From: Deltaproteobacteria bacterium
GTDB taxonomy: Bacteria > Desulfobacterota > Dissulfuribacteria > Dissulfuribacterales > UBA3076
Length of the DNA: 64,000 nt
Assembly: GCA_003194485.1 (NCBI GenBank)
Contig: PQXD01000004.1
Location: forward strand, 90,822-154,821
Direction of reading: 5' to 3'
In this document: positions 1-64,000 of the stretch, piece after piece
How the letters are laid out: each line of letters starts with the position of its first letter
Numbering within the stretch: the first letter of the stretch is position 1
Translations under genes and position numbers: made by a program
Notes under the pieces: generated by a model
What the model saw: only the letters and a program-made list of their open reading frames with translations
Database searches by the model: none
What the model was told of the DNA's origin: nothing

Positions 1-631
1 ATTCATTTACATTACATATGTTGATTTCATTCAGGCGAAAGAATTCAGGACGTCTGTAAGACAGAGTTACGTCATTATGTTTTGACAAGAAACACGCTAT
101 CTCCGCAGCGGTATCTCCACCTCCTACTACAAGGATTTTTCTTTTTTTTATGGGTGCTTCAGGCAGGCTGTAATAGATTTTGTCCTTTATTGCTTTTGGA
201 ATGGGATATCTGGGCTTTACCGGCTTTCCGAATATTCCAATAGCCATCACAACAATCGGGGCCTGAACCTCCAGCCCTCCTCCAGTACGAATGTGGAAAT
301 TTTCTTCACGCCGTATCACATCTTGCGCCTCATTCCAGTAGCGGATATCCAAATCATTTTCTCTTACGACCTTCTTCATTCTGTCGAGAAAGGCCTCTCT
401 GGTCTCTGTATTGAAGGACAGCTTACCTATAGGCTCGACCTTGACTTTTCGGTGAACCGGATCTACCCGTTTCCCTGCCGGATATAGGCTTTCAATCGTA
501 TCACAAATATGACCTTTTTTTTCCAGGACCATAACCGGGCCAATGTTGGCCTCCTTTGCCTCGACAGCAGTGGCTATCCCGGCAGGACCAGCTCCTATGA
601 CAGCTAATTTTACCTGCTCCATTGCAACCAT
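1..631 (-). CDS. FAD/NAD(P)-binding pyridine nucleotide-disulfide oxidoreductase family protein (partial; 3' end lies before window start)
   Basis: Absent from the ORF track because its stop is outside the window. Reverse translation from ATG 631 (alt. ATG 622) reads MVAMEQVKLAVIGAGPAGIATAVEAKEANIGPVMVLEKKGH (GxGxxG fold). An in-frame second motif KILVVGGGDTAAEIA lies at about nt 95-139. The frame is open to nt 1. Confidence 0.7.
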   Translation of the reverse strand, partial: MVAMEQVKLAVIGAGPAGIATAVEAKEANIGPVMVLEKKGHICDTIESLYPAGKRVDPVHRKVKVEPIGKLSFNTETREAFLDRMKKVVRENDLDIRYWNEAQDVIRREENFHIRTGGGLEVQAPIVVMAIGIFGKPVKPRYPIPKAIKDKIYYSLPEAPIKKRKILVVGGGDTAAEIACFLSKHNDVTLSYRRPEFFRLNEINICNVNE

Positions 632-861
632 CTCTTGATTTTTCCTTTATATGAGGACATAATAAAAATTTTATATGATTTTAATCTTATCTATGACTGA
701 GTATGAAAGAGCAAATTTTCTGCCAAAAAGACAGCCGCCGGACCGATATCAATAAAGGATGTCCACATCCCAAGAATTTTTGTCCCTATCGGCAGTCATG
801 TATAATAAATTATTTAGACCAAGAAAAGATCAGTTCATCAAAAAAAACAGAAATCCGGAAA

Positions 862-1056
862 GTAAATATCCGGTGAACCCGTGGTCCACTGTGGAAGTTG
901 CCATCCGTGCCCTGCCGCAGAAGCGGTTTGCCTTTTACAGGGTTTCAACCGCGGGCCGGATTGCACTGCCTCTCCGGTCTGCGATGAGTGAGCTTTGAAA
1001 CCCGGAAAAAGGTAACCGCTTCAAGGCAGGATATAACGGGTTCACCGAATATTTAC
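862..1056 (+). mobile_element. O-element copy 1: 195-bp MITE-like hairpin repeat with no nested module
   Basis: Terminal inverted repeats GTAAATATCCGGTGAACCC / GGGTTCACCGAATATTTAC. It is flanked by the direct repeat ATCCGGAAA (853-861 and 1057-1065). About 95% identical to 3150-3344. Internal segments are self-complementary (CCTGCC..GGAGCGGTT pairs with AACCGCTCC..GGCAGG). Confidence 0.75.
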
Positions 1057-1103
1057 ATCCGGAAAGTAAATATTCGTAAAATAGGCAAGTAGTCCTTGGT
1101 TAA

Positions 1104-1859
1104 ATGAATATTCTTCTTACAAACGACGACGGAATATATGCCCAGGGATTGTACTCACTTTATGAGGTCCTTAAGGATGAGCATGAGGTGTTTGTTGTCG
1201 CTCCTGATAGCGAATGTAGTGCTGTGGGCCATGCAATTACCCTGGCAAATCCACTCAGAGTCCGTTCTGTAAAGCGCAAAGGTTCAGTTTTCGGATGGGC
1301 TCTGAATGGTACACCGGCAGACTGTGTTAAGCTTGCAGTACATGATTTAATTAAGAAGCCTATTGATCTTGTCATTTCAGGAATTAACCATGGTGCCAAC
1401 ATTGGTATAAACGTTCTTTATTCAGGAACAGTTTCTGCTGCTGCAGAAGCAGCTATACTCGGAATAAAATCTGCTGCTGTTTCCCTTGACACATATCGGG
1501 CCCCTGATTTTTGCTTTGCAGCAAATTTTACAAAACGGCTTATTGCATGGCTTAATGAAGTCGATTTATCATCCGGAGTAACGATTAATGTTAATGTGCC
1601 AGCCTTGCCCCCTGATCAAATATTGGGTGTGAGAGCAACTAGACAGGGAACTTCAGGATTTGTTGAACAATTTGATAAGCGAGTAGATCCCAGAGGCAAT
1701 ATCTATTATTGGCAAACTAATAGTGAGACATCAGCTATCCATAAAGACGATGACATAGACAGTATCGCCTTGAAGCAGGGTTTCATCACCATTACTCCTA
1801 TCCATTTCGATCTCACATCTTACACAATATTAAATTCTCTCCCTGTACCGCAAATTTAG
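1104..1859 (+). CDS. surE: 5'/3'-nucleotidase SurE
   Basis: 251 aa. The N-terminus MNILLTNDDGIYAQGL and GINHGANIG are typical SurE motifs. Confidence 0.9.
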   Translation: MNILLTNDDGIYAQGLYSLYEVLKDEHEVFVVAPDSECSAVGHAITLANPLRVRSVKRKGSVFGWALNGTPADCVKLAVHDLIKKPIDLVISGINHGANIGINVLYSGTVSAAAEAAILGIKSAAVSLDTYRAPDFCFAANFTKRLIAWLNEVDLSSGVTINVNVPALPPDQILGVRATRQGTSGFVEQFDKRVDPRGNIYYWQTNSETSAIHKDDDIDSIALKQGFITITPIHFDLTSYTILNSLPVPQI

Positions 1860-2038
1860 TGCGCTTCCTGTCTGGATGGTCACTTTTCGAAGACTTACTG
1901 AAACAAGATAAACTTGTATTAACAACATTTTTTATTTCATTTTTTCTATTCAATCTCTCAGCTACTGGTCCTTGATTTTAGCGTATTTCCATTATCTTAG
2001 CCTGGTGATCTACATTTGGTGCTGATATTTCATATCTA

Positions 2039-2067
2039 TTGACAAGTCCGAATTATTTCTGTATTTA
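2039..2067 (+). promoter_or_regulatory. Possible sigma-70 promoter (TTGACA-N17-TATTTA)
   Basis: TTGACA at 2039-2044, a 17-nt spacer, then TATTTA at 2062-2067, inside a very AT-rich 450-bp tract. It lies about 250 nt upstream of the 2314 start, so the assignment is weak. Confidence 0.25.
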
Positions 2068-2313
2068 TATTGTCGAGTTTGTTAATTGGCTAATCCATAT
2101 CAAAATCTGGAAGGAAAGATTCTGTTGATTTATTTATATAAATTTTGCATTTATTTTGGACATATTTGACAATCATAATATTAAATTAGAAATTAAAATC
2201 AATACATTCAAATCTCTAAAATCACAATTTTCTTTGATGTAATCAGCAAAGGAATGGAATTTACTATACAATAAATGTATATTTATGCTTGAAAAATCAG
2301 AAAGGAGCTTATC

Positions 2314-2589
2314 ATGACTGGAAGAAAGAGAAGCAGGCCCTATAATGTAGATGACGTACGATATGTACATAACCATTATATAGAAATGACGGCTTCCGAG
2401 ATAGCCGATAAGCTTGGTATCAGCAGATTTCAGGTATCAAAGATTGTCAGTGAGCTCAGGAAGCACATAGATTTGCCCAAGAAGACTGTACGTCGGCCTA
2501 ATCCCATTCTTAAGTTTCTTGAAGAAGAAGGTATTAAGCCAAAAGAGGTGACCAAGACAAAAAATACCAGGGGGAAGAAGAAATCTTAG
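2314..2589 (+). CDS. Small basic helix-turn-helix DNA-binding protein (91 aa)
   Basis: AAGGAG lies 6 nt upstream of the ATG. MTASEIADKLGISRFQVSKIVSEL looks like a sigma-70 region 4 / LuxR-type HTH. The C-terminus is lysine-rich, and a strong terminator follows. Confidence 0.6.
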   Translation: MTGRKRSRPYNVDDVRYVHNHYIEMTASEIADKLGISRFQVSKIVSELRKHIDLPKKTVRRPNPILKFLEEEGIKPKEVTKTKNTRGKKKS

Positions 2590-2621
2590 CATCCTAATAA
2601 GCATACCTGAAAAATTTTAAT

Positions 2622-2657
2622 GCAGCTGTATCATTATTTGACACAGCTGCTTTTTTT
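2622..2657 (+). terminator. Rho-independent terminator
   Basis: GCAGCTGT (2622-2629) pairs with ACAGCTGC (2643-2650) around a 13-nt loop, followed by T7 (2651-2657). Confidence 0.8.
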
Positions 2658-2661
2658 ATTT

Positions 2662-3055
2662 ATATGACTATTGAGTTAGCTCCGCTTCGATATATAGTCT
2701 TTGATTATTGGTTAATCATCCCTTGTCCCTCCAATGCTCTCATCCCTTGTTTTCTGAGGCTTTTGCAGCATGGGACCCTCCCTGTTCTCCTCCGCTGCGC
2801 TCCGGAGCCAGGGTTTTCCGTACTGCAAAAGCCAGGAAAACTACGGGACTTCCGCAAGTCGCTCCAAGGGATAATTACCCAATAATCCGTTACAATCAGC
2901 ATATGATGCGGAGCTATACACGACGTCAGACATAGCTGCCGAAAATTGATAGATCCCTTTCAACAATTAATGTGTAATTCAAAATACTTATGCGAAATAG
3001 CAATTGCAAAAATCGGCAATTACTTATGACGCTGTATATAACTCAATAGTCATAT
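2662..3055. repeat. Layered palindromic composite: outer 17-bp inverted repeats enclose a second shell and a C-module
   Basis: ATATGACTATTGAGTTA (2662-2678) versus TAACTCAATAGTCATAT (3039-3055). The inner shell GCTCCGCTTCGATAT pairs with CATATGATGCGGAGC on either side of 2703-2887. Confidence 0.7.
2703..2887 (-). repeat. C-module copy I1 (core hairpin module, arm type c)
   Basis: Arms are GATTATTGGTTAATCATCCCTTG / CAAGGGATAATTACCCAATAATC. The core matches 17963-18156 in reverse orientation. The apex GCTGCGC at 2794-2800 is the reverse complement of GCGCAGC. Confidence 0.85.
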
Positions 3056-3149
3056 TTATTTACCAAATTAGACCCGTGTTTGTATAATATCCCGGATTGC
3101 GTCCTGTTGATCGAGATAGCATGGCATGTTAGGTTAACTCAGTCTCGAA

Positions 3150-3344
3150 GTAAATATTCGGTGAACCCGTGGTCCACTGTGGAAGTTGCCATCCGTGCCC
3201 TGCCGCAGGAGCGGTTTGCCTTTTGCAGGGTTTCGATCGCGGGCCGGATTGCACTGCCTCTCCGGTCTGCAATGAGTGAGCTTTGAAACCCGGAAAAAGG
3301 TAACCGCTCCAAGGCAGGATATAACGGGTTCACCGAATATTTAC
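3150..3344 (+). mobile_element. O-element copy 2 (195 bp, empty)
   Basis: TIRs GTAAATATTCGGTGAACCC / GGGTTCACCGAATATTTAC. It is flanked by GTCTCGAA (3142-3149 and 3345-3352) and ends 43 bp before the gatB start. Confidence 0.75.
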
Positions 3345-3386
3345 GTCTCGAAGTGAAGATATATCCGTTGTGAAGGAGCCTGTTTT

Positions 3387-4817
3387 ATGGAATATGAGGC
3401 GGTAATAGGCCTTGAGGTCCATGTTCAGCTGCAGACTGAAACGAAGATTTTCTGCCCTTGCTCAACTACGTTTGGTGCCCAGCCCAATACGCATTCATGC
3501 CCGGTGTGTGTGGGTATGCCCGGAGTTCTGCCTGTACTTAACAGGAAAGCGGTGGAGTTTGCCATGAAAATGGCGCTGGCTACTAATTGCAGAATAGCCC
3601 CTCTCAGTATTTTTGCGAGAAAGCACTATTTTTATCCTGATCTGCCCAAGGGCTATCAAATTTCTCAATATGAGCTGCCTCTGGCTGAGAGCGGTTGGGT
3701 CGAAATCACTATAAACGGACAGGCCAAAAGGATCGGCATTACACGCATCCACCTGGAAGAGGATGCCGGCAAATTGATACATGATGAAAACAGTCCTGTC
3801 AGCTATGTGGATTTCAATCGGACAGGTGTGCCTTTGATTGAAATCGTGAGTGAGCCTGATATCCGGAGTCCTGAAGAGGCTGCTTTATATCTCAGGAAAA
3901 TCAGACAGCACGTCCGTTACCTGGAGATCAGCGACGGAAATATGGAAGAGGGCAGTCTGCGCTGTGATGCCAATATCTCCCTGAGACCCAGAGGCCGGAA
4001 AGACTTTGGCGTCAAGGCAGAGCTCAAGAATATGAATTCTTTCCGTCATGTGCAGAAGGCTTTGGAGTTTGAGATAAGACGCCAGACAGCTATCTTGCTT
4101 GACGGTCATGAGATAGTACAGGAGACCCGTCTTTGGGATGCGGCCAAGAGTATTACGGTCCCGATGAGAGGTAAAGAAGAGGCCCACGATTATCGATATT
4201 TTCCTGATCCGGATCTGGTTCCGGTCGAGATTGATAATGACTGGATAGCCGAAATAAAGGCGGAAATGCCTGAGCTGCCTGATGCAAAATGCACTCGCTT
4301 CAAGGAGCAATACGATCTTTCAGACTATAACGCAGGAACCCTCACAACCTCAAAGTCCCTGGCTGATTACTTCGAAGAATGTGTGGCCCTGTTTCCCGCC
4401 CCAAACATTGTCAGCAACTGGATAATGGTTGAATTGCTCCATCTTCTGAAACAGGATGAGCGGGAAATAGACGATTGTCCGATATCTCCCGCCGGCCTGG
4501 CAGAGTTGCTCAAGCTGATAGATGAAGGCACTATCAGCGGCAAGATGGCAAAAGACATCCTTGAGCAGGCATATGATTCAAAAAAGAGTCCCAAAAGGAT
4601 CGTGGAAGAACAGGGACTTGCCCAGGTAAGTGATGAATCCACACTTGGTGCTGTGGTTGATAAAGTAGTGGAGGCCCACCCAAAAGAGGTGAAAAAATAC
4701 AAGTCCGGCAAGACAAAGATCCTGGGTTTTTTAGTTGGACAGGTTATGAAGGCGACAAAGGGACAGGCCAATCCCAAAAAGGTAAACGAGTTGTTGCAAA
4801 AGGCCCTGGGCTTATGA
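3387..4817 (+). CDS. gatB: Asp-tRNA(Asn)/Glu-tRNA(Gln) amidotransferase subunit B
   Basis: 476 aa. [31 protein letters not shown] and a C-terminal GatB/YqeY-like tail. Confidence 0.95.
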
Positions 4818-5917
4818 AAGACATTGCTGCTGGAGACAACGACTCGCCATTAACCCTGCTCCAGAGAGAAGGCAATACATCTATAGTGCCGCTCCATTGG
4901 GAAAACCATGTTCTTTATTTATTGGACCAAAGGTTATTACCCCATGAGGAGACCTGGCTTGAGTATAGATCTGGAAGAGATGTTGCTCAGGCTATAGAAG
5001 ATATGGTGGTAAGGGGAGCACCGGCCATAGGGATTGCCGCCGCTTTTGGCATGGTTTTGGACGCCTACTGGCTCAAGGACGAAGAATACAGGGACAACTT
5101 TGTGGAGAAATTGCTGGAGGAAGCGGCTTTCATGCTTCAGGCCCGGCCTACGGCAGTAAACTTGAAGTGGGCAATAGAAAAGCTTACAGGGCTTGCGCGC
5201 AGGCATTCCGGGTTGAATCCGGACGATCTCGCAGCCATTTTGGAAAAGGAGGCCATTTCTATTTGGACAGAAGACATAAAGGCAAACCTGGCCATAGGAT
5301 TTTATGGTCAGGCCCTTTTACCGGAAACCGGCGGCGTACTCACTCACTGTAACGCAGGCGGCCTTGCTACCGGTGGATATGGAACCGCCCTTGGAGTTAT
5401 CAGGGCCGCTCTTTCCGAGGGAAAGGAGATCGATGTTATTGCCGGTGAGACCCGCCCCTGGCTCCAGGGTGCCAGGCTTACCGCCTGGGAGCTTATCAAG
5501 GACGGGATAGCGGTTACCCTGATTGTGGACGGGGCAGCGGGTTTTTTGATGCAAAAGGGGCAGGTCAAGGCAGTGGTGGTCGGGGCCGATCGCATTACAG
5601 CAAACGGTGATGTTGCCAACAAGATCGGGACCTACACTATAGCTGAGCTTGCCAGGGCTAATCACATTCCTTTTTATGTGGCTGCCCCTGTCTCCACTAT
5701 TGACCCTGTCACCCCGTCCGGAGATCAGATCCCCATAGAAGAGCGTATATCCCTGGAAATCACCACTTTTGCCGGAAAGGAGATCGCTCCTTTGGGTGTA
5801 AAGGTTCGCAATCCAGTCTTTGATATTACTCCTCACCATCTCGTAACTGCGATAATCACCGAGTTGGGTGTGCTCACCCCGCCATATGGTCCTGCAATTT
5901 ATGCCTGTTTCTCTTGA
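4814..5917 (+). CDS. mtnA: S-methyl-5-thioribose-1-phosphate isomerase (eIF-2B alpha/beta/delta-like family)
   Basis: 367 aa. [15 protein letters not shown] and [20 protein letters not shown] motifs. The start overlaps the gatB stop (ATGA). Confidence 0.85.
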
Positions 5918-6806
5918 TAATTTTATCCGGTTGGTTGCAAACGTCTTTGATTCATTCACTGCTGCCCTGTTTATCCGCAGTGACCAGGGAGATGATCTCC
6001 GTCTGGTGGCATGGGAGAGTCTCAGCCCCTATATAGTGCCCGGATGCAATATCGGGATCGGACAGGGACTTATAGGCTGGGTTGCACGGGAGGGAAAGAG
6101 GCTGCATGCGACCTGTTTTGATAGAGATACCAGGACTCTTGGCATTTACAGCAGAGACATTGATATAAAGGCATTTCTCGCAACCCCCTTGCCAGGCGGT
6201 GCAGGGGTCCTGATGGTCGACAGCAAAAATCGCTATTCTTTTCCTGAAAAGAAACAGCGCATTTTAGAAGACTGTGCAGTAGTTGCTTCTGATTTATGGT
6301 CTTCATGGAAAAGCTCCCGTGAACTCAGGTTCTATAGTCGTTGGAACAAATGGCGCCACGGCCTTTCAGGGGAAATAGAGCATCTGTTAGCAAGCCTGAA
6401 AGAATTGTTGGGGCTTAAGTGCGGTCTTGTAGCCTTTCATGAAAGGGGCAATAATATCTTCATAATAAAGGCCACCATCGGACTGCCTCAAAAAGTTCGT
6501 CTGGAAGGTGAGAGTTTTGACATGAGAAAAGGCCTTGTCGGCTGGCTTCTGAGATACAAAAAGCACTTGATTCTCAGCCGTTATGGAGCGGATAAACATA
6601 AGTCTTATTTTTTATGGCCTGGTGAGCCTTTTGACAGAGGTCCGGTGGCAATAGGGCTTTTTCAGCCAATCAAAGCAGGTGCATTGGTATGGATTCTTAC
6701 TGGAGACACGGACTTGTCAGGGTGGCCGGAAGGTCTTGCCGAACTCTTGGTTTTTTCTCTTGATCGAGTCATTAATGATTACACTGCAAAAATTCCTGAA
6801 ATATGA
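5901..6806 (+). CDS. GAF domain-containing protein
   Basis: The ORF track starts at 5868. ATG 5901 (MPVSLDNF) gives a shorter overlap with mtnA. GQGLIGWVAREGKRL...FLATPL is a GAF-like pattern. Confidence 0.6.
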   Translation: MPVSLDNFIRLVANVFDSFTAALFIRSDQGDDLRLVAWESLSPYIVPGCNIGIGQGLIGWVAREGKRLHATCFDRDTRTLGIYSRDIDIKAFLATPLPGGAGVLMVDSKNRYSFPEKKQRILEDCAVVASDLWSSWKSSRELRFYSRWNKWRHGLSGEIEHLLASLKELLGLKCGLVAFHERGNNIFIIKATIGLPQKVRLEGESFDMRKGLVGWLLRYKKHLILSRYGADKHKSYFLWPGEPFDRGPVAIGLFQPIKAGALVWILTGDTDLSGWPEGLAELLVFSLDRVINDYTAKIPEI

Positions 6807-6928
6807 TTCCGCTCAAAATGCTTCAGATGCAAGGCGCGAGATTTCCGAGGAATGAGGCGTACTCAACGTACGTCGCAGTGACGAGGAAATCGAAGCAACG
6901 CAGCAGATGGGGCATTTTCAGCGGAATC
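6805..6928. repeat. 124-bp imperfect-palindrome repeat (family R124), copy 1
   Basis: Ends GATTCCGCTCAAAATGC / GCATTTTCAGCGGAATC with centre GTACtcaacGTAC. It matches 38541-38658 in reverse orientation and fills the whole gap from the GAF-gene stop to 4 nt before ATG 6933. Confidence 0.85.
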
Positions 6929-6932
6929 ATTA

Positions 6933-7976
6933 ATGATTGGAAATGCCATGGCACTCAAATACCTTAAAAACATGATAAAACAGGATCTGGCCATGGATTT
7001 GGGCACTGCCAACACCCTTATTTATGTTCAGAGAGAGGGAGTGGTCCTGAATGAACCTACTGTAATCGCGTGTTCAGGTGACGGTCTTGTAATTGAGGTA
7101 GGGCTTGCTGCAAAAAGGTATCTTGGCCGGACTCCCAAGGGTATTACGGCCGTGCGTCCCATGAAGGACGGAATTATAGAAGATTTTGATGCCATAAGTC
7201 AGTTGATCAGGGTCTTTTTGAGCCGTGCACAAGAACGAAAGGGGATCTTCTCCCCGAGGGTAGTAGTTTGTGTCCCTTCTAACATCACCCAGGTGGAAAA
7301 ACGGGCCGTACTTGAAGCGGCTCAGGAGGCCGGGGCCAAGAAGATATTTCTACTGGAAGAGACCATGGCTGCTGCCATAGGCGCAGGTCTCCCTGTCTAT
7401 GGAGAACAGCCGCAGATGATACTGGATATAGGTGGTGGCACAACCGAAGTGGCGGTAATAGCTAATGGGTCGTATTTACACTGCGAGACTTTACGGGTGG
7501 CAGGGGATGAATTTGACGAGGCCATCGGACGATGGCTGACCGAAGAACGTGGTCTGGTGGTGGGACCCACAACCGCGGAGACTATAAAATGGGAAATAGG
7601 ATCGGTCTGGGATGATAAAAACGGACTGGATCCAGAGTATAATGTAAGTGGAAAGCATTTTCTGCAAGGCATACCGGTAACGGCTGTAATTACCTCCCGG
7701 GAACTGATGCCTGCCATGGAGAAACCGCTACATGCCATTTCCAAGATGGTGGAGGATGTGTTTGACGTTATGTCTCCGGACATCAGGGCCTCGATAAAAG
7801 CCAATGGAATAACATTGACAGGAGGCGGGGCTTTGCTGAGAGGCATTATTCAATTCTTGGGCTCGAGGACCGGCCTCATGTTTAATCTTGCAAGTGATCC
7901 GCTGACAACTGTGGTCAAGGGTGCCGGGCGGACGATCGAGAACTTTAAGGATTACGAAAAGGTCTTTATCAATTAG
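6933..7976 (+). CDS. mreB: Rod shape-determining protein MreB (actin-like ATPase)
   Basis: DLAMDLGTANTLIYV and LDIGGGTTEVAVI motifs. By comparison with the E. coli MreB N-terminus, the start is probably ATG 6948 (MALKYLKNMIKQDL). No mreC/mreD is adjacent. Confidence 0.9.
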   Translation: MIGNAMALKYLKNMIKQDLAMDLGTANTLIYVQREGVVLNEPTVIACSGDGLVIEVGLAAKRYLGRTPKGITAVRPMKDGIIEDFDAISQLIRVFLSRAQERKGIFSPRVVVCVPSNITQVEKRAVLEAAQEAGAKKIFLLEETMAAAIGAGLPVYGEQPQMILDIGGGTTEVAVIANGSYLHCETLRVAGDEFDEAIGRWLTEERGLVVGPTTAETIKWEIGSVWDDKNGLDPEYNVSGKHFLQGIPVTAVITSRELMPAMEKPLHAISKMVEDVFDVMSPDIRASIKANGITLTGGGALLRGIIQFLGSRTGLMFNLASDPLTTVVKGAGRTIENFKDYEKVFIN

Positions 7977-7986
7977 AGGCGATATT

Positions 7987-8976
7987 TTATTCTTTTTTTG
8001 TTTCCTCCTGAAATATCACTCTGTTACCTCCTGCCCTTTTTGCGATATACATCGAACTATCAGCTTTGTATATTAATTCGTTGATATCCTCGCGCAATCC
8101 CTTGTTTGTTCTCCTGAAGCGTGAGATGCCCAAGCTGAGCGAAGTCTTACCTACGTCCTGTTCATTCAGGTAATTGCGCCGTATACGTTCTGCTATCTGT
8201 TTTACCTGCTCTGTACTGGCATGCGGAATCATTACGGCGAATTCATCTCCTCCATAGCGAAATGGGATATCAACATTACTCCTGACGGAATCGTTCAGCA
8301 CACCGGCAAGGCGCCGGAGCACTTCGTCTCCTGCCTGATGCCCCAAGGCATCATTCAACTCCTTGAAATTGTCCAGATCTAACATGATCAGGAAGAGAGG
8401 ATAGTTCTGGCGGGTAGCCCTCTGGGCTTCCTTTTCAAGCTTTATGTCGAGAAAGCGTCTGTTGTAAAGGTCTGTAAGGATATCTCTTATGGAAAGTCGT
8501 TTCAGCAAGGCCCTGTATCCACGTTCCCTGATTATCCTGTCGAGCTTGGCCTTTAACTCGTCCAGATTAAAGGGCTTTCGAATGAAGTCACTTGCTCCGG
8601 CCCTGATGACGTCTGAGTAATTGAAGTCACGACTATATCCTGTTATTGCTATTATGTTGATTTCGGGCCAGAGTTTTTTAATTTCCCGGATAAGCTCCAT
8701 TCCATCCATTCTGGGCATAAGGAGATCGGTGATTACGATGGTTATCAAGTGCTGCTCCAGCAATGACATAGCCTCCAGGCCGTCACCAGCTAAATAATAT
8801 TGGTACCCTAAACGGGAAAAGAATTCAGACAATAAATCCAAGATAAAAGGATCGTCGTCAACAATCAGGAGTTGCTGAAGTTCTTGTGGCAGGTCTTTTG
8901 GGGTAAAATATGTTTGGCTTTCAGGTAATTCTGATTTTTCTGACAATGTATCCTCCGGGGCAGGAAGGGCCTGCAA
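7987..8976 (-). CDS. Response regulator receiver + GGDEF diguanylate cyclase
   Basis: Receiver region LLIVDDDPFILDLL...TDLLMPRMDG is followed by RYGGDEFAV (GGDEF) and an RxxD-like site. Confidence 0.85.
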   Translation of the reverse strand: MQALPAPEDTLSEKSELPESQTYFTPKDLPQELQQLLIVDDDPFILDLLSEFFSRLGYQYYLAGDGLEAMSLLEQHLITIVITDLLMPRMDGMELIREIKKLWPEINIIAITGYSRDFNYSDVIRAGASDFIRKPFNLDELKAKLDRIIRERGYRALLKRLSIRDILTDLYNRRFLDIKLEKEAQRATRQNYPLFLIMLDLDNFKELNDALGHQAGDEVLRRLAGVLNDSVRSNVDIPFRYGGDEFAVMIPHASTEQVKQIAERIRRNYLNEQDVGKTSLSLGISRFRRTNKGLREDINELIYKADSSMYIAKRAGGNRVIFQEETKKE

Positions 8977-9004
8977 AGTAATTATTCAGAATTCCCTGAA
9001 AGCA

Positions 9005-9388
9005 TCAACTCAATCTCTCTTTTCCGCTTGATTTCGCTAAATTTCTGCGAACAGAAGACTTGAGATCATCTAAATTGAAGGACTTGACTATATAGTCATC
9101 CGAGGCCCATGATGCCAGATCCTGCTTGTACTCAGGATAGGCTGAACTCAGAACGACAGGCACCCTGGGCTTTTTCTGCTTCATTTGACGCAGTACCTCT
9201 ATACCGTCCATACCAGGCATATTGATGTCCAGTATGACAAGATCCGGCTCCAGGGCATCAAAGGCCTTAAGGGCCTCTTCTCCGCTCATCGCAGAGTGTA
9301 CTTCGTAGCCTTCCTCTTCCAGCTCTTCCTTGTAAAGGAGATGAATACTCTCTTCGTCATCAACTACGAGTATTTTTTCTTTATTCAT
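9005..9388 (-). CDS. Single-domain response regulator (CheY-like)
   Basis: 127 aa. KILVVDDEESI and DLVILDINMPGMDG. Confidence 0.85.
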   Translation of the reverse strand: MNKEKILVVDDEESIHLLYKEELEEEGYEVHSAMSGEEALKAFDALEPDLVILDINMPGMDGIEVLRQMKQKKPRVPVVLSSAYPEYKQDLASWASDDYIVKSFNLDDLKSSVRRNLAKSSGKERLS

Positions 9389-9455
9389 AGATCACCTTCT
9401 TGGCTGTTTACTTATTGACTATCCAGTAACGGTCTATTCGGGCAACATTACCTCA

Positions 9456-10457
9456 TTAATCTAAATTGATTTCTCTGAGAAACTGAGCGGATTCTTCAGG
9501 CGGGGTAGGATTGATATAAAATCCGGTACCCCACTCAAACCCTGCTACCGTGGTTACCTTGGGCATTATTTCTATATGCCAGTGATAGTGTTCCAGAAAA
9601 GGACTGCGTAGCGGAGCCGTATGCAACATATAGTTGTAAGGGACGCCGGGAAGGGCCTTGTCGAGTCGCCGCATTGTCTCCAGAAAGAGTTCTGTCAAGG
9701 AGCGAAATTGATTATCGTCCATGGAAACGTAAGAAGATTGGTGTTTCTTAGGCATCAGCCACATCTCAAAAGGTGAACGGGGTGCAAAGGGGCAGATCGT
9801 AATAAAATCATTATTTTCACATGCTATTCTTATGTCTTGTGATTTTTCCTGACGGATGATGTCACAAAAGATGCAGCGTTCCTTATATTCGTAATAGTGC
9901 AAACTGCTCTGGATTTCTTCCTGTATCCTGTGAGGTACGATAGGAAGAGCAATAAGCTGGGAATGTGAATGTTCCAGAGAAGCACCTGCGGCCCGGCCGA
10001 AATTCTTGAAGACTATTATATAGCGAAAACGGGAATCCTTCGCCAAATCTACTATGCGGTCCCTATAGGCCCAAAAGCTCTGGATAAGCTGCTCATGAGA
10101 CATCATGGGCATGGTCTCGTCGTGCCTGGGGGTATCTATTATGACTTCATGGGCACCAATGCCGTTCATCTTATCGTAAATACCTTCGCCCCGTTTGTCC
10201 AGATCTCCTTCTATAACCAGTGCCGGGAATTTGTTCGGAACTACCCTGAGGGTCCAGCCGGGTCCATTGGGTGAATGGCCCGGGCGTCCATAGGACAGGA
10301 CTTCCGGCGGAGTGGTGTGTTCATTCCCGGGACATAAAGGACAAAACCCGCCCTTGGTTCTGTCTTTTTCTATGACAAAGTCGTAAGGGCGTTTCCCTCT
10401 TTCCTTGGCAATAATAACCCATCGGCCTATGATTGTATCTCTTCGTAGTTCGGGCAT
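9456..10457 (-). CDS. galT: Galactose-1-phosphate uridylyltransferase (HIT superfamily, GalT-type)
   Basis: CPLCPGNE zinc site and the HSHSQLIALP (HxHxQ) active-site motif. Confidence 0.8.
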   Translation of the reverse strand: MPELRRDTIIGRWVIIAKERGKRPYDFVIEKDRTKGGFCPLCPGNEHTTPPEVLSYGRPGHSPNGPGWTLRVVPNKFPALVIEGDLDKRGEGIYDKMNGIGAHEVIIDTPRHDETMPMMSHEQLIQSFWAYRDRIVDLAKDSRFRYIIVFKNFGRAAGASLEHSHSQLIALPIVPHRIQEEIQSSLHYYEYKERCIFCDIIRQEKSQDIRIACENNDFITICPFAPRSPFEMWLMPKKHQSSYVSMDDNQFRSLTELFLETMRRLDKALPGVPYNYMLHTAPLRSPFLEHYHWHIEIMPKVTTVAGFEWGTGFYINPTPPEESAQFLREINLD

Positions 10458-10467
10458 TTAGAATCCC

Positions 10468-12636
10468 TCAAATCAGCCAGAGCCTGCGTTCAAAGTCCTC
10501 ATCAGGTGCATGGAGCACTATATAGCCCTCCCGAGGCCATCTATCCAGTACCAATTCATTTTTTTCTGTTTCAACAAAAAAAGTTAATTTATCTTTGGGG
10601 TTGGATCCCAGGAGTGCAAAAGGTATTGCCACTTCCGCCACCTCATTTACGGCACACTTTACACCTGTTTCGTTGGTATCGAAGGCCCTCCCATTTTTTA
10701 AAAGCCTGAATCTTTTATTAAGGGCACTGGCAGATCGGCTGGGAATCAGTTCGATAGTTATTGTAGCCTTGGATGAGACGATTATCCTGAGGACGAGACC
10801 CGGATCCCATGCATCAAAGCCCTTATCTCTGGGATCTATCCTCAGGTAGAGCCGTTCAAGGTCAAATCCATAGGCAATCTCTGCCAGAGAGCTCTCCCCG
10901 GAGTGCATAGCTCCCCCCTGGCCTCCCAAGGTCAGTGATCCCGCACCCCTCCATTCCCAATAATAGCTCAAATGCCCATCAATTACGGGATGTATAAAAC
11001 AAGTTGGTTCAACAGCAGGTATCACCGGACTTGGAGTCCTTATCGGGCTCAGCAGTTCATCAGGAACTGTCATATTAAGACCCTTATAGACCTTTTTGAG
11101 ATGGGCCCGGAAGAGGTGGTCAAATCCATAGGCATAATCAGTCTCAAATTTGTCTCCATACCACCAGAACCAGTCACTGCCTTCAGCGGCAAAAACGGAT
11201 TCCATGGCCATATTCAAGGCCTCTTCAGTTATGTTTCCCCGTTTTTTGGCATCGTCGATAGCATTTCTCGCACGACCAAGGGTTTCCCATGCACGGTTTT
11301 CTTCCTCACCGCCTATCCAGATGCCGAAATCATGGTTTATCCAAGAGCCTGTATACAGCCCTGACAGGGTACTCGTCGGTGGATTATTTTCCAGATATTG
11401 ACCAATGGTCACGAGTTCAAGCATTGGTTCCGTGATAATTGCATCATATAGGCCTGTCAAGAAGGATTCCCCACCGTCCCGATAATACTCCCAGGGATTT
11501 TCTCCATCCAGAATTATGGCAACAAAAGGGGAACGATCCATTTTCTGAAGGCCGATGCAGATCTCTTTCAGCTTTGAGACAAAATCATTTATTGCATACT
11601 GAGCGGGGTTTTTCTGGTAAACGAAACCTATCAGATCTGAAAGCTTATGGTGCCGAAAGACCATGTCTGTGCGGCTGCCGCTTATTTCCACTTTATAAGG
11701 CTGAAACAGGCTATGAGGTTCGGTTTTTTCAAGTGAATTGTACAGGATGGCTTCGTCTGTTGCCGTCCAGGAAAACCCGGCTTCTTCTATGAGAGGGATA
11801 AGCTCAGGGGCAACGGAACCTTCCGATGGCCAGAGTCCTGCAGGGGTTTTCCCTAAGATCTCTCTGCAATAGCGCCTGCCTTTATCCAGTTGTGCCCTGG
11901 CATCTTCCGGATATGTAAATCGCAGAGGGAGTCTGGTCTCCGGTCTGGGCCTTCTCCCGAGATCCGTATCGATAAGCAGGGGAAGAATGGGATGATAGAA
12001 TGGGCTGGTACTGATCTCTATCTGTCCTTCGATCCATTTTGAACTATAACGGGGAATGAGCCCTTTCATGAGTTCAAGATGGAAGTCAAGGAGATCCATC
12101 TTTTCTTCTTCGCTGAACAACCGTCCTTTCTGAAAAAGAGAACTTATCAAAGGATGATTTCTTGAGGAAAAACCTATCCAGGCGAGATTAAACCAGACCT
12201 GAAGGTCTAAATAGTCCTGAGTCGAAAATTTTTTTCTCACTTGTGAGGTAAAAGATGGACCAAAGTCCCTTCCGCGCAACTCCAGCAGCTGCAGGTATCT
12301 CTTGTTGGGTTCCACCATAGTAGGCCATTGACAGCTGAAAAAATGTGTCAGGATGAACTCCTGATCTGAAGGGGAGAGGTCGGCGGCGGGACGGCGGCTC
12401 AATTCCATGAAATCGTCGGTTTTGCCCTGTAAGTAATACTGGATTTGCAGAAGAAGAGATGGAACAAGATTAAAAGTTACTTTTGCCTCAGGCCTGGAGT
12501 CCAGACATGCTATCATGTCAGAGTATGACTTGACGGCATGGAGCCTGACCCAGGGCATCGCAAAGCAATCCCTTGCCGGGTCAAGATACAGGGGCTGATG
12601 CATGTGCCAAAGGAAAGCAATATTTAATTGCAGCAT
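10468..12636 (-). CDS. Glycoside hydrolase family 57 (alpha-amylase / glucanotransferase-like)
   Basis: FLWHMHQPLY is the GH57 N-terminal signature. I prefer ATG 12636 (MLQLNIAF), which overlaps the dksA stop as TAATG. The ORF track extends to 12681. Confidence 0.8.
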   Translation of the reverse strand: MLQLNIAFLWHMHQPLYLDPARDCFAMPWVRLHAVKSYSDMIACLDSRPEAKVTFNLVPSLLLQIQYYLQGKTDDFMELSRRPAADLSPSDQEFILTHFFSCQWPTMVEPNKRYLQLLELRGRDFGPSFTSQVRKKFSTQDYLDLQVWFNLAWIGFSSRNHPLISSLFQKGRLFSEEEKMDLLDFHLELMKGLIPRYSSKWIEGQIEISTSPFYHPILPLLIDTDLGRRPRPETRLPLRFTYPEDARAQLDKGRRYCREILGKTPAGLWPSEGSVAPELIPLIEEAGFSWTATDEAILYNSLEKTEPHSLFQPYKVEISGSRTDMVFRHHKLSDLIGFVYQKNPAQYAINDFVSKLKEICIGLQKMDRSPFVAIILDGENPWEYYRDGGESFLTGLYDAIITEPMLELVTIGQYLENNPPTSTLSGLYTGSWINHDFGIWIGGEEENRAWETLGRARNAIDDAKKRGNITEEALNMAMESVFAAEGSDWFWWYGDKFETDYAYGFDHLFRAHLKKVYKGLNMTVPDELLSPIRTPSPVIPAVEPTCFIHPVIDGHLSYYWEWRGAGSLTLGGQGGAMHSGESSLAEIAYGFDLERLYLRIDPRDKGFDAWDPGLVLRIIVSSKATITIELIPSRSASALNKRFRLLKNGRAFDTNETGVKCAVNEVAEVAIPFALLGSNPKDKLTFFVETEKNELVLDRWPREGYIVLHAPDEDFERRLWLI

Positions 12637-12998
12637 TATAGGCCTCTGGCCTTCTCCTCCCTTTCCTGCCTGGACTTGCACTCAATGCAACGCGTTGTGA
12701 CAGGTCTGGCCTTTAGTCGCTCAGCCCTTATCTCTCTGCCACAATCTTCACAAATGCCATAAGTCCCTTCTTCGATCCTGTCCAGGGCGTTATTGATCTT
12801 TTTTATGAGTTTTCTCTCTCTGTCTCTGATACGCAGCTCAAAACTACGATTAGACTCTACGGATGCCCGATCTGTTGGATCAGGAAAGCGGTCATTCATG
12901 TCGGTCATCTCTTCCAGTGTCTTGTCCGCTTCTCCCAAAAGATCATCGAGTTTTTTCTGGAGTAGGCTGCGAAAATATTCCAGTTGGGCCTGTTCCAT
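12636..12998 (-). CDS. dksA: DksA/TraR family C4 zinc-finger RNA polymerase-binding protein
   Basis: 120 aa. A coiled-coil region is followed by CEDCGREI...CIECK. Confidence 0.85.
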   Translation of the reverse strand: MEQAQLEYFRSLLQKKLDDLLGEADKTLEEMTDMNDRFPDPTDRASVESNRSFELRIRDRERKLIKKINNALDRIEEGTYGICEDCGREIRAERLKARPVTTRCIECKSRQEREEKARGL

Positions 12999-13012
12999 TG
13001 CTATTATTCTCC

Positions 13013-13498
13013 TTAGAATTTTCTCTTCCAGGTCCCGCTCTTTCCGCCGGTCTTATATTCCAATCGCACTTTTTCAATAGTTATATTCTTCTCCGCAGAC
13101 TTGCACATATCGTAAATGGTCAGAGCAGCAACCGAAACCGCTGTTAGTGCTTCCATTTCTACGCCGGTAGCGCCTTTTGCCTTTGCCCGCGCCAAAATCT
13201 CTATGGCATTTTTCTCTGAATCGGGAGTAAAGTCGATCTCTACTTGTTGCAAATTCAGAGGATGACAAAGGGGAATCAGGGTCTGCACCTTTTTGGCAGC
13301 CATGATTCCTGCTATCCTGGCCACGGCCAGAACATCGCCTTTAGAAATCTTACTCTCAATAAGAAGATTAAGGGCATCAGGTCCTATTATTATCCGTCCC
13401 GAAGCAACCGCTTCCCTTTGGGTCAAAGGTTTTGGACTTACGTCCACCATATGGGCTTGACCCTTCCTGTTCAGGTGAGAAAGAGAATCCTTTATCAA
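13013..13498 (-). CDS. moaC: Cyclic pyranopterin monophosphate synthase MoaC
   Basis: 161 aa. [25 protein letters not shown] and IPLCHPL motifs. Confidence 0.9.
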
Positions 13499-14634
13499 GA
13501 CGTCTTCTCCTGACCGGGGTGTCCATGTACTTCGGATCGCCTAAACAGTTTACGAAAGAAGCCTCCTCCTTTTTTTTCTTTTTCGATATCTGCGAATTCC
13601 CGAAGCAGGGCACATTGACGTTCCGTTAAGCTGGTTGGTGTTACAACAGCAACTTCCACTACCTGATCCCCGGCCCCAAATCCTCTAAGATCAGGAACGC
13701 CAAGTCCTTTCAGCCTGAAGTGTTCTCCTGTCTGGGTCCCTGCTGGAATTTTTAAGTTGCGGGGTCCATCCAGGGTGGATACTTCAATTTCGTCTCCCAG
13801 GGCCGCCTGGACAATAGAAATAGGGAGGCGGAGATATATGTCATTGCCGCGACGTTCGAAAAGGTCGTGGGGTTTTACGTGTATTACTACGTAGAGATCC
13901 CCCCTTGGCCCATTCCTGAGACCGGCTTCACCCTCCCTCCTGAGGCGCAGTCTTGAGCCTGTATCTACACCTGCGGGAATACGCACCTTCACCTTGTGCC
14001 TCTCCCGGACCCTGCCTTTGCCTTGGCAGGTCTTGCAAGGATTTGTGATAATTGTTCCGCTTCCGGAACAGTGAGGACAGGTAGAGGAGATCCTGAAGAA
14101 GCCTTCCGACCTTATTATTTGACCCCTTCCATGGCAAGTGGGACAGGTAGCAGGATGGCTTCCTGGGGCCATGCCCGTTCCATGGCAGATGGAACAGGAC
14201 TCAAGACGAACGATCTCGATTTCAGTCTCCGCACCCCTGGCAGCATCTTCAAAGGAAATATCAAGGTCGTATCTAAGATCTGCTCCTGCCTCCGGCCCCA
14301 TATATGCATCTTGTCTCCGGTGAGCAGCAGAGAAACCAAACAGATCTTCAAACAGGTCGCCAAAGGTGCTGAATATGTCTTGGTGCCCTGAAAAACCCCT
14401 GAAGCCTGTCCCGGCTATTCCTTCGTGGCCGTAAAGGTCATAAGTTTGCCTTTTTTGGGGGTCTCTGAGCACTTCGTAGGCCTCCGCCGCCTCTTTGAAA
14501 CGTTCCTCTGCCTTTTTATCACCCTGATTTTTATCAGGATGGTATTTTAGAGCCAGCTTCCGGTAGGCCTTTTTCAGTTCTTCAGATGAGCAGTCCCTGG
14601 AGACCCCCAAAATCTCGTAGTAGTCTCTTTTCAT
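13495..14634 (-). CDS. dnaJ: Molecular chaperone DnaJ
   Basis: J-domain [11 protein letters not shown]...KYHPDKN, a G/F region and four CxxCxGxG repeats ([32 protein letters not shown]). The stop overlaps the moaC start by 4 nt. Confidence 0.95.
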
Positions 14635-14709
14635 AGCAAGTGCAGCGCCTTAAAGGACTTTGAACCTTCGTTGTAAATATTTACCCTCTGCCTGTCAGGG
14701 ATTGAACGA

Positions 14710-14970
14710 TCAATTTGTCTGGTTGATATCTGTCTGCAAGGCCTGGAAAATTCGTTGTTCCTCTGCCTCCCGGGCCAATTCCTCCAGGTTTTCAAATTTT
14801 ACTTTACCTTGAGCAATTTCCCTCAATGCCAGAACTATTTCCCTGTTTTTGCATTTGACCAGGGGCCGGGCCCCCTTGCGCAATCGCTTCACCCTCTCGA
14901 TCGCAAGATGAACCAATGCAAAACGGCTAGGTACATTTTCCAGGCAATCTTCTACTGTTATTCTCGCCAT
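14710..14970 (-). CDS. rpoZ: DNA-directed RNA polymerase subunit omega
   Basis: [35 protein letters not shown] lies 8 nt upstream of ATG 14970. The ORF track's longer form (15003) is unlikely. Confidence 0.9.
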
Positions 14971-15030
14971 TGTATATTCTCCAGTAAAAAAACAACATAA
15001 CACTAATCACCAGATATTGCTTCACATTTC

Positions 15031-15096
15031 AATTCAACCTAAATTGAGCGATCAGCTGTTAGCCGTCAGAGTTTAGCTTTTGTCAGAATTCAACCT
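15031..15096. repeat. Short TCAG/TTAGC-rich repeat flanked by a 10-bp direct repeat
   Basis: AATTCAACCT occurs at 15031-15040 and 15087-15096, flanking a 46-bp insert. AACCTAAATTGAGCG is the reverse complement of CGCTCAACTTAGGTT at 36671-36685 with 1 mismatch. Confidence 0.6.
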
Positions 15097-15318
15097 CTTG
15101 CCCTTTTGGAATATCCGGACGGCCTATTCCAGAGATGACCCGACGGCTGCCTTGCATTAGAACAAGATATGGCATTTTGCAAGTGCCTTTTAGAAATTTA
15201 TTATTATAATATCAGTTTTAGTTGGCGCAATCCTTATTCGATTACAGAGTGACCATTCACACTCTCTGGCAGATGGGAAGTGGGCGATTATCAACACGGC
15301 TATCATAATAGACCCGGC

Positions 15319-17808
15319 ATGAAGGACCTGCTTGCAGGCATTTTTTCATGTCTCCTCATTTTGGCAACGTCTGTCAACGGGCAGGATTTGGCAGGAATTC
15401 CTGAAAATAACCTGCCACAGGCCAAGATTCAGGTATCTCATGAAGCGGTTTCTCCTTCATGGCAGTTGGTTTGGAACGAAGCCAGGGAAATGGTGAAAAA
15501 AAATGAATTGGATGGTGCTATAGCTCTTTACAGGAAATTGATAAAAGATCGCCAAGGTCTGATAGAGGCCAGATTTGAATTGGCTTTGGTCTTAATGCGG
15601 TCTGATAAAGAAAATCAAGCCATACTGGAGCTTGAACATGTCGTAGAGGCCAGACCTCATGACATCCAGGCATTGTTCATTCTTGCAGAACTTCTGAGCC
15701 GTTCAGGTCAGTGTGATAAAGCCATAACCATTTATAAAAGTCTGGTGACAGAGCTTGATCTCCAGGGAAAAAACCACGGCATTGCAGGGAATGGATTACT
15801 GAATACCACTGAAGAGCTGTCCCTGGCAGAGGTTTTAGAAGGCATTGCCCGTTGTCTGGAATCCCAAGAGAGGTTTAATGAGTCAATAACATATCTGCAA
15901 AAGGCCTTGAGCATTGAACCTGACCGTAAAGGCCTTGAGCTTGATCTGGCCTGCAGGCTTCTGCGTTTAAAAAGAGCAAAGAGTTCCTTATCTCACTTCC
16001 AGAAATTGCTGCCTCAATATAAAGATGATCCCGGCTTTTTAACCAACTATGCAAAGGCCCTTTTAGCTGCAGGAGATCGAGATAAGGCTATTAGGACACT
16101 TGAGAGATTTGTAGCACTCTGCAAAGATAATACCGGGAAAGATTACACGGATAATCTTACATGGGGTGTTAACGAGCTTGTATCCTTATATCTGATGAAC
16201 GGAGAGGTCCGGTCAGCGATCAACGTCCTTGAAAATTTGAAACATGATCATCCAACTATGCTTGATAAGCAAATCCTGGCAACTTTGGGACGCCTGTATT
16301 TTGCCTCACGTAATTATCTCAAGGCCCTTGAGGCATTCAGGGTCTTCCTGAGAGAAAAACCTGACGATAAAATGGGGTTGCTGTTTACGGCCCGCACATA
16401 TGAACGCCTCCAGTTTCTTGCACCAGCCATTTCCATTTATGAAAAACTCTTACTGCATGAGCCCGATCCGGACATTGCTACGCATTTGGGTAAGTTGCTT
16501 TTAGAGACAGAAAGTTTTGACCGAGCAAACTCCCTGATTGCCGGGGATATTTATAATGGAGATGATATCAAGGGAAGAGAATTCCTGTTACGGATCTACC
16601 TGATGAACGGGGACAGAGAAAGTGTTGAAAAGCTTTTAAGCAGTGAAGGCGTTTTCCTCAAGGATAATGATATATCAGCCTTATATGTTTCTCTTGTCAC
16701 ATCGATTGGTTGTACTACGGGTGCTCGGATGAAATCTCATTTGTTAGGCAACGCCCTGTTTGCTCTGGCTGACCAGGTTGAGGAGAGGAGAGATCTCATG
16801 CAGGCCGGCGTGAAGCTGCTTTTGGATATTGGTCAACAGGACTTGGCAGAGAGGGTATTAAGGCGTTGTTGGCTTAAAGGCCGGTCCCTGTGGTCTGTTG
16901 ACATGTTGATCAATAATTACCTTGAGAAGAATATGCGGGAAGAGGCTGTTGCTTTGCTTGAGAGGGCACTATCTGTTTATCCCTCATCAGCAAGGCTTAA
17001 ACTTAGACAGGCCTGTCTGTTGCTTGACATGGGTGAGACTGACAGGGCAAGTAAGCTGCTTTCATCAATTAATACAGGAGATAATTGGAAGTGGATGAAA
17101 GAAAAAAGGCTGTTATATGAAGGCCGTGCCTTTGGCCTGGCAGGAAGATATGAAGAGGCACTCGATATTTACGGGGAAATAATTCAACAGGCACCAAATC
17201 ATCTGGAAGCACATAGAGGCAGATGGACCAATTTTGCAGCCTATGGATTGGCACGGAAGGCCGATGCAGAGGCGCTGGGGTTAAAGATGATTACAGGGAA
17301 TCCATCCTTTTTACATAATAATGGAGAGGGAAATGGAAATAATGAAAAACCGGTTCCAATTCTCGTAAAGAATGGGAGAATGATGCCGGCTCCCGGGGCC
17401 TGCCTGAAGGGATTGATGCAAAGTGAGGAATTGCTGCCACCTGAAGATATCCTTAGTTCTCCATTTTGCGAGATGGAAGGAGAGGCGTGTCCTTTACTGC
17501 TCGCCTTAGCCTACGAACGTTTTGAAAATTTTTCAGAAGCTGTTGCTATGTGGCTCTCTTTTTTAAAGAGACACGATACATACTGGCCCGGCTATGAACG
17601 TCTCGCCAAAATATACGAGGGCAGGGACAAGGCAAAATATGCAGAAAAATTACGATACAGGGCCTGTGACAAGATAAAACATCTACGATTGTATCACAGT
17701 GAATCAAAAACTGCCTCAGAAGAGGTTGGGCCTTCGGATCTGCGGATATGGCGAGAACTTGATGATATGGTTCTGAAATCCTGGGAGGGGGTATTCTGTT
17801 CCGATTAG
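15319..17808 (+). CDS. Large tetratricopeptide-repeat protein with N-terminal signal peptide
   Basis: MKDLLAGIFSCLLILATSVNG is a signal-like start at ATG 15319 (the ORF track starts at 15280). TPR-like A/L/Y-rich 34-aa repeats recur throughout. Confidence 0.75.
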   Translation: MKDLLAGIFSCLLILATSVNGQDLAGIPENNLPQAKIQVSHEAVSPSWQLVWNEAREMVKKNELDGAIALYRKLIKDRQGLIEARFELALVLMRSDKENQAILELEHVVEARPHDIQALFILAELLSRSGQCDKAITIYKSLVTELDLQGKNHGIAGNGLLNTTEELSLAEVLEGIARCLESQERFNESITYLQKALSIEPDRKGLELDLACRLLRLKRAKSSLSHFQKLLPQYKDDPGFLTNYAKALLAAGDRDKAIRTLERFVALCKDNTGKDYTDNLTWGVNELVSLYLMNGEVRSAINVLENLKHDHPTMLDKQILATLGRLYFASRNYLKALEAFRVFLREKPDDKMGLLFTARTYERLQFLAPAISIYEKLLLHEPDPDIATHLGKLLLETESFDRANSLIAGDIYNGDDIKGREFLLRIYLMNGDRESVEKLLSSEGVFLKDNDISALYVSLVTSIGCTTGARMKSHLLGNALFALADQVEERRDLMQAGVKLLLDIGQQDLAERVLRRCWLKGRSLWSVDMLINNYLEKNMREEAVALLERALSVYPSSARLKLRQACLLLDMGETDRASKLLSSINTGDNWKWMKEKRLLYEGRAFGLAGRYEEALDIYGEIIQQAPNHLEAHRGRWTNFAAYGLARKADAEALGLKMITGNPSFLHNNGEGNGNNEKPVPILVKNGRMMPAPGACLKGLMQSEELLPPEDILSSPFCEMEGEACPLLLALAYERFENFSEAVAMWLSFLKRHDTYWPGYERLAKIYEGRDKAKYAEKLRYRACDKIKHLRLYHSESKTASEEVGPSDLRIWRELDDMVLKSWEGVFCSD

Positions 17809-17816
17809 GAAATTTC

Positions 17817-18193
17817 GTAAATATTCTTATGAACCCGTTATATCCCGCCTTGAAGCGGTTACCTTTTTCCGGGTTTCAAAGCTCACCCATTGCAGACCGA
17901 AAAGGCAGTGCAATCCGGCCCGCTACCCAAAACCCCGCAAAAGGCAAACCGCTCCTGCGGCAACCGGTCACACAGGGTGCTCCTTCTGAAAACGATTTGC
18001 GTCAGCCCTGTAGTTTTCTTGGTCTTCGCAGCATGGGAAACCCCCGGCTCCGGAGCGCAGCGGAGGAGAACGGGGGAGGGTCTCCCATGCTGCGAAGGCC
18101 TTAAGAAAACAAGGGGCGAGAGCATGTTGGAAGAAGGAGCACCCTGTGTGACCGGTTGCCGGTGGAGCACGGACGGGTTCACCGGATATTTAC
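17817..18193 (-). mobile_element. O-element copy 3 (reverse orientation) carrying one nested C-module
   Basis: Ends GTAAATATTCTTATGAACCC / GGGTTCACCGGATATTTAC. The O-element body matches the reverse complement of 3150-3344. It starts 9 nt after the TPR-gene stop and ends 79 nt before the 18272 start. Confidence 0.8.
17963..18156 (+). repeat. C-module copy I2 (arm type b)
   Basis: Arms ACCGGTCACACAGGGTGCTCCTTCT / AGAAGGAGCACCCTGTGTGACCGGT. The core contains GTAGTTTTCTTGG...CCTTAAGAAAACAAGGGG. Apex GCGCAGC at 18055-18061. Confidence 0.85.
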
Positions 18194-18271
18194 AAATCTT
18201 TTTTATTATTCCTTGATTTTTCCAAAGGTTATGGATAAAAAGGTAAAGCAAATATCTGGGGAGATGCGTGC

Positions 18272-19285
18272 ATGAATATTTTGGTTACCGGCGGAGCGGG
18301 TTTTATCGGGTCCCATCTATGTGATCACCTTATTTCTGAAGGAGAGTATGTCTCAGTCATAGATGATCTTTCCACCGGTTTTTTTGAAAATATAGCCCAT
18401 CTGCAGGGTAATTCGAGGTTTCAATATGTAAACGACACTATCCTGAATAAGGACAGGATGGATAGTCTTATCAGAAAGTGTGATGTAATAGTTCATCTTG
18501 CTGCTGCTGTAGGCGTTAAATATGTTGTAGAGAATCCGCTTTCCTCTATCGAAACCAACATTCGCGGGACTGAAATCGCACTTAATCTGGCCAATAAATA
18601 CAAGAAAAAAATACTCATAGCGTCAACGTCAGAAGTCTACGGAAAACATATGCATGCCCCTCTTAAAGAGGATGATAACTTGATTTATGGTCCTCCCACC
18701 ACCATGCGCTGGAGCTATGCGGCTTCCAAGCTTATTGATGAGTTTACCGCACTTGCATATCATCGTATCAAAAAGCTCAGGGTGGCTATGTTTCGTTGCT
18801 TCAATACAATAGGCCCAAGGCAGACAGGCCTCTATGGAATGGTGGTACCCAGGTTTATTCAGCAGGCACTGAGGAATGAGCCTATGACAGTTTTTGGTGA
18901 CGGCCGGCAGACCCGCACGTTCACTTATGTTGGAGATGTAGTAGAGGCCATATGCCGACTCATGGAGTGTGAAAAGGCAATCGGTGAAGTAGTAAATATA
19001 GGAGGTACGGAGGAAATCTCTATATCAGAGCTTGCCGAGCGTATAAAGTCCCTTGCCGGGAGCAATTCCGAAATAATTTATATTCCTTACGAACAGGTCT
19101 ATGGCAAAAACTTCGAGGACATGATGCGCAGGGTTCCTTCATCTGAAAAACTCGACAACCTAATAGGTTTTGTTCCACAAATGCCTCTTGATACGATTCT
19201 TGAAAGGACCATAGAATATTTTGGCAGTAGTAAAATTGGGAATTGGGAATTGGGAAAAATACAAAGATGTGAATGCGCTATCTAA
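18272..19285 (+). CDS. NAD-dependent nucleotide-sugar epimerase/dehydratase (SDR family)
   Basis: MNILVTGGAGFIGSHL Rossmann motif and a YAASK catalytic YxxxK. The last ~16 codons (KIGNWELGKIQRCECAI) are encoded by a low-complexity repeat. Confidence 0.85.
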   Translation: MNILVTGGAGFIGSHLCDHLISEGEYVSVIDDLSTGFFENIAHLQGNSRFQYVNDTILNKDRMDSLIRKCDVIVHLAAAVGVKYVVENPLSSIETNIRGTEIALNLANKYKKKILIASTSEVYGKHMHAPLKEDDNLIYGPPTTMRWSYAASKLIDEFTALAYHRIKKLRVAMFRCFNTIGPRQTGLYGMVVPRFIQQALRNEPMTVFGDGRQTRTFTYVGDVVEAICRLMECEKAIGEVVNIGGTEEISISELAERIKSLAGSNSEIIYIPYEQVYGKNFEDMMRRVPSSEKLDNLIGFVPQMPLDTILERTIEYFGSSKIGNWELGKIQRCECAI

Positions 19286-19297
19286 TTTCTAATTTCC
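19236..19297 (+). repeat. Heptamer-repeat hairpin spanning the 3' end of the epimerase CDS
   Basis: (TTGGGAA)x3 at 19236-19256 versus TCTAATTTCTAATTTCC at 19281-19297. This gives a 17-bp stem on the plus-strand RNA, 5 of whose pairs are G-U. Confidence 0.6.
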
Positions 19298-19388
19298 TGT
19301 TTCGACACCGGCATTCAATTCGACAATACACACTTTTCGAAAAAAGTGTAAACTGATGAAGGGTGCCCCAATATTTTAATTATATCAT

Positions 19389-21320
19389 ATGTCAGTCACC
19401 CTCCTCAATGCAGGGCTTTTTTTTCTTTACTCCTTTGGGTTAAGTGCTTTCCTGACTCCGTGCGTGATCTGGATCTCGAGGCGCATCGGCTTTATGGCTC
19501 AGCCCAGGGAAGACCGGTGGCATAGGCATCCGACGGCCCTTCTGGGGGGTATTGCGTTATTCTTGTCATTTATGCTTCCCGGTCTGTTTCTGGGGAAGAT
19601 GCCATCTCCTATGCTTGCCCTGACTCTGGGAGCAAGTGCCATATTCTTACTGGGGCTGATTGATGATCTCTACGAGTTATCGCCTCAAAGCAAATTTATG
19701 GGCCAACTGATCATCTCTGCCCTGATTGTGGCCGGCGGGATGAGAATACAAGGATTGGGCCATCCCGCCGTATCCATAATTGTAACGCTTTTTTGGTTCG
19801 TAGCTGTCACTAATGCGGTCAATATTTTGGACAACATGGATGGCCTGGCGGCCGGCATTTCGTTTATAGCCGCCTGCTCACTTTGGGCCTACAGTCAACT
19901 CGGAGGGCCGGCTCTATTAGGTCCGCCGGCCATGCTCCTCGCAGGGGCTACTGCTGGATTCTGGATTTATAACTTTAATCCCGCCAAAATATTCATGGGA
20001 GATTGCGGAAGCCTCTTCCTGGGATTTATCCTGGCCGGCCTGACCGTAACAGGTACCTGGATGTCAGGGTTGCCTCATCCAGCGGGTGGAGGTTATACCG
20101 GAGTCACCAGCCTGGTACTGGTGCTGGTGGTCCCTGTGGCTGTCCTGATCATACCACTCTTTGACACCGCTCTCGTGTCCTTTACCAGGGCCCAGACCGG
20201 ACGGCCTATTTCTGAGGGAGGACGCGATCATACCTCTCATCGCATGGTTCTGCTGGGATATTCAGAAAAAAGGACCGTGTTAACACTCATGGCATGGGCT
20301 GGAGGCATATCGGCCATGGCCTTATACCTGTCATACCAGAGTGCACAGGGACTTCTGGTTATGCTGAGTGTGCTGGCAGTGATTTCCCTGTTTTTCGGAA
20401 CATTTCTTACACACTTGAACGGCACTGTTTATGATGGCAAGGCAGGGAGTCCAGATACCACATCTCGACAATCCTTACTTTTATCCCGAGTGCTTAACAA
20501 AAAGCAAATTCTCCAGGCAGTTGTGGATACTGTGCTTATAACCATCGCCTATCTTACTTCTTATCTTCTTCGATACGACGGTGTTATTAATTTGTGGAAT
20601 CAACAGCTCATAGAGAAATCTCTTCCCTTGCTTATCCCCGTCAAGCTGTGCTGCTTTTGGATCTTTGGGCTGTATAGGGGTCAATGGCGATATGTGAGTA
20701 TTGGAGACATGTGGCAGATCTTTAAGGCAGTTATAGTCAGTTCTCTAATTATTGTCGGATTGCTTCTATATATCTACCGCTTCGATGGCTATTCCAGAGT
20801 TCTTTTCGTGAACGATGCCCTGTTGACTCTGATAATGATAGGCGGAGTCCGTCTGCTCATGAGACTCTTTAAGGAATATTTCAGTCTGCAGGCCGAGCGC
20901 AGCAATTCGATACCCATCCTAATAGTGGGAGCGGGCGATGGGGGAGATCTGTTTTTGAGGGAACTCAGGCATAATTCAAATCACGATTATCTGCCGGTGG
21001 GTTTTATTGATGACGATCCTGCGAAAAAGAACCAGGTAATCCATGGGATCAAGGTCTTGGGAGACAGGGAAGCCATACCCGGCCTTGTCAAAAGATACGG
21101 AGTTAAAAGGGTGTTTGTGTCTATTATGTCGGCAGCAGACAGCCAGATTGAAGGGATTTCTGATATCTGCGAAAAGAGTGATGTGAAATGTGATAGGGTG
21201 AGGCCGCTTCTGGCAACAGTGAAATCCATAGAAAAAAAACCGGCCTGCTCAAAAAAAGACAAGGTTGTACTCTTTAAGCCTGGAAAGAAGAGGAGAAATG
21301 AGCGAAAAGCGTCTTTCTAA
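19389..21320 (+). CDS. Fusion protein: MraY/WecA-family polyprenyl-phosphate sugar-phosphate transferase + CapD/WbaP-like TM and Rossmann region
   Basis: NAVNILDNMDGLAAG and FMGDCGSLFLGF are GT4 MraY-like motifs. After extra TM helices come ILIVGAGDGG and GFIDDDPAKK, resembling the N-terminal region of polysaccharide biosynthesis proteins. Confidence 0.75.
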   Translation: MSVTLLNAGLFFLYSFGLSAFLTPCVIWISRRIGFMAQPREDRWHRHPTALLGGIALFLSFMLPGLFLGKMPSPMLALTLGASAIFLLGLIDDLYELSPQSKFMGQLIISALIVAGGMRIQGLGHPAVSIIVTLFWFVAVTNAVNILDNMDGLAAGISFIAACSLWAYSQLGGPALLGPPAMLLAGATAGFWIYNFNPAKIFMGDCGSLFLGFILAGLTVTGTWMSGLPHPAGGGYTGVTSLVLVLVVPVAVLIIPLFDTALVSFTRAQTGRPISEGGRDHTSHRMVLLGYSEKRTVLTLMAWAGGISAMALYLSYQSAQGLLVMLSVLAVISLFFGTFLTHLNGTVYDGKAGSPDTTSRQSLLLSRVLNKKQILQAVVDTVLITIAYLTSYLLRYDGVINLWNQQLIEKSLPLLIPVKLCCFWIFGLYRGQWRYVSIGDMWQIFKAVIVSSLIIVGLLLYIYRFDGYSRVLFVNDALLTLIMIGGVRLLMRLFKEYFSLQAERSNSIPILIVGAGDGGDLFLRELRHNSNHDYLPVGFIDDDPAKKNQVIHGIKVLGDREAIPGLVKRYGVKRVFVSIMSAADSQIEGISDICEKSDVKCDRVRPLLATVKSIEKKPACSKKDKVVLFKPGKKRRNERKASF

Positions 21321-22731
21321 AACCGAGTGGAAGCGTCTTGAAAAAGATCTATGCCGAAGCAGAAGACCTGTTTGGACACAAATCACGGCCAAAGACCGAC
21401 AAAGGGTCCTTTCGTATTCGGACAAGTACAAGGACTTTATCAGTAAGGCAAAGACCGAACGAGAGTCTGTCGACATCATTGTAAGCATGGCACAGAAGAG
21501 AGGTTTTGTGCCGTTTGAACAGGCCGGGCCGGGTTCCAGCCGGATCTTGTGGACCTTCAGGGGAAAGACGGCTGCCTTGGCCGTAACAGGTAAGGCGCCT
21601 ATTTCTGATGGAATCAGGATCATCGCTTCGCACATAGACGCCCCCCGTTTGGACCTGAAGCAGAATCCCGTATATGAAGATCTGGAGATGGCCTTTTTGA
21701 AGACACATTATTACGGTGGGATCAAGAAGTTTCACTGGGTGGCTCGCCCTCTCGCCATCCATGGCCTGGCACTGAAAAGAGACGGGAGCGCAATTCCTGT
21801 TGAATTTGGTGAGGATCCTCATGATCCTGTGCTTTCAATAAACGATCTTTTGCCGCATCTTGCCCACAAAGTGCAGGATAAGAAAAAGATGTCAGAGGCC
21901 ATACCTGCAGAGAAGCTCAATGTGTTAATCGGAGGTTTTCCTCTTTTGGGCCCTGAAGACCTGAAGGAAGGCGTGAAATTACGTATCTTGAGGATTCTGA
22001 ACGAAAGGTACGGCCTGGTGGAAGAGGATCTGATAAGTGCGGAACTGGAAATTGTCCCTGCAGGTGTCTCGAAGGATGTGGGTCTGGACGGCGCTTTTGT
22101 CGGCGGTTACGGGCAGGATGACAGGTCCTGTGCATATGCCTCTCTTCATTCCATCCTTGAACTTGAGGAACCCCAAGTTACTTCAGTTGCCCTTTTCCTT
22201 GATAAGGAAGAAATAGGAAGTGACGGAAATACAGGGGCCAAATCCAGCTTTTTTGAGGTAGTGCTATATGATCTCATGCGGAATGGAGGTCTTCGGATCG
22301 AAGCGGATAGCCTTGTACGAATACTTATTGTGTCCAAGGCGATTTCAGCGGATGTTACCGCGGGAATAGATCCCAATTACAAAGAAGTCCATGAGGAACG
22401 CAATGACGCACTTGTCGGACATGGAGTCTGCCTTACGAAATATACCGGCTCAAGAGGAAAATATTCAGCAAATGATGCCCATGCCGAATATGTTAACTGG
22501 TTGAGGTGCGTCTGGAACAATGCCAAAGTCGTCTGGCAGGCCGGGGAGTTGGGGAAGGTGGACGAAGGCGGAGGGGGTACTGTGGCCAAATATCTCGCCC
22601 AGCGCGGCCTGGACATAATCGACGCAGGACCTCCCGTGCTCAATATGCACTCGCCATTTGAGATAGCGCATAAGTCCGACCTGTTTATGACGTACAGGGC
22701 ATACGCTGCTTTTTATCAGGCAGAGGATTGA
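21298..22731 (+). CDS. M18 family aminopeptidase
   Basis: AGGAGA precedes ATG 21298 (the ORF track starts at 21265). GYGQDDRSCAY, LDKEEIGS and LNMHSPFE motifs. Confidence 0.8.
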   Translation: MSEKRLSKTEWKRLEKDLCRSRRPVWTQITAKDRQRVLSYSDKYKDFISKAKTERESVDIIVSMAQKRGFVPFEQAGPGSSRILWTFRGKTAALAVTGKAPISDGIRIIASHIDAPRLDLKQNPVYEDLEMAFLKTHYYGGIKKFHWVARPLAIHGLALKRDGSAIPVEFGEDPHDPVLSINDLLPHLAHKVQDKKKMSEAIPAEKLNVLIGGFPLLGPEDLKEGVKLRILRILNERYGLVEEDLISAELEIVPAGVSKDVGLDGAFVGGYGQDDRSCAYASLHSILELEEPQVTSVALFLDKEEIGSDGNTGAKSSFFEVVLYDLMRNGGLRIEADSLVRILIVSKAISADVTAGIDPNYKEVHEERNDALVGHGVCLTKYTGSRGKYSANDAHAEYVNWLRCVWNNAKVVWQAGELGKVDEGGGGTVAKYLAQRGLDIIDAGPPVLNMHSPFEIAHKSDLFMTYRAYAAFYQAED

Positions 22732-22757
22732 TTGATTTTCGAAAAGGATCTGTCACC

Positions 22758-24383
22758 ATGCAGTTCAAGACTGATTTTCTGGTTATAGGGAGCGGGATAG
22801 CCGGGCTGAGTCTTGCAATAAAACTCGCCCCGCTGGGACAGGTAACAGTAGTTACCAAAAAGTCCGCATCTGATACGGCTACCAATTTGGCCCAGGGCGG
22901 CATAGCCTGTGTCTTTGGCCATGATGACAGCTTTGACCTGCACCAACAGGACACCCTGCGCGCGGGGGACGGTCTGTGTCACGAAGATATAGTCGAAATG
23001 ATAGTCAGCCAGGGCCCGGACCGTGTAAGGGAGTTAGAAGGCCTTGGGTTGAAATTCAACAGGGATCCGTACAATCCTGACCTGCTGGATCTTGGAAGAG
23101 AGGGAGAACACTCTCGCCGCAGGATAGTTCACGTTGGAGATTTTACCGGTAGATCGGTGCAGAATGTCTTGATGGATAATGTCGGCAGGTTGCCTTCTGT
23201 TGAGGTTTTTGAAGACTATATTGCGATTGACCTCATCACCGAAAGTAAAGTCAGGGCACGCCTGCCAGGCAAGGTAGAGGAAGAGCGATGCCTGGGGGCC
23301 TATCTGCTTGAAGTGGCAACAGGTACGGTTCATACTTTCCTGGCCCCGATAACAGTACTCGCCACGGGCGGGTCCGGTAAGGTTTATCTTTATACCAGTA
23401 ATCCTGATGTGGCTACGGGTGACGGTATAGCTGTAGCGTACCGTGCCGGAGTCAGGATCGCCAATCTGGAATTCGTTCAGTTTCATCCCACGTGTCTCTA
23501 TCATCCTAAGGCCAAAAATTTTCTCATATCAGAAGCACTCAGGGGAGAGGGTGCCATACTCCTGGACCCTGAATACAGGCCTTTCATGGAGAAATATGAC
23601 CCCAGACAGAAGGATCTTTCCGGAAGAGATATAGTCGCAAGGGCCATAGATACTGAATTAAAGAGCAGCGGAAAGGAATGTGTATATCTGGATATAAGTC
23701 ACCGCTCTGCTGATTTCATACAGGGGCGTTTCCCAAATATTTATGAGACATGTCTGGACTTTGGGATAGATATCACAAAGGAGCCTATACCAGTTGTACC
23801 GGCAGCCCATTATATGTGCGGAGGGGTGGTTACTGACAAATACGGAGAGACAGACCTTGAAGGCCTTTTCGCTTTGGGAGAAACTGCATGTACTGGTCTG
23901 CATGGCGCCAACCGGCTTGCGTCGAATTCCCTTCTTGAAGCCCTTGTCATGGCCCACCAGGCTTTTTTGAAGATCAGTGAAATCTTCCCTGGCTTGAAGG
24001 CAAAATTATTTCCCCAGGTATCTCCATGGGAAACCAGGGGAGCTGTGGATTTAAAAGAGGCGGTTCTCATTTCTCACAATTGGGATGTAATCCGGCGTCT
24101 GATGTGGAACTATGTCGGTATTGTCCGCAGCACAAAAAGACTTAAACTGGCCGGACAGCGCCTTTTACCTATTCTTGAAGAGATCCAGCAGCACTACTGG
24201 GAATATATCCTCACCCGGGATTTTATAGAACTGAGGAACCTCGCACAGGTTGCTGAACTCATCATTATAGCAGCCAGCCAGCGGAAGGAGAGCAGGGGCG
24301 GGCACTTCACGATTGACTATCCTTTTAAAGATGACTGGAACTGGCGCAGAGATACAATTATTCAAAGGTTTGGAAGGCATTAA
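22758..24383 (+). CDS. nadB: L-aspartate oxidase
   Basis: FLVIGSGIAGLS FAD motif plus HYMCGGV and GLHGANRLASNSLLE. ATG 22758 is preferred over TTG 22728. Confidence 0.9.
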   Translation: MQFKTDFLVIGSGIAGLSLAIKLAPLGQVTVVTKKSASDTATNLAQGGIACVFGHDDSFDLHQQDTLRAGDGLCHEDIVEMIVSQGPDRVRELEGLGLKFNRDPYNPDLLDLGREGEHSRRRIVHVGDFTGRSVQNVLMDNVGRLPSVEVFEDYIAIDLITESKVRARLPGKVEEERCLGAYLLEVATGTVHTFLAPITVLATGGSGKVYLYTSNPDVATGDGIAVAYRAGVRIANLEFVQFHPTCLYHPKAKNFLISEALRGEGAILLDPEYRPFMEKYDPRQKDLSGRDIVARAIDTELKSSGKECVYLDISHRSADFIQGRFPNIYETCLDFGIDITKEPIPVVPAAHYMCGGVVTDKYGETDLEGLFALGETACTGLHGANRLASNSLLEALVMAHQAFLKISEIFPGLKAKLFPQVSPWETRGAVDLKEAVLISHNWDVIRRLMWNYVGIVRSTKRLKLAGQRLLPILEEIQQHYWEYILTRDFIELRNLAQVAELIIIAASQRKESRGGHFTIDYPFKDDWNWRRDTIIQRFGRH

Positions 24384-24520
24384 TCAGGAGTTATATGGTT
24401 ACTTAAAAAGAAATGCGGACAGAGATCCGGCCATTGGAAAAGGAATCGGCCATAGTATAGCTAAGGGAAAAGTTAGACTTCGGAATTCAGGCACTCAATC
24501 TTAATTTTGGCTCTAATACT

Positions 24521-24988
24521 TTGAATTTCAGAGACAAAATAGTCTTCTTTCTGGCAAGCGGACTATTTTTGGGATTGGTCCCCTTTGCCCCGGGTACATT
24601 TGGGAGTCTCCTTGGCATTCCTCTCCACTGGCTTCTCAGTCATCTTCCAATTTCTCTGGGAATATGTTCTCTTGTATTTGTTGTGCTGATATCTGTGTGG
24701 ATAGCAGGCAGGACAGAGCTTTTACTGGGAAATACTGATCCATCTCAAATAGTGATAGATGAAGTGGCCGGCATGGCAGTAGCGCTTGCGGGTGCGCCCA
24801 TTGAACCTTCTTTGATTATAATTGCCTTTTTGTTTTTTCGTTTTTTTGACATCTGGAAACCCTTTCCAATAAGATATATTGACAGATCTCTTCCCGGGGG
24901 ATGGGGTATTGTACTTGATGATGTTGCAGCCGGTGTTATGGCAAACTTGTCCTGGAGACTGTGGCATTATATTGTACCTCTGATCTGA
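24521..24988 (+). CDS. pgpA: Phosphatidylglycerophosphatase A
   Basis: 155 aa. PFAPGTFGSL, VIDEVAGM and FRFFDIWKPFP motifs. TTG start. Confidence 0.85.
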   Translation: MNFRDKIVFFLASGLFLGLVPFAPGTFGSLLGIPLHWLLSHLPISLGICSLVFVVLISVWIAGRTELLLGNTDPSQIVIDEVAGMAVALAGAPIEPSLIIIAFLFFRFFDIWKPFPIRYIDRSLPGGWGIVLDDVAAGVMANLSWRLWHYIVPLI

Positions 24989-25037
24989 ATATATGAGATT
25001 TGAATTGGAATTTCATGGACTTTCAAGGTAATTAGTC

Positions 25038-26312
25038 ATGCATGGTGAAATTATAGCTATAGGAGATGAGCTTGTATCCGGCAAAGTGCTCAATACCACT
25101 GGCAGCTTTGCAGCCAATAAGCTTTTTTCTGCCGGTTGCCAGATAACCAGGATAACATCCATTGGTGACGATCCCGATGATATCGAGGAATGTCTGCTGA
25201 CAGCAATAAAGAGATCAGAATACGTTATAATCACCGGCGGGCTTGGACCAACCAGTGACGATATAACTAATGAGGTAGCGGCCAAGGCCTTAGGGCGTCC
25301 TTTGGTACCGAATGAGGTAATTCTCGAGAAGATCAGGAGGGCGGAACGGCGATTTGTTAATCCTGTTTCTTTGAGTGAAAAGTTGGCTTGGTTACCTGAA
25401 GGTGCCGAAGTCCTGAATCCCGAAGGTTGCGCTGCAGGATATCTCTTGATCCACAAGGACATTCCTCTTTTTTTTCTGCCGGGAGTGCCAGGGGAGTTGG
25501 AAGATCACATGGTCCAGCGGGTTATTCCCAGGCTTAACGAGCTTATTGCCGGAAAATTATATGTAAGACAGCAGACCTTCAAGGTATTTGGCCTGACAGA
25601 GACAGAAATAAACACGCTTCTTGAAAAGCTGGAATCCAGCCGGGATGGCTTGAGTATCGGTTATTATCCCAACTTCCCCGAAGTCAACGTGACCGCCACT
25701 GTAAAGGGCGTAAATCCGGAAGAAGTTAACAAAATTTTTGAAATGGCATGCGATACAATCAAAAAGCATCTGGACAAAAATATAGTTGCCGTTAATGAGG
25801 AAACTCTTGAAGAGGTAGTAGGCAGACTTCTGTCTGAAAATCATGGCGTTCTCGTCCTTGCAGAGTCCTGTACCGGCGGCCTTCTGAGCCAACGTGTGAC
25901 CAGCATTCCCGGCAGCTCCGGTTGGTTTGAAAGGGCAGTAATTACATATAGCGACAAGTCAAAGGAAGATCTCCTTGGGGTCTCCCGCGAGACTTTATCC
26001 TGTTATGGTGCAGTCAGTCACCGGACTGCCGAGGAAATGGCAGACGGTGTGAAACGATTGGCCGGTACTGGCTATAGTCTTGCTGTTACCGGCATTGCGG
26101 GGCCATCCGGTGGTACTTCTCAAAAGCCTGTAGGCACAGTCTATATTGCCCTATCAACCCCGGAACGAACAGTAGTGGAACGATTCCAATTTGCCGGGAC
26201 AAGACACATGATACAGGTACTGGCAGCGGAAACTGCTCTTGACTGGCTGAGACGGTATTTGAGTTATGGTACGTACTTTCCTGGCTATAGATCTGCCGGG
26301 CAGGCAGCGTAA
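25038..26312 (+). CDS. cinA: CinA family protein (MoCF-binding domain + nicotinamide-nucleotide amidohydrolase PncC domain)
   Basis: MHGEIIAIGDELVSGKV...ITGGLGPTSDDIT in the N-domain, and AESCTGGLL in the C-domain. Confidence 0.9.
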   Translation: MHGEIIAIGDELVSGKVLNTTGSFAANKLFSAGCQITRITSIGDDPDDIEECLLTAIKRSEYVIITGGLGPTSDDITNEVAAKALGRPLVPNEVILEKIRRAERRFVNPVSLSEKLAWLPEGAEVLNPEGCAAGYLLIHKDIPLFFLPGVPGELEDHMVQRVIPRLNELIAGKLYVRQQTFKVFGLTETEINTLLEKLESSRDGLSIGYYPNFPEVNVTATVKGVNPEEVNKIFEMACDTIKKHLDKNIVAVNEETLEEVVGRLLSENHGVLVLAESCTGGLLSQRVTSIPGSSGWFERAVITYSDKSKEDLLGVSRETLSCYGAVSHRTAEEMADGVKRLAGTGYSLAVTGIAGPSGGTSQKPVGTVYIALSTPERTVVERFQFAGTRHMIQVLAAETALDWLRRYLSYGTYFPGYRSAGQAA

Positions 26313-26835
26313 GATACTTGAAGAACATCAGGGCCGATGGAAGTCTGCCAAGGCAGATGTGAAGTGGATCTATCCGTCCAATATGCACCTGACACTGAAA
26401 TTTCTGGGTGAAATTCAGGAATCAACCATAGAGAGCGTGATAGCTGTCTGCAGAGAGGTCTGTTGTCTTTACAGGAGTTTTTCTTTGTTTTTAAATGACA
26501 CGGGCGTCTTCCCAAACCTGAGACGACCCCGGGTACTGTGGATCGGAATCGGAGGTGAAGCAGATATTCTGTGCAAATTGCAAGGCAGTATTGAAGCAGC
26601 CTTGGAGAAAAAGGAGTTCCCACGGGAAGGCCGTGTCTTTAAGCCTCACCTGACTGTAGGCCGAATTCGTTCCCCCCGCGGGCTTCCACGGCTTCTTGAA
26701 GTATTTGTAAAGGATAAGATTGTAATTGAACCTTTTGCAGTAAAAGAAGTAATTGTATATAAAAGCCGGTTGACTCCCAGCGGACCTTTATACAGTCCTC
26801 TGGCTCGATGCGGTTTAGGGCCGGGGAAGAAATGA
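26266..26835 (+). CDS. thpR: RNA 2',3'-cyclic phosphodiesterase (2H family, ThpR/LigT)
   Basis: Two HxT motifs: HLTLKFLG and HLTVGR. 189 aa. Overlaps the cinA 3' end. Confidence 0.85.
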   Translation: MVRTFLAIDLPGRQRKILEEHQGRWKSAKADVKWIYPSNMHLTLKFLGEIQESTIESVIAVCREVCCLYRSFSLFLNDTGVFPNLRRPRVLWIGIGGEADILCKLQGSIEAALEKKEFPREGRVFKPHLTVGRIRSPRGLPRLLEVFVKDKIVIEPFAVKEVIVYKSRLTPSGPLYSPLARCGLGPGKK

Positions 26836-26841
26836 ACTGCT

Positions 26842-27075
26842 AAAAAAATGAACATCGAACATCGAACATCCAACATCGAATATTGAATGGGAAAAGATGA
26901 AGGAACAGAGGTCAGAAGCCGGAAGCCGGAGGTCGGAAAAACAGCAACCAAATATTCCTGAACCTTTGTTTCTCATTTGGTGTTTGTTTTTCATTCGACG
27001 TTGGGCGTTCGATGTTCGATGTTGGACGTTCATCTCTTGAACCTCTGAACCCTGAACCTCTGAACCTCTGAACCT
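26842..27075. repeat. Low-complexity palindromic repeat with heptamer and octamer arrays
   Basis: (GAACATC)n at 26850-26891 faces the inverted array ATTCGAC GTTGGGC GTTCGAT... at 26993-27034. (TCTGAACC)n follows at 27037-27075. The element fills the convergent gap between thpR and the ATPase gene. Confidence 0.85.
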
Positions 27076-27344
27076 CTATCTTATGCAGGCCGCCTTAACC
27101 TGTTTTAGTTCTGTATCTCCTTTTAAGACCTTCTGTATACCGTCCTGCTTCAGGGTAAACATTCCCTGCCTCATGGCATGCTCCCGTATTTCTTCCAAGG
27201 GGCATTTCTTCTGTATAAGCTTCTTAAGGTTGTCATCCGACACGAGCAGTTCGTGAATCGCGAGCCTGCCCCTGAATCCGGTCCTGTTGCAATGTTGGCA
27301 ACCCTTTGGCCGGTATAGCTTTATGTCATTCAGGTCTGATGGTT
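27076..27344 (-). pseudogene. Out-of-frame C-terminal continuation of the PilB/GspE-like ATPase
   Basis: In a different frame from 27345-29435, the reverse strand reads SNPTLEPSDLNDIKLYRPKGCQHCNRTGFRGRLAIHELLVSDDNLKKLIQKKCPLEEIREHAMRQGMFTLKQDGIQKVLKGDTELKQVKAACIR-stop (stop at 27076-27078). This is the normal C-terminus of the family, including the second CxxC. Confidence 0.8.
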
Positions 27345-29435
27345 CTAGGGTCGGGTTGGATGAAAACCATACTCGTGTAATATGTTTTCCTTCTCGCTGT
27401 CGTCAGGCTCGTAAGCCTGGCGACACTTGGGACAAAGCCTTTTTACCAGCCTTTGTGCAAGAACCCCCAACAGGGCGTCGGCAAAATTGTACGGGTCCAT
27501 TCCCATACCCAAAAGCCTTGTAACTGTTTCCGGGGCGGAATTGGTATGGAGTGTCGAAAAAACCAGATGTCCGGTCAGGGACGCCTCTATTATTGTCCTG
27601 GCAGTTTCTTCGTCTCTGGTTTCGCCAATCATTATCACATCCGGGTCCGCCCTTAAAAAGGCCCTGAGAACCCGGGCAAAAGTCAGGCCTATATGTGGTT
27701 TCACCTGTACCTGACGCAATCCGTCCTGCACGATTTCTACAGGATCTTCTGCCGTCCAGATTTTTTTATCAGGCCGGTTTATATGACCTAGTGCGGCATG
27801 CAGGGTAGTTGTCTTTCCCGACCCGGTAGGACCAACCAGAAATATGAGCCCATAGGGCAACTGTAAAAGCTGTTTTAGCTGTTTCAGGTTGTAATCAAGG
27901 ATATCTATGTGGTCAATCGGCATGGCCTCGGAAGAAGCCAGTAACCTGAGTACGATATCTTCGTTGCCTTCAATTGTTGGAAGTGTGGCTACACGCAATT
28001 CCAAGGTCTTGCCAGAGCGAGTCTTGAACTTTATCTTTCCGTCTTGAGGCAAGCGCTTCTCGGCAATGTCAAGGTTAGACATGATCTTGATCCTGGATAT
28101 CATTGCACGCTTATAGTTATACGGAATGGTTTGATAACGCATGCAATCGCCATCAATCCTGAAGCGAACCAGGGCCCCCCGTTTGCCTGCCAAGGATTCA
28201 ATGTGAATGTCAGAGGCCCGGCGCTGGTAGGCGTCCTCTATGGTTTTATTGGCTATCTGTACTACTACGCTGTCAGATTCTGATGCTAAACCTTCTTCAT
28301 CCTCCTCTTCTTCTTCTGATTCCGCGCCCTCATCAACCAGTTCAAGTTGCTCAAATACGTGATCATCAGCTCCTTCTGCAGAATATTTTCCATAGAAATA
28401 ATCTATGAATCTGTCGATATCTTCCTGCAGGGAAACCGCGAATTGAAAATCTTTGGCCTTAAGAACGCTTCTTATATTGTCTATCTTTGCCAAGTCATGG
28501 GGATTATCCAGCGCAACTATAATGGTCCCTGACTTTTCACGAATCGGGGCACAGGAATTGCTTCTAAAAAAGTGCTCTTTGATCCCTTGTACGCAAGATG
28601 GTGTGGCCCCCACTTCCAGTTCGTCAAATTCCACAAAGGGGCATCGATAGTATTCGCTGAGGGAGCGGCCGAGTTCTGTCTTGTCTATGCCAAACTGGTT
28701 TAGCAGGATACTTTCTATGGATTTTCTTCCCTGTTTAGCCAGTTCTCTGCTCCTGTTAAGCTGTTCTTCAGACAGCAACTGATTACGGATGAGATAGTAG
28801 AATCGGCCATACTTCTGGGCTGACCGGGAAAGTTCTTCAAGTCTCTGCTTTGCATTTCTGAATGCTGGATCAAGACGGATGATTTGTTCCAGTGAATCAA
28901 CGGCCTTGGGAATCGCGCCGGTTCGTTCGTGGGTAAGTGCCAGCTTATATAGTATATCCAATCGTTCATCCCTGGACAGTTGCGGATCACCAAGCGCCTC
29001 CTGTAAATGTTCAAGTGCATCGAAGGGCATATCCAGCCGTAGATATGATTCCCCAATCTTTGCCTGAATTATCCCAGGCCTGTATCCTGTTTCATTTAAG
29101 GCCTTGAGTTCCTCTATGGCCTCTGAATAAAAGTCTGCCTCCATCAAACCGATGCAGCTGTTGAATTTTTTGTCTTGATCTTCTTCAATATCTTCAGGGC
29201 CGGAGGCTGAGTCCGCTCCTCCTGACCGGGCTTTTCCCCCGCTGCCATCAATCTGAATTTTTTTCAGCAGAGATTCTACCTCGGTATGGAGGGGATGAGA
29301 TTGATCACCTGTCAGTTTCTGAAGCTCCAGGCAAATAAGAAGAGCCTCTTCGTTTAGGCCCTGACTATGATACAAATCGGCTTCTGCCAGCCTGTCTTTA
29401 ATTGTATTGTCCGAAGTTGAATGGAGTTTATTCAT
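27345..29435 (-). CDS. TPR + T2SSE_N (MshEN-like) + PilB/GspE-family secretion/pilus ATPase, reading frame interrupted near the C-terminus
   Basis: Walker A GPTGSGKTTT, Asp box TAEDPVE, Walker B DPDVIMIGETRD, His box TGHLVFSTLHTN and the first CPKC of the tetracysteine site. The N-terminal 230 aa are TPR-like. The start overlaps the upstream gene's stop by 8 nt. Confidence 0.85.
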   Translation of the reverse strand: MNKLHSTSDNTIKDRLAEADLYHSQGLNEEALLICLELQKLTGDQSHPLHTEVESLLKKIQIDGSGGKARSGGADSASGPEDIEEDQDKKFNSCIGLMEADFYSEAIEELKALNETGYRPGIIQAKIGESYLRLDMPFDALEHLQEALGDPQLSRDERLDILYKLALTHERTGAIPKAVDSLEQIIRLDPAFRNAKQRLEELSRSAQKYGRFYYLIRNQLLSEEQLNRSRELAKQGRKSIESILLNQFGIDKTELGRSLSEYYRCPFVEFDELEVGATPSCVQGIKEHFFRSNSCAPIREKSGTIIVALDNPHDLAKIDNIRSVLKAKDFQFAVSLQEDIDRFIDYFYGKYSAEGADDHVFEQLELVDEGAESEEEEEDEEGLASESDSVVVQIANKTIEDAYQRRASDIHIESLAGKRGALVRFRIDGDCMRYQTIPYNYKRAMISRIKIMSNLDIAEKRLPQDGKIKFKTRSGKTLELRVATLPTIEGNEDIVLRLLASSEAMPIDHIDILDYNLKQLKQLLQLPYGLIFLVGPTGSGKTTTLHAALGHINRPDKKIWTAEDPVEIVQDGLRQVQVKPHIGLTFARVLRAFLRADPDVIMIGETRDEETARTIIEASLTGHLVFSTLHTNSAPETVTRLLGMGMDPYNFADALLGVLAQRLVKRLCPKCRQAYEPDDSEKENILHEYGFHPTRP

Positions 29436-31005
29436 TTGTCAGTGTATTTGAGAGGCTTTCCAGCGTTGCCACGGATATTTGTTTATTTTCTATCTCCAGA
29501 TTACCAACCCATGGTCCATTTCTCTCTGCGGATGGTTCCCAGGAATACTCATGAGTTATGGAAATGTTCTCTAAAGAGGTATCCAGCATGAGGACCAGCC
29601 CCTTATCCGCACGGGACAGGACTAATACAGTCGGATTGCCTGAGGGCTGAGAGTGGCCGGAAGATGAATTCGATTTCTGCAGTACCGGAAATTCGAGTTT
29701 GATAAGCTGCGATTCTTCCTTATTCGACAGTTCCCCCTGCATCAATGACTTAAGCTTTGTCCATGGCCAGGTCTTGAGCTTCTTTAATTTAAAAGTATTT
29801 AGCTTATTAAGCCCGTTCCTGGCCCACCAGGGCGCAGTTCCAGCAAATGCTACATCTTCAGGGGCAAATGCCACTTGCTTTTGGTCCCATTGGGCAACTA
29901 CAAGTTCATTCCATGGGCAGGAAATATCCCCTGAGGTTATTTCTTCTTTTTTATCAGTTTCCATCGGAATGTCTCGGGTACGTTTAGCAGCATAATCGGG
30001 CACACCAACGGATGGCTCGTAATCGCCGGTTAAGGCCTTTTCCAGTATTCTCTTTTGTTCTTCAAGCCTGCCCTTAATATTTTCCTGAAAATGATGTAAC
30101 TTTTCCATCCCCGGAGTCCGGGCAAGGAGTCTTTCAACCGGCAAGATGTGACCTATACAGTCATCAAGGATTTTGATGTGGGATTTGACCGTATTCGCCA
30201 ATGCCTGGTACTCGGGCTCAATGGGAGCCACCTTTTCTCGCGTTCCCGCCTCTAAAACTGAATCTGCCGGCTGTTCCTGTCGGCCGGGGAATTTTTCTTT
30301 CAGGGCAGTCTCTCCGGCATCTTCGCGGGCAACTTCAGGTACCTCCATACCTATAGCTGATTCAAGCTCTTTCTTGGCGGATTTGAAGAGTTCCTCTTCA
30401 GCCTTTGTGCTCTGCTCCCCGCTCCAAGCTACGGTCTTTAAGACATCAAGGCCTCTCTGCAGGGCAACGGGTCCGGAAGTGGGCATTTTCTCAGGATGGT
30501 CTGCTATCCCTTCAAGTGTCATTGACATGAGACAGAGCAGTTCGTGAAGGTTTTTATCTGCCCCTATCTCCGGATTTTCCCGGATTGTCTCTACCAGTTT
30601 TTTGGCTGATACTACTTGTGTTTGATCAAGCTCCCACTCAAGGGCCAACAATATTTGATTGAGCTGGCTGATCTGTTGTTCCAGGTTGACAGCCTTGGTC
30701 TCCTTGTCCTCAAGCCCCAGATCAAAACCTGATCCCAGAATTTCGTCAGCGGCGATCTCCATCTGTTCAGCGGGAGCCTCCAGCTCTTTGAAATCTGGAA
30801 GCCTGATTTCTTCCGGGCGTTTTTCTTCCTGGCCTTCAACCTGAAAGGATGGCCCCTGACCTGTTTCTTCTTGCGATAAGTCTTTTACTTCACCAGTTAA
30901 TGGATCTATTTCTATCTGTCGTGATGCCTTAAACAGTTCGTCAATAGTACTTTCTACGTTTCTGGTGAAACTTTCGGGATCAGTGGTCTTTTTTGTCTGA
31001 TCCAT
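29428..31005 (-). CDS. Hypothetical acidic protein (525 aa), no domain recognised with confidence
   Basis: Long ORF with consistent coding character, E/D/K-rich and coiled-coil-like through the N-terminal 350 aa. The C-terminal ~170 aa (CPWNELVVAQWDQKQVAF...VLVLSRADKGLVLMLDTSLENI) faintly recall a CheW-like fold. Confidence 0.6.
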   Translation of the reverse strand: MDQTKKTTDPESFTRNVESTIDELFKASRQIEIDPLTGEVKDLSQEETGQGPSFQVEGQEEKRPEEIRLPDFKELEAPAEQMEIAADEILGSGFDLGLEDKETKAVNLEQQISQLNQILLALEWELDQTQVVSAKKLVETIRENPEIGADKNLHELLCLMSMTLEGIADHPEKMPTSGPVALQRGLDVLKTVAWSGEQSTKAEEELFKSAKKELESAIGMEVPEVAREDAGETALKEKFPGRQEQPADSVLEAGTREKVAPIEPEYQALANTVKSHIKILDDCIGHILPVERLLARTPGMEKLHHFQENIKGRLEEQKRILEKALTGDYEPSVGVPDYAAKRTRDIPMETDKKEEITSGDISCPWNELVVAQWDQKQVAFAPEDVAFAGTAPWWARNGLNKLNTFKLKKLKTWPWTKLKSLMQGELSNKEESQLIKLEFPVLQKSNSSSGHSQPSGNPTVLVLSRADKGLVLMLDTSLENISITHEYSWEPSAERNGPWVGNLEIENKQISVATLESLSNTLTNE

Positions 31006-31051
31006 AGATATTCTCCTTGTATTTTTTCACAACTGACCCAAGAATATTTCC

Positions 31052-31669
31052 TTAGTAACTTGTCAAAAGATGCTTTTTTGCCACGTAGCGGATGGTTCTC
31101 TTGCTTATTTCTTTAAGGGTTTCAAATACCCCTAGGCCTTTAATAGCTGCTGCCTCAAAGACATCTGTATTAAGTTCCTTGTTCAGAACTGCTTCAAGCT
31201 CTTCCCTGGTCAGCGTTGGTATGGATGTATGCACAAGATCACATTTGTTAAATTGAAAAATAATTGGAATTTTTTCCAGGGTTAGATTGTGCTCAAGGAG
31301 GTTGTGCCGCAGATCTTGGAAGCTCTCTATGTTATTTTCATAACGTACTTTAAGATAGTCGGCAACAAAGACCAGGCCATCCACACCCTTTAGAACCAGT
31401 CTCCTGGTCGCTTCATAAATAGCCTGACCAGGTACGGTATAGAGCTGTATTCTCACATCAAAGCCATTTATCTTTCCCAAATTCAAAGGAAGCAGGTCAA
31501 AAAAAAGCGTCCTGTCTCCTTTTGTTTCAATGGTCAGCATTTTACTCCGGGCTTGATGGTTCATGGCATTATATATGTAGAGCAAATTCGTAGTCTTTCC
31601 GCATCGTCCGGGACCGTAATAGACTATCTTGCAGTGTATTTCCTTTTTGCTGAGATTTATCAGGGCCAT
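31052..31669 (-). CDS. mglA: Ras-like GTPase MglA
   Basis: EIHCKIVYYGPGRCGKTTNLLYIY, DRTLFFDLLP, LYTVPGQ, LKGVDGLVFVAD and FNKCDL align along the full length of M. xanthus MglA. Confidence 0.9.
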   Translation of the reverse strand: MALINLSKKEIHCKIVYYGPGRCGKTTNLLYIYNAMNHQARSKMLTIETKGDRTLFFDLLPLNLGKINGFDVRIQLYTVPGQAIYEATRRLVLKGVDGLVFVADYLKVRYENNIESFQDLRHNLLEHNLTLEKIPIIFQFNKCDLVHTSIPTLTREELEAVLNKELNTDVFEAAAIKGLGVFETLKEISKRTIRYVAKKHLLTSY

Positions 31670-32073
31670 ATTGAATTATCTTTAGCCAAATGCTTTTCTA
31701 TGATTTTTGACAGTCTTGTTATTCTCAACCTGACCAAACCCAGAGATACATTGTCTCCAAATATTGTTACCAGAATTAATTCAGTGCCTATTCGTGCAAA
31801 GTGTATGCTGTCTTTTTTGCCTTTGTGAAACAGGAGTGCAAAGTCGTCTTCTCCTATCAGTTTTGCGATCTGCGAAGTGGCGCCGAAGTTGGCTGCCGCC
31901 AGGGCTGCCAGGGAGGTCGTGTCAAGATCGCAGGTTTTATCACCGCAAGCCGCCACCACATTGCCCGTTTCATCAATCAAGAGGACGGTATCAACGCCTG
32001 CCTTAATAAGGGTATTTTCTATCTGTATTTTGGCCTCTTCCAGGAATGAAGCGGTCAGCACTAAATCGGCCAC
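31660..32073 (-). CDS. mglB: Roadblock/LC7 domain protein MglB (MglA GAP)
   Basis: 137 aa. The Roadblock/LC7 pattern (VLLIDETGNVVA...AALAAANFGA...). Its 3' end overlaps the mglA start by 10 nt. Confidence 0.8.
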   Translation of the reverse strand: MADLVLTASFLEEAKIQIENTLIKAGVDTVLLIDETGNVVAACGDKTCDLDTTSLAALAAANFGATSQIAKLIGEDDFALLFHKGKKDSIHFARIGTELILVTIFGDNVSLGLVRLRITRLSKIIEKHLAKDNSIWP

Positions 32074-32422
32074 GTTTAAACCTCAAAAAATAAAAGGATA
32101 TCTTGTCTCAAAAAGACGGATAAACTCTCAGCTGAGACTCCCGAATTAAAGAGACTCTAATGGTATTATCGACCAGATCATTGAAGATATTAATTCTATC
32201 CCGACGCTTGCGAGGTAACTCTCAGCCACTGCTCAGGACGTAGAATAGACAGAACTTGAATTTGATAAGGGCCACAGTAAATATTCTTTCCTGCCTTGAA
32301 GCGGTTACCTTTTTCCGGGTTTCAAAGCTCACTCATTGCAGACCGAAAGAGGCAGTGCAATTTGGCCCGCGATCGAAACCCTGCAAAAGGCAAACCGCTC
32401 CTGCGGCAGGGCACGGATGGCA

Positions 32423-32627
32423 ACCGTTCACGGGAAGGGGATATTTCTTTGAACAGTTTAACGGAAGCCCCCGTAGTTTTCTTGGCTTTTGCTGTGGGGG
32501 AAACCCCGGCTCCTGAGCGCAGCGAAGGAGAACGGGGAGGGGGCAAGACTCCCCCATGTCAAAAGCCTTAAGAAAACAAGGGGCTGAAGTGTTAAGTGAA
32601 AAGAAATGTCCCCTGCCCGTGAACGGT
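32423..32627 (+). repeat. C-module copy I3 (arm type a)
   Basis: Arms ACCGTTCACGGGAAGGGGATATTTCTTT / AAAGAAATGTCCCCTGCCCGTGAACGGT. Apical hairpin at 32504-32537 with GCGCAGC at 32517-32523. Confidence 0.85.
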
Positions 32628-32644
32628 CTGCACAGTGGATTTAA

Positions 32645-32841
32645 ACTGATCACAGGGGAGCTTCTTTATGGAGACGATTTGCGTCAGCCCCGCAAGTTTT
32701 CCTGGCCTTTACAGCATGGGAAACCCCGGCTCCTGAGCGAAGCGAAGGAGAACGGGGAGGGGGCAAGACTCCCCCATGTCAAAAGCCTTAAGAAAACAAG
32801 GGGCGAGAGCATTTGGAAGAAGAAGCTCCCCTGTGACCGGT
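32645..32841 (+). repeat. C-module copy I4 (arm type b, chimeric mid-stem)
   Basis: Arms CACAGGGGAGCTTCTT / AAGAAGCTCCCCTGTGACCGGT. The left mid-stem resembles I2 (CAGCATGGGAAA) and the right mid-stem resembles I3 (CTCCCCCATGTCAAAAGCC). Apex GCGAAGC at 32737-32743. Confidence 0.8.
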
Positions 32842-32982
32842 TACCAGTGGACCACGGGTTCATAAGAATATTTACGGTCGCAAATGGAGCAGTCAGTCCT
32901 TTATTCTACCTGTTGATGTAAATGAATTTGCCGAAGTTTAGGAAGGGGGCAGAGAGATTTATGGGGTATATCTGGGGAATAG

Positions 32983-34932
32983 TTATTTTAAGAGGTCTTT
33001 CATCTTCTCGGCAAGGCTTTCGGCATCAAGGCCCTGAAGGCGGTACAGATCATCTGGCTTACCTGAAGAACCATAGTTTGTCACTCCCAGGGTAAGAAGC
33101 TGCTGGCACATGCCTGCCCCTATAAGTTCTTGCGCCACCATGGCCCCCAGGCCCGTGCATACCACATGGTCTTCAACCGTTATGAGCGGACCTTTCTTAG
33201 CTGCCTCAAGTATTGATTTCCTGTCTATGGGCTTGAGAGAAGCCATGTTGAGCACCCCTACCGACAAGCCCTGTGAATCGAGAATTGACCATGCTTCGAG
33301 GACCTGAGAGGTAACCGAGCCATAGGTGATAAAAGTGGCCTCATCACCCTGCCTTAACCAGTCTGCCCTCCCTGGCTGAAATAAATAGTCCGCATCGAAA
33401 AACGGCCTTCCGTCCATTGAAGTAATTATTGGCAACTTGGACCTTCCCATACCCACAAAGCAATTGCCTGGATTGGCAGCCACATACCGGACTATCCTGT
33501 CAGTCTGATTTGGATCTGCCGGCATGAATACGGAGAAGCCGAAGAGGTTGTTGAAAAGTCCCACATAGTCGAGACTCTGATGGGTCGGGCCGTCTTCTCC
33601 TACGTCCAGCCCCAGATGAGTAGATACTATTTTGAGATGGGTCCTGTTTAGGTCATTTAGCCGGTGCTGGTTGTAAGTCTCTGCCGCGGCAAAGACCCCA
33701 AAGGTGCTGAAGAAGCTAACCAATCCTTCTCTGCTCACCGCTCCGGCGCAGGTAGCTGCATGGTGCTCCTGTATGCCTGTTTCTATGAATGTGTTGCGGG
33801 AAACGCTGTGAAAGCCCTGCATCTTTACTGATCCCTCCAGATCACAGCTAAATCCTACGATCTTCGGAACAGAATCCGCAACATTGTTCCTTTGGGCCAG
33901 ATCCCTTAATGCTGTACCGTAAGCAGAACGGCAGTCTGTTTTGGTCCCGGGATCGTAGACAATGGGTTCTCCGGGATCAATGGATGGGAATTTTGCCTCT
34001 GGTGTCTTGCGATGCCTTTCTATTCGGTGTTCGATTCTATTCCTTGACCACAGCTCAAGTAGCCCCTGATCTTGCCCCAGTTCTCTTAATGCCGACCGGG
34101 CATCCTCGTTTGACAGCGGAGATCCATGATACTTTGCCTTATTCTCCATAAAGGAGATACCTTTTCCCATGACGGTGCGCATGACCAGGACGGTGGGTCG
34201 GCCTGTCACAAGGCGGTCATGTGTCCATGCCCTCTTCAGGGCCTTGAATACGGTCTGGAAATCATTGCCGTCAGGTACGTACAATACATTCCAGCCTGCG
34301 GAAGTATACTCATCCCTTACACGGACAGGCATTACCTCTTCGGTAGAACCTCCTATCTGCAGGTGATTTCTGTCGATTATACCAATCAGGTTCCCTTGAC
34401 CGAACTTGATTGCAAAACGTCTGGCTTCGGATATCTGCCCCTTCTGTTGTTCTCCATCGCCCATGAGGACGATTGTTTTACCCGGCCGAGCGAGGAGATT
34501 CTGGGCAAGGCATATACCCGTACCCACTGAAAGCCCCTGGCCAAGATTTCCGGTATTCCATTCAACTCCAGGCATGGTTTGTTCTATATGGCCGGCACAG
34601 GATGAGCCGGCACGACGAAACTCGCTGAGGAAATCTTCTTCTGAGAAATAACCGAATTCAGCGAGTACGCTGTAGACGCCTGGAGAGATATGCCCGATGC
34701 TTATGACCACGCGGTCACGGTCCGGCCAACCGGGTTCTGTTGGACGATGTCTGATTACGCTGTAAAGGACAAGCAGGATGTGCAGGGAGGACAGAGAACC
34801 GCCTGGATGACCGCTTCCTGCCAGTGTGGTGGAAAGGATAACGCGCGTGGCACATCTGTTCCACATAGTGTGCAGCTTGGTGATCTGTTCCTGTGTAAGT
34901 TCGTTTTGTTTTTCTATGTCTATGTGAAACAT
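32983..34932 (-). CDS. tkt: Transketolase
   Basis: 649 aa. HPGGSLSSLHIL, GDGEQQKGQ (ThDP-binding GDG), EDGPTHQSLDYV and a C-terminal transketolase domain. Confidence 0.85.
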   Translation of the reverse strand: MFHIDIEKQNELTQEQITKLHTMWNRCATRVILSTTLAGSGHPGGSLSSLHILLVLYSVIRHRPTEPGWPDRDRVVISIGHISPGVYSVLAEFGYFSEEDFLSEFRRAGSSCAGHIEQTMPGVEWNTGNLGQGLSVGTGICLAQNLLARPGKTIVLMGDGEQQKGQISEARRFAIKFGQGNLIGIIDRNHLQIGGSTEEVMPVRVRDEYTSAGWNVLYVPDGNDFQTVFKALKRAWTHDRLVTGRPTVLVMRTVMGKGISFMENKAKYHGSPLSNEDARSALRELGQDQGLLELWSRNRIEHRIERHRKTPEAKFPSIDPGEPIVYDPGTKTDCRSAYGTALRDLAQRNNVADSVPKIVGFSCDLEGSVKMQGFHSVSRNTFIETGIQEHHAATCAGAVSREGLVSFFSTFGVFAAAETYNQHRLNDLNRTHLKIVSTHLGLDVGEDGPTHQSLDYVGLFNNLFGFSVFMPADPNQTDRIVRYVAANPGNCFVGMGRSKLPIITSMDGRPFFDADYLFQPGRADWLRQGDEATFITYGSVTSQVLEAWSILDSQGLSVGVLNMASLKPIDRKSILEAAKKGPLITVEDHVVCTGLGAMVAQELIGAGMCQQLLTLGVTNYGSSGKPDDLYRLQGLDAESLAEKMKDLLK

Positions 34933-34939
34933 AAGCCAA

Positions 34940-35082
34940 TTCAGGGTTCAGGGTTCAGGGTTCAAGGTTCAAGGTTTATAGAGTTTGCTCTGGACCATAC
35001 AAGACCGCGCGACGTATCGCAGAAACCGGATGAACTCCGTCTTCATTGCTCTCTAACTGTGAACCTTGAACCTTATTCAGGG
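34940..35082. repeat. GGTTCA-repeat palindromic element filling the skp-tkt intergenic gap
   Basis: (TTCAGGG)x3 and (TTCAAGG)x2 at 34940-34975. The inverted TGAACCTTGAACC at 35060-35072 pairs perfectly with GGTTCAAGGTTCA. Confidence 0.8.
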
Positions 35083-35083
35083 C

Positions 35084-35644
35084 TTATTTTTTGTCCTTTT
35101 CCGTTTTGGATTTTACCTCATTATCGTAAGCTTTTATGACTTCGTTTGTGATATCCACATCAGAATCAATGAAATATATACCTGGCATGTTGTTTTCTAA
35201 AATGAGTGTGTATCCACCTTCCTCACCAATACGGTTCACAACCTTTTCAAGTTCCTTGAGTATTGGTTCCATTTTTTTGTTTTCTGCCTGGCGCATTTCA
35301 AACTGGGCATCGTCACTCTGGTCTTTGAAATCCCTAAGGGCCTTTTTATACTCACGTTCCTTTTCCGCCCTGGCGGCTTCATTCATCAAGGGCCCTTTTT
35401 TTTCAAGGTCTTCCTTAAATGCCTTGATCTCATCTTGTTCAGCCCTGAGCTTTTCCTTCAGACTCTCAAATTTTTTATTGAGCGCCTCCATTGCCCTTTG
35501 GCCAGCGATGGATTTTCGGACCACCTTTTGCATATTAATAACAGCTATCTTGACTTGCGGGGTTTCTTTAGCAGCTACATTACACCATAATACCGCAGTC
35601 AGCAGAAAAACCAGTACAGTTATTGAGCTTAGGCAACCTTTCAT
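35084..35644 (-). CDS. skp: OmpH/Skp family periplasmic chaperone
   Basis: A signal peptide is followed by a K/E-rich coiled coil (KFESLKEKLRAEQDEIKAFKEDLEKK). 186 aa. Confidence 0.75.
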   Translation of the reverse strand: MKGCLSSITVLVFLLTAVLWCNVAAKETPQVKIAVINMQKVVRKSIAGQRAMEALNKKFESLKEKLRAEQDEIKAFKEDLEKKGPLMNEAARAEKEREYKKALRDFKDQSDDAQFEMRQAENKKMEPILKELEKVVNRIGEEGGYTLILENNMPGIYFIDSDVDITNEVIKAYDNEVKSKTEKDKK

Positions 35645-35758
35645 AAGGCGGTTACTACCTCCTCCTGAGCCCTATTCATAACTTCCATCTCCTGTCATTT
35701 ATTGCACGCTAGCAAAACTCAAACAATATCAAGGGTTTTTAAAAGGCACTTTTTACAA

Positions 35759-35800
35759 AATAATGACCACAACGTTGCTATGCAGCGCGTGGTCATTATT
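35759..35800 (-). terminator. Possible terminator hairpin downstream of pal
   Basis: 12-bp stem AATAATGACCAC / GTGGTCATTATT with an 18-nt loop. The downstream U tract on the minus strand is weak (TTGT). Confidence 0.35.
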
Positions 35801-35826
35801 TCCGGGATAATCAGAACCTTATCAGG

Positions 35827-36393
35827 CTACTTTATTATAACAAAGTCATCCCTACGATTTTTTGCCCATGCCTCCTCATTGTGTTCTGGTGCCAGAGGCC
35901 GTTCCTCACCAAAACTCACAGTATCTATACGATCCGGATTTACACCCAGATTGACGAGATATGCCTTGGCGGCTTTTGCCCTTCTTTCTCCAAGAGCCAG
36001 GTTGTACTCATTGGTACCGCGCTCATCACAGTTGCCCTGGATTTCTATCCTGAATTCCGGATAATTAAGCAAAAACAGGGCATTGTCTTCCATCACAGGC
36101 TTCATATCGTCACGGATGTTAAAACGGTCAAAGTCAAAGTATATGGGATGCATGGGGTCGCTAGTCCTGCCCTCAGAGATAGTTTCTCCAATGCCGGCGG
36201 CAGTGCCAATTGTTTCGCTCGGGATTTTTGTTTCCCCCATGCCAACCTCGACAGTACCGGGTATTTCTTCACCTGGTCCTACGGCCGCTTCTCCGATCTG
36301 CTCGGTTGGAAGCGCTGCTTCTTCACCGACTTTTATCGATTTTTTTGCACATCCGGCAAGAAGTCCCGGGACCAGTATTAAAATCAGTGCCAT
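35827..36393 (-). CDS. pal: Peptidoglycan-associated lipoprotein (OmpA-family)
   Basis: Lipobox MALILILVPGLLAGC from ATG 36393. OmpA-like C-domain with YNLALGERRAKAAKAYL. Confidence 0.85.
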   Translation of the reverse strand: MALILILVPGLLAGCAKKSIKVGEEAALPTEQIGEAAVGPGEEIPGTVEVGMGETKIPSETIGTAAGIGETISEGRTSDPMHPIYFDFDRFNIRDDMKPVMEDNALFLLNYPEFRIEIQGNCDERGTNEYNLALGERRAKAAKAYLVNLGVNPDRIDTVSFGEERPLAPEHNEEAWAKNRRDDFVIIK

Positions 36394-36594
36394 TAAATAA
36401 TAAACTTTACCTTCCAGATTGCCCCAATACATATCCGCCTCCCGTAAAAATATTTTCTATCATAAAATACAACCAAAAAAGGTTTGCACCTGAATTCCGG
36501 AGATTGTGCTCCACTTTAGCAGAGTAGAAACAAAATTCAACCTGTTTTATTGGCATTCTCTTTGTAGTTTACACTTTTTTAACATAGACGGATG

Positions 36595-36685
36595 CCAGCC
36601 GTCAGCCGTTAGCTATTAGGTAAAAACTTTATATAAAAACGGGTTGTTAAGCTAAAAGCTGATGGCTAATCGCTCAACTTAGGTT
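36595..36685. repeat. TCAGC/TTAGC-rich hairpin repeat, related to 15031-15096
   Basis: AGCCGTCAGCCGTTAGC faces GCTAAAAGCTGATGGCT as an imperfect inverted repeat. The terminal CGCTCAACTTAGGTT is shared with the 15-kb copy. It abuts the amidase stop codon. Confidence 0.6.
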
Positions 36686-38505
36686 CAAGGAAGCCAGGCC
36701 ATCTTGGTATCACTGACATATGATTTAATTCCGTTTACAATGCCTTCGGCTACGCGGTCCAGATAGCGGTCACTTTTGAGGCGTCTTTCTTCCTTCCTGT
36801 TACTGATAAACGATACCTCAACCAGAACAGAGGGCATCCTCGCACCTATCAGGACAAAGAACGGGGCCTGTTTGACCCCTTTATTTTTTACGTTTCTATA
36901 ATTTTTCCTGAGGTTCCTTACAACCTCCCTCTGCACGTAACCTGCCAGGCGTGAGGACTCATCGACCTTTGCATTTTTCATTATGTCATTCAGGATGTTT
37001 TTGAGGTCACCTATTCTTTTAGTGGATGTAGCGTTCTCTCTTGCCGCCACCCTCATGGCCTCTTCATCCAGTGCGAAGTTTAAAAAGTAGGTCTCGATTC
37101 CACTAACTCTCCTGCTGGGAGATGCATTTGCGTGAATAGACACAAAGATATCGGCCTTTCGGGCATTGGCAATGGCAGTCCTTTGTGTAAGCGGCAGAAA
37201 ACTGTCTCTCTTTCTAGTCAAGATAACTTGACAGCCAAGATCTTTCTCCAGTCGTGCTGCCACCCTCTTTGCGATCTTGAGCACAACGTCTTTTTCCCTC
37301 AGGCCGGTGGGGCCGATGGCCCCTGGATCCTTCCCGCCGTGGCCTGCATCTATCACCACCCGTTTTACACAGAGCCCCAACTGTTGCGCGAGAGAAAGGC
37401 CGCTGCCGTTTAATCTGCCTTTTGTACTTTTACTGACTTCCAGAGACCGTGGAGGACAGGAAGCCCTCTGGAAGTAGTTCTCTCCGAAGACGTCCACCAC
37501 TACCCTGAAAGGGTCTTCAAGGTAAAAGATCTTGGTCTTATGTATCTTCCCGAGGTCAAATACCACCCGGACTGTATCAGGATTGAACTGGGCTACCCTC
37601 ACTCTCTTGAGTAGTCCATCCTGTATGGGAATATTGTCTTTGAATTTTTTTTCTATACGTGCCGGTTTAAGATCTAAATAAATACGTTCCGGAAGATGTT
37701 TTGTCTTATTGGCAGGAAGATATCCTTTATTGAAAGATACAGGGCCTGCCGTGTCAATTACTACCCTGGTGTAGTCCGAAGCAGACCAATGCCTTACCTC
37801 TTGCACTACGGCGGATTTTGCACCTGGAGCAATCCCCGGGCTGGAAAAGCCTGCATGCCCTCTTTCCTTTTGTATCGTCCACCTTGAAGGTTTTGTTTTC
37901 CGCGGCTGTTTAGGGCCCAAGATTTTCAGCCGGTCTCTGGCGTTCCTGGCCTTGTCGCCCATGGGATATTCCTCAACTATCCGCTCCCAGGCCTCTCGCG
38001 CCAGACTGACATTTCCGGTACGCTTGTAAAGTCCGCCAAGGGCATACAGGGCGTCATCTGCCAAACGGCTTTCAGGGAACCTCTCAACCAGGACCTCATA
38101 TCGCTCAATGGCCTCTCTGATATCCTTCATGGCCCCTGAATATCCATATAATTCACTGTAGCAACGGGCCATCATGAAGAGGGCCTTGGGGGCAACCTTC
38201 TTGTCGTTGGGATAGGTAAGATAGACTTTCCTGAACTTCTTAATTATACGGATCCATTTTGTTCTGTGGGTGCGGAGCCGGGGACTTCTGGCAAGACGAT
38301 CGTATTCATATTTGGCCTGACGATAGGCATATTCACCTCTGCTTACAGAAGAGGTGCTTGGCTTGGCGAGGGCATGGTCCGAAGCGATTAGCAGGGACGA
38401 CCCTGACAGGAAAACAATGATAAACAGGGATAAAAAAACACGCGGCTGGATGCAGCAGATGTTTCCGTATAGCAATATGCTCATAGTTTCAGGAAACCGC
38501 ATTCT
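36685..38505 (-). CDS. N-acetylmuramoyl-L-alanine amidase with N-terminal CpoB/YbgF-like TPR and AMIN domains
   Basis: The Amidase_3 region VVIDAGHGGKDPGA...SIHANA lies at the C-terminus. The N-terminal region shows the YbgF-like repeat pattern (ARCYSELYGY..., ALYALGGLYKRTGN). The start is uncertain: 38562 in the ORF track overlaps a repeat, with 38505 and 38484 as alternatives. Confidence 0.8.
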   Translation of the reverse strand, partial: RMRFPETMSILLYGNICCIQPRVFLSLFIIVFLSGSSLLIASDHALAKPSTSSVSRGEYAYRQAKYEYDRLARSPRLRTHRTKWIRIIKKFRKVYLTYPNDKKVAPKALFMMARCYSELYGYSGAMKDIREAIERYEVLVERFPESRLADDALYALGGLYKRTGNVSLAREAWERIVEEYPMGDKARNARDRLKILGPKQPRKTKPSRWTIQKERGHAGFSSPGIAPGAKSAVVQEVRHWSASDYTRVVIDTAGPVSFNKGYLPANKTKHLPERIYLDLKPARIEKKFKDNIPIQDGLLKRVRVAQFNPDTVRVVFDLGKIHKTKIFYLEDPFRVVVDVFGENYFQRASCPPRSLEVSKSTKGRLNGSGLSLAQQLGLCVKRVVIDAGHGGKDPGAIGPTGLREKDVVLKIAKRVAARLEKDLGCQVILTRKRDSFLPLTQRTAIANARKADIFVSIHANASPSRRVSGIETYFLNFALDEEAMRVAARENATSTKRIGDLKNILNDIMKNAKVDESSRLAGYVQREVVRNLRKNYRNVKNKGVKQAPFFVLIGARMPSVLVEVSFISNRKEERRLKSDRYLDRVAEGIVNGIKSYVSDTKMAWLP

Positions 38506-38540
38506 TTTTATCTTTTTACTCAAGTTATCATTTAAGTGAT

Positions 38541-38658
38541 GATTCTGCTGAAAATACACCATCTGCTGCGTTGCTTCAATTTCATCGCCATTGCGGCATA
38601 CACTGAGTACACCTCATTCCTTGGGAATCTCACGCCTTGCATCCGAAGTATTTTGATC
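38541..38658. repeat. R124 family repeat, copy 2 (reverse orientation, 3' end degenerate)
   Basis: GATTCTGCTGAAAATACACCATCTGCTGCGTTGCTTCAATTTC... aligns with the reverse complement of 6805-6928 over almost its full length. Confidence 0.8.
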
Positions 38659-38917
38659 TGTAAACTCATGCAGGACTGCAAGGCTCCGGCCTTTGGCAGG
38701 ATACCAGGACTTAATGCCTTTGTATTGTTGCAACATAGGAGTTATTTTTATATTCTGATTCCGTGCTGTCACCTGAAGGTCTGCAAAAGGCTCAACGTGG
38801 GCATGCAGCCGCGTTCCACATTTCCAGATACGGAATGATTAATTACGTGAATATAGCCCTTTGTCATTTTATATGTTATTTCCTTATTCAAGATTAAAAA
38901 AGGAGGGCTTTTCCTAG

Positions 38918-39928
38918 GTGGGGACTTTCCCTGAAAAGGTATATAGCCACAGATCTAATTCCAAAGGCATTTTGGATTCCTTTAAACCGGATTTTGAAAA
39001 AATTGAGCAGGTGTTGAGCAGGCATTTTGCTTCCCATATACCTTTTGTAAACGAAATAAGCCATTATATCCTTTTCGCCGAAGGAAAACGTCTAAGGCCT
39101 TTACTTACTGTATGTGCAGCAAGATTATGCGGAAGGGATGATGAAGCCGTGTTCGACCTTTCGGCAGTCCCGGAGTACCTCCATGCTGCCAGCCTTTCTC
39201 ACGATGATATAGTAGATGGGGGTGTGATGCGTCGCGGCAGGTCTTCTACCTATAAAATCTGGGGAAATAAGGCCACGGTCCTGGTTGGTGATTTCCTCTA
39301 TGCCAAGGCCATTGAGCTTGCCAGCCGGTTTGGGGACATCCGCATAGTGACAGCCATTGCAGAAGCAGTTGCCCTGATGTCTGAAGGCGAGATTATACAG
39401 CTTTTACAAGCAAAAAACCCGAGCTTTGACGAGGAGACCTATTTAGAAATCATTAAAAGAAAAACAGCATCACTGATTTCAGCATCATGTAAAATCGGTA
39501 CCCTCCTTGCAGGTGCTGGAGAGTCCGAGATGCAGGCCCTCAGCGACTACGGCTTCTATCTGGGCCAGGCATTTCAGATGATTGACGACGTCCTTGATTA
39601 TACTGCAGATGCCAGTGAGCTGGGAAAGACCATTGGGACAGATCTCGCTGAGGGGAAAATCACACTGCCTCTTGTTGTTGCCATTGGGAAGGCATCTTCT
39701 GCAGAAAAGGAGAGGCTGTTAAAGGTACTCAGCAATGGCAATCCCTCTGAGAAGGAACTTGTATGGGTGAAGAATCTGCTGTCCCGCGCCGGGGGGCTGG
39801 ACTATACAAGAAGTCGGGCAAAAGCCCTGGTTGCTTTGGCCTGTGAAGGTTTAGAGACATTTGCTCCATCAGAGACAAGGGACTTACTCCATGACCTTGC
39901 ACAGTTTGTTTTAGAGCGTCGCAAGTAG
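38918..39928 (+). CDS. Polyprenyl diphosphate synthase (IspB-like, long-chain)
   Basis: Two aspartate-rich motifs (LSHDDIVDG and FQMIDDVLD). 336 aa. GTG start. Confidence 0.8.
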   Translation: MGTFPEKVYSHRSNSKGILDSFKPDFEKIEQVLSRHFASHIPFVNEISHYILFAEGKRLRPLLTVCAARLCGRDDEAVFDLSAVPEYLHAASLSHDDIVDGGVMRRGRSSTYKIWGNKATVLVGDFLYAKAIELASRFGDIRIVTAIAEAVALMSEGEIIQLLQAKNPSFDEETYLEIIKRKTASLISASCKIGTLLAGAGESEMQALSDYGFYLGQAFQMIDDVLDYTADASELGKTIGTDLAEGKITLPLVVAIGKASSAEKERLLKVLSNGNPSEKELVWVKNLLSRAGGLDYTRSRAKALVALACEGLETFAPSETRDLLHDLAQFVLERRK

Positions 39929-39947
39929 CGCAAGCAAAGTTAAGGCA

Positions 39948-40673
39948 GTGTCAAGATCTACTGTGATTTTTTCAAAAAGTGCCTTAAAACGATTTATTAT
40001 TGTCGGAGGAGCAGGTGCTCTGGCAACAGGCGCATATGAAATTTTTTGCCCCAGAGCTACCTTGTGGGGCAAGGTATTAACCCATGGCTTCCGAAATGTA
40101 CGTGCAATAAGTCTCGTGTTCGACCGAAGCCCGAATCCGTTAACAGGTCCAATCTGTAAACGACTACATGAGCTTGAGATCCCGGCCACATTTTTCATAG
40201 AAGGGGAGAAGGCCAGGAAAAATCCCAGGGCCTTGCGCTCCCTGCAGTTCTTTGAGATAGGGATTCATGGAGAAAACTACAGATCGCTTATTTTCCAGAA
40301 CAAAACAGAACTGAGGCACATGCTCAAGTCATGCCTTGCCCTGGCAGGCGATATCCAGGGAAGGGACGCCCGCTTTCTCATGCCTCCTTATGGATGGAAG
40401 GATTTACGCCTTGTAAGAATAGCAAGAGAACTGGGTCTTTTAGTGGTCAATCCGTCCCTAAAGCTCGATTGGCGTGAGGGATTTCCTTTTAATACTTCAG
40501 TCGAGCGCATCCTGGCACGGGTGGGTCCTGGCGATATAATTCTTGTGAATAATGATCCATTGAGATCGCCTCCTGAGCCCCTTTTTATTGAGCTGCTCAC
40601 ATTGCTGATTATCGGGCTTAAAGATAAAGACCTCAGGATCTGGGGGCTAAGCCCTTTACTTCTTCGCCATTAA
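39948..40673 (+). CDS. Polysaccharide deacetylase (NodB-homology) family protein
   Basis: IPATFFIEGEKARKNP and GIHGENY are NodB-like patterns. The first catalytic motif is degenerate (VFDRSPNP rather than DDGP). GTG start. Confidence 0.55.
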   Translation: MSRSTVIFSKSALKRFIIVGGAGALATGAYEIFCPRATLWGKVLTHGFRNVRAISLVFDRSPNPLTGPICKRLHELEIPATFFIEGEKARKNPRALRSLQFFEIGIHGENYRSLIFQNKTELRHMLKSCLALAGDIQGRDARFLMPPYGWKDLRLVRIARELGLLVVNPSLKLDWREGFPFNTSVERILARVGPGDIILVNNDPLRSPPEPLFIELLTLLIIGLKDKDLRIWGLSPLLLRH

Positions 40674-40679
40674 TTTCAT

Positions 40680-40750
40680 GTAAATATCCGGTGAACCCTC
40701 AGTCCACTCCGCAAACCGTTCACGGGCAGGGGACATTTCTTTGAACAGTT
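40680..40750 (+). repeat. Truncated O-element left end plus C-module type-a left arm
   Basis: GTAAATATCCGGTGAACCC..ACCGTTCACGGGCAGGGGACATTTCTTTGAACAGTT stops 3 nt before the rluB ATG. No matching right halves are present. Confidence 0.75.
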
Positions 40751-40753
40751 CAG

Positions 40754-41473
40754 ATGAGACTGCAAAAATACCTCGCCAATGCCGGTGTATGCTCCAGGAG
40801 AGCCGCAGAAGTGCTCATCCGCTCAGGCCGGGTCACTATAAACGGTGAGGTTGCAAGGCTTGGATCCAAGATAGATCCATACACAGATATCATCTGCGTT
40901 GACAAGATCAGGGTTCTCTGTAAAAGACAACTCGTTTATCTTTTGCTTAATAAACCAAAAGGCGTCCTGACCACAGCTCGTGATCCCTATGGGCGAACCA
41001 CTGTAATGGATCTGCTTCCGGGAAGAGTTCCGGAGCGGGTTTATCCTGCTGGGCGCCTGGATAAAGACAGTGAGGGTCTGCTCCTCCTCACAAATGACGG
41101 TGCTCTGGTTCACCGGCTATTGCATCCCAGCCATAAGATCTCAAAGACTTACCATGCAACAGTGAGAGGGAGACCTTCAAAAGCCGCTTTGGATCTGCTT
41201 CGACGAGGTATAGAGATAGAAGGAAAAACGACATTGCCCTGCGAATTGCGTGTGCTGAAAACCACGAGGCGTTCGACGATACTGGAAGTTACGCTGAAAG
41301 AAGGCAGAAAACGCCAGATAAGATTGATGTTCAATACGTTAGGCCATTCCGTCATCAGGCTGATACGTATCAAAATAGGTCCTATAAGGCTGGGGAAGCT
41401 GCAACCTGGCAAGTACAGGATATTGACCGACACTGAAGTGGAGCTGCTGAAGAAGTCAGCGGGATTGGTTTAA
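40754..41473 (+). CDS. rluB: Pseudouridine synthase, RsuA/RluB family
   Basis: S4 domain MRLQKYLANAGVCSRR and the catalytic GRLDKDSEGLLLLTNDG motif. Confidence 0.85.
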   Translation: MRLQKYLANAGVCSRRAAEVLIRSGRVTINGEVARLGSKIDPYTDIICVDKIRVLCKRQLVYLLLNKPKGVLTTARDPYGRTTVMDLLPGRVPERVYPAGRLDKDSEGLLLLTNDGALVHRLLHPSHKISKTYHATVRGRPSKAALDLLRRGIEIEGKTTLPCELRVLKTTRRSTILEVTLKEGRKRQIRLMFNTLGHSVIRLIRIKIGPIRLGKLQPGKYRILTDTEVELLKKSAGLV

Positions 41474-42255
41474 ATAGCAATAAAACCCAGATACCAGTCT
41501 GTCAGTTCATGCCCCCAGAATAAGGTTATTAGGGCGGCCCCAACCAGAAAGGGACCGTAAGGTATGGCCATATGCCTGTTTCCTTTCTGTAACGACATTA
41601 TTGTCAGGCCGGCAACTGAACCTGCTGCGGCACTCAATAGGATTACAAGCGGAATTGCCTGCCACCCCAAAAATGCCCCTATCATAGCAAGGAGCTTAAT
41701 GTCCCCGCCCCCCATTCCCTCCTTGCGGGCAATGATATAATAGCCCCATGCCACAAGAAATAAAATGCCTCCGCCCATCAATATCCCCAGAAGAGAATCC
41801 CGCCATGACAGCCCGGGAAGCAGAAACGAAGACAGGAAGCCAACGGCAATCCCGGGCAAAGACACTGCATCCGGGATAATTTGATGTGCAAGGTCGACAA
41901 ATGTCACAATTATGAGACATGCTGAAAAATAAAAATAAATAAATAGTTCAGAACTAAAACCAAACTTGTACCAAAGAACAAGGCACAAGAGGCCGCTCAG
42001 CAGCTCAACAAGTGGATACTGCATGGAGATCCTTTCCCCGCAAGAACTGCATTTTGCCCTAAGAAGCAAAAAACTCAGTATGGGGATATTTTCCCACCAT
42101 TTCAGCCTGTGGCCACATTTCGGACAGGCAGAACCAGGCCTTACCACCGACCTGCCTTGAGGCAGTCGGCATATGCATACATTCAAAAAGCTACCGATAC
42201 AGGTCCCCAGCAAAAAGGCCAGAAAGGGCCAGGCGAATGTCGGCAAGGTAATCAT
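41470..42255 (-). CDS. pilD: Prepilin peptidase (A24 family)
   Basis: CPKCGHRL...CSSCGERI zinc motif, GMGGGDIKLL active-site region, multiple TM helices. Confidence 0.9.
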   Translation of the reverse strand: MITLPTFAWPFLAFLLGTCIGSFLNVCICRLPQGRSVVRPGSACPKCGHRLKWWENIPILSFLLLRAKCSSCGERISMQYPLVELLSGLLCLVLWYKFGFSSELFIYFYFSACLIIVTFVDLAHQIIPDAVSLPGIAVGFLSSFLLPGLSWRDSLLGILMGGGILFLVAWGYYIIARKEGMGGGDIKLLAMIGAFLGWQAIPLVILLSAAAGSVAGLTIMSLQKGNRHMAIPYGPFLVGAALITLFWGHELTDWYLGFIAI

Positions 42256-42668
42256 ATCACTTCTTTTTCCCCTGACCCGCTCGGCAGGGTGTGAAGCTTC
42301 AATAGGCCCTGCCTTACCAGGTCCAGATAATTTTTCCTTACCTCCTCAAGCTGAGACATAATCTTTATAAATCGTAAATACAAATTATAGTATTCTGACT
42401 GATCAGGCTCAAACCTCACCTGAACGAACTGGAACCCGACCCCTGTCTTTGACCGGCCCAGATGTTGTATGTAACCCTTGAGGGCAATAGTTCCCACTAC
42501 CGGCAACTCAATAAGCAGGTCAGTGATGAGCCCTATAGACACAGAGCAGTTTACTGCCACATAACATCCGCTTAGCGAGATATTGGAAGTGTATCCCGAT
42601 ATATTGAACTCTGGAAAATATACGCGGAATTTTGCTAAGTATCGGATTTCTTTTCGCTTTTCGTGCAC
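42252..42668 (-). CDS. PilZ domain protein (c-di-GMP receptor)
   Basis: RKEIR (RxxxR) and NISLSG (D/NxSxxG) motifs. The stop overlaps the pilD start by 4 nt. Confidence 0.75.
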   Translation of the reverse strand: MHEKRKEIRYLAKFRVYFPEFNISGYTSNISLSGCYVAVNCSVSIGLITDLLIELPVVGTIALKGYIQHLGRSKTGVGFQFVQVRFEPDQSEYYNLYLRFIKIMSQLEEVRKNYLDLVRQGLLKLHTLPSGSGEKEVI

Positions 42669-42695
42669 GGAATTTCTCCTGTATTGAATGCCGGC

Positions 42696-43826
42696 TCAAT
42701 AATCACAAAAGACCTGTCTACTGATACTTACTTTACTCTTCGGACATAACGAAGCATGAGAAAAATTTCCCCCAAGGGCTCGATTGCCCGTGGCAGCATG
42801 ATCAGGGAGTATCGATGAACCGGCTTTTTTTATAACAGGGCCCTTGGACCAGCGTCCGGCAACACTTTCTTTTACGGCAAAGCTTGCAGGAGGAACGAGT
42901 ACGGGTAAGGTCCTCACGAGTTGCACTTCTACAGTATCTTTTGTCATAAGTTTTTGTGCCCATTCGCCATCGAGCTGTACAGGAAGATTCTGCTTACCGG
43001 TGATTTTTACAGAACAGGCCTGAGAAGTGGCTCTGGGATCTGAAAGAGAAGTGATGCGACCTCTCAGCAGCAGCCCCAGATATGCTCTGATAGCGGGAAT
43101 GGCATATACTTCTAACTTCCCATCGCTCCAGCAGGACACGGATGAAAGAGACCCGCCGCCAGCATAATACTCAATGTTAGAAAGGATCAAAGTGCCATGT
43201 CCTCTTAGCCTGATTTGATTCATATTCCCCTTTTTATCAAGGAAACACGCATCTATTTTATGGTAACTGGATTTGAGCTTAGCCGAAAGTATATATTTCA
43301 GGCCTACAGCTATAAAAAGAAACTGATTCCATCTCTTTCCAAGGTGACGGCAAAGACGTTTCAGGCGTATTCGTGAGACGGACGCCACTATCCTTGCATC
43401 CAGGCCAAAACCTGCATATCCTATAAATCTGCGGTCTCCGCAGGACCATAGGTCCATTGCTTCAACCTTTCCGGCACTGATCCCCGACCAGAAATAATCA
43501 AGTCCACCCTGATTCCATACTTCCCACCAGCCCAGGCTTCTGGCCAGATCGTTCCCTGTGCCGAGTGGCAGGATGGCAAGCGGCGGGGGCCTGTCAAGCT
43601 CGCCAAGTGCACGTGCAACCGCTGATACGGTGCCATCACCTCCTGCAACAACAGTAAGGTCACAGCCTGAAGCCAAGGACAACACCTGAGCCTCAAGATG
43701 TTCAGGATCAGTAAAGACAATATGCCTGTTGAGACTCCGGACATGCACGACACGCTTTAGTTCAGCGGCAATCTTTTTCCCCGCATGAGCGCCGGCTACG
43801 GGATTTATAAGAAAAAGACAATCCAT
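42696..43826 (-). CDS. Diacylglycerol/lipid kinase family protein (YegS/BmrU-like)
   Basis: MDCLFLINPVAGA and VAGGDGTVS (DAGK catalytic domain), with a long C-terminal extension. Confidence 0.75.
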   Translation of the reverse strand: MDCLFLINPVAGAHAGKKIAAELKRVVHVRSLNRHIVFTDPEHLEAQVLSLASGCDLTVVAGGDGTVSAVARALGELDRPPPLAILPLGTGNDLARSLGWWEVWNQGGLDYFWSGISAGKVEAMDLWSCGDRRFIGYAGFGLDARIVASVSRIRLKRLCRHLGKRWNQFLFIAVGLKYILSAKLKSSYHKIDACFLDKKGNMNQIRLRGHGTLILSNIEYYAGGGSLSSVSCWSDGKLEVYAIPAIRAYLGLLLRGRITSLSDPRATSQACSVKITGKQNLPVQLDGEWAQKLMTKDTVEVQLVRTLPVLVPPASFAVKESVAGRWSKGPVIKKAGSSILPDHAATGNRALGGNFSHASLCPKSKVSISRQVFCDY

Positions 43827-43873
43827 AATTCCTTGCCAGGATAAGCTTAAATTATTAGATTAGAAACAAAAAA

Positions 43874-45226
43874 ATGACCATGAAACCAAATAATTTCCGC
43901 ATTCTGGTAGTAGACGACGAAAGACACTTGACGGCTCTCTTGGGCCGAATCCTTACACAGTCAGGCTATCAAGTAAAGACTGCCAGCAGCGGCATCAGCG
44001 CTATTGGCAAAATTGATGATTTTTCTCCCAACCTTGTAATTACGGACCTCAAAATGCCTGATATCAACGGACTTGACCTCTTAAGAAAGGTGCGGTCGGA
44101 AAGGCCGGAAATCGATTTTATAATCCTTACGGCCTATGCGACTGTGGAAAATGCTGTAGAGGCTATAAAGGAAGGGGCTTTAGACTATCTCATAAAGCCC
44201 CTCAAGGATCCGGATGAATTACGGATGGCGGTGTCCAGAGTGGTGGAACGCCAGAACCTCGTGGCAGTGGATACTCTATGGAGAAATCAGCTTTCCGAAG
44301 GTCTCCCGCCTACCGATGTTCTGTTTGCCGGCATGGAGGAAGTATGGATAGAAGTACAGCACGTGGCCGGGACAGACGCCACCATATTGCTTCAGGGGGA
44401 AAGCGGTACCGGAAAGAGCCTTGTAGCCAAAGCAATTCATCATTTGAGCGGACGAAAAGGTCCATTTGTTGAGCTTAATTGTGCTGCAATACCTGAAACC
44501 CTTATTGAGTCCGAACTCTTTGGACACGAAAAGGGTGCGTTTACCGGAGCGGTCAATGCCAAGAGGGGAAAGTTCGAGCTTGCCCAGAATGGGACCATGT
44601 TTCTGGACGAGATAGGTGAAATGCCCTTGTCTGCTCAAGCAAAGTTTCTTCGAATACTCCAGGAAAAGGCGTTTGAAAGGGTGGGAGGTACTACTACTCT
44701 CAATACCAGCGCCAGAATAATTGCCGCCACCAACCAGGACCTTATGGCTGGAATACGTGAAAAACGCTTCAGAGAAGACCTTTACTATCGTTTAAATGTT
44801 TTCCCAATAAACCTTCCTCCTTTGAGAAACCGCCTCGAGTCGGTACAGGTGCTTACTGACTATCTTGTACGCTCGATATCTATGCGTGTTGGGAAAAAGG
44901 TCTCTGAAATTTCCAAAGACACGCTGAGACAAATAAAATCCTATGAATGGCCCGGCAATGTGCGGGAACTACATAATGTCATTGAGCGAGCCATTATTTT
45001 AAGCCGGGACTCCAGGCTGACACTGCCTTCGTTGACAACCTCACCTGTCGAGATTGCACCTGGATCAGCTACTAAACGGCTTCGTAGTTTACGAGACCTG
45101 GAAAAAGAAGCCATTGAGGAAACTATCAGGGAAACAGATGGACATAGACGTAATGCAGCAAAAATATTAGGTATTTCAATCAGAACGCTTCAATACAAGC
45201 TAAAGGAATACGGTCTTCTTAAATAG
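43874..45226 (+). CDS. Sigma-54-dependent response regulator (NtrC family: REC + AAA+ + Fis-type HTH)
   Basis: ILVVDDE...[12 protein letters not shown] is the receiver. GESGTGKS and [13 protein letters not shown] (GAFTGA) mark the AAA+ domain. [20 protein letters not shown] is the HTH. Confidence 0.95.
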
Positions 45227-45227
45227 A

Positions 45228-45243
45228 TGGCACGATGTTTGCT
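45228..45243 (+). promoter_or_regulatory. Sigma-54 promoter, consensus-perfect (TGGCACG-N4-TTGCT)
   Basis: TGGCACGATGTTTGCT begins 2 nt after the activator gene's stop codon. GG and GC are correctly spaced at -24/-12. Confidence 0.7.
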
Positions 45244-45253
45244 TATTAGAATA

Positions 45254-45330
45254 TATAAAAAATATTATCCCTCCCAACCCTCCTCTCCCCGAAGGCCTTC
45301 TTGGAATTCTCCAAAAAGGCCTTCTTTTTT
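45254..45330 (+). ncRNA. Candidate sigma-54-dependent small RNA (about 77 nt) with a CU-rich region and intrinsic terminator
   Basis: Bounded by the predicted start about 12 nt after the -12 GC and the terminator at 45291-45330. Contains CCCTCCCAACCCTCCTCTCCCC (45269-45290). No plausible ORF starts downstream of the promoter. Confidence 0.35.
45291..45330 (+). terminator. Rho-independent terminator
   Basis: GAAGGCCTTcTTGGA-attc-TCCAAaaAAGGCCTTC followed by T6 (45325-45330). Confidence 0.85.
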
Positions 45331-45495
45331 ATACTGGTATATCCTTCTGCACGGTCTTTCAGGGAGCTTTAAAGTCGCAATCCATTTATTACTGCTCCAG
45401 GATTTCATTGGTTTATCCAAAAGGCCGCTTATTTCCAGGCAAAAAATGCCGGGAATCCCTCCCTGGAGATATCGAAAAATAACCATGCAAAAGTC

Positions 45496-45553
45496 AGTGC
45501 AAAAATTGCATAAATTAAGTGCAAAAATTGCATAAACCCGCAAAAATTGCATA
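45496..45553 (+). promoter_or_regulatory. Three direct repeats of a TGCA-N5-TTGCA motif (putative enhancer/UAS for the adjacent activator)
   Basis: AGTGCAAAAATTGCATAAA occurs at 45496-45514 and again, identically, at 45518-45536. GCAAAAATTGCATA occurs at 45540-45553. The repeats lie about 100-150 bp upstream of the 45648 promoter. Confidence 0.55.
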
Positions 45554-45647
45554 TCGTGTCTACTGCAATCTTGATTGAAATTTCTCAAAATGGTAAAAAT
45601 TTTTGATATTTTAGATAAATTGAGTCATTAATGCGTGGATATTCAAG

Positions 45648-45663
45648 AGGTACGCAATCTGCA
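45648..45663 (+). promoter_or_regulatory. Probable sigma-54 promoter (aGGtACG-N4-cTGCA)
   Basis: GG at 45649-45650 and GC at 45661-45662 with exact 10-nt spacing, matching 9 of the 12 specified consensus positions. It lies about 115 nt upstream of the 45777 ORF. Confidence 0.5.
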
Positions 45664-45776
45664 TATATTTTCTTGAGTAATCTTAAAAGACAAGAATTGT
45701 ACAAACAATTAACAAAAATCAAAGAGGGCACTTCCGGTTTGTCCCCAAAGTCGACCAGAGGCACAGTTAAGTAGCC

Positions 45777-46244
45777 GTGAACGTGCATAGGGCAATCGAG
45801 TCAAAAGCTGCTTATCATCCCCTTTTTTTCTTAGTTGTCATTCTGTTATTGAACGGTGTCGGCTCTGCTCATGCCAGGAGTATAGGTTATGATGAAAACA
45901 CGGAGATAGTAGCCAGGGGAATAATAAGACAGTGTGAGGCGAAGCCCTATATGAATTTTCAGTGTTTTACTCTTCAGTCCGGATCTCGAATTTTCAGGGT
46001 TATTGTTGCTCCTCGATGGTTTGTCAGGAGAATTCGACTTCAACTCAATAACGGAGTGAAGGTAGAAGTGGTTGGATCGAAATTCTTCGGCAGAGATGGA
46101 CGCCTTTGTCTATTGGCAAGATACATAAGATTTCCTTCCTCAAGAAGAAACGTTGTATTGAGAGACAGGAACTGCAGGCCTGTCTGGCAAAATTCCTGCC
46201 TGAGAGAATCCTCCTGTCTGCGCATTTTTTATCAATCTCCATAG
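45777..46244 (+). CDS. Hypothetical secreted protein (155 aa)
   Basis: GTG start. Hydrophobic signal-like segment PLFFLVVILLLNGVGSAHA. No recognisable motif. Probable target of the upstream sigma-54 promoter. Confidence 0.5.
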   Translation: MNVHRAIESKAAYHPLFFLVVILLLNGVGSAHARSIGYDENTEIVARGIIRQCEAKPYMNFQCFTLQSGSRIFRVIVAPRWFVRRIRLQLNNGVKVEVVGSKFFGRDGRLCLLARYIRFPSSRRNVVLRDRNCRPVWQNSCLRESSCLRIFYQSP

Positions 46245-46266
46245 TAAATCTTATTTCTTTAAACAC

Positions 46267-46863
46267 ATGTCCTTTCCTGATCCTTCTTTTTACCGGAGCC
46301 AAATCCTGGCCAAACGCGACCGTCTTTCCTCCTTTAATCTGAGCCATCTTAGCGAAACAATAACTTACAGGCTCAGGGGGCTTGAAGAATACAAGAGCAG
46401 CAGGATGCCTCTTATTTATGTATCCTTCAGGAGCGAGGTGGAAACGCATCAACTCATCAAAGAGAGGCTCAATAGCGGGCTTGAAGTGGCCATTCCCAAG
46501 ACGGACGTCAAAAACAGGCAGCTGGAAACTTACCTCTTGGAGGATTGGGGAAAAGATCTCAGGCCCGGGGCCTATGGAATATTAGAGCCGGATGCAGAAG
46601 CAGCCTCATTAATACAACCATCCCAAATAGACCTGGCAGTGGTTCCCGGCAGTGTATTCGACCGCAAATGCGGCCGATATGGATACGGAGGGGGATACTT
46701 TGACCGTTTCTTATCCATAAAGGCCCCTCAAGCCATTCGTATAGGACTTGCTTTCAGTCTTCAGCTGCTTCCGGAAATTCCCCTGAAAACCCATGACCAG
46801 AGAATGGACATTATCGTAACAGAAAGTGAGATACTGCGGTGCAATTACAGGGCAGATTCATGA
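46267..46863 (+). CDS. 5-formyltetrahydrofolate cyclo-ligase
   Basis: VVPGSVFDRKCGRYGYGGGYFDRFL is the family signature. 198 aa. Confidence 0.85.
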   Translation: MSFPDPSFYRSQILAKRDRLSSFNLSHLSETITYRLRGLEEYKSSRMPLIYVSFRSEVETHQLIKERLNSGLEVAIPKTDVKNRQLETYLLEDWGKDLRPGAYGILEPDAEAASLIQPSQIDLAVVPGSVFDRKCGRYGYGGGYFDRFLSIKAPQAIRIGLAFSLQLLPEIPLKTHDQRMDIIVTESEILRCNYRADS

Positions 46864-46873
46864 ACGCTTGCTC

Positions 46874-47884
46874 TCACTGGACAAACGTGTCCGTGCACAG
46901 TTCCCTTAAGGCATCCAGCCCTTTTCTGTTTCCCAGGGCAACAAGTATGTCACCACTCTTTATAACATAGCCAGGATCCAGAGATAATATCATCTCGCCC
47001 CCGGATTGCTGAACTGCCAGGACCGTAACGCCCAGCTTCTGCCGCAGGGCAGCATCCAAGAGACTCACACCATCCAGCGATGACTTGAAAACTATTTCCA
47101 CCTGCTCGATAGCAAGATCAAGGGTGGACGAATGTACTGCCAGGTCCAGAAACTCTGTCACAGTAGGCTGAAGTACCGCAAGGGCCATGCGCCGTGCCCC
47201 TATCTCATATGGCGAGATTACCCGATCTGCCCCTGCCTGAATCATCATCTTTTCCGCATCGGCATCATCTGCTCTGGCCAGAATCAGCAAGCCCGGATTC
47301 AACGACCTGGCTGCAAGAGTGATGTACACGTTATACGCATCGGTACTTAATACGCAAACAATCCCTTTTGCACGCTCAATACCCGACTGAATCAGGATTT
47401 CATCATGGGTCGCATTGCCGGCTACATACAAAAAATCATTTTTCTCTATCTCCTGTATAGCAGCGGGATCATTTTCTATTACCACAAAGGGATACTTTCG
47501 CTCTTTAAATATCCTGCATATTGACGTTCCAATTCTTCCGTAACCACAGATAATAAAATGTTGTTTAAGCCTGGAAATGGTCTTTTCCATTTTCCTTTTC
47601 CCCAAGAGTCCCTTAAGATGCCCTTCTATAATTGCCTCTGCCAGTACCCCAAAGGCATAGAAAAAAAAACCTACACCCATGACGATCAGCAGGGCGGTAA
47701 ATATGCGCCCTGCCTGACTTAAAGGGTGGACCTCATTGTAACCGACAGTAGTCAATGATATGGTTGTCATGTAAATGGCGTCAAGGACATCCCAGCCCTC
47801 AATGATCACATAACCGGCGATGCCAAATATCCAGAGGCCGATGAGAAGTGCAGCTACTGTTAGTAGCCTGCGTTTGCCGTACAT
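46874..47884 (-). CDS. Two-TM potassium-channel-like protein with RCK (TrkA-N/TrkA-C) domains
   Basis: Pore region TTISLTTVGYNEV, then IICGYGRIG (Rossmann RCK) and a TrkA-C-like tail. Confidence 0.8.
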   Translation of the reverse strand: MYGKRRLLTVAALLIGLWIFGIAGYVIIEGWDVLDAIYMTTISLTTVGYNEVHPLSQAGRIFTALLIVMGVGFFFYAFGVLAEAIIEGHLKGLLGKRKMEKTISRLKQHFIICGYGRIGTSICRIFKERKYPFVVIENDPAAIQEIEKNDFLYVAGNATHDEILIQSGIERAKGIVCVLSTDAYNVYITLAARSLNPGLLILARADDADAEKMMIQAGADRVISPYEIGARRMALAVLQPTVTEFLDLAVHSSTLDLAIEQVEIVFKSSLDGVSLLDAALRQKLGVTVLAVQQSGGEMILSLDPGYVIKSGDILVALGNRKGLDALRELCTDTFVQ

Positions 47885-47890
47885 CCTTCC

Positions 47891-49576
47891 TTACTTCATG
47901 CGAACTGATCTTGAAAGGACCTTGCTGAAATTCCTTAATCCCAGCCGGTAATCAGGAGGCAGGTGCACATGGATAGCTCTAAACCTGGCATCAGAAAGGG
48001 CCTCGAAGTCTCCAACCGCCTGGGCAAATTGGATATGCCAGAAAGAGACACCGAAGTCCGGGATTACCGGATAGTCTTTTGCCCTTTTACGAGTAAAGAT
48101 CAAAAAAGCTGCGGAAGTCGGTCCGCCTTTGTAAATCTGGCCCGTAGAATGGAGATACCTCGGACCATAACCCATGGTAGTAGCGCATCCCTTCTCCTGT
48201 CTCACAAAATAGCGCATTTCCCCTACCATTGCTTCCATTTCCGGATCATAGGGCAGGTAAGGGAGAAATGCCAAATAGCCCCAGGTCGGCAGGACATGGA
48301 ACATGTCTCTCATGGCCCTTGAAAGGCTCTTCATGGATACAGCCAGCATCTCTGAAGTACGAAAATGAAGTTGACTATATGGATCTACCCAGAATTTTAT
48401 AGGCATCTTGCCTTCGGCGCGGTAGACATCGAGGATTGCTCCGGTCTTTTCCTTTGAACGCCTGACATCCGGCTCATCAAAGGGATTAACTGCCAGGAAG
48501 TGAGAGGCCAGGGCGGTCGCCATTTCCCACAGGAAGAACTGGGCCCCGAGATCATACAGATCTTCGAGCCACAACTCATAGACGGGGAATTGGGCCTCCC
48601 GCAGCTCTGACACAAACCCTTCCAAAGAGTCCTTTTCCGGAGCCCCTTTTACTCTCAGGTAGACAAAAATACGTTCTCCACCATAAAATCCAGGAATCCC
48701 GGTAGATTCGCCGATAATTGGAACCAGACCCCTGGTCTCTTTACCAGTACTCTCTGCCACAAGCTGTTCCAGCCAGAGGCCAAAGGCCTTGATGGGCAAA
48801 TCGGCCAGGATGGTCAGTTTGTCCCTGCCCTGAACACCGAATTCCCCTAAGAATTCTCCCAGCTTATACCCGGGATTTATATCGCATGGTATGTTAGGGC
48901 CGCATTTATTGACCATCTCTTCGGCCCTTTGAAGTATCCTGCCGATATCAATCCCCAGCAGGGCCGCCGGGACCAGACCGAAGTAAGAGATTGCTGAATA
49001 CCTTCCTCCTATGTCGGTGGGATTAAGAAAGATCTTCAAAAAACCACGCTCATTCCCGAGTTTTTCCAAGGGAGTTCCAGGGTCTGTAATAGCCACAAAG
49101 TGCGATCCGGGATCAGACAGCCCATTCTCCATTAATGGCCAAAAGTAATTAAACATGGCATTAGGTTCCAGCGTAGTACCGGATTTGCTGGCCATTAAAA
49201 ATAGTGTTGAGTTCCAGTCTTTATTCTGGACGACGTTCTCTATTTCGTCAGGGTCGGTGGTATCCAGCACCTTCAGTGCAGGGAATCCTTCTTGAGAGCC
49301 GAATATTTGACTCAAAACCAGGGGGCAGAGACTGGACCCTCCCATACCAAGCAGCACTATCTGCTTGATGCCTCGCTGCTTTATATCTTGCGCGAAATCT
49401 ACTATATCTCCTTTGGCCTCTCTCATCTTTGGAATAACATCCAGCCAGCCAAGACGATCTGTGATCTGCTTTTGAACTTCCGGGGCCTTGGCCCAAAGAG
49501 ACGGGTCCTTTTCCCAAAAACGAGAAAGTACAGCTTTTTTTTCAACATTTGACAGATGTGATGGACGATAAAACAC
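47891..49576 (-). CDS. pgi: Glucose-6-phosphate isomerase
   Basis: 561 aa. SIS-type VLLGMGGSSL, SKSGTTLEP and GGRYS motifs. GTG start preceded by GGAGAGGAGGA. Confidence 0.8.
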   Translation of the reverse strand: MFYRPSHLSNVEKKAVLSRFWEKDPSLWAKAPEVQKQITDRLGWLDVIPKMREAKGDIVDFAQDIKQRGIKQIVLLGMGGSSLCPLVLSQIFGSQEGFPALKVLDTTDPDEIENVVQNKDWNSTLFLMASKSGTTLEPNAMFNYFWPLMENGLSDPGSHFVAITDPGTPLEKLGNERGFLKIFLNPTDIGGRYSAISYFGLVPAALLGIDIGRILQRAEEMVNKCGPNIPCDINPGYKLGEFLGEFGVQGRDKLTILADLPIKAFGLWLEQLVAESTGKETRGLVPIIGESTGIPGFYGGERIFVYLRVKGAPEKDSLEGFVSELREAQFPVYELWLEDLYDLGAQFFLWEMATALASHFLAVNPFDEPDVRRSKEKTGAILDVYRAEGKMPIKFWVDPYSQLHFRTSEMLAVSMKSLSRAMRDMFHVLPTWGYLAFLPYLPYDPEMEAMVGEMRYFVRQEKGCATTMGYGPRYLHSTGQIYKGGPTSAAFLIFTRKRAKDYPVIPDFGVSFWHIQFAQAVGDFEALSDARFRAIHVHLPPDYRLGLRNFSKVLSRSVRMK

Positions 49577-49675
49577 CCGCGATCCTCCTCTCCACGATTC
49601 TTTAACCAGCCTTAATTGATTGTAGAACTCTAAGTCATATACCCCGGCGCTGCAAATAATTTATGCGGAATAAAT

Positions 49676-50078
49676 GTAAATATTCTTATGAACCCGTGGT
49701 CCCATGTGCGTAACCGTTCACAGGAAGGGGATATTTCTTTTCACTTCACACTTCAGCCCCTTGTTTTCTTAAGGCCTTTGACATGGGGTATGTCCTGCCC
49801 CCTCTGCATTCGCCTTACGCTGCGCTTAAGGCGATGCAGTTTCCCCCACAGCAAAAGCCGAGAAAACTACGGGGGCTTCCGTTAAACCGTTCAAAGAAAT
49901 ATCCCCTTCCTGTGAACGGTTGCCATCCGCGCCCTGCCGCAGGAGCGGTTTACCTTTTGCAGGGTTTCGATCGCGGGCCGGATTGCACTGCCTCTCCGGT
50001 CCGCGATGAGTGAGCTTTGAAACCCGGAAAAAGGTAACCGCTTCAAGGCAGGATATAACGGGTTCACCGAATATTTAC
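49676..50078 (+). mobile_element. O-element copy 5 (forward orientation) carrying one nested C-module
   Basis: Ends GTAAATATTCTTATGAACCC / GGGTTCACCGAATATTTAC. The module sits at the same internal position as in the other composites. It ends 46 nt before the 50124 start. Confidence 0.8.
49713..49920 (-). repeat. C-module copy I5 (arm type a, alternative apical hairpin)
   Basis: Its reverse complement matches 32423-32627 except for the apex (49804-49839), which has different stem sequences but the same loop (GCTGCGC at 49819-49825 is the reverse complement of GCGCAGC). Confidence 0.85.
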
Positions 50079-50123
50079 AGAAACAGTAGATTTTTTTCTT
50101 GCAGGACTTTATATTAATAAAAT

Positions 50124-50678
50124 ATGAAAATGTTATCAAAGGCCTTTAATCGGCTCCTGATTACCGTGTTTTTTATAAGTGCGTCAGTACTTCACGCAAA
50201 GGATGTAACTATGATCTTATCTTCTCCTGCATTTTCAGATGGTAAAAGGATACCGGTTGTCTATACCAGACCGGCTGTGGGCGGAAAAGATATCTCACCA
50301 CCTCTTACATGGTCGGGGATACCTGAAGGGACCAAATCCCTTGCATTGTCTGTAATAGATCCACATCCAGTGGCCAGAAACTGGGTCCACTGGATGGTAG
50401 TGGACATATCACCGGAGACAGAAGGTTTAGCAGAGGGGGCATCAGGAAAGATCATGCCGCAAAATTCCAGGGAAATCGTCAACTCCTTTGGAAAGCCGGG
50501 ATATGGAGGACCACAGCCCCCTTCCGGCACAGGTGATCACCCATATGTATTCACTCTCTATGCGCTGGACGTGGAAAGTCTCGATCTTCCTGAGGACGCC
50601 AGCCTGTCTTGGTTCCTTGAAAGGCTTCAGGGACACATACTGGCCGAGTCGAGCTTAACCGGTTACTTCGGCCGCTGA
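50124..50678 (+). CDS. YbhB/YbcL family phosphatidylethanolamine-binding (Raf kinase inhibitor-like) protein
   Basis: Signal peptide, then PPLTWSGIP, DPHP, HWMV and GYGGPQPPSGTGDHPYVFTLYALD. Confidence 0.85.
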   Translation: MKMLSKAFNRLLITVFFISASVLHAKDVTMILSSPAFSDGKRIPVVYTRPAVGGKDISPPLTWSGIPEGTKSLALSVIDPHPVARNWVHWMVVDISPETEGLAEGASGKIMPQNSREIVNSFGKPGYGGPQPPSGTGDHPYVFTLYALDVESLDLPEDASLSWFLERLQGHILAESSLTGYFGR

Positions 50679-50732
50679 TCTGTCAAGCACCTTGATTCTC
50701 AGATCAAACAGGATAGGAGTGAGATATCAAAC

Positions 50733-51032
50733 ATGACCGCAATAATTACCAAAGGCAAGAGCTCTCAAAGGCATGAGCACATATCTATCCATACTCGATT
50801 AAGCCCGCGCCTGGGGCATCGTATAATTTGTCCGCACTGCGGGAACGAATGGAACTTTTACCAAATAGCAGAGGAAGTAAAGCTCACTACACGGTATATC
50901 CAAAACGCCGACGGCAGTTTTACTCCCATTAGCGATGATTCCAGGATCCTGGGAGAAGTAAAACTTTACTGTGGAGAGTGCCAGGCAGACCTGAGTAAAT
51001 TCCATAACAGGTTTTTGGAGATGCTTTTTTGA
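50733..51032 (+). CDS. Small zinc-ribbon protein (99 aa), function unknown
   Basis: Two CxxC pairs (CPHC ... CGEC). The 3' end overlaps the next gene's TTG start by 4 nt. Confidence 0.5.
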   Translation: MTAIITKGKSSQRHEHISIHTRLSPRLGHRIICPHCGNEWNFYQIAEEVKLTTRYIQNADGSFTPISDDSRILGEVKLYCGECQADLSKFHNRFLEMLF

Positions 51033-51814
51033 ATCCTGACCGTCCTCCGCTCATCATTACAGACAATCGCTCTTTCAGAACACATCTTTCAGAGCTGTCT
51101 TCCGGAGACACAGTGGTCGGGTTATTGAACATCAAACCCACGGAGCAGGTCCTGTTCCTGGACCTTGTGGAGCGAGGTATCCGGCTGTTTCCTCCAGCAC
51201 TGGCCCAGCAACTAAGCAGGTCAAAGTGCTTGCAGGCCATGGTATACAGAGAGTATATGGTGCCCCATACATTTGTGGCCAGGGACCGCCACGACATGAT
51301 CAAACAAATAAATGTCTATGGCCGGGAAGAAATCGGACCGGTGGTTACCAAACAGGATCGCTTTAATTGCGGCCTTGGCGTGCACCTGTGGTCATCAATT
51401 GAAGAAGCTCACAATCAGGCGTGTTTTGGCTCTCTCAACTACCCCTTTGTTGTACAGCCTTATGTAGAGACAGCAATCGATGTGAGGGTCGTGATAATAG
51501 GAGATTATTCCGAGGCCTATTGGCGGCGCAACCCTCACTCCTTTCGTAATAACATGTTCTTCGGCGGAGATAGCGGCGAACACGAACTTTCATCTGATCA
51601 ATGGGACCTCTGCCGTAATGTAATGGAACGGGGAAGATTTCCCAATGCCCACATAGACCTGATGGTTACTACGGACGGAACCACTTATTTTGGTGAAATA
51701 AATCTCAGGGGAGGCCTGAAAGGGGCCAGGATCTCCGGGCCTGAATATCAGGAGCGGATAAAGGCTATGGAGAAAGCATTCGTTAAGTCCGTAAAAGAAG
51801 AAGAAAATGGATGA
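51029..51814 (+). CDS. ATP-grasp family protein (RimK-like ligase core)
   Basis: PVVTKQDRFNCGLGV, FVVQPYVE, DVRVVIIGD and YFGEINLRGG resemble the RimK/GshB ATP-grasp pattern. 261 aa. Confidence 0.6.
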   Translation: MNPDRPPLIITDNRSFRTHLSELSSGDTVVGLLNIKPTEQVLFLDLVERGIRLFPPALAQQLSRSKCLQAMVYREYMVPHTFVARDRHDMIKQINVYGREEIGPVVTKQDRFNCGLGVHLWSSIEEAHNQACFGSLNYPFVVQPYVETAIDVRVVIIGDYSEAYWRRNPHSFRNNMFFGGDSGEHELSSDQWDLCRNVMERGRFPNAHIDLMVTTDGTTYFGEINLRGGLKGARISGPEYQERIKAMEKAFVKSVKEEENG

Positions 51815-51824
51815 TATTCATCCG

Positions 51825-53531
51825 TCAGTCAGTGCTCATGCCGAATTGGCCAAGCGAATACAGAAAGCTCTCGCCCTTTCCGCCAGGCTTTTGGGCCGGC
51901 CGGGCAATTCCTGTTATCAGTTGATCTTGAACCGCAACAAGACCGCAGATGCTTGCATCAACAGGCTGCATCATTGATTTAAGGATATATTCCCCGTCCA
52001 CCCAACCAAGAAGCATAAGCCAGTCCCCTGCCAGGGCGCTTTTCTCTCCTGGCACCCCGGGAAACAGCAGTTCCGGTAGGCCGTTCCCATCCACATCAGC
52101 AGAAATAAACCATTTCGCAAAACCACCTGCCGGTAACTGCGGGGAAACCCGATTTGAGGAAGACCAGAGCAATTGTCCTGTCTCATAGATACAGAGTTTG
52201 CCGGCATAGTCAATCGTACAGATCTCTGTATCGCCATTCCCATTCAGGTCTGACCAGCTTGACCTGATTACGGAGAAATTCTTTGGGCATGCTATGCGAT
52301 CCCTATATTCAAGGCCCTCATTGCCGGGTTCCATAAGATAGACCTTTTGTCCAAACATGATACCGGCATCAAAACTCTGCCCCAGAAGCGATTCCTTTAA
52401 ACCATCTCCATCCCTGTCTACAAAGGCAAGCCACAAGTTTATCTCATCCTGTATCAGGTTAAGCGTAAGATCCTGATAGCTTAGCAGTATTGAACGCATG
52501 CCAGCTCCATACAGCAGTACATTCAGCGCTATCCATCCATGAGTTTTTACAGCAGAAAAACCGACCGGGTGCCCAGGTCCGCCAAACCGGTGAGAGGCAA
52601 GCTCTCCCGTACTTCCATAGCGGGCAACATACAGGCCTGACGGCAAAAGATATATTATCTCAAGCTTACCGTCTCCATCAAGGTCAATGATATCAACCTG
52701 GATCGCGCTTTCTGGAAGACGTCCTACAAGACGCGCATTGCCCAAATCAAATGACCTGATGTATGTCTTGAGTTTTCGGCCCCCCATATCATACCGGTGT
52801 TCCGCATGATCTGCTTCTTCAAAGATATCTGTACCGCACTTCCGTCTTTCAGTGTCCTCTGTTCTAAAAACAGGATACTCATGCAAGAGGGCCAGATCAG
52901 GACCATAGACCTTTAATCCCTCCTGCTCTAAGGCAAAGAGTAAAACAATACCCAGTGTCTTCATTGACTGGGGATCCAGCACATCGGAAGGGACATCAGA
53001 AGGATCCAGCCAGACAAGATCCGGAAAGGTCTGTTCCAAGTCCCGGCGAAACTCATGGGCCGGTCCAAGACATGATCTGACCACAAAGGCCGCTGCCATG
53101 TCGCTATAGCGCATTGCAGGCTGCCCCACGCTCAAGGGTCCCTGGGCAGATAATACTTCACATACAGATTCGCCATCTTCAGGTCGTGTTACTCGAATGG
53201 TCGCCAGCGGTTTCTTAATATAACCAATTATCTCACCGTTATCGGGGTCAAGAACCTGGGTCCCTTTGCCATATACCTCAAAAAGATCCCCTGTGTTCAC
53301 ACCATGGTTCCTCCCCCTGTCCAGTATCAAGGAGTATCCGGATACTCCCGCAACCGAAGCAGATAGCGGAGCGAAGTCTTTTAACAGTTGATCGTATGAA
53401 TATACAGGATATGATCCGGAATAACCTGAGACAGCCTGCAAAAGGACACAGGGAATTGAAAACGCGATAATCATTGCGTAGCAAAGGGTCTTACCAGAAT
53501 AATTTGACACAACAGAACCTATTGGATTCAA
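51825..53531 (-). CDS. FG-GAP/VCBS repeat-containing exported protein
   Basis: Repeated DxDGDG-type calcium-binding loops: DLDGDGKLEI, DRDGDGLKES, DLNGNGDTEI, DVDGNGLPEL. The real start is possibly ATG 53474 (MIIAFSIPCVLLQAVSG). Confidence 0.75.
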   Translation of the reverse strand: MNPIGSVVSNYSGKTLCYAMIIAFSIPCVLLQAVSGYSGSYPVYSYDQLLKDFAPLSASVAGVSGYSLILDRGRNHGVNTGDLFEVYGKGTQVLDPDNGEIIGYIKKPLATIRVTRPEDGESVCEVLSAQGPLSVGQPAMRYSDMAAAFVVRSCLGPAHEFRRDLEQTFPDLVWLDPSDVPSDVLDPQSMKTLGIVLLFALEQEGLKVYGPDLALLHEYPVFRTEDTERRKCGTDIFEEADHAEHRYDMGGRKLKTYIRSFDLGNARLVGRLPESAIQVDIIDLDGDGKLEIIYLLPSGLYVARYGSTGELASHRFGGPGHPVGFSAVKTHGWIALNVLLYGAGMRSILLSYQDLTLNLIQDEINLWLAFVDRDGDGLKESLLGQSFDAGIMFGQKVYLMEPGNEGLEYRDRIACPKNFSVIRSSWSDLNGNGDTEICTIDYAGKLCIYETGQLLWSSSNRVSPQLPAGGFAKWFISADVDGNGLPELLFPGVPGEKSALAGDWLMLLGWVDGEYILKSMMQPVDASICGLVAVQDQLITGIARPAQKPGGKGESFLYSLGQFGMSTD

Positions 53532-53532
53532 T

Positions 53533-53562
53533 AAAAAAAGCCCTCACCTTTTGGCAAGGGCT
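53533..53562 (-). terminator. Rho-independent terminator of dsrC
   Basis: The minus strand reads AGCCCTTGCCAAAAGGTGAGGGCT followed by T7 (plus-strand A run at 53533-53539). Confidence 0.75.
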
Positions 53563-53603
53563 CATCAGTAACCCGGATCGCCTTACGACGAAAGGATTAA
53601 AGC

Positions 53604-53924
53604 CTATACGCAACCAGTCGGCTTCGGAAGGCCAGCCATCTTACAGGCCCCCTTACCAGGACCGGATGGAAAGAGTTCATAGACTTTCTTTAAGGAAAAG
53701 CCGGTCACTTTCGAAAGAATACGTACCATGGGTGCGATGCCGTTCTTCTTGTAGTAGTCCTGGAGCACATTTACAATTTTCCAGTGTTCATCAGTTAATT
53801 CCTCAATACCCTCTGTCGATTTCACATAGTCAACCCACGTACGGTCCCATACGTCAATTCCCCCCAGGAGAAAACCGTCCTCGTCAACTTCGTATTTTTG
53901 CCCTCCAAATTCAATTTCCGCCAT
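53604..53924 (-). CDS. dsrC: DsrC (TusE/DsrC/DsvC family sulfur-relay protein)
   Basis: 106 aa ending GACKMAGLPKPTGCV, with both conserved C-terminal-arm cysteines. AAGGAGG SD. Has its own AT-rich upstream region and terminator. Confidence 0.9.
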   Translation of the reverse strand: MAEIEFGGQKYEVDEDGFLLGGIDVWDRTWVDYVKSTEGIEELTDEHWKIVNVLQDYYKKNGIAPMVRILSKVTGFSLKKVYELFPSGPGKGACKMAGLPKPTGCV

Positions 53925-54160
53925 ATCGTCCTCCTTAAATTAATTTACATAATTACAAGCAGCATGGCATCTCCATGCATAAAAATATATTGTGCAGAAT
54001 CCATACTATAACATAAAATTTTTGTCAAGAAATCCTGGCGCAACTTTCATACAAAAACTTTTCGCAAGGTATTTTTCCATGATTAGAGATAGTTATGCCA
54101 AAAAAACTACTTAAATATCTCCTGAACAAGAAAAATAAATCCATTAAATTTGCACTCAAG

Positions 54161-55885
54161 CTAAGATTGAAGTTCCTGCATCTTATCTCTGGCCCAGCTC
54201 AGGTCCGGATCTAACTCAAGGGCCATCTCGTACCAGGTGATTGCCGCCTCCTTCATGTTCATATGCTGGAGGTTGCTGGCTATATTGGCATAATCTATTG
54301 CAGATCCCGGGTCGATAGATATTGCCTGCTCAAAGGCCTCTATTGCCTTGAGGTGTTCTCCTGCACGATAGAAGCAATATCCGAGGAGGTTGTGGATCTC
54401 CTTGAGCTCCGGATTCGAGTCCCTGGCACCCTCAAGCTCTTTAATTGCCCTGGGAAAGTCCTCCAATTCCTTATAGCATAACCCCCGGTGACAATAGATG
54501 CTTGCCACTTCCTCAGGGGCAGGATTGAGCTGAAGTGCCTTGTTATACCATTTAAGCGCCTCTCTATAATCCCCAAGCTGTTCATGTACATGTCCGGTAT
54601 AAAAGGCTATATCAAACCGTTGCGGGTACAGATCATCTATGGCAGCCAATACAGATAACGCCTTTTGTGGATGCTCTATCGAGTCGACCAGGCGGGCACA
54701 ATGAAATGCTACATCAAGATTTCTGGTGCGGTCCCTGAAGTGATTACCTGGGACCACCGCATATACTGCGGGAACACCCAACTCAGGGTGTGTAATGTCC
54801 ACCAGATATGCCCTTAAGCCGACGTCTGCCAGGGCCTTGCACAGCCCTTCGACCTCCTGCCTGAAATTTTCAGAGCTACAATTCGGCATTGATTCTACAG
54901 AGACTCGAAAGGGTTCATCAAGCACGTATGAGGCCTCATCCAGATTGGAAAATTTAGGAAGTCCGCTCTCTACATACTCACCTTCTCTGTCGAAGTCTCC
55001 GGCCAGCTGCGCTACCTCTGTGAGCGCCCTTATTACTGCCCGCTGAGGATCAGGAGCTGTCCCGGCAGTGTATACTATTTCGCTCCTGGATGGAAAAGTC
55101 GATGTATCCCATGCAATGGCTCCGACCGTAGGAATGCCGAGATCGAGAGAAAAATCTTTCAGTATCAGCTCTATGTTCAGTCGATGGAATTTGGCCAGAA
55201 GCTCTCTGGCCACAGGATTTTTAATGGTATTAAGCTCTATGGTCGGGGTAGACAACTTTTCATGAGTAATGACGGAACAGACATGACGTTCAACTACCTC
55301 CGAAAGGGCCTGGACGGCCGCCTCTTCAAATGAATTCCCTGAAGCTGAGCCATTATATTCGTTTAAAAGCCAAAACCAAAAGAAAGGGAGCCTGAACTCT
55401 CTTCCGACTGTCGGGCAATATGCCTTTACCCAATCAAAGACCATGGTCTCAATCAAGCCATCGGCCTTTGAGACAGTATCTTCATCCCGGCCTTTGAGAT
55501 GTAAGGCCTTAAGCATATCCTCAAGAGGCACTGCATCGGCCTCAAGGTCCATACGCCTGCAACGCATACGTTTCCTGTTTTTCACGAAGTCAAAAAGGCT
55601 GAAGCGTTCTACCAACTCCATCACAGCACTTGCCTCTGCCTGGGCAGGAGTGGCACCCTTGCCCATTTGCCTGATTGTGCCGGTCAGATGGCTTGCAGAT
55701 GGGCAATACCTGCTTGTGTAAACCGGTATTCCGAGCCTGCCTTTATCCACACGTTCGGTATACTGAAGAATGGGTACTCCCAGGATGTTAAGCCGGTCCC
55801 GGATCCATTCCAGGGTCTCATCTGCCGGCCTCACTTTATCAAGGGCACTGCCTGGTTCTTTAAAACTGTCTTTTAAAAATTCCAT
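54161..55885 (-). CDS. ycaO: YcaO-like protein with C-terminal TPR domain
   Basis: GKGATPAQAEASAVMELVERFS is a YcaO signature. The C-terminal ~180 aa are TPR repeats (AFYTGHVHEQLGDYREALKWYNKALQLNP...). Confidence 0.8.
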   Translation of the reverse strand: MEFLKDSFKEPGSALDKVRPADETLEWIRDRLNILGVPILQYTERVDKGRLGIPVYTSRYCPSASHLTGTIRQMGKGATPAQAEASAVMELVERFSLFDFVKNRKRMRCRRMDLEADAVPLEDMLKALHLKGRDEDTVSKADGLIETMVFDWVKAYCPTVGREFRLPFFWFWLLNEYNGSASGNSFEEAAVQALSEVVERHVCSVITHEKLSTPTIELNTIKNPVARELLAKFHRLNIELILKDFSLDLGIPTVGAIAWDTSTFPSRSEIVYTAGTAPDPQRAVIRALTEVAQLAGDFDREGEYVESGLPKFSNLDEASYVLDEPFRVSVESMPNCSSENFRQEVEGLCKALADVGLRAYLVDITHPELGVPAVYAVVPGNHFRDRTRNLDVAFHCARLVDSIEHPQKALSVLAAIDDLYPQRFDIAFYTGHVHEQLGDYREALKWYNKALQLNPAPEEVASIYCHRGLCYKELEDFPRAIKELEGARDSNPELKEIHNLLGYCFYRAGEHLKAIEAFEQAISIDPGSAIDYANIASNLQHMNMKEAAITWYEMALELDPDLSWARDKMQELQS

Positions 55886-55909
55886 AATCTCATGGTTTCC
55901 GAACCTGGA

Positions 55910-56410
55910 CTATTCCACAAAAGGCGTGACGGTCTCAGTTATGATCCTCTCGGCCTCATACCAGTCCTTCTGGTCCTCGCCATAGGCTCCTTCTCCTCCT
56001 CTCATCTCAAAGAGGCCGTAAGCCACGTTAGCTATCCATTGGTATTTTGTCTCTTCCGGCATCTCATCCTTAAACATCAAATAGGCCATATCTGTCCCTG
56101 GAGCACCCTGAATCTGTACACCTCTTACCGGGTTGGATGCCTCTTCATCCCTTATGAGATATAAGGCCCTGGGCACTTTTACATCATGGACCAAGTGGGC
56201 CAGATTATCAGTATCCATGCCTCCCAAATAGATACCTACTCTTCGTTCCTCTGGATCATAGGCCAGGCCGACCAGGGGCATACCGGGTTCCCCGACTGCT
56301 GCTTCTTCTCCCAGGGTCAGAGTGGCCCTCCTGAACTGATTTTGACGATTAAAATCCCTGACGAAACTCGGCCATTCATTCTTCAGGATACGCATCTTTT
56401 TTGCAGCCAT
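55910..56410 (-). CDS. Hypothetical protein (DUF5335-like N-domain + DUF2934-like C-terminal motif)
   Basis: GGAGG lies 8 nt upstream of ATG 56410. The C-terminal IANVAYGLFEMRGGEGAYGEDQKDWYEAERII fits the DUF2934 pattern. Domain names are from memory, not searched. Confidence 0.5.
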   Translation of the reverse strand: MAAKKMRILKNEWPSFVRDFNRQNQFRRATLTLGEEAAVGEPGMPLVGLAYDPEERRVGIYLGGMDTDNLAHLVHDVKVPRALYLIRDEEASNPVRGVQIQGAPGTDMAYLMFKDEMPEETKYQWIANVAYGLFEMRGGEGAYGEDQKDWYEAERIITETVTPFVE

Positions 56411-56502
56411 ATCCCTACCTCCACAAATAGTTTTAAGTAAGTAAGTAAGAAATATATGATAAATTTTTGTACTGTTTAGCCTTCTTGTCAAATCAAAAAT
56501 GC

Positions 56503-56521
56503 AAAAAAGGACATCATGTCC
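56503..56521 (-). terminator. Small terminator hairpin overlapping the EF-G stop codon
   Basis: The minus strand reads (TA)GGACATgATGTCC followed by T6. Confidence 0.55.
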
Positions 56522-58557
56522 TAAGAAACAGGATCATAATGGGAAAATACCATTGTGAAGGTGCCTCTGCCTCGGGTAATGGACCTGAGTTTTGTAGAAT
56601 AACCAAACATTCTGGAAAGCGGAGCAATCGCCCTGATAACCTGAATCGGTCCCCTGGGCTCAATCTGCTCGACTCTGCCATGACGACTGTTTAAATCACC
56701 GATTACTTCACCAATATATGATTCCGGAACCAGCACTTCCAAACTCATAATGGGTTCAAGGAGCACCGGGTCGGCCTGTTCGCAGGCCCGTTGCAGTCCT
56801 ATAGAAGCTGCGGCCCTGAAAGAAACATCAGTAGAGAGACCTTCTTCAAAAGAAGCGTCTTTTAATATTACCTCAATGTCTATCATGGGAAAACCCTTTA
56901 AAACACCGCTTTCGAGTCTCTGTCTTAATGTTTCCAAAATAAGATCTTCGTAACCCTCTGGCAGTCTTTCAGGTTGCAGTTCACTGATTACACGATTGGC
57001 GCCCCTCCTCTCTCTGGGTGAGACCTGGATGATTACAGTAGCTACTTGACGTCCGTCACCAATCAACCTGTCAAACCGCTCTTCTATCGTAACTGACTTC
57101 TGAATAGTCTCACGATAGACCACTTGAGGTCTGCCTATTCTCACAGGGACATTAAACTCTCTGGACAGCCTTTGGACCAGGATTTCCAGATGCAGCTCTC
57201 CCATGCCGGAGATGATTGTCTGGCCGGTCTCTTCATCGAATTTGACCCTGAAGGTAGGATCTTCCTCAGATAACTTATTAAGGGCCGAATCTATTTTTTC
57301 TTGATGTCCTATGGTCTTGGGCTCCACAGCAACTGAGATCACAGGCTGGTAGGTCTCAATGCGCTCAAGGAGTATAGGGTGTTTCGGGTCACAGAGCGTG
57401 TCTCCTGTTGTGGTATGCTTAAGACCCATAACAGCCACTATGTCACCTGCTCCGGCTTCCTTGATCCTTTCTCTCTTGTTGGCATGCATCCGCAAGATCC
57501 TGGCGACCTTCTCCCTATATCTTTTCCCGGGATTCCATACTTCATCTCCAGTCACCAATTTTCCGGAGTAGACCCGCACATAAGTCATCTTGCGCCCCTG
57601 ATCCATCTGAACCTTAAAGGCGAGAGCGGCAAGCGGGGCATTGTCCTGACTGAGACATTCTTCAACAGTATCCGTATCAGGTATTACGCCTTTTATTGGC
57701 GGTACATCCAGAGGGCTTGGCAGATATCTGACTATGCCATCCAGTACAGGTTGTACCCCCTTATTTTTGAGTGCGGAGCCGCAATAAACAGGGACACATT
57801 GAAGTCCGATGCAGGCCCGCCTGATGGCTTCATGCAGTTCCTTGTCGCTTATGGTTTCTTCATCCAGATATTTTTCCATTATGGCATCGTCTACGCCTGA
57901 AAGGGCTTCGAGCATATTTTCCCTGGCCTCAGATACTTTTTGCCCGTATTCTTCTGGTATGGGACTTTCTGTAAACTCTATTCCCTGAGTTGTTTCGTCC
58001 CATAAGACCAATTTTTCCTTAATGATATCGAATATACCCTGGAAAGAATCCTCGGAACCAAAAGGTAATGTCAGGATCAGCGGATAGACCCCCAACCGTT
58101 CTTTCATCTGTTTGATAGTGCCCCAGAAGTCAGCGCCGGGCCGGTCCATTTTATTGATAAAGGCGATTTTTGGGACTTTGTATTTATCTGCCTGGTGCCA
58201 TACGGTCTCTGACTGTGGCTCAACCCCTCCAACCGCGCAGAAAACCCCGACCGTACCATCCAATACCCTCAAAGACCTCTCTACCTCTATCGTAAAATCC
58301 ACATGCCCGGGAGTATCGATTATGTGTATCTCTTTTCCCAGCCAGTAACAGGTTGTAACCGCGGATGTAATTGTGATTCCCCTCTCCTGTTCTTCGGGCA
58401 TCCAATCCATGGTGGCCTGGCCATCATGGACTTCTCCCATCTTATGGGTCTTGCCTGTGTAAAATAGAATGCGCTCAGTGAGAGTAGTCTTTCCCGCATC
58501 TATATGGGCAATTATTCCTATATTGCGGATACGTTTAATCAGGTTTTCACGGGTCAT
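56521..58557 (-). CDS. fusA: Elongation factor G (stand-alone paralogue, outside the str operon context)
   Basis: IGIIAHIDAGKTTLTERIL, DTPGHVDF and NKMDR G-motifs. 678 aa. No rpsL/rpsG/tuf nearby. Confidence 0.9.
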   Translation of the reverse strand: MTRENLIKRIRNIGIIAHIDAGKTTLTERILFYTGKTHKMGEVHDGQATMDWMPEEQERGITITSAVTTCYWLGKEIHIIDTPGHVDFTIEVERSLRVLDGTVGVFCAVGGVEPQSETVWHQADKYKVPKIAFINKMDRPGADFWGTIKQMKERLGVYPLILTLPFGSEDSFQGIFDIIKEKLVLWDETTQGIEFTESPIPEEYGQKVSEARENMLEALSGVDDAIMEKYLDEETISDKELHEAIRRACIGLQCVPVYCGSALKNKGVQPVLDGIVRYLPSPLDVPPIKGVIPDTDTVEECLSQDNAPLAALAFKVQMDQGRKMTYVRVYSGKLVTGDEVWNPGKRYREKVARILRMHANKRERIKEAGAGDIVAVMGLKHTTTGDTLCDPKHPILLERIETYQPVISVAVEPKTIGHQEKIDSALNKLSEEDPTFRVKFDEETGQTIISGMGELHLEILVQRLSREFNVPVRIGRPQVVYRETIQKSVTIEERFDRLIGDGRQVATVIIQVSPRERRGANRVISELQPERLPEGYEDLILETLRQRLESGVLKGFPMIDIEVILKDASFEEGLSTDVSFRAAASIGLQRACEQADPVLLEPIMSLEVLVPESYIGEVIGDLNSRHGRVEQIEPRGPIQVIRAIAPLSRMFGYSTKLRSITRGRGTFTMVFSHYDPVS

Positions 58558-58657
58558 ATTATGAAGTACCCAGATATCCCAAATATTATTTGGATCAGTC
58601 GGCCTGCCGAAAGGTTAATCTTGACTTCAATATAATGATTGTTAAATTGTTTTCATT

Positions 58658-58957
58658 ATGAAAATCTCTTCAAATATTAACGGGAATTATTTACGTCGGA
58701 TGAGTCCGGTTTTAATTGCCGCCAGTTTTATTTTTCTTTTTTCAGCATGTCAAGATGCACAAGTCAAAGGTAAATATGACAATCCATATACCAGTGATGA
58801 AGTCAAAACAATGTTGTCCTATCATGGGGCACTTGTCGCCAAGTTTGACGGCAATCAGTGGTATTTCCTTTCCGGTAACCGATGGATCAAGCTGGAAAAT
58901 GCCGGGGCCTATAAATATGCTTTGCTTTCTTCCAGGCACAGGGCCTTAAAATTTTAG
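58658..58957 (+). CDS. Hypothetical lipoprotein (99 aa)
   Basis: Lipobox-like FIFLFSAC after a basic N-terminus. Confidence 0.5.
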   Translation: MKISSNINGNYLRRMSPVLIAASFIFLFSACQDAQVKGKYDNPYTSDEVKTMLSYHGALVAKFDGNQWYFLSGNRWIKLENAGAYKYALLSSRHRALKF

Positions 58958-58994
58958 TGCAGTGAGATTCATTCTTTCTCTCCTCGCGGCCTGA

Positions 58995-60776
58995 ATGAAG
59001 GAATTGGGAACGGAAAAAGTCCTCTGGGACCTCGGAGATCTGTATCAAGGCCCTGATGATCCCGGAATCCATGATGACATGGAGAGATGCAAGAAGTCGG
59101 CCCTTGATATTGCTGGCAGATATTCGGGCAAAATTGCAGAACTCACAGCTGAAGAACTCTTTGCTGCCGTGAGTGAATATGAAGACTTTATCGTTATTAC
59201 AGGAAAGCTCAGCGCATTTGCCCAGCTATATTTTTCAACACGTGTTAATGATCCAAAGGCCGGTGCTTTTTTACAGAGAGTCAATGAATTCTCCAGCATG
59301 GTAAACAAGGATGTAGTGTTTTTCGATATTGAGTGGGCAAATGTTCCTGATAAAAAGGCGGATGACCTGCTTGCCAATCCCATACTGGAGCACTACAGGC
59401 ACTATTTGCAGGCAGCCAGGCGATACAAACCTCATCTTCTTTCCCGGACGGAAGAACAACTTATAATTGAAATCAGTCCTGCAGGTCGTTCAAGCTGGAT
59501 CAGCTTGTTTGAAAAAGTCTTGGCGGCCCAGCGTTTTGGCAAAAAAGCCCGCACACAGGAAGAGGTCTTGACCGATCTTTACTCGCCGGACCGCAGGGTC
59601 AGGAAAAATTCGGCAAAAGAACTTACAGAAGGGTTGCGCAGCCAATTAACTGTACTTACCCATACCTTCAATACCGTCCTGTGCGACAAGATGATCAATG
59701 ACAGACTCCGGCGCTATCGTAATTGGGCCAGCTCCATTAACCTTGCAAATGAACTCGATGATGATACTGTTGATTCCCTGATCGCCTCCGCCCATTACCG
59801 TTATGACATAGTTCAACGTTACTATGGCTTAAAGCGCCGCCTGCTCGGGCTGGAAAAACTTTTTGACTATGACAGATATGCGCCATTACCTTATCTGCCT
59901 CAGCGGGTTGTAGATTGGGAAAAAGGCAAAGAGAAAGTTCTTGATGCATTTGAGAAATTCTCTCCCAAGATGGCCTCGATTGCCAATCTGTTTTTTGAAA
60001 GACGATGGATACATGCCCCAATAATGCCAGGTAAGACCGGAGGCGCCTTCGCACACCCGGTGGTTCCCCAGGTCCATCCTTATGTACTCGTGAATTACAC
60101 CGGAAATCTGAGAGATATTGAGACAGTGGCCCATGAGCTCGGACATGGTGTTCACCAGATCATGGCAGGCAGGCAAGGCTATTTAAACAGTCATATCCCC
60201 TTGGTTTTGGCCGAAACCGCCTCTGTTTTTTGTGAAATGCTGGTGTTTAAAGATTTAATGAAGGATCTGGAAAGGCCTGAAGAGAAATTGTGGCTCGCTG
60301 CCGCCAAGATTGAGTCTGTCTTTGCAACCGTATTTCGACAGGTCGCCATGAACAGGTTTGAAAATGAAGTCCACAACCGGCGACGTTCAAAAGGAGAGCT
60401 GTCTCCGGATGAATTTTCAGGCCTTTGGCTTAAGTCACAGGAGGAAATGTTCGGCAGCAGCGTGACACTGACCGATGACTATGGTGTTTGGTGGTCTTAC
60501 ATAGGCCACTTTATCCATACACCAGGCTATGTATATGCCTATGCCTTTGGAGAGCTCCTTGTCTTGTCTCTCTATTCCATGTATGAAAAGGGGAAAACCG
60601 ATTTTGTCCCGCTCTATTTGGAGCTGCTGGCTGCCGGAGGAAACGATACACCCTATGCGTTGCTTGAACCGTTTGGCATAGACCTCCATGATCCTGATTT
60701 CTGGCATCAGGGTCTGAATGTAATTGATGATATGGTAAATGAAATAGAGGAATTGGCCATTAAAATAGATATCTGA
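58995..60776 (+). CDS. pepF: M3B family oligoendopeptidase F
   Basis: HELGHGVH zinc-binding HEXXH motif. 593 aa, a length typical of PepF. Confidence 0.85.
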   Translation: MKELGTEKVLWDLGDLYQGPDDPGIHDDMERCKKSALDIAGRYSGKIAELTAEELFAAVSEYEDFIVITGKLSAFAQLYFSTRVNDPKAGAFLQRVNEFSSMVNKDVVFFDIEWANVPDKKADDLLANPILEHYRHYLQAARRYKPHLLSRTEEQLIIEISPAGRSSWISLFEKVLAAQRFGKKARTQEEVLTDLYSPDRRVRKNSAKELTEGLRSQLTVLTHTFNTVLCDKMINDRLRRYRNWASSINLANELDDDTVDSLIASAHYRYDIVQRYYGLKRRLLGLEKLFDYDRYAPLPYLPQRVVDWEKGKEKVLDAFEKFSPKMASIANLFFERRWIHAPIMPGKTGGAFAHPVVPQVHPYVLVNYTGNLRDIETVAHELGHGVHQIMAGRQGYLNSHIPLVLAETASVFCEMLVFKDLMKDLERPEEKLWLAAAKIESVFATVFRQVAMNRFENEVHNRRRSKGELSPDEFSGLWLKSQEEMFGSSVTLTDDYGVWWSYIGHFIHTPGYVYAYAFGELLVLSLYSMYEKGKTDFVPLYLELLAAGGNDTPYALLEPFGIDLHDPDFWHQGLNVIDDMVNEIEELAIKIDI

Positions 60777-60784
60777 TTAGGCTG

Positions 60785-61021
60785 TCAAAAGCTTCTTATT
60801 CGTCCGCAGTCAGGGCATATCCATATTGCGTTATTGCTCATGCCCCATATATTTTCTTTCAGGCAGTCGTCACAAATCTGAAAACCACAAGGGCAGTTCC
60901 AGCAAAAAGGCAATTCTCTGCCGCAGGCATGGCAGCGATAATGCTTAGGCCTGCCCCAGCGGGAACCTCCGGGGCGGATTCCGGGTTTCTCTTCTCTTTT
61001 GGTGTCAGGCACTGATGCCAT
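60785..61021 (-). CDS. Small cysteine-rich zinc-ribbon protein (78 aa)
   Basis: CHACGRELPFCWNCPCGFQICDDC...CPDCG. ATG 61021 avoids overlapping the mscS-like gene (the ORF track extends to 61135). Confidence 0.45.
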   Translation of the reverse strand: MASVPDTKREEKPGIRPGGSRWGRPKHYRCHACGRELPFCWNCPCGFQICDDCLKENIWGMSNNAIWICPDCGRIRSF

Positions 61022-61046
61022 GAAGCTGCTGCCTCCTCTTTGAGAT

Positions 61047-62114
61047 CTAATCCATATCTGCGGGAACGAGATGCACATCCCTCTGGGGGAACGGTATGGA
61101 GATACCTTCTTTTTTAAAGGCCTTGTAGGTGGCATTTATTAACTGGTGCGTCACAAGGCCCCTGTTCCTCGGGTCATCTACCCAGCACAGCAACTCAAAG
61201 TCTATTGACGAATCCCCAAACAGCCTTAGTCTTGCCCTTGGCTCCGGTTCTTTTGACACCATGGAATTGGACCTGGCTATATCCACGAGAATATTATCTA
61301 CCTTTTCCAGGTCGCTCCCATAGGCCACTCCCACCGGTATGCGTATCCTGAACCTGGGAACCGGAGCGCTTTCATTGATTATCTTGACATTTGCCAGTAT
61401 GGAATTGGGGATGGTGATAAGCACATCGTCTCTGGTCTTGATCCTTGTAGAACGAATGCCTATGTCCACGACTTCTCCCCTTTCCCCGGTATCGAGAATT
61501 ATGTAATCTTCCACCTTGAATGGCTTGTCCACAAATATGCTGATCCCGCCGAAGAAATTGGCAAGGGTGTCCTTTGCGGCCAGCGCAACGGCTATCCCTG
61601 CAATCCCGGCAGATGCAAACAGCGGCGTGAGGTTTACATTCCAGATTGTAAGTATCCACAGGATACCTATGATCACGATTGCAACACGAAGCATGTTCTT
61701 GAAGAGCAGAAAGACGTCTCGTCCGGTGTCCGCTCTCCCGGCTGCTATTGGAAAGCTCTTGTCTGATAGCCAGCTCGCTATTCTGATAGCCGCGATCCAC
61801 CACACAAAGAGGATCAGGCTCTTGGTAACCATTGTAAGAATATAGTTCCATGGAGGCCGCAGCTCCAGTAATATCAGCCCGTGCAGGATACCCAGCAAGA
61901 CCACTGTCCGGCATACAGGACCATGGACAAAAAATATCAGCTTGTCATCAAAACTGAACTTTGTAAGGCCTGCCAGGCGCTTTAAGATTTTGTCAATAAA
62001 TATGTCAGCAGCCTTGGCCAGCGCCAGATAGACCAGCACTGTGACCAGGGCTTCAAGGCCGGGCACGTCATGGAGTATCTTGAACCGGTCTAATAAGGGG
62101 TGTAAAAAATTCAT
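61047..62114 (-). CDS. Mechanosensitive ion channel family protein (MscS-like)
   Basis: TM helices followed by ALAAKDTLANFFGGISIFVDKPFKVEDYI, the MscS pore/beta-domain signature. Confidence 0.85.
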   Translation of the reverse strand: MNFLHPLLDRFKILHDVPGLEALVTVLVYLALAKAADIFIDKILKRLAGLTKFSFDDKLIFFVHGPVCRTVVLLGILHGLILLELRPPWNYILTMVTKSLILFVWWIAAIRIASWLSDKSFPIAAGRADTGRDVFLLFKNMLRVAIVIIGILWILTIWNVNLTPLFASAGIAGIAVALAAKDTLANFFGGISIFVDKPFKVEDYIILDTGERGEVVDIGIRSTRIKTRDDVLITIPNSILANVKIINESAPVPRFRIRIPVGVAYGSDLEKVDNILVDIARSNSMVSKEPEPRARLRLFGDSSIDFELLCWVDDPRNRGLVTHQLINATYKAFKKEGISIPFPQRDVHLVPADMD

Positions 62115-62115
62115 A

Positions 62116-62144
62116 TTGACACCAAACAGGTGCTATATTATATG
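62116..62144 (+). promoter_or_regulatory. Possible sigma-70 promoter of rpsT
   Basis: TTGACA (62116-62121), a 17-nt spacer, then TATATG, about 50 nt upstream of the rpsT start. Confidence 0.35.
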
Positions 62145-62192
62145 GCAACCTTGTCTTCAGACAAGCAAAATACATATTTATAGGAGGATAGA

Positions 62193-62477
62193 TTGGCCAA
62201 TCATAAATCTGCCTTTAAGAGGGCGCGTCAGAACCGAAAGCGTCAATTACGCAATAAATCCCAAAAGACCAGAGTAAAAAACGTCATAAAGGCACTTGAG
62301 GCTGCTATCAAAGAGAAATCACCCGCAGAGATCCAGGAGCATATGCATCTGGCTCAAAAGGTCATTGCCAAGGCGGCGGCCAAGGGCGCTATTCACAGGC
62401 GTAGAGCTTCACGGAATATTTCCAGGCTGAGCATAAAAGTTCACCGGGTACTGCTGACGGCTCAGGCATCTGATTAA
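62193..62477 (+). CDS. rpsT: 30S ribosomal protein S20
   Basis: MANHKSAFKRARQNRKRQLRNKS. TTG start with AGGAGG 5 nt upstream. Confidence 0.95.
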   Translation: MANHKSAFKRARQNRKRQLRNKSQKTRVKNVIKALEAAIKEKSPAEIQEHMHLAQKVIAKAAAKGAIHRRRASRNISRLSIKVHRVLLTAQASD

Positions 62478-63034
62478 AAAACACCTGTAATCCTGTGATA
62501 CACTATATCAGCCACGTCACGGCTGAGCTTCTGCAGGGCCTCATCCTTGAGGGATTCGGTCTCCATCACATCTCTCCCAACAACAAAACCTTCCTCTCTT
62601 ACAATATTACTGGTCTGCCATATGACCTTGCCGCTTTCGCGGTGTTTCAAGTGCAACGAGCATGTTGCGTAAATTCGTCGTTCAATAGTCTGGTCATATC
62701 GAATATAAGAAAGACCGTAGGTACTTATACTTACAATCTCTCCCTCAAGGATTACGTCGGCTTCATCCTTTGGAACAAGCTTCAGCCCTCTGCCTCTCAG
62801 AAATTCATGTCTGAGCTCTTCAGTAATCCAAACCCCAAGGAGAAGTTCGTTGCTGCGGTTTGTCCATGGTGCCACATATACGGTTTTTATCCATGAAGGT
62901 AATGACTCCACGCGCTCGGCACAATGGTATCCACAGCCTGATAGCGAGGTCCAGAAGATACCGATGGCAAAAACGGCAAGGACAAAAGGTCCCGTATGAC
63001 ATATACGAAAAACAATTTCAAGAATCCTGATCAC
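62474..63034 (-). CDS. lptE: LPS-assembly lipoprotein LptE
   Basis: Lipobox SLSGCGY. The size, and the position immediately downstream of leuS, are as in many proteobacteria. Confidence 0.7.
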   Translation of the reverse strand: MIRILEIVFRICHTGPFVLAVFAIGIFWTSLSGCGYHCAERVESLPSWIKTVYVAPWTNRSNELLLGVWITEELRHEFLRGRGLKLVPKDEADVILEGEIVSISTYGLSYIRYDQTIERRIYATCSLHLKHRESGKVIWQTSNIVREEGFVVGRDVMETESLKDEALQKLSRDVADIVYHRITGVF

Positions 63035-63059
63035 TTATAGATCTCTCAGTAAAAAATAT

Positions 63060-64000
63060 TTAATTCCTCACTACGATGTTTATCAGTCTCCCTGGCACAT
63101 GTATGATCTTCTGTACAGCCTTGCCTTCTGTGTACCGCTTTACCTTCGGATCATCCAGGGCCATATATTCGATGATCTCCTTATCAGCACTCTGAGCTAC
63201 CCTCAGCTGGCTGCGAAGCTTGCCGTTTACCTGTATCACGATATCTACAGTATCGGCCCGTGCGACCTCTGGATCTGCAGCAGGCCATGGTCCAAGACCT
63301 ATAGTCCCTTGATGGCCGAGAAGATGCCACAGTTCGTCTGCTATGTGAGGCACCATTGGAAAGAGCAAGATCAGCACTGCTTCCATGGCCTCTCTCAGTA
63401 CAGCCCAATCCCCATGTTGGTCAATCTCAGGAGTTCCATACTGGTTGAGGTAGGCCATTATCTCATTGATCAATTCCATGACCGCACTGATAGCCGTATT
63501 GAAATGAAAACGCTGTTCAATGTCTTCGGTAACTTTTAAAATCGTCTGGTGTGTTTTTTGTCTGATGGCCTTAGATGCCTTTGTCCCCTGGATCAGTGTC
63601 TCCTTGTCAGTCCGTGCCGAGGTCAAGCCCTCAAGATTTTCCGTAACCAGACGCCAGATCCGGTGCAGAAACCTGTGGGCGCCTTCAACCCCTTGATCGC
63701 TCCATTCAAGATCCCTCTCCGGCGGAGAAGCAAAGAGGATGAAGAGGCGGATCGTATCGACTCCGTAAATACGGATCATCTCATCAGGGTCAACCACGTT
63801 CCCTTTGGATTTGGACATCTTTGCTCCATCCTTGAGGACCATGCCTTGAGTCAAAAGATTTGTAAAAGGCTCGTCTGCCGAGAGCCATCCCAGGTCCCGA
63901 AGGGCCTTGGTAAAGAATCTTGCATACAGGAGATGTAATATGGCGTGTTCAATTCCACCTATATACTGATTTACAGGGAGCCACATATCCACCCTTTCTC
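63060..64000 (-). CDS. leuS: Leucine--tRNA ligase (C-terminal part; 5' end beyond window end)
   Basis: KMSKSKGN class I KMSKS motif and a C-terminal anticodon-binding region. The frame is open to nt 64000. Confidence 0.95.
   Translation of the reverse strand, partial: ERVDMWLPVNQYIGGIEHAILHLLYARFFTKALRDLGWLSADEPFTNLLTQGMVLKDGAKMSKSKGNVVDPDEMIRIYGVDTIRLFILFASPPERDLEWSDQGVEGAHRFLHRIWRLVTENLEGLTSARTDKETLIQGTKASKAIRQKTHQTILKVTEDIEQRFHFNTAISAVMELINEIMAYLNQYGTPEIDQHGDWAVLREAMEAVLILLFPMVPHIADELWHLLGHQGTIGLGPWPAADPEVARADTVDIVIQVNGKLRSQLRVAQSADKEIIEYMALDDPKVKRYTEGKAVQKIIHVPGRLINIVVRN

Follow-up and report, generated by a model that had tools for sequence, protein, structure and literature searches.

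Does an operon that joins an MglA-type GTPase to a pilus-type motor ATPase encode a dedicated control module for that motor, or only genes that happen to be expressed together? The question is raised by four adjacent genes (mglB, mglA, a gene for a protein called X here, and a PilB/GspE-family ATPase gene) in a 64-kb stretch of deltaproteobacterial DNA, hereafter the window. In Myxococcus, MglA-GTP and the TPR protein SgmX recruit PilB (PMC7519303, PMC11580455), and Bdellovibrio MglA binds the TPR protein Bd2492 in a 1:1 ratio (PMC3983030). We found no published description of an mglB-mglA-X-ATPase operon in the literature.

Layout and conservation of the operon

The four genes are co-directional ORFs on the minus strand of the 64-kb window (Table 1). 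The mglB gene, with a GAGG Shine-Dalgarno sequence 8 nt upstream of its GTG start, overlaps mglA by 10 nt (ATGGCCCTGA); a gap of 46 nt separates mglA from the X gene, which overlaps the ATPase gene by 8 nt (ATGAATAA), so that the ATPase start lies inside the end of X. Coordinates and domain matches agree with the original prediction, which had identified these four tightly coupled genes and the same three junctions. A candidate promoter, TTAATA-17-GATAAT, is weak, and the count of sigma-70-like sites of this kind is not above shuffled expectation.

Table 1. Positions in the window of the operon genes, predicted protein regions, and associated sites
Feature	Position	Strand	Description
mglB-like gene	31660..32073	(-)	137 aa, GTG start, Robl_LC7
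mglA	31052..31669	(-)	205 aa, MglA motifs
Protein X gene	29428..31005	(-)	525 aa, pI 4.77, acidic, predicted kinase-less CheA-like
PilB/GspE-family ATPase gene	27076..29435	(-)	~786 aa if repaired, T2SSE
Candidate operon promoter	32165..32193	(-)	TTAATA-17-GATAAT, weak sigma-70-like, ~90 nt upstream of mglB
Frameshift site	27345..27350	(-)	1 nt missing at 27347, between ...HPTRP and LEPSDL...
ATPase TPR-like hairpin	29256-29393	(-)	Residues 15-60
ATPase TPR module, three repeats	28836..29162	(-)	Residues ~92-200, ortholog profile
ATPase MshEN/GSPII-type N1 domain	28389..28796	(-)	Residues 214-349, Pfam MshEN
X N-terminal motif	30871..30981	(-)	Residues 9-45, pLDDT 78-87, proposed docking peptide
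X Hpt/P1-like five-helix bundle	30352..30684	(-)	Residues 108-218, pLDDT above 90
X long antiparallel helical hairpin	30028..30216	(-)	Residues 264-326, pLDDT above 90
X CheW/CheA-P5-like beta-rich domain	29431..29928	(-)	Residues 360-525, pLDDT above 90

The ATPase gene does not form a single open frame in the window: translation reaches a stop at 27345 after 696 aa, and the ~90 C-terminal residues, including the second CxxC, are encoded in a different frame as far as 27076. The cause is a missing base at 27347, which is a T in a 99.5%-identical genome (L047, GCA_019308155.1) that encodes an intact ATPase of 785 aa. Since the other 33 orthologs are intact as well (764 to 849 aa, except for one ended by a contig edge), the frameshift is most likely an assembly error and not biology. 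The X gene is split in L047, and such differences in frameshifts between 99.5%-identical assemblies point to sequence errors.

The operon was found in about 40 uncultured species of sulfate-reducer-type Desulfobacterota. In the 40 loci, which stem from species-level representative genomes, gene order and strand are the same in every case wherever the sequence suffices (40/40). The stop and start codons of the four genes usually overlap or nearly abut; in 20 of 28 loci, the interval from X to the ATPase gene lies between -8 and +15 nt. Genes that flank the operon in the window are shared only by its closest relatives, and the flanks change otherwise. Identities across the loci are 62 to 87% for MglA, 70 to 92% for the ATPase core, and 38 to 83% for the TPR region, and X is only 24 to 33% identical to its counterparts in distant loci. 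That the order is kept while the flanks change and X drops to this level of identity argues that selection acts on the module; such an arrangement is far from what chance would give. Conservation in relatives, with which the original prediction was to stand or fall, is thus seen in 40 species-level genomes of Desulfobacterota; the searches made recovered the operon from this group only and no locus from Myxococcota.

In most of the distant relatives, a gene for an HDOD protein and three REC-CheB-like genes, one with a PATAN domain, lie divergently upstream of mglB (22 loci by ORF clustering, 24 by tblastn), and a PATAN protein is encoded downstream of the operon in locus L038. At locus L014, the GSTGG nucleophile motif is retained in just one of three CheB-like proteins. 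The PATAN, CheB-like, and HDOD genes are not adjacent in the window's own clade and are absent from its 64 kb; CheB-like genes are also absent near the L032 and L038-L042 loci (labelled Desulfobulbus/Desulfobulbia). Consistently with the earlier claim that no pilin or platform genes adjoin the operon, a Pfam scan of the window, covering most ORFs above about 300 aa and all operon neighbors, detected no pilin, platform (PilC/GspF), PilM/GspL, or secretin gene, and none recurs within ±6 kb in the relatives. No T2SS genes are adjacent to the operon, and neither MCP, CheA kinase, nor CheR genes are among the recurrent neighbors of the module.

The GTPase, its partner, and the motor ATPase

The mglB product matches Pfam Robl_LC7 (E 1.4e-12, 47.6 bits against a 23-bit cutoff) and the M. 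xanthus MglB structure 6h5b in the PDB (E 2.9e-23), and is below the cutoff of the NCBIfam MglB equivalog, a Thermus-type model (58 versus 200 bits). By these matches it is a Roadblock/LC7 GAP homolog and putative GAP. The regulatory helix at the C terminus of the M. xanthus protein is missing: the chain is 137 residues long, and its alignment with 6h5b runs out at about residue 127. The mglA product matches M. xanthus MglA (6h17) with an E value of 5e-60 over 195 residues at ~60% identity, and T. thermophilus MglA with an E value of 1e-55. The features characteristic of an MglA are present: the GxxxxGKT P-loop (GPGRCGKTT), the switch I arginine finger (DRTLFFD), a switch II TxxGQ replacing DxxGQ (YTVPGQ), the NKxD motif (NKCD), and a Roadblock/LC7 mglB-like gene directly upstream. 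Judged from its sequence, the protein is a genuine MglA GTPase with a Roadblock-type MglB partner.

The ATPase, of the hexameric PilB/GspE type, matches Pfam T2SSE (E 4e-103, 345 bits) and the PilB structure 3jc8 in the PDB (E 4e-111). M. xanthus PilB is the best match to its core, and its nearest solved structures are PilB of M. xanthus, PilF of T. thermophilus, and PilB of Geobacter, before EpsE/GspE. The catalytic motifs comprise Walker A (GPTGSGKTT), the Asp box (WTAEDPVE), and DPDVIMIGETRD and TGHLVFSTLHTN (Walker B and His box), and the tetracysteine CPKC...CQHC is complete only once the frameshift is repaired. The claim of a complete PilB/GspE motor therefore holds for the catalytic motifs, but the reading frame, which is broken in the assembly, had silently been read through. 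In NCBIfam the protein stays below both the PilB equivalog TIGR02538 (512.7 bits; cutoff, 675.65) and the T2SS GspE equivalog TIGR02533 (485.7 bits; cutoff, 630.25). No curated family threshold is reached by this subfamily, which is a divergent branch of the PilB/GspE secretion-superfamily ATPases.

Ahead of the motor, an acidic, Gly-rich linker connects a TPR-like hairpin to a module of three TPRs, and the TPR extension is present in every ATPase ortholog. A profile of 19 orthologous N termini matches, at profile positions 89 to 191, the consensus TPR protein 8bu0 (E 5e-20), CTPR3 (1na0; E 8e-8), and MamA (E 2e-8). The N-terminal TPR block of the original prediction is thereby borne out, though the single sequence scores just under the gathering score of Pfam TPR_2 (24.7 versus 27 bits; E 2e-5). 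The T2SSE_N/MshEN-like domain proposed to follow it was also recognized, as a docking domain of the N1 (MshEN) type (Pfam MshEN, E 6e-14, 52 bits), but it lacks the c-di-GMP-binding motif. In MshE/PilB-type c-di-GMP-regulated ATPases, which likewise carry an MshEN/GSPII N1 domain before the motor domains but have no TPR extension, the motif consists of two tandem 24-residue stretches of the form RLGxx[LVI][LVI]xxG[LVI][LVI]xxxxLxxxLxxQ (PMC5013675). Both halves (GRFYYLIRNQLL... and KSIESILLNQFGI...) are degenerate here, and R1, G3, G10, and Q24 of each motif are replaced in all 34 ATPases (the window and 33 orthologs). Because this degeneracy extends to all orthologs, c-di-GMP is unlikely to regulate the ATPase via the MshEN domain.

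Protein X

X has no match in Pfam, NCBIfam, or the PDB by sequence, and it reaches no curated family threshold. Its family comprises 100 clusters among 1.84 billion representatives and appears to be a previously undescribed one, restricted to Desulfobacterota within the searches made. The original prediction had left room for X and the ATPase to be components of a described system; with no curated threshold reached and no describing paper found, neither could be assigned to one. The structure prediction it proposed for the 525-aa protein gave a confident AlphaFold (AF2) model with a mean pLDDT of 79.3 and four regions above about 80 to 90, for which Foldseek returned CheW and CheA-P5 first and CheA-P1 next. 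The unknown acidic protein is not featureless: the model resembles a kinase-less CheA-like scaffold. Its predicted domain order is that of CheA minus P2 and P4, namely, an N-terminal peptide, a His-less Hpt-like bundle, a hairpin, and a CheW-like domain.

No linear motif in the family is better conserved than the N-terminal peptide (DPExFTxxIExTIDDLFxxxxxIEIDPLTxEVK), which is modeled as a helix and a beta-hairpin followed by an acidic disordered linker, with D22 conserved in 91%, L24 and F25 in 98%, and P35 in 89% of 57 diverse members. In two independent samples, MglA is fused in frame with this motif and the hairpin of X; at locus L005, X is truncated and fused to MglA, and the natural fusion keeps the motif. 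The five-helix bundle matches 8c5v_C (TM 0.69, rmsd 2.8), 1i5n, and 3kyi. It contains an invariant W124 within an [LI]TLEWE motif, and no column of the bundle has His at or above 20% in the 57 members, so that a conserved phospho-acceptor histidine is lacking. The hairpin consists of helices H264-296 and H301-326, with E291, K302, and L303 conserved in 93 to 98%. By topology alone it sits where the P3 dimerization domain of CheA would be, and may be called P3-like; a specific structural match to P3 was not obtained.

The C-terminal domain, into which a helical WPWSKL segment is inserted, accounts for the leading structural matches: all of the top 14 Foldseek PDB hits of X are CheW or P5-containing CheA chains (E 4e-4 to 1e-2, probability 1.0), with moderate TM scores of 0.53 to 0.62 and rmsd values of 6 to 8 Å against single-domain CheW and P5 chains. 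Marginal sequence matches point the same way, since Pfam CheW (PF01584) is found in 2 of 57 family members (best E 0.016) and hhalign against an approximate sequence of E. coli CheW gave an E value of 0.015. A P4 kinase domain is absent from X, in which no match to HATPase_c was found and only ~35 disordered residues separate the hairpin from the CheW-like domain.

Two known proteins share parts of this architecture. CheA3 of R. sphaeroides (PMC6829392), whose P1 domain (3kyi) is among the Foldseek matches, also combines Hpt/P1-like and CheW/P5-like domains without a P4 kinase, but it differs in retaining a phosphorylatable His along with a phosphatase region and in being part of a receptor array. 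In P. aeruginosa FimL, Gln takes the place of the phospho-acceptor His in the Hpt-like domains (PMC3019171); FimL resembles X in this respect and in its pilus-regulating context, but it has no CheW-like domain. X goes beyond both in its P3-like hairpin, conserved N-terminal peptide, and obligate genetic link to MglA and MglB, and homology at the sequence level could not be demonstrated for either. Its predicted CheA-like nature ties the module to chemosensory-type signaling, a connection that the original prediction had not anticipated.

A putative GTPase-controlled motor module

We propose, with a probability of about 0.5, that the operon is a hard-wired equivalent of the pathway that in Myxococcus leads from MglA through SgmX(TPR) to PilB, that is, a self-contained control module for a motor of the type IV pilus class. 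The parallel drawn at the outset, with MglA working via TPR proteins such as SgmX and Bd2492 (PMC7519303, PMC3983030), is apt. As in Myxococcus (PMC7519303, PMC7668184, PMC11580455), MglA and a Roadblock GAP are combined with a TPR element linking them to a PilB-type extension ATPase, and poorly characterized adaptors (FrzS and SopA accessories there) are added. The components are encoded at separate loci in Myxococcus but in one operon here; SgmX is a free protein of 14 TPRs, whereas a three-repeat module is fused to the ATPase here, and a direct SgmX-PilB contact has not been detected; the adaptor here is the CheA-like X, unrelated in architecture to SopA or FrzS as described. The Bdellovibrio hub (PMC3983030) shares the MglA-TPR link and controls type IV pilus formation at one pole, but mglB has been lost, the TPR gene lies in the tamAB operon and is not fused to an ATPase, and there is no CheA-like partner.

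MglB would set the place and time of the GTP-bound state of MglA. MglA-GTP would engage the TPRs of the ATPase, either on its own or via X, as with SgmX in Myxococcus and Bd2492 in Bdellovibrio, and this contact would recruit or license the motor at a type IV pilus-like platform whose genes would lie outside the operon's surroundings; we infer such gating of the motor from gene linkage. X may be a non-catalytic scaffold whose synthesis is coupled to that of the ATPase. The TPRs or MglA are the likely binding partners of its conserved N-terminal peptide, and its His-less bundle is a likely docking site for receiver domains, comparable to that of FimL for PilG. Through its CheW-like domain, the complex would be tethered to a partner that is polar or of the receptor type. 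Candidate receivers are the PATAN/REC-CheB-like proteins encoded beside the operon in most relatives; in Synechocystis, PATAN-REC regulators are reported to bind PilB1 (bioRxiv 10.1101/2021.06.11.447907).

It is conceivable, if unlikely, that the module is mainly a chemosensory output branch, in which X is a true array component that binds chemoreceptors through its CheW-like domain and receivers (the REC-CheB-like paralogs) through its Hpt-like domain, so that an array chiefly regulates the ATPase and MglA and MglB are accessory polarity cues. The collinearity of X with CheA, its matches to CheW/P5 and P1 structures, the adjoining REC-CheB-like and HDOD genes, and the precedent of CheA3, a kinase-less array protein with His and P5 domains (PMC6829392), fit such a branch. 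However, phosphotransfer through the Hpt-like domain is excluded because it has no histidine, recurrent neighbors include none of the array genes sought, and the nucleophile motif is largely lost from the CheB-like proteins of L014. Moreover, the partners that never vary are MglA and MglB; CheB-like genes are missing near several loci, those of the window's clade among them.

We consider it doubtful that the machine powered by the ATPase is not a pilus but a system like type II secretion or some other type IV filament, with MglA gating polar secretion instead of motility. The GspE score of the ATPase (486 bits) is close to its PilB score (513 bits), both sub-cutoff, no pilus genes are adjacent, and the Bdellovibrio MglA-TPR hub is linked to the TamAB secretion operon (PMC3983030); yet T4aP extension ATPases come first among its solved relatives, the PATAN neighbors fit regulation of a pilus motor, given the PilB1 binding reported for PATAN-REC proteins (10.1101/2021.06.11.447907), and T2SS genes are no more adjacent than pilus genes. 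Mere co-regulation, in which the lineage's ordinary mglBA pair and pilB share an operon with a filler gene unrelated to them, or a locus decaying in this genome, with no dedicated complex in either case, is improbable: MglA, so similar to that of M. xanthus, may be the organisms' only one, and genes are broken in the window, L047, and L005, but order and strand are constant amid changing flanks, stop/start overlaps are frequent, no ortholog lacks the TPR extension, purifying selection maintains four conserved structured regions in X although its linkers evolve fast, and the frameshifts point to sequence errors.

Thus, under the proposed reading of a hard-wired MglA-controlled module, the operon may offer a compact natural system in which to study the control of a pilus-type motor by a small GTPase.

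Operon layout, reading frame and conservation

The four genes lie in one direction (table). Ten nucleotides, ATGGCCCTGA, are common to the mglB stop and the mglA start, 46 nt separate mglA from the gene for the acidic 525-aa protein (X; pI 4.77, with 94 D+E residues against 60 K+R), and 8 nt, ATGAATAA, are common to the X stop and the ATPase start; on re-reading of the sequence, these three junctions are exactly those of the original prediction. The flanks are of a housekeeping type, with LigT, CinA, PgpA and a fumarate-reductase-type flavoprotein downstream in convergent orientation and a transketolase-like gene, OmpH and AmiC upstream. A Pfam scan of the 64-kb window, covering most ORFs longer than ~300 aa and all operon neighbours, found no pilin, platform, secretin or PilT genes, in keeping with the earlier remark that pilin and platform genes are not adjacent. 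An Rfam search of positions 26000-33500 returned no RNA families, and promoter and terminator scans did not rise above the shuffled background.

Features of the window and ordered parts of protein X
Feature	Position	Strand	Description
mglB-like	31660-32073	-	137-aa ORF
mglA-like	31052-31669	-	205-aa ORF
X	29428-31005	-	525-aa ORF
ATPase, ORF as it stands in the window	27345-29435	-	696 aa
X, ordered part 1	residues 10-45		helix and beta-hairpin (AF2 model)
X, ordered part 2	residues 108-218		five-helix bundle (AF2 model)
X, ordered part 3	residues 264-326		long hairpin (AF2 model)
X, ordered part 4	residues 360-525		beta-rich domain (AF2 model)
Spacer, mglB to transketolase-like gene	32074-32982		~900 nt
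ORF within the spacer	32556-32921	+	121 aa
ATPase/LigT intergenic space	26843-27074		inverted repeat of short tandem units
Inverted-repeat arms	26843-26894 and 26987-27038		52 nt, 75% complementary
Tandem run	27036-27074		(TGAACCTC)n
REC-GGDEF diguanylate cyclase	7987-8976	-	adjoins the receiver protein
Stand-alone receiver protein	9005-9388	-
All-TPR protein	15280-17808	+	842 aa
YcaO cyclodehydratase with C-terminal TPR array	54161-55885	-	fusion

The spacer upstream of mglB is unusually long, and the ORF within it has no Pfam or Rfam match. Where the ATPase and LigT genes converge, the intergenic space contains a large, imperfect inverted repeat whose core (31 nt, 90%) consists of (AACATCG)n, and the tandem run begins immediately after the ATPase stop; a REP/MITE-like element and a bidirectional terminator are both conceivable here.

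In the window the ATPase ORF ends at 27345, while its last ~90 residues (LYRPKGCQHCNRTGFRGR...KAACIR) resume in a different frame and run to 27076; alignment with orthologues reveals a single missing base. The ATPase span first assigned to this gene was therefore right in its end at 27076, the true end of coding, and wrong in treating the gene as a single open frame. In L047 (GCA_019308155.1), a contig 99.5% identical to the window, an additional T at window position 27347 leaves the ATPase intact at 785 aa, and 33 other extracted orthologues are likewise intact (764-849 aa), bar one cut by a contig end. L047 carries the mirror image of the window lesion: the gene call splits its X into proteins of 249 and 267 aa (L047:1506-3045; window ~30277-30313), and its nucleotide alignment with the window is interrupted for ~35 nt within X. 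That near-identical assemblies have different single lesions argues for sequence or assembly error and suggests that both carry local errors; we reject programmed frameshifting, and likewise a pseudogene or decay, as explanations of the window ATPase. The ATPase was treated as a protein of ~786 aa with the frame repaired.

A word-index protein search brought up ~50 proteins closely related to X, at 47-98% identity; every one is named “hypothetical protein” and comes from Deltaproteobacteria or Thermodesulfobacteriota metagenome-assembled genomes. When 1.84 billion cluster representatives were searched with a profile, 100 X clusters came up, 76 of them with E below 1e-30, so that the family is much wider than its close relatives. 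Two of three further homologue searches gave only close relatives or fragments; these searches uncovered P0149/L047. With each GTDB species represented by a single genome, a scan recovered 40 loci, all labelled as Desulfobacterota lineages, including Desulfobulbia, Dissulfuribacterales, Desulfobacterales, Thermodesulfatator-like organisms and one “Desulfobacterota bacterium M19”. The scan rested on two N-terminal peptide patterns, which makes this distribution a lower bound, and the lineage names are taken from the database records rather than from a phylogeny.

With the window proteins as tblastn queries, mglB-mglA-X-ATPase was found in the same order and on the same strand in every locus holding enough sequence, so the arrangement that had been proposed as a unit is not confined to the window. 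Identity to the window is 62-87% for MglA, 70-92% for the ATPase core and 38-83% for the TPR region, and X from distant loci is only 24-33% identical. The window's flanking genes are common only to its closest relatives (L001-L011), which indicates that the four-gene module persists through changes of neighbourhood. In 20 of 28 loci, X and the ATPase are spaced by -8 to +15 nt, which, as a sequence feature, fits co-translation of the two.

The switch proteins and the motor ATPase

MglA matches the Myxococcus xanthus MglA structures (E = 5e-60 over 195 residues) and Thermus thermophilus MglA (1e-55), and it retains the P-loop, the switch-I arginine of DRTLFFD, YTVPGQ and NKCD. MglB has a Roadblock/LC7 domain (E = 1e-12) and matches M. 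xanthus MglB (3e-23), stopping short of the C-terminal helix of that protein.

The ATPase contains T2SSE (345 bits) and MshEN (52 bits) domains. Its best solved relatives are extension ATPases of type IVa pili, namely M. xanthus PilB (4e-111), T. thermophilus PilF and Geobacter PilB, with EpsE/GspE ranking behind at 1e-98. Since it falls below both NCBI equivalog cutoffs (513 versus 676 bits for PilB; 486 versus 630 for GspE), we place the ATPase on a divergent branch within the extension/secretion ATPase clade. Its N-terminal 213 residues have no counterpart among solved ATPases. A profile of 19 orthologous N-termini matched consensus TPR proteins (E = 5e-20), bearing out the TPR block originally read there; it also matched three-repeat CTPR3 designs at profile positions 89-191, and one further TPR-like hairpin lies at residues 15-60. 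Two other TPR proteins of the window, an all-TPR protein and a YcaO fusion, are unrelated to the operon as far as tested.

The c-di-GMP motif of MshEN domains is RLGxx[LVI][LVI]xxG[LVI][LVI]xxxxLxxxLxxQ (PMC5013675). In both halves of the MshEN domain, R1, G3, G10 and Q24 are replaced in 34 of 34 sequences compared, and gating of the motor by c-di-GMP through this domain was rejected. We classify the operon among MglA-controlled systems with type-IV-pilus-class ATPases.

Predicted architecture of protein X

Searches of Pfam, NCBIfam and PDB with X as a single sequence or as 35-member and 57-member alignments gave nothing meaningful, and profile matches were limited to designed helical repeat proteins. 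Of the two approaches suggested at the outset for this protein, sequence searching thus yielded no family, and structure prediction yielded a CheA-like architecture. With only close relatives (35 sequences), the AF2 model had a pLDDT of 51.7 and an unusable C-terminal domain, and its helical bundle already matched CheA P1 domains. With the diverse 57-member alignment, pLDDT rose to 79.3, with 296 residues at 90 or higher, and the model has four ordered parts (table) separated by acidic disordered linkers.

Foldseek against PDB placed CheW proteins or P5-containing CheA chains in all of the top 14 positions (6s1k, 9a72, 2qdl, 8c5v, 1k0s, 2ch4, 3ja6 and 4jpb; E = 4e-4 to 1e-2, probability 1.0), with TM scores of 0.53-0.62 against single-domain CheW and P5 chains. 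CheA P1/Hpt structures came next: 8c5v_C (TM 0.69, rmsd 2.8 A), 1i5n, 3kyi, 2lp4 and 2ld6. Sequence signals are weak and agree with a CheW-like fold: more X members match Pfam CheW than any other family (2 of 57, with E = 0.016 at best), and hhalign of the C-terminal profile against Escherichia coli CheW (E = 0.015) aligned the RG..vPv / ivv..g..g.vvD region as expected.

The order P1-like bundle, hairpin, P5-like domain is collinear with CheA minus P2 and P4, whose places are taken by short disordered stretches. In no column of the bundle does His reach 20% of members; X has a single frequent His, H276 (70%), which lies in the hairpin outside an H-box context, and a phospho-relay through the Hpt-like domain was rejected. 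These features together make X, on the predicted structure that underlies its CheW-like and P1-like assignments, a non-catalytic CheA-like scaffold. Conservation is highest in the N-terminal peptide (D22, L24, F25, IEIDPLT), at an invariant W124 within [LI]TLEWE of the bundle, at E291/K302/L303 of the hairpin and in a CPW...WPWSKL stretch of the CheW-like domain.

Neighbours, partners and a possible mechanism

A divergent cluster lies directly upstream of mglB in 22 (ORF clustering) to 24 (tblastn) distant loci in the range L012-L037, L041 and L044-L046 (e.g., L014:236-4762, minus strand). It encodes an HDOD protein and then three REC-CheB_methylest paralogues, of which the last begins with a DUF4388/PATAN domain; in L014, only the middle paralogue keeps the GSTGG nucleophile motif. 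In L038, the M19 genome, the ATPase gene is followed at once, on its own strand, by one for a 337-aa PATAN/DUF4388 protein and then by a convergent PAS-HisKA-HATPase-REC hybrid kinase (L038:10630-13272), and L032 has only housekeeping flanks. The window's clade lacks the HDOD, REC-CheB and PATAN neighbours, and they are missing throughout the 64 kb. PATAN proteins have been noted near mglA/mglB (PMC4316618), and PATAN-REC regulators are reported to bind the PilB1 motor of Synechocystis (bioRxiv 10.1101/2021.06.11.447907). The only REC genes in the 64 kb, encoding a diguanylate cyclase and a receiver protein, are unrelated ones; they are possible signalling inputs.

Two loci from independent metagenome samples, L005 and L006, carry a reduced version of the operon. 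A 355-aa ORF (L005:933-1997) joins a complete MglA in frame with the N-terminal motif and hairpin of X, leaving out the Hpt-like bundle and the CheW-like domain; only a remnant of mglB lies upstream, and the following ATPase is intact (782 aa). The gene caller had placed the start of the fusion protein inside MglA (P0050, 319 aa). This could be a decaying locus; the natural fusion lends Rosetta-stone-type support to a partnership of MglA and X.

In M. xanthus, PilB is brought to the leading pole by MglA-GTP together with SgmX, a TPR protein (PMC7519303; PMC11580455); the route from SgmX to PilB was stated to be unknown, and direct SgmX-PilB contact was not detected (PMC11580455). The MglA of Bdellovibrio forms a 1:1 complex with a TPR protein, Bd2492 (PMC3983030). 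The Desulfobacterota operon apparently follows the same logic in hard-wired form. Most likely, MglB would set the nucleotide state of MglA, and MglA-GTP would engage the ATPase through putative contacts with the fused TPR arm, with X, or with both. X may supply a docking peptide, a typical type of TPR ligand; its His-less Hpt-like surface, for which FimL is a precedent (PMC3019171), could hold receiver domains, and its CheW-like module would anchor the complex. The motor may have traded nucleotide second-messenger control for GTPase control, which fits the loss of the c-di-GMP motif. A more far-reaching reading is tentative (probability roughly 0.3): X would be a CheA descendant that has lost kinase and phospho-acceptor and now serves a small GTPase as its effector scaffold, bridging MglA-GTP, PATAN/REC-CheB-like receivers and the TPR arm of a PilB-class ATPase dedicated to this module. 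The operon would then represent a class of motor module, not recognised before, that is gated by both a GTPase and chemosensory input.

X may instead be a genuine component of a chemosensory array, with MglA secondary, as the precedent of Rhodobacter sphaeroides CheA3 (PMC6829392) would allow. The ATPase may also drive secretion rather than a pilus, given its close PilB and GspE scores, the lack of pilus genes nearby in the window and the link of the Bdellovibrio MglA-TPR hub to TamAB. That the linkage reflects mere co-regulation or decay is unlikely, as the order is conserved in 40 of 40 loci while the flanks change.

A 2014 survey of prokaryotic Ras-like GTPases reported that the neighbourhoods of MglA groups 1, 4 and 5 vary and occasionally include PATAN genes, and did not describe a link to a PilB-type ATPase (PMC4316618). 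Full-text searches combining MglA/MglB with PilB/TPR, Desulfobulb* and PATAN/HDOD found no description of the operon or of X, and every database name for X is “hypothetical protein”; X defines a new protein family, with the CheA-like architecture that the model predicts. Unlike in Myxococcus, the TPR is covalently joined to the ATPase, and switch, GAP and adaptor are co-encoded with it, so contacts that have been elusive there should here be stoichiometric and act over a short range, and four recombinant proteins should be enough to test them. As a protein with no catalytic parts, X would extend the cases in which chemosensory components are reused as scaffolds (FimL, CheA3), and the loci connect MglA modules with PATAN, REC and HDOD proteins throughout a phylum that is known mainly through metagenomics. 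If the more far-reaching reading is true, the operon would be a minimal, fused system in which the GTPase is coupled to its motor inside one complex.

Follow-up and report, generated by a model that had tools for sequence, protein, structure and literature searches.

The window, by which we mean the whole stretch of DNA analysed (64 kb), belongs to an uncultured sulfate-reducing bacterium of the Dissulfuribacterales, whose genome was assembled from a metagenome. At 32277-32875, between a transketolase gene and an operon for Robl/MglB-like and Ras-like GTPase proteins, lies a copy of a repeat that we call O. It starts with GTAAATATTC at 32277, finishes with ATATTTAC at 32875 and carries two modules in tandem. 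The region is very probably a nested stack of non-autonomous DNA transposons (MITEs), with the following parts:

32277-32875 (+): composite O, read here as an older O-left fragment fused to a two-module (a+b') O
32277-32422 (+): O-left body, with the terminal GTAAATATTC and then TT in place of GGTGAACCCGTTATA
32423-32627 (+): module 1, type a, a 205-nt hairpin with arms AACCGTTCACGGGAAGGGGATATTTCTTT / AAAGAAATGTCCCCTGCCCGTGAACGGT; putative donor of the patch described below
32633-32640 (+): left target-site duplication copy of the b' insertion, CAGTGGAT, inside the 17-nt spacer 32628-32644
32645-32841 (+): module 2, type b', a hairpin with arms ACTGATCACAGGGGAGCTTCTTTATGG / GAAGAAGAAGCTCCCCTGTGACCGGT; putative recipient, chimeric
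32718-32804 (+): maximum extent of the putative conversion tract, 87 nt identical to 32498-32584 of module 1
32842-32875 (+): O-right end, with terminal inverted repeat ACGGGTTCATAAGAATATTTAC, a variant diagnostic of the composite subfamily
32845-32852 (+): right target-site duplication copy of the b' insertion, CAGTGGAC

Both modules are long imperfect hairpins, with RNA minimum free energies of -115.8 (module 1) and -96.6 kcal/mol (module 2). The original prediction had placed two modules of different type, 17 nt apart, inside one O; the coordinates proved exact, and we type the second module b'. The octamer at 32633-32640 is degraded in the window (CAGTGGAT) and reads CAGTGGAC in L001 and other composites (L numbers denote related loci). 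The flanks of the composite, GGCCACA and GGTCGCA, form no matching target-site duplication.

An empty O measures 195 nt and ends in 21-nt terminal inverted repeats (GTAAATATTCGGTGAACCCGT / ACGGGTTCACCGGATATTTAC). The window holds 5 copies of O and 1 truncated copy; besides the composite, these are:

862-1056 (-): empty O, 195 nt, flanked by a perfect target-site duplication, TTTCCGGAT
3150-3344 (-): empty O, 195 nt, flanked by a perfect target-site duplication, TTCGAGAC
17817-18193 (+): O with one b-type module (17963-18158); left junction a-like, right junction b'-like
40680-40750 (+): O end, truncated and abutting an a-type arm; the next gene starts 4 nt further downstream
49676-50078 (-): O with one a-type module (49713-49920)

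In the three filled copies, which hold 1, 1 and 2 inserts, the extra DNA sits at one position in the right arm, and each insert is an imperfect hairpin of ~200 nt with a minimum free energy of -97 to -135 kcal/mol. The junction pair of the copy at 17817-18193 is consistent with a deletion derivative of the composite. At 40680-40750, the O terminus and the a-type arm stand in opposite relative orientation, and a pseudouridine-synthase-like gene starts at 40754. The copies at 862-1056, 3150-3344, 17817-18193 and 49676-50078 lie 38-82 nt upstream of start codons (1104, 3387, 18272 and 50124, respectively). Beside the copy O1, a solo 11-nt terminus-like sequence, GTAAATATTCG, lies just past the target-site duplication.

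A metagenome scan with an O 21-mer returned at least 120 stretches, and ~1 Mb of loci was mined for O and modules. Among the matches listed, there are at least 65 distinct O sites (~45 empty, ~14 with one module and several with two) and at least 71 unique module sequences, and O lengths group at ~195, 377-409 and 603-613 nt. At the 50 sites with intact ends among these matches, the flanking octamers agree in at least 7 of 8 positions at 35 and perfectly at 22, against an offset control in which the match was at most 4/8 in all but one. The definition of a MITE includes terminal inverted repeats, a fixed target-site duplication and the lack of a transposase gene (PMC3184786). O has terminal inverted repeats, its target-site duplication is fixed at 8 bp, and the elements are dispersed in the many copies counted above. 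They are small (O 195 nt, modules ~190-210 nt and a third hairpin family, c, 98-268 nt) and have no transposase gene; the only open reading frames inside them are short and overlap on both strands. The 8-bp duplications at 35 of the 50 sites and the lack of coding capacity together argue that O is a transposable element and, by definition, a MITE. A computed search for empty sites returned paralogous targets only, among them the single TGAATGT in paralogues of the L063 target; an orthologous empty site for O1 was not recovered, both related contigs having O.

The b and b' modules have the termini GTAACCGGTCAC... / ...GTGACCGGTTAC, which extend into complementary arms of ~28 nt. Because CAGTGGAC flanks b' on both sides in O and is single in empty O (a paralogous comparison), and because free-standing b copies (L075 and L125) have the GTAACCGGTCAC ends and 7/8 duplications, the b' module appears to be a mobile hairpin transposon in its own right. 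No clean target-site duplication flanks the a-type module within O. The c family makes 8-bp duplications and has a ~110-nt core in common with the modules. Its copy in the window is as follows:

2663-3054 (-): c-family hairpin with terminal repeat TATGACTATTGAGTTAGCTCC and target-site duplication TAAATAAA, sharing the module core

Nested in one arm of this copy, at ~2905-3030, is an extra inverted-repeat element of ~124 nt (TATACAGCGTCA...TGACGTCGTGTATA), which is missing from the same site in L021:8005-8246 and L115:5203-5444. The c family forms a size series of 98, 109, 142 and 268 nt. We rejected the idea that the short c copies are empty hosts of modules: since the size forms are nested in each other and have no duplication, the series looks like symmetric deletions of the hairpin tip. 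The ~110-nt core is better conserved than the arms; it may be just the longest shared homology, kept uniform by conversion. Nesting of the elements is reciprocal, O being found inserted in modules at L069 and L079 (duplication GGAAGTGA/GGAAATGA) and at L083 (GTTCACGG). Modules also occur inverted inside O (L077, L049 and 40680-40750 of the window), an arrangement that recombination between a module's own inverted arms would produce. Other repeats are present as well. Inverted arrays of the heptamer GAACATC/GATGTTC, together with four copies of GAACCTCT, occupy 26843-27080, and a related motif, GTTTTTCATTCGACGTTCGATGTT, lies beside an O target site in L063 (~2400-2700), L095 (~5090-5160) and L121 (~3490-3560); these arrays may be another repeat family. 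A ~135-nt repeat unrelated to O and the modules forms an inverted, hairpin-capable pair at 6794-6930 and 38539-38675 (81-82% identical).

Composites elsewhere share the order of a, spacer and b', the internal CAGTGGAC duplication and the diagnostic substitutions, and stand at sites with duplications of their own: L018/L080 (CTTAACAC), L020 (TTTGCTC), L104 (GrTCATTC) and L077. A two-module O is thus not special to the window locus but belongs to a subfamily, one that has moved as a whole to at least 4 other sites. In all these composites, the right mid-stem of b' reads TCCCATGCTGCAAAGGC and can pair with the left one, and this right mid-stem is kept in nine b' modules outside the window locus. 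This implies a single b' insertion, followed by dispersal of the composite and only later by an a-type patch at the window locus.

To describe this patch, we aligned module 2 to module 1 and to the consensus of nine b' modules from other sites, with 79-85 informative sites. Module 2 has the b' state on both flanks and the a state at 17 consecutive informative sites (32734-32790), a run length found in 0 of 200,000 permutations. Breakpoint mapping on the module alignment, as had been suggested beforehand, places the switch from b' to a after 32716, the last b' site before the run, and the return by 32805, the first b' site after it. The minimum tract is 32734-32790, or 32762-32790 without the polymorphic site 32734. 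The patch spans the apex and the right mid-stem, and the left mid-stem (GCCTTTACAGCATGGGA) lies outside it. Because the patch reaches the right but not the left mid-stem, the central helix loses pairs (alignment columns 92-96/157-161), and the folding energy per nucleotide of module 2 is the weakest of the b' modules compared (-0.49 versus -0.50 to -0.61). The left mid-stem of module 2, TGGCCTTTACAGCATGGGA, agrees with the 17963 module at 16 of 19 positions and with module 1 at 13 of 19. The original prediction had described just such a module, with a left mid-stem like that of the 17963 module, a right mid-stem and apex flank matching module 1 and a central stem that pairs worse, and it is borne out on each of these points. 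Among the at least 71 unique module sequences, an a-type patch in b' arms occurs at the window locus only. The best explanation of the patch is an exchange between the two modules, which would make module 2 a recombinant. In addition, the window and L001 differ over 5.7 kb by 8 SNPs and 1 indel, all of them within 32413-32649, and every variant state there is also present in paralogous copies. Such clustering inside the element, with the states of paralogues, fits ectopic conversion.

Orthologous contigs were identified through transketolase proteins from the 90% identity cluster of the neighbouring gene. In these relatives, the right junction is common (ATATTTAC joined to GGTCGCAAATGG) and the second module varies:

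L127, L129, L131, L134: unconverted b' core
L133 (98% flank identity, the window's closest relative): a-type right mid-stem, a window-like chimera
L130: a-type throughout the core, with the mismatches of the a type also present in the left arm
L132: reverse patch, with a-type left mid-stem and b' right mid-stem
L126, L135: a single hybrid, aL-core-b'R, read as the deletion product of unequal crossing-over
L127: an extra b'L-core-aR hybrid between the a and b' modules, read as the reciprocal triplication product, with three modules

The locus shows at least 8 structural alleles. All the relatives, however, are known from short-read metagenome assemblies, the region is rich in repeats, and the alleles L126, L128, L137 and L138 could include mis-joins. 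The converted left mid-stem of L130, GCTTTTGCTGTGGGGGA, is a-type sequence down to its wobble and mismatch positions. We rejected intra-hairpin templating as the way in which L130 restored its stem: since its left arm bears the a-type mismatches, it would have been copied from an a module and not from its own right arm. Together with the 17-site run, the orthologous unconverted alleles uphold the earlier claim of recombination or template switching between modules, and the allelic series in related populations supports that of ongoing turnover of the family. The gene neighbours vary too. The Robl/MglB-like and Ras-like GTPase operon on the left side adjoins transketolase in the window, Ham1 in L137 and an epimerase in L138, and the transketolase side adjoins DUF5320 genes (L126) or a PhdYeFM-PIN pair (L135). 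The coincidence of O copies with synteny breaks suggests O-mediated rearrangements, with short-read mis-joins as a possible cause.

An origin of the chimera and the allelic series in misassembly, with near-identical repeats collapsed or mis-joined, seems very unlikely to us. Contig breaks are frequent at these elements, all 8 SNPs between assemblies lie inside the repeat and the flanking genes differ among some alleles. Even so, three assemblies made by different pipelines reproduce the chimera, and it is present in two haplotypes: the window has one, and L001 (ENA) and L008 (JGI) share the second. Exact stretches common to unconverted b' and a are only ~16-20 nt, far below the k of 141 given in the ENA contig names, and therefore a graph path could not switch there. 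The unconverted alleles, moreover, come from both k141-named and NODE-named assemblies (L127 and L129). Exchange between the modules is thus the reading that we retain.

The left end of the composite was predicted to have lost about 16 nt. A loss there is; its size is a net 13 nt, 15 nt (GGTGAACCCGTTATA) having become TT, and the end seems to belong to an older, fused O fragment. In L139, L140 and L142-144, a 120-nt O-left fragment with a degenerate end, GTAAATATTCTTTCC, adjoins the left flank, and directly after this old fragment comes an intact composite O starting with TAAATATCCGGTGAAC. The window, L001 and L008 have one O-left, with markers of the old fragment on its left (GAAGCGGTTACC) and of the composite on its right (GACCGAAAGAGG). 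Since a single O-left has mixed markers, a unit of ~121 nt would have been deleted by a crossover between ~32315 and 32345, and this deletion would explain both the missing nucleotides and the absent target-site duplication. The shortened left end would then be the end of the older O fragment and not a product of decay of the composite's own terminus, a history that rests on the relatives because the window copy's own duplication is absent. As the fusion removed the intact left terminus and the target-site duplication, the window composite is probably immobile.

The repeats could also be read as functional. The ~110-nt core might be cargo, either a protein-binding DNA hairpin or a small RNA, with the a/b' array acting as a recombinational switch. 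The tandem array lies 204 nt upstream of the Robl/MglB-like and Ras-like GTPase operon, and such a switch, if true, would produce strain-level regulatory variants; we hold this to be highly improbable. Still more doubtful is that O and the modules are a structured non-coding RNA gene or a cis-regulatory RNA whose differences represent covariation. Long, stable hairpins, compensatory changes in 19 of 56 predicted pairs, a ~110-nt core conserved beyond the arms and the frequent position of copies 38-82 nt upstream of start codons speak for such a role; against it, the elements have clean 8-bp duplications, lie in either orientation at dozens of unrelated sites and show reciprocal nesting. Selection at the RNA level, sought as an asymmetry between G:T and A:C stem mismatches, was rejected: the raw counts are 207 versus 101, yet the distinct events are balanced (65 versus 55), so there is no real asymmetry. 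Rfam 15 gave 0 matches at gathering scores over the whole window and nothing credible at E < 10 over 32200-32950 (the best was SCARNA11, at 20 bits versus a threshold of 37), and promoter- and terminator-like sites over 31900-33100 were at background level, with no excess. Compensatory differences are expected from recombination between element types; we found no evidence of an RNA function, and the 19 compensatory pairs would reflect such exchange. Finally, that module 2 is a third, independently conserved subtype and not a recombinant, the counter-case named with the original prediction, is scarcely credible: the b' arms do differ from the 17963-type b arms as a conserved subtype, and the two-module layout was inherited and did not arise locally, but the nine b' modules elsewhere and four orthologous alleles have a matching b-type right mid-stem, and in the larger set of at least 71 modules the a-type patch, identical to a module 220 nt away, is confined to this locus, including the closest relative L133.

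We propose the following history, of which the comparisons show the first steps. A b'-type hairpin MITE inserted into the right arm of an O that already held an a-type module, duplicating CAGTGGAC. The a+b' composite then reached several sites as one unit, and one of its copies came to lie beside an older O fragment, with the transketolase gene on one side and the Robl/MglB-like operon on the other. The modules in the window are direct repeats 220 nt apart with the ~110-nt core in common, and module 2 differs from its paralogues and from the orthologous alleles by an a-type patch of 57-87 nt. The shared core would recombine, and in the window lineage a conversion tract would have replaced the apex and right mid-stem of b' by those of module a, leaving the b' central stem mispaired. 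A separate homologous deletion would have fused the old O fragment to the composite. For the patch itself, RecA-type conversion and replication template switching are both compatible with the sequence. As for mobility, a search of the window and of ~1.1 Mb of related loci, for terminus pairs 0.65-4 kb apart and for repeated segments of at least 650 nt, turned up no autonomous element with matching termini, and on this ground we infer that a DDE-type transposase acting in trans may move these elements. The candidates for a parent were rejected, being two independent O copies flanking housekeeping genes, a surface-protein fragment, a duplicate of a multihaem cytochrome and a palindromic assembly artefact. 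L117:1574-4019, in a metagenome contig, is a perfect 1224-nt inverted duplication, probably a palindromic assembly artefact.

In ISfinder descriptions, elements of the IS66 family have inverted repeats starting with GTAA and make 8-bp duplications. The O termini (GTAAAT), the b termini (GTAACC) and the 8-bp duplications of our elements recall both features, each of which is generic, but neither the window nor the ~1.1 Mb yielded a transposase of IS66 type or a full-length element bounded by such ends. By analogy, an IS66-family insertion sequence is a possible parent.

Bacterial MITEs have been reviewed, with Nezha of cyanobacteria, Chunjie of Geobacter uraniireducens and the Correia elements of Neisseria among them (PMC3184786). 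Like O and the modules, these are at most ~400 bp long, have terminal inverted repeats, a target-site duplication of fixed length and no transposase gene, fold into long hairpins, occur in many dispersed, mostly intergenic copies and are linked to genome plasticity (PMC3184786). The sequences of O and the modules are unrelated to those of known MITEs, judging by the lack of credible matches in Rfam, plasmids, viral contigs and species-representative genomes. They also differ from known MITEs in that at least 3 families with different arms and termini share one conserved core, that nesting is reciprocal and that a two-module composite transposes as a unit. A module 19-mer found two chance matches only in species-representative genomes, both within coding sequence; module and O patterns had 0 matches in viral contigs, and a plasmid BLAST with empty O returned no match. 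Pneumococcal BOX elements and enterobacterial BIMEs resemble these repeats in having interchangeable modules of variable number and order. Their modules, however, are short units that have neither terminal inverted repeats nor target-site duplications and did not arise as nested transposon insertions, whereas those described here are hairpin transposons of ~200 nt. Likewise, REP and BIME units are G+C-rich palindromes of ~20-40 nt without terminal inverted repeats or target-site duplications, and our units are 195-290 nt long with terminal inverted repeats and 8-bp duplications. The locus recalls concerted evolution by gene conversion and unequal crossing-over: the conversion tract is short and links direct repeats that lie 220 nt from each other, both reciprocal products are present, and SNP states are shared with paralogues. 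Classic template switching in quasipalindromes perfects a hairpin; here, the neighbouring module is the template and the hairpin becomes less perfect. The a-type mismatches copied into the converted arm of L130 disfavour such switching as well.

O, a, b/b' and c are previously undescribed, abundant MITE families, and nested MITEs evolving by homologous recombination are an already established kind. Proteins encoded in the window are identical to those of a metagenome-assembled genome labelled "Deltaproteobacteria bacterium" (locus tag C4B57_), and close relatives bear the label Dissulfuribacterales. The Dissulfuribacterales include Seep-SRB2 (PMC10553843), and the host lineage is probably Seep-SRB2, a syntrophic partner of methane-oxidising archaea. 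The presence of these MITE families explains the fragmentation of assemblies of such genomes at their sites. The elements behave as selfish repeats, and the locus opens no new biological question; what it offers is a detailed view of how MITEs evolve after insertion, through conversion tracts of varied length, reciprocal unequal crossing-over, inversions, fusion and synteny breaks.

Follow-up and report, generated by a model that had tools for sequence, protein, structure and literature searches.

A conserved candidate sRNA gene with a sigma-54 promoter directly downstream of an NtrC-family activator gene in Dissulfuribacterales

Introduction

In Pseudomonas the crcZ gene directly follows the activator gene cbrB. 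Three other kinds of RNA bear comparison with the locus described here: the Vibrio Qrr sRNAs, whose regulator LuxO recognises the site TTGCA-N3-TGCAA; Pxr of Myxococcus xanthus, a multi-stem-loop RNA devoid of a CU tract; and the type I 3'-UTR sRNAs DapZ and MicL, whose promoters are located inside the coding region and are of the sigma-70 or sigma-E type. CbrB, which belongs to the NtrC family, directly activates crcZ and crcY (PMC6296734). In Desulfovibrio vulgaris the response regulators DVU0679 and DVU0653 each have as target a sigma-54-dependent ncRNA whose gene immediately follows that of the regulator; that lying beside DVU0679 is Dv_sRNA2 of strain Hildenborough (Rajeev 2011, PMC3333781; Kazakov 2015, PMC4641369). 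RsaE/RoxS, 6C and IsrR are reported to have C-rich unpaired regions that pair with Shine-Dalgarno (SD) regions.

We analyze here a locus found in a stretch of 64,000 nt (the window) from a member of the Dissulfuribacterales. An earlier note had proposed that a CU-rich sRNA is encoded between the stop codon and the terminator of an activator gene. The comparative tests reported below, i.e. the conservation of the units and their tandem duplication, support this candidate.

Results

The activator gene and the promoter P1

The elements of the locus are listed in Table 1. The presumed activator combines the Pfam domains REC, Sigma54_activat, AAA_lid and HTH_8, with a GAFTGA motif at residue 221 and GESGTGKS as Walker A; GAFTGA is present in all the orthologs examined (61-92% identity). 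Its top NCBIfam matches are AtoC, NtrC and ZraR, every one under its cut-off.

Table 1. Coordinates of the elements of the locus (positions in the window)
Feature	Position	Strand	Remarks
NtrC-family response regulator / bacterial enhancer-binding protein (EBP)	43874..45226	+	450 aa; presumed activator
Sigma-54 promoter P1, TGGCACGATGTTTGCT	45228..45243	+	exact consensus match; GG at 45229-30 (-24), GC at 45241-42 (-12)
Predicted sRNA transcript	45254..45330	+	~77 nt; from promoter geometry and terminator
Unpaired CU-rich core CCCUCCCAACCCUCCUCUCCCC (DNA CCCTCCCAACCCTCCTCTCCCC)	45269..45290	+	22 nt; CCUCC anti-Shine-Dalgarno-like motifs
Intrinsic terminator	45291..45330	+	hairpin 45291-45324, then T6 45325-45330
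Enhancer (UAS) array, three palindromes (T/C)GCAAAAATTGCA	45498..45551	.	motif TGCAA-N3-TTGCA
Second sigma-54-type promoter P2, AGGTACGCAATCTGCA	45648..45663	+	GG/GC spacing correct; 3 mismatches to consensus
MamS/MamX-like gene	45777..46244	+	155 aa; GYDENTE motif; presumed P2-driven
5-formyl-THF cyclo-ligase gene	46267-46863		next after the MamS/MamX-like gene
PGI-like gene	47891-49576	-	ribosome-binding region 49577..49600; candidate target only

The stop codon of the activator gene, TAG, occupies 45224-45226 and is separated from P1 by a single base, A (45227). The promoter therefore begins 2 nt past the stop, as previously noted. Its GG and GC are exactly 10 bp apart within TGGCAC-N5-TTGCW, and the specified positions are matched 16/16. 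P1 is the sole match to TGGCACG-N4-TTGCW on either strand of the window, for 0.02 expected from dinucleotide shuffles; the claim of a perfect consensus unlikely to arise by chance is thus borne out. No other site with at most one mismatch to this consensus was found on either strand of the window.

Enhancer sites were not found upstream of P1, the 3' end of the activator gene included. For this reason we infer the activation of P1 by the adjacent EBP from the linkage of the two elements and from the arrangement seen in Dissulfurimicrobium (see below).

The predicted transcript, its CU core and its terminator

Both the start near 45254 and the ~77-nt length are predicted from promoter geometry and are not observations; for the orthologous loci L001-L015 the predicted lengths range from 77 to 133 nt. 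Folding of the 77-nt RNA from 45254 leaves the CU tract wholly unpaired and forms the terminal hairpin only (-21.5 kcal/mol; z -5.9, equalled by 0/200 shuffles). The strong terminator announced in the earlier note, a hairpin followed by a U-run, is in this way confirmed by ViennaRNA and by the covariance model. Its stem, the self-complementary GAAGGCCUUC, is topped by a variable stem-loop and followed by U6; a simple terminator scanner missed it because of an internal mismatch and of its length. The basal 10-bp stem is kept in 40/40 aligned copies, and the apical parts are swapped lineage by lineage with pairing retained. No covariation appears in the stem among the aligned copies because the basal 10 bp never vary, which makes covariation uninformative. 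The CU core, presumed to be a seed or a binding platform, is unpaired in both the minimum-free-energy and the centroid folds of 5/5 diverse representatives.

The hairpin 45291-45324 is the first one past the activator TAG. As there is no terminator between the activator stop and the sRNA, the sequence would double as the 3' end of the activator mRNA. By its anatomy the locus is classed as a putative "type I" 3'-UTR sRNA with its own promoter, whose terminator is common to the activator mRNA and to the sRNA. Two ORFs overlapping the region, 45227-45535 (+) and 45265-45588 (-), were considered as coding and rejected: they have no Pfam matches and non-triplet indels in the orthologs break their frames. 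Spacer indels likewise have lengths not divisible by three, indicating that the sRNA is non-coding.

The covariance model R1 finds the window sRNA with a score of 96.9 bits (E 7e-30), as a single copy; it detects no second or divergent copy in the window, and no sRNA beside EBP homologs of at most 49% identity. Searched at gathering scores, the whole window gave no match to Rfam families. A permissive Rfam scan (E up to 10) of 45150-45850 returned noise only, e.g. miRNA and snoRNA models.

Conservation and copy number

Loci were sampled by protein comparison (L001-L015) and, at the DNA level, by an 18-mer scan of metagenomes (~40 true copies). Promoter, core and terminator stand directly past the activator stop in all of L001-L015. 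Every copy from the 18-mer scan with enough upstream sequence has an orthologous EBP gene on the same strand, and the 11 loci retrieved by unbiased protein look-ups all carry the sRNA element (11/11; EBP identity 65-92%). The element is directly downstream of activator orthologs (61-92% identity) in every locus with sufficient sequence. From this sampling the putative sRNA gene stays with the activator gene across the order Dissulfuribacterales.

The core CCCAACCCUCCUCUCC is invariant despite diverging flanks and an EBP identity falling to 61%, and the promoter-to-core spacer ranges from 29 to 112 nt. All the family copies inspected contain CCCAACCCTCCTCTCC, those located through the protein alone among them, family matches being defined by this motif itself. 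A sigma-54 match (at most 2 mismatches, at most 125 nt upstream) is present in 47/50 unique family copies (94%), and 9 of 4659 control windows (0.19%) have a match of the same grade. Downstream of orthologous activators the promoter, the CU core and the terminator are each kept while the intervening sequence varies; the reverse situation envisaged in the earlier note, a terminator conserved without its promoter, is not what the 47 promoter-bearing copies display.

Whole promoter-sRNA units occur in tandem in L088, L097, L153, L167 and L168, and Dissulfurimicrobium has three tandem promoter-sRNA-enhancer units. These duplications indicate a gene in its own right, more than a simple 3' UTR of the activator gene.

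The enhancer array, P2 and the MamS/MamX-like gene

The three palindromes of the UAS array (45498-45510, 45520-45532 and 45539-45551; centres 22 and 19 bp apart) are the only such sites in the window, for 0.65 expected. The array follows P1 by 255-310 bp and precedes P2 by 115-160 bp. In 37/38 loci UAS sites follow the sRNA core at a distance of 120-530 nt. P2 is conserved among orthologs, and the distance between the last UAS and P2 is fixed at 116-118 bp in most loci of the SEEP-SRB2 clade. In Dissulfurimicrobium, the promoters of sRNA copies 2 and 3 are preceded by pairs of UAS at a distance of ~145-170 nt.

The MamS/MamX-like protein has an N-terminal hydrophobic segment which, by eye, resembles a signal peptide, and is 43% identical to the L167 ortholog. 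Pfam and NCBIfam scans of the window's protein gave no match; its orthologs carry precomputed PF26390 matches.

Candidate targets

In the ribosome-binding region of the PGI-like gene, GGAGAGGAGG (49584-49593) is perfectly complementary, over 10 nt, to CCUCCUCUCC in the sRNA. The PGI start region ranks first among the neighbouring start regions in 6/6 loci of the SEEP-SRB2 clade, and in related loci the G-rich form of its SD takes 7 different variants. Compared with composition-matched shuffles of the sRNA, the pairing gives P values of 0.08-0.84, and of 0.0025 in one lineage; the complementarity is missing in other clades, including Dissulfurimicrobium. The shuffles pair almost as well as the sRNA itself. 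The PGI pairing is thus mostly a composition effect and nonetheless appears as the best local candidate.

The MamS/X mRNA was rejected as a general conserved target, i.e. as part of an incoherent feed-forward loop, the pairing being lineage-restricted. Over the positions scored in a sliding-window RNAduplex analysis, its start region falls within the top 0.3-2.5% in one clade and does not stand out in that of the window. It ranks first among start regions only in Dissulfurimicrobium, and only in the GGGAGAGGA subclade does it differ significantly from the shuffles (P about 0.01-0.04). The activator's own start region was rejected too (no pairing, -1.7 kcal/mol). Among the neighbouring genes no target conserved across clades was found: the PGI and MamS/X candidates are lineage-specific, and the scores of the neighbouring-gene candidates are largely explained by G/C composition.

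Discussion

A probable mechanism

The analysis shows the anatomy of the sequence, the strict linkage to the regulator gene, the conservation of promoter, core and terminator and the variation in copy number; transcription, the EBP acting on P1, the pairing mechanism and the targets are inferred. The interpretation that we consider probable is that of an sRNA gene with a sigma-54 promoter, P1, activated by an EBP, the CU core of the RNA pairing to SD regions. Sigma-54 RNA polymerase would bind TGGCAC-N5-TTGC just past the activator stop. An EBP, most probably the phosphorylated form of the adjacent response regulator, would open the P1 complex, with a start near 45254. Transcription would end at the hairpin and U-run 45291-45330, giving an RNA of ~77 nt whose 5' part, unstructured, includes the invariant CU core. 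Binding of this regulator to the triple TGCAA-N3-TTGCA enhancer presumably also activates P2, and thereby the gene of the MamS/MamX-like secreted protein. The exposed CCUCC core would pair in trans with G-rich SD regions of several mRNAs and block their translation, the earlier note having proposed GGAGG-type ribosome-binding sites as partners. CT-rich motifs have been shown to silence SD sites (bioRxiv 10.1101/086108).

Other explanations

An invariance of more than 20 nt exceeds what a seed typically needs, so that a protein-binding RNA would fit this feature equally. Such an RNA would be a sponge titrating an RNA-binding protein, like CrcZ/CrcY (Hfq/Crc) or RsmZ (RsmA), an explanation that we judge rather unlikely. 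It would account for an architecture like that of cbrB-crcZ (PMC6296734). It would also account for the 20-30 nt that are invariant although the candidate mRNA partners vary by lineage. Each RNA has 4-6 YCCC/CCUCC motifs, to which many lineages add one in the loop of the terminator, and this repetition together with the 1-3 tandem copies suggests that dosage matters. We know however of no bacterial protein established as a binder of C-rich CCUCC repeats, and the C-rich unpaired regions of RsaE/RoxS, 6C and IsrR are reported to act through SD pairing.

Very improbable is a role in cis, in which the CU tract and the hairpin would be a leader or an insulator: P1 would be an extra promoter of the MamS/X operon provided with an attenuator, or the tract would silence an SD in read-through transcripts. 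P1, terminator, P2 and operon are co-directional, as such a leader supposes, but a dedicated enhancer and P2 intervene, and the fold predicts no alternative anti-terminator pairing. CT-rich motifs near sigma-54 promoters silence a nearby SD in E. coli constructs (bioRxiv 10.1101/086108), whereas here the closest downstream SD is ~480 nt off, not within 25 nt. Likewise, the MamS/X SD GGGAGAGGA complements the core in one subclade (P about 0.01-0.04), but the MamS/X start region is without pairing in the window's own clade. The three successive units of Dissulfurimicrobium would moreover make no sense as a leader.

That the terminator alone is functional, for the activator gene, the CU tract and the sigma-54 match being incidental or the latter a non-productive site, is hardly credible: a hairpin is required anyway to end the activator mRNA and non-productive intragenic sigma-54 sites are common in E. 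coli (PMC4591121), but this explanation is already contradicted by the comparative data, namely a promoter conserved in 94% of the copies versus a background of 0.19%, an invariant CU core, and complete units duplicated away from the activator stop.

Significance

In the literature searched on Seep-SRB2 or Dissulfuribacterales that deals with sRNA or sigma-54 we found no description of this sRNA. It is new and outside Rfam, and belongs to a class already known, that of the sigma-54/EBP-dependent sRNAs encoded beside their activator gene. The RNA would add a family to the few sRNAs directly connected with a sigma-54 activator encoded next to them, namely Qrr, CrcZ, GlmY, Pxr and the Desulfovibrio ncRNAs. 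Seep-SRB2 bacteria live in obligate syntrophy with methane-oxidising archaea, and sulfur disproportionation is a trait of their relatives. To our knowledge almost nothing is known of post-transcriptional regulation in these organisms. The locus offers them a testable regulatory RNA, with a clear promoter, a presumed activator and a presumed co-regulated envelope-protein operon. Dissulfurimicrobium, which has three copies of the sRNA, is a cultured relative.

A more extended proposal, which we deem unlikely, is that of an "enhancer cassette": a single EBP array, placed between the two co-directional sigma-54 promoters, would fire the sRNA promoter from downstream as well as the envelope-protein operon, tandem modules (1 to 3) would tune the dosage, and the sRNA, its CCUCC repeats invariant throughout the order, would be a general anti-Shine-Dalgarno mimic. 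If this were true, the sRNA would re-programme the translation of mRNAs with a G-rich ribosome-binding site, e.g. that of the PGI/transaldolase-like gene, and tie a two-component signal to central carbon flux in sulfur disproportionators and in the sulfate reducers that are partners of methanotrophs. The geometry of a downstream or shared enhancer and the tandem modules could also inform how EBPs choose between promoters.

Comparison with known systems

The Qrr/LuxO and Pxr/nla19 precedents put forward in the earlier note are apt as analogies, and this is where the relationship ends: the sRNA has no homology to any Rfam family. With Vibrio Qrr1-5/LuxO it shares sigma-54 and an NtrC-type regulator, a size of ~100 nt, a conserved unpaired region, a terminator, a variable copy number and a TGCA-type palindrome as regulator site. 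The order of the half-sites of LuxO is nevertheless opposite to that of TGCAA-N3-TTGCA, which here lies downstream of P1, and the sRNA is here in tandem downstream of the regulator gene. The Qrr covariance model of Rfam gave no match at gathering score. As for Pxr/nla19 of M. xanthus, the likeness resides in an sRNA located downstream of an NtrC-like activator gene; Pxr was not matched among the Rfam families, if it is included there.

RsaE/RoxS, 6C and IsrR resemble the present RNA, by analogy only, in unpaired C-rich motifs expected to pair with the G-rich ribosome-binding sites of several mRNAs. They are Gram-positive RNAs with sigma-A-type promoters and C-rich motifs in loops, in contrast to the single linear CU tract of 22-31 nt behind a sigma-54 promoter; the RsaE and 6C models of Rfam gave no match. 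DapZ and MicL share with our locus a dedicated promoter placed where the upstream gene ends, and the use of that gene's terminator. The promoter here is instead 2 nt past the stop and of the sigma-54 type, and the upstream gene is the presumed activator itself.

By architecture, the ncRNAs of DVU0679/DVU0653 in D. vulgaris and cbrB-crcZ in Pseudomonas appear as closer precedents than Qrr and Pxr. CrcZ also depends on sigma-54 and an NtrC-family activator, repeats a short motif in an unstructured RNA, and has extra copies (CrcY, CrcX) in some species. It differs by its length of ~400 nt and its A-rich CA motifs sequestering Hfq/Crc, the RNA described here being CU-rich, ~80-130 nt long and free of A-rich AAnAAnAA Hfq/Crc-binding motifs. 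The D. vulgaris loci, compared by architecture alone, associate likewise an NtrC-type regulator with an adjacent downstream sigma-54 ncRNA in a sulfate-reducing "deltaproteobacterium", though of the Desulfovibrionales and not of the Dissulfuribacterales. In D. vulgaris a regulator site is reported at the sRNA target, whereas here the recognisable enhancer is located only downstream of the sRNA, upstream of P2.

The predicted sRNA element and its promoter

The 16-mer of promoter P1 is the only match to TGGCACG-N4-TTGCW at 0 or 1 mismatch on both strands of the 64 kb, and 0.02 exact matches are expected from shuffled sequences; the claim of the earlier note that such an exact sigma-54 consensus is unlikely by chance holds. 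The gene directly upstream is, as that note had it, of the NtrC type: its product has the expected domains (see table) and carries a Walker A motif as well as GAFTGA, the loop that contacts sigma-54. The region 45200-45340 reads, 5' to 3', ...CTTAAATAG, A, TGGCACGATGTTTGCT, TATTAGAATATATAAAAAATATTAT, CCCTCCCAACCCTCCTCTCCCC, GAAGGCCTTCTTGGAATTCTCCAAAAAGGCCTTC, TTTTTT. The sRNA start is predicted from promoter geometry and the RNA length of 77 nt follows from that start. Once folded, this RNA is unpaired up to 45290 and forms a single hairpin (45291-45324) followed by U6 (-21.5 kcal/mol, z = -5.9). A short RNA of about 77 nt with a strong terminator and a CU stretch is an accurate description of the sequence, the start being predicted, and the other descriptive statements of the note were equally correct. 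No Rfam family matching the sRNA was found.

Features of the window around the predicted sRNA gene
Feature	Position	Strand	Description
Activator gene	43874-45226	+	450 aa; receiver, sigma-54-interaction AAA+, AAA-lid and HTH_8 domains
P1, sigma-54 promoter	45228-45243		
Predicted sRNA	45254-45330		
Core	45269-45290		unpaired CU-rich tract
Terminator	45291-45330		hairpin and U-run
Three palindromes	45498-45510, 45520-45532, 45539-45551		TGCAAAAATTGCA; third with C in place of first T
AT-rich stretch	45585-45630		AAATGGTAAAAATTTTTGATATTTTAGATAAATTGAG
P2, sigma-54-type promoter	45648-45663		AGGTACGCAATCTGCA; GG and GC correctly spaced; three mismatches to consensus; weaker than P1
MamS/MamX-like gene	45777-46244		155 aa; signal-peptide-like start, GYDENTE motif
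PGI-like gene	47891-49576	-	561 aa; GTG start

Conservation behind orthologous activators

A protein-guided scan, with one genome per species, gave 14 activator loci at 84-89% identity, all from MAGs of Seep-SRB2, 'Deltaproteobacteria' or Thermodesulfobacteriota, and one at 63%. Identical proteins are listed at NCBI under Dissulfuribacterales. TGGCA(C/T)G-N4-(T/A)TGC lies 1-40 nt past the activator stop in 15/15 loci and is followed each time by a spacer, (C/T)CCCAACCCTCCTCTCCC(C/T)GAAGGCCTT, a hairpin and a T-run. The spacer between promoter and core is very different in length and sequence among these loci (predicted RNAs of 77-133 nt). Spacer lengths differ by numbers not divisible by three, so a coding reading of the mechanical ORFs that span the region is ruled out.

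A metagenome scan for exact matches to 18 nt of the core returned 86 stretches. Some 40 of them carry a GAAGGCCTTC...GAAGGCCTTC-T(n) terminator and count as true copies; the remainder are chance matches in GC-rich DNA that lack both terminator and promoter. All true copies with enough upstream sequence have an activator ortholog on the same strand, ending about 60-150 nt 5' of the core (phmmer E 1e-180 to 1e-264, 61-89% identity, GAFTGA present). Because the DNA scan pre-selects the core, we added a sampling by protein: the contigs of 11 activator homologs (65-92% identity), drawn from a search of 5.8 billion proteins, were inspected. The element is present in 11/11, including a variant core, CCCUCCCAACCCUCCUCUCCGGAAAGGC, which is out of reach for the DNA scan. 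The conservation of promoter, CU tract and terminator behind orthologous activators, on which the earlier note had made its reading depend, is thus found in 15/15 and 11/11 loci. Strong selection acts on the unit of sigma-54 promoter, intrinsic terminator and, in between, a non-coding body whose invariant CU tract is exposed, and the unit is tied strictly to a single ortholog group of response regulators. In the window, a covariance model made from 40 unique copies detects one copy; next to activator homologs of at most 49% identity it detects none. A weak covariance-model match at 35331-35403 (18.6 bits) is no family member: it is one more terminator-like hairpin with a GGGCC stem and a T-run. 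About eight metagenome contigs (L083, L091, L099, L101, L107, L125, L136 and L150) start or stop less than 100 nt from the sRNA, as expected if an identical element common to co-occurring strains, or a tandem repeat, breaks assembly.

Promoters were counted over the 125 nt before the core in the 50 unique copies that have 130 nt or more of upstream sequence: 18 have no mismatch to the sigma-54 consensus, 20 have one, 9 two and 3 three. Of 4659 equally sized control windows taken from these loci, 9 (0.19%) have no more than two mismatches. The promoter belongs to the conserved unit. Many lineages have two promoters in tandem: one directly behind the stop codon, one 30-48 nt 5' of the core. Only the stop-codon-proximal one is present in the window, at a short distance from the core. 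Whole promoter-sRNA units are duplicated at three loci (L088, L153, L097). The 2.0-Mb Dissulfurimicrobium record CP085041.1 (L167, 7400-8090) carries three tandem units with a 283-nt period, each unit region comprising a sigma-54 promoter, the sRNA and two enhancer palindromes, with palindrome pairs after copies 1 and 2; a related MAG (L168) has two sRNA copies. Copies 2 and 3 of Dissulfurimicrobium lie hundreds of nt from the activator stop codon, so the element cannot be solely the 3' UTR or terminator of the activator gene, and this reading is ruled out. The 5' leader of these copies (AGAGAGAGA) could pair weakly with CUCUC of the core, according to fold prediction.

The comparative evidence (conserved promoter, core, terminator and activator linkage) supports the interpretation of the earlier note, and from the sequences compared we consider it very probable that this is a real sigma-54-type sRNA gene.

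Probable enhancer palindromes and second promoter

The palindromes begin about 170 nt past the terminator, with centres 22 and 19 bp apart, and the window has no other such sites. Two to four of them are found 120-530 nt 3' of the first core in 37 of 38 unique loci; the 3' end of the activator gene in these 38 loci contains none beyond stray matches. They are likely the binding array of the adjacent enhancer-binding protein (EBP). P2 follows 117 bp past the last palindrome, and a sigma-54-like promoter after the palindromes is conserved, at 116-118 bp in most Seep-SRB2-clade loci. The 155-aa protein encoded behind P2 gave no match in Pfam and NCBIfam scans; its orthologs have precomputed PF26390 (MamS_MamX) matches. 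The next gene encodes 5-formyl-THF cyclo-ligase (stretch 45777-46863).

The AT-rich stretch between enhancer and P2 is conserved. Its reverse strand shows near-matches to the IHF consensus WATCAA-N4-TTR, and a DNA-bending site is possible there. In the P2 5' UTR, about 45738-45765 (TGTCCCCAAAGTCGACCAGAGG) aligns loosely with the core end and stem start at 45284-45304 (TCTCCCCGAAGGCCTTCTTGG); AGACAAGA occurs in both stretches and also at the 5' end of the sRNA copies in Dissulfurimicrobium. This part of the UTR may derive from a second sRNA copy that has decayed and now acts as a leader.

The adjacent regulator, bound to the TGCAA-N3-TTGCA array, would activate P2 and the sRNA promoter(s). In Dissulfurimicrobium the palindrome pairs lie 145-170 nt 5' of the promoters of sRNA copies 2 and 3; the motif has there the position expected of a classical enhancer 5' of sRNA promoters. 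P1 of the window, by contrast, has the array on its downstream side. EBPs are able to act from downstream via DNA looping, as established for NtrC, and activation of P1 from this array would be the weakest link of the model. With activation by the adjacent regulator and action in trans added, the model as a whole seems to us reasonably probable.

Behind activator homologs at 45-49% identity (L016, 5314-5520; L018, 5335-5580) come TGCA-type UAS-like repeats, then a sigma-54 promoter and the gene of a small secreted protein, with LTxxQ/Spy/ZraP-like sequence in L018, and no sRNA. The sRNA looks to have been added to an older module of EBP and periplasmic protein. In the related genomes L172, L173, L176 and L177 (about 2020-3500), the pseudouridine synthase gene and the prepilin peptidase gene have a second sigma-54 activator gene between them. 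It is absent from L170, L174 and the window, where these two genes (40754-42255) abut with an overlap at 41470-41473.

Candidate targets

The CU tract would pair with G-rich ribosome-binding sites and repress translation. Its CCUCC has the same letters as the 16S anti-Shine-Dalgarno (SD) sequence. The C-rich sRNAs RsaE/RoxS, 6C and IsrR act through such SD-site pairing and repression, and SD sites are silenced in cis by CT-rich motifs (bioRxiv 10.1101/086108).

The window contains two perfect complements of the sRNA, of at least 9 nt, 7 nt 5' of a possible start codon. One is inside an 842-aa ORF; the other, GGAGAGGAGG (49584-49593, minus strand), is the SD of the PGI-like gene, three genes away. 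The SD region of this gene (within 49577-49600) is unusually long and G-rich, and its orthologs have different long G-rich variants, e.g. GGGGTGAGGAGGG, GGGGTTGGGAGG and GGGGGGG, seven in all. Pairing to the 16S tail is no explanation for the 5' G-rich extension. Compared by duplex energy with the other start regions nearby, that of PGI comes first in 6/6 Seep-SRB2-clade loci examined (ranks 1/18, 1/12, 1/12, 1/11, 1/12 and 1/10); composition-matched shuffles of the sRNA pair with it almost equally well (P = 0.08-0.84), the exception being the GGGGTGAGGAGGG lineage only (-35.6 kcal/mol, P = 0.0025). Dissulfurimicrobium and the AT-rich clade have no PGI complementarity. The MamS/MamX-like start region displays modestly specific complementarity, GGGAGAGGA, in one subclade only (P 0.01-0.04). 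No conserved target of the sRNA was found among the neighbouring genes. We would give the SD-pairing mechanism specifically an even chance.

Comparison with known systems

A sigma-54-promoter sRNA beside the gene of its NtrC-type activator is an architecture already known, for example in Qrr/LuxO, GlmY/GlrR and Pxr/nla19. The response regulators DVU0679 and DVU0653 of D. vulgaris have as target an ncRNA just 3' of their own gene (PMC3333781, PMC4641369), and crcZ and crcY are activated by CbrB (PMC6296734). No paper describing the present RNA was found in the literature searched. Given this known architecture, and with no match in Rfam or that literature, we place it as a newly described RNA of an established type: a well-supported new RNA family from little-studied bacteria of ecological importance, not a new principle. 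Particular to this system are the anti-SD-like invariant tract, the promoter starting 2 nt past the activator stop, the enhancer that separates the sRNA from a second sigma-54 promoter, and the tandem promoter-sRNA-enhancer modules.

Follow-up and report, generated by a model that had tools for sequence, protein, structure and literature searches.

What kind of element is the hairpin module M5, and how did its apex come to differ so much from that of its close relative M3 in the same window (the whole stretch of DNA analysed, 64 kb)? An earlier note on this DNA had taken five such modules to point to selection on, or recognition of, a folded single strand. We propose instead that M5 is very probably one copy of a high-copy, non-coding fold-back MITE nested in a second MITE, in the genome of an uncultured sulfate-reducer-like bacterium.

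The five modules were recovered at the positions given in the earlier note and their sequences align, with module lengths of ~190-210 nt and a core of ~140 nt common to all of them, each core being capped by AGCG(C/A)AGCG (Table 1). The loop GCG(C/A)AGC, reported at all five tips, is indeed there, the motif AGCGMAGCG occurring exactly five times in the 64 kb, once per tip, against 0.43 occurrences expected by chance and with none of 100 shuffles reaching five. M3 and M5 fold into hairpins of ~205 nt with predicted dG values of -116 and -114 kcal/mol and a z of about -11 relative to shuffles. The loop had also been called invariant, and although it is present in all five modules it is not specially conserved, since among 86 copies many other core columns, AGTTTTC and AGAAAAC included, are equally invariant. 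The middle base of the GNA triloop is C or A in all three arm types and the bases flanking it hardly vary. GTAG does stand 5' of the mid-stem in four of the five modules, with GCAAG in its place in M4. The outer arms fall, as described, into three types (I in M3 and M5, II in M2 and M4, III in M1), whose description as mutually unrelated does not hold: terminal AACCGNTCAC is common to types I and II, and type III has sub-terminal sequence in common with type II. A conserved small ORF in the core was ruled out by an early stop in type II copies, and nothing resembling an intrinsic terminator or promoter was found inside the element above shuffle expectation, nor any terminator-like tail. Across the whole window no Rfam family reached its gathering score, no tRNA, rRNA or riboswitch was detected, and the interval 32200-32950 gave only chance-level matches (E of at least 0.16).

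Table 1. Positions of the modules, of their tips and of the surrounding elements in the window.
Feature	Position	Strand	Composition and remarks
M1	2703-2887	minus	type III arms (GATTATTGG...), alpha-like tip
M2	17960-18159	plus	type II, termini GCAACCGGTCACAC
M3	32422-32627	plus	type I arms, alpha tip CCCCGGCTCCTGAGCGCAGCGAAGGAGAACGGGG at 32504-32537
M4	32641-32844	plus	type II variant, loop GCGAAGC
M5	49712-49921	minus	type I outer arms, beta tip
Beta tip hairpin CTGCATCGCCTTAAGCGCAGCGTAAGGCGAATGCAG	49804-49839	minus	AGCGCAGCG loop at 49818-49826
AGCGMAGCG site	2793-2801	minus	motif search
AGCGMAGCG site	18054-18062	plus	motif search
AGCGMAGCG site	32516-32524	plus	motif search
AGCGMAGCG site	32736-32744	plus	motif search
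AGCGMAGCG site	49818-49826	minus	motif search
Composite holding M5, 403 bp	49676-50078	minus	TIR + B + M5 + TIR
Left TIR of M5 composite	50078-50058	minus	GTAAATATTCGGTGAACCCGT
B of M5 composite	~50056-49922	minus	followed by M5
Right TIR of M5 composite	ending 49676	minus	...ACGGGTTCATAAGAATATTTAC
Two-module composite, 599 bp	32277-32875	plus	truncated left TIR, B 32289-32421, M3, M4, right TIR ...AATATTTAC
One-module composite, 377 bp	17817-18193	plus	left TIR, B 17839-17959, M2, right TIR
Basic carrier MITE, 195 bp	862-1056	minus	TIR + B + TIR, no module; direct duplication ATCCGGAAA, 853-861 / 1057-1065
Basic carrier MITE, 195 bp	3150-3344	minus	termini + B only; perfect 8-bp duplication GTCTCGAA, 3142-3149 / 3345-3352
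Truncated copy	40680-40750	plus	carrier TIR, then type I left outer arm

The tip sequences of M3 and M5 are those quoted in the earlier note, and beyond the tip the two modules are as alike as had been stated, with identities of 96.3% on the left and 91.2% on the right. Alignment of the tips does not bear out the description of unrelated stems in which every position differs: they are identical at 24 of 36 columns. Of the ten stem pairs of the alpha tip, the beta tip retains six and has double substitutions at the other four, namely pairs 55-88, 56-87, 58-85 and 61-81 of alignment A2, which go from alpha to beta as C-G to U-A, C-G to G-C, G-C to A-U and U-A to G-C; two indels of 1 nt and a small number of single changes add to the difference. 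The divergence between M5 and M3 is focused here, with 12 of 36 tip columns differing (33%) as against ~6% in the flanks. The tip swap of M5 is real, but it took place between homologous stems.

Regarding the modules as stand-alone units missed their context, since all of them except M1 sit within a larger repeat. This carrier, of ~195 bp, has inverted termini (GTAAATATTC...) and is flanked by 8-bp target-site duplications. The termini are 21-22 bp long and read GTAAATATYC(GG/TTA)TGAACCCGT ... ACGGGTTCA(CCGR/TAAGA)ATATTTAC, and within them the module is adjoined by segment B, a second hairpin of ~130 nt. Around the M5 composite the target duplication is no longer intact (GAATAAAT vs AGAAACAG). 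The one-module composite holding M2 begins 9 nt past the stop codon of the upstream TPR gene, and the truncated copy stops 3 nt before the start codon (40754) of a pseudouridine synthase ORF, of which it forms the immediate upstream sequence. Directly after the target duplication of the first basic carrier, positions 1066-1076 hold an orphan terminus fragment, GTAAATATTCG; this carrier has apparently inserted right beside the remnant of an older copy. All copies in the window are intergenic and lie amid housekeeping genes, their neighbours coding for SurE, GatB, a TPR protein, an epimerase, a Roadblock/LC7-domain protein, transketolase, a polysaccharide deacetylase, pseudouridine synthase, glucose-6-phosphate isomerase and a PEBP-family protein. 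The density is about one element per 10 kb, and ~3% of the window consists of these repeats. The only sigma-70-like promoter match near M5 (50111-50139, minus strand) is at chance level, lies just outside the composite and faces through to the isomerase gene; if it were real, the 5' leader of that gene would include the entire 403-bp element, with M5 in sense.

M1 lies outside the GTAAAT carrier and is enclosed by two other inverted repeats, 2677-2688/2905-2916 and 2662-2678/3039-3055, one of 12 nt with 92% complementarity and the other of 17 nt with 100%. In the metagenome locus L127 the two repeats are contiguous (GACTATTGAGTTAGCTCCGC), whereas the window has ~120 nt extra on one side. These surroundings suggest a third carrier element.

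Evidence for mobility comes from the related metagenome loci, in which the lengths delimited by paired carrier termini fall at ~195, ~395, ~600 and ~710 bp. Independent carrier insertions flanked by 8-bp direct duplications number in the dozens, examples being TCAAGAAG, CATTTTAG, CCTGGATT and TTGAATGT, and a filled site (L042:2482-2677) differs from the empty sites in L065, L044 and L108 by exactly the 196-bp element plus one TTGAATGT. The sequence before this insertion (L042:2400-2480) and the empty-site flanks (L065:5089-5159, L044:732-802 and L108:5102-5185; AAACGGCTGAAAAGAAACAGAAATAGCCGTTGAATGTTCGGTATTGGATATTTGTTTTTCATTC) match over ~70-85 nt and then diverge; the carrier of L042 appears to have landed in yet another short dispersed repeat. 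In its own right, the type II module constitutes a MITE of 192-195 bp, with termini GTAACCG... and GTAACCGRTCACAG at both ends (GTAACCGRTCACAGGG). It is flanked outside the carrier by perfect 8-bp duplications, AAATGATC (L087:3212-3403) and TAACTCTC (L050:3424-3615), and at three further sites by duplications matching at 7 of 8 positions; among the sampled loci no empty site for a solo type II module was found. Where type II modules lie in the carrier, their flanks read CA(A/G)TGGA(C/T), a sequence that is single in 26 module-free carrier contexts. M4 follows this pattern, its flanks being CAGTGGAT (32633-32640) and CAGTGGAC (32845-32852), present once in the 195-bp carrier. This single-copy target indicates that M4 is a nested insertion and that the composites are nested insertions which later spread as units.

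Type I modules behave in another way. They have palindromic ends, AACCGTTCAC...GTGAACGGTT, and are seen only within the carrier; no target duplication of their own was found for any of them, M5 included, and a few are inverted relative to B. Their outer arm has only a weak similarity to the carrier TIR (p ~0.01 by shuffling). Type I modules, M5 among them, may thus not be independently mobile. The family had been portrayed as a conserved centre with variable ends, the reverse of an ordinary MITE. This is half right: one core does occur with three sets of ends, but types I and II have the outermost ~10 nt in common, and in its behaviour type II is a textbook MITE. Taken over the whole family, the elements have TIRs, target duplications of fixed length with a single-copy empty site, and sizes of 192-710 bp, and they are multi-copy and free of any transposase ORF, containing only spurious, non-conserved ORFs.

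The combination of inverted termini with a fixed 8-bp duplication points to a DDE transposase, which would have moved both elements in trans. As to its family, terminal inverted repeats starting GTAAGCG and 8-bp direct repeats have been described for IS66 (PMC11946415), and ISDge4, of the ISBst12 group, has the TIR GTAACTGCTCAGCA and an 8-bp direct repeat (PMC12898284). Direct repeats of this length are present here and the termini begin GTAAAT or GTAACC, sharing only GTAA with the GTAAGCG consensus and resembling the GTAACTGCTCAGCA of ISDge4. Because of the GTAA termini and the 8-bp duplications, that is, from end signatures alone, we consider it an even chance that the family depends on an IS66-family transposase. 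A search of the window and of 1.1 Mb of related loci for an autonomous IS between matching termini 0.7-12 kb apart gave none.

The same end signatures bear on the proposal that the modules form hairpins in single-stranded DNA on which an HUH enzyme acts (RAYT or the TnpA of IS200/IS605), an IS110-type recombinase or an integron integrase, which we now judge highly improbable. A GNA-triloop cap is hyper-stable in DNA, and this cap, together with the internal GTAG of most copies, speaks for such a substrate. However, the carrier and the type II module show TIRs and clean 8-bp duplications, a DDE signature, and the HUH idea is rejected for them because IS200/IS605 and RAYT/REP elements have neither TIRs nor fixed duplications. 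The kinship with REP elements that had been drawn from GTAG also fails, REP elements being palindromes of 20-40 nt with a terminal GTAG (PMC3733652), whereas here GTAG lies in the mid-stem internal loop of an element of ~200 nt and is not a terminal tag. Genes for RAYT, TnpA or an integrase adjoin none of the copies in the window, and none of the loops was seen with insertions. An unrelated hairpin repeat in locus L071 lends the single-strand proposal some further support: a ~55-nt sequence (...CAGCCGGTGCGAAGCGCAGCGAAACACCGGTCAGG...), of which only two copies were found (1609-1660 and 2355-2421, minus strand), carries at its tip the same AGCGCAGCGAA loop as the modules, and the two direct copies flank a MazE/MazF (PemK) toxin-antitoxin pair in a layout that loosely recalls a cassette of an integron, bounded by putative attC sites. 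The modules themselves were rejected as integron attC sites, their ends, AACCGTTCAC...GTGAACGGTT, having by inspection no R''/L''...L'/R' boxes (RYYYAAC...GTTRRRY) and the copies lying singly between housekeeping genes without bounding cassettes.

The extent of the family was explored by scanning metagenomes with a 19-nt core word, which retrieved at least 119 contigs, and by a subsequent profile search of ~1 Mb of these loci, which gave 185 matches to the core; 123 of these are full length and ~100 distinct. Many of the repeat-bearing contigs end inside the repeat; the assemblies L003-L006, which contain the same glucose-6-phosphate isomerase gene, all end in or beside the repeat upstream of it. 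A scan of a genome collection from which the source species is absent gave only two chance matches to the core 19-mer, and a scan of viral contigs gave none. The only proteins matched by a spurious ORF that crosses the element are hypothetical ones from a handful of related MAGs, which bear the names 'Deltaproteobacteria bacterium' or 'Thermodesulfobacteriota bacterium', and the DNA copies belong to nearly the same family, from which we infer a family of high copy number and narrow host range. In two loci (L127:2336-2593 and L130:4338-4793) the element stands at the junction between the same downstream block (CCA-adding/poly(A) polymerase, Usp, TauE ...) and different upstream genes, of the beta-lactamase family in one locus and of RACo type in the other, and may there mark a rearrangement breakpoint.

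The larger copy set also places the M5 tip within a wider pattern. The alpha tip, CCCC(C)GGCTCCKGAGCGMAGCGRAGGAGAACGGGG(G), is carried by ~75% of the distinct copies and the beta tip, with its close variants, by ~20%; the latter is confined to type I modules and linked with a right-arm variant. Alpha and beta tips probably represent sub-family markers. Type III tips have an independent compensated pair, C-G to U-A at pair 57-86. Some copies are chimeras joined at the loop, either beta on the left and alpha on the right (L113:75-211 and L103:355-490) or the reverse (L131:1734-1875 and its relatives). Among beta haplotypes two left arms and two right arms occur in all four combinations, and there are hybrid modules whose left arm is of type II and whose right arm is of type I. 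The alpha/beta chimeras and the hybrid arms are signs that copies have recombined with one another. A free-standing tip hairpin that could have served as beta donor was not found, none of the 11 loop-motif matches outside modules being beta.

Whether the fold itself is selected, as the earlier note had proposed, receives a divided answer. According to one explanation, which is conceivable although we lean against it, the ~140-nt core has a function as a structured RNA, for instance in stabilising mRNA, as a processing site or as a regulatory hairpin, and is carried as cargo inside the MITEs and selected for its fold as well as for its mobility; it can hold alongside the MITE explanation. In 86 aligned cores standard pairs occupy 97.3% of the cells as against 91.3% in shuffles, and 14 of the 37 core pairs have changed on both sides and still pair, above the shuffle and slide controls. 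The covariation score is 0.243 as against 0.137, none of 500 shuffles being as high and slid partners abolishing the signal, but it stems from few sub-family splits in a young family whose copies are non-independent. The top strand folds better than the bottom strand by ~9 kcal/mol in 50 of 54 copies. All five transition mismatches found at high frequency are G:U on this same strand, and minor alleles per column amount to 0.28 at paired and 0.48 at unpaired positions; the structure was predicted on that very strand, however, and the counts of wobble variants and polymorphisms are biased by this. On the opposing side, a count per site gives 20 wobble vs 15 A:C variants and 14 vs 13 singletons, and the unbiased, structure-free comparison of DNA from arm to arm gives only 170 vs 119.

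Orientation is a further argument for a role in RNA. Module-bearing composites between co-directional genes are in sense to antisense in a ratio of 10:1, or 14:4, numbers which are small and derive from crude gene calls, whereas module-free carriers are unbiased (3:2); by adjacency the figures are 11:11 for these and 32:13 for composites. Against this, the M3/M4 composite of the window has an antisense orientation to the neighbour on either side, and effects of the transposase or of replication could also yield an orientation bias. Selection on the fold is likewise at odds with the persistence of chimeras with unpaired tips and of hybrid arms, with the occurrence of all four beta haplotype combinations, with the unbiased singletons and with the lack of Rfam matches and terminator-like tails. 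Taken together, the covariation, wobble and orientation signals suggest that the core hairpin may have a role at the transcript level.

Compensated stems could also be a by-product of DNA palindrome dynamics arising without selection on the fold, the tip being a hotspot of mutation or breakage at which mismatch correction in an extruded hairpin or cruciform copies changes from arm to arm. We regard this as a tentative alternative, on the doubtful side. It accords with the concentration of changes in the tip (33% vs ~6%), with the nearly equal folding of the two tip strands (-9.4 vs -8.4 and -13.4 vs -12.7 kcal/mol), with singleton mismatches free of strand bias (14 vs 13) and with what look like half-converted intermediates (CCGCAT...ATGCAG, CCGCAT...ATGCGG and the combinations of beta arm haplotypes). 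Wholesale homogenisation would nevertheless erase the asymmetric bulges and internal loops that are kept in all sub-families, namely GTAG opposite AA, a TT bulge, the 3' A/AA tip bulge and the 9-12-nt GGGGGCAAGAC insert, and such dynamics predict neither the orientation bias nor the wobble bias of the top strand.

The reading of M5 as a nested fold-back MITE brings these observations into one scheme. The module would be a non-coding element of ~190-210 bp, palindromic over nearly its full length and nested in a second MITE of ~195 bp; the carrier and the type II module would have been moved in trans by an IS66-family DDE transposase, type II inserting into the carrier at CAGTGGAC and the resulting composites of ~395, ~600 and ~710 bp then spreading as units. 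The beta tip would have arisen in a diverged lineage by four compensated pair changes and indels, and would afterwards have spread by transposition and been reassorted between copies as these recombined at the conserved loop. The GNA-capped hairpin would persist partly by descent in a young family, and it may also persist if the fold matters when it is transcribed in sense with neighbouring genes, as in ERIC and Correia elements. Several findings stand against this reading: neither the window nor the 1.1 Mb of related loci yielded an autonomous element with matching ends, type I modules have no duplication of their own and are seen in the carrier only, the sharing of one ~140-nt core between three end sets is unusual for MITEs and is not accounted for, and simple descent does not predict a divergence focused in the tip. 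A further view, to our mind improbable, sees in the ~140-nt core hairpin, capped by its GNA triloop, not inert filling of a transposon but functional cargo that would act in the sense transcript of neighbouring genes or as a specific folded DNA strand, captured by three end sets and kept folded by compensatory evolution. If that were true, hundreds of intergenic copies would rewire mRNA processing or stability genome-wide.

The family is of interest as a clean natural case of MITE-in-MITE nesting at a fixed target, and is unusual in combining one hairpin core with three end sets and in the orientation bias of its module-bearing copies. If the orientation and wobble biases hold, this would be another mobile hairpin recruited into transcripts, here in an uncultured Desulfobacterota-type lineage. 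In practical terms, the repeats break metagenome assemblies and create spurious 'hypothetical proteins' in public databases.

Among known systems, REP/REPIN-RAYT elements resemble the present family in their GC-rich hairpins, their GTAG motif and their frequent G:T pairs, and in having stems that differ between sub-families by compensatory changes; here, however, the elements exceed them 5-10 times in length and possess TIRs and 8-bp duplications, GTAG has an internal position and no RAYT lies beside the copies of the window. Bacterial MITEs mobilised in trans by transposases of the IS66 family, whose terminal repeats measure 20-30 bp and which includes the ISBst12 group, share with ours their small size, non-coding, multi-copy and intergenic nature, 5'-GTAA TIRs, 8-bp duplications and a filled/empty pair. 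They differ in that no cognate IS was found here, in the window and sampled loci, and in that the GTAAGCG consensus is matched only in GTAA; moreover, two related MITEs are here nested at a fixed site, and one core goes with three end sets. ERIC and Correia (NEMIS) elements are likewise imperfect palindromes of 100-200 nt in intergenic, co-transcribed positions, with sub-families that internal insertions set apart; they fold in mRNA and affect its processing and stability, and the present family has an orientation bias relative to genes. Their sequences show no similarity to ours, their target duplication is TA as against 8 bp, and an effect on RNA is in our case only predicted. BOX and BIME modular repeats and Nezha/Chunjie-type MITEs share the mosaic build from few sub-units in variable number and the high copy number in one lineage, whereas the modularity of the present family derives from nested transposition with duplications and not from tandem assortment of boxes.
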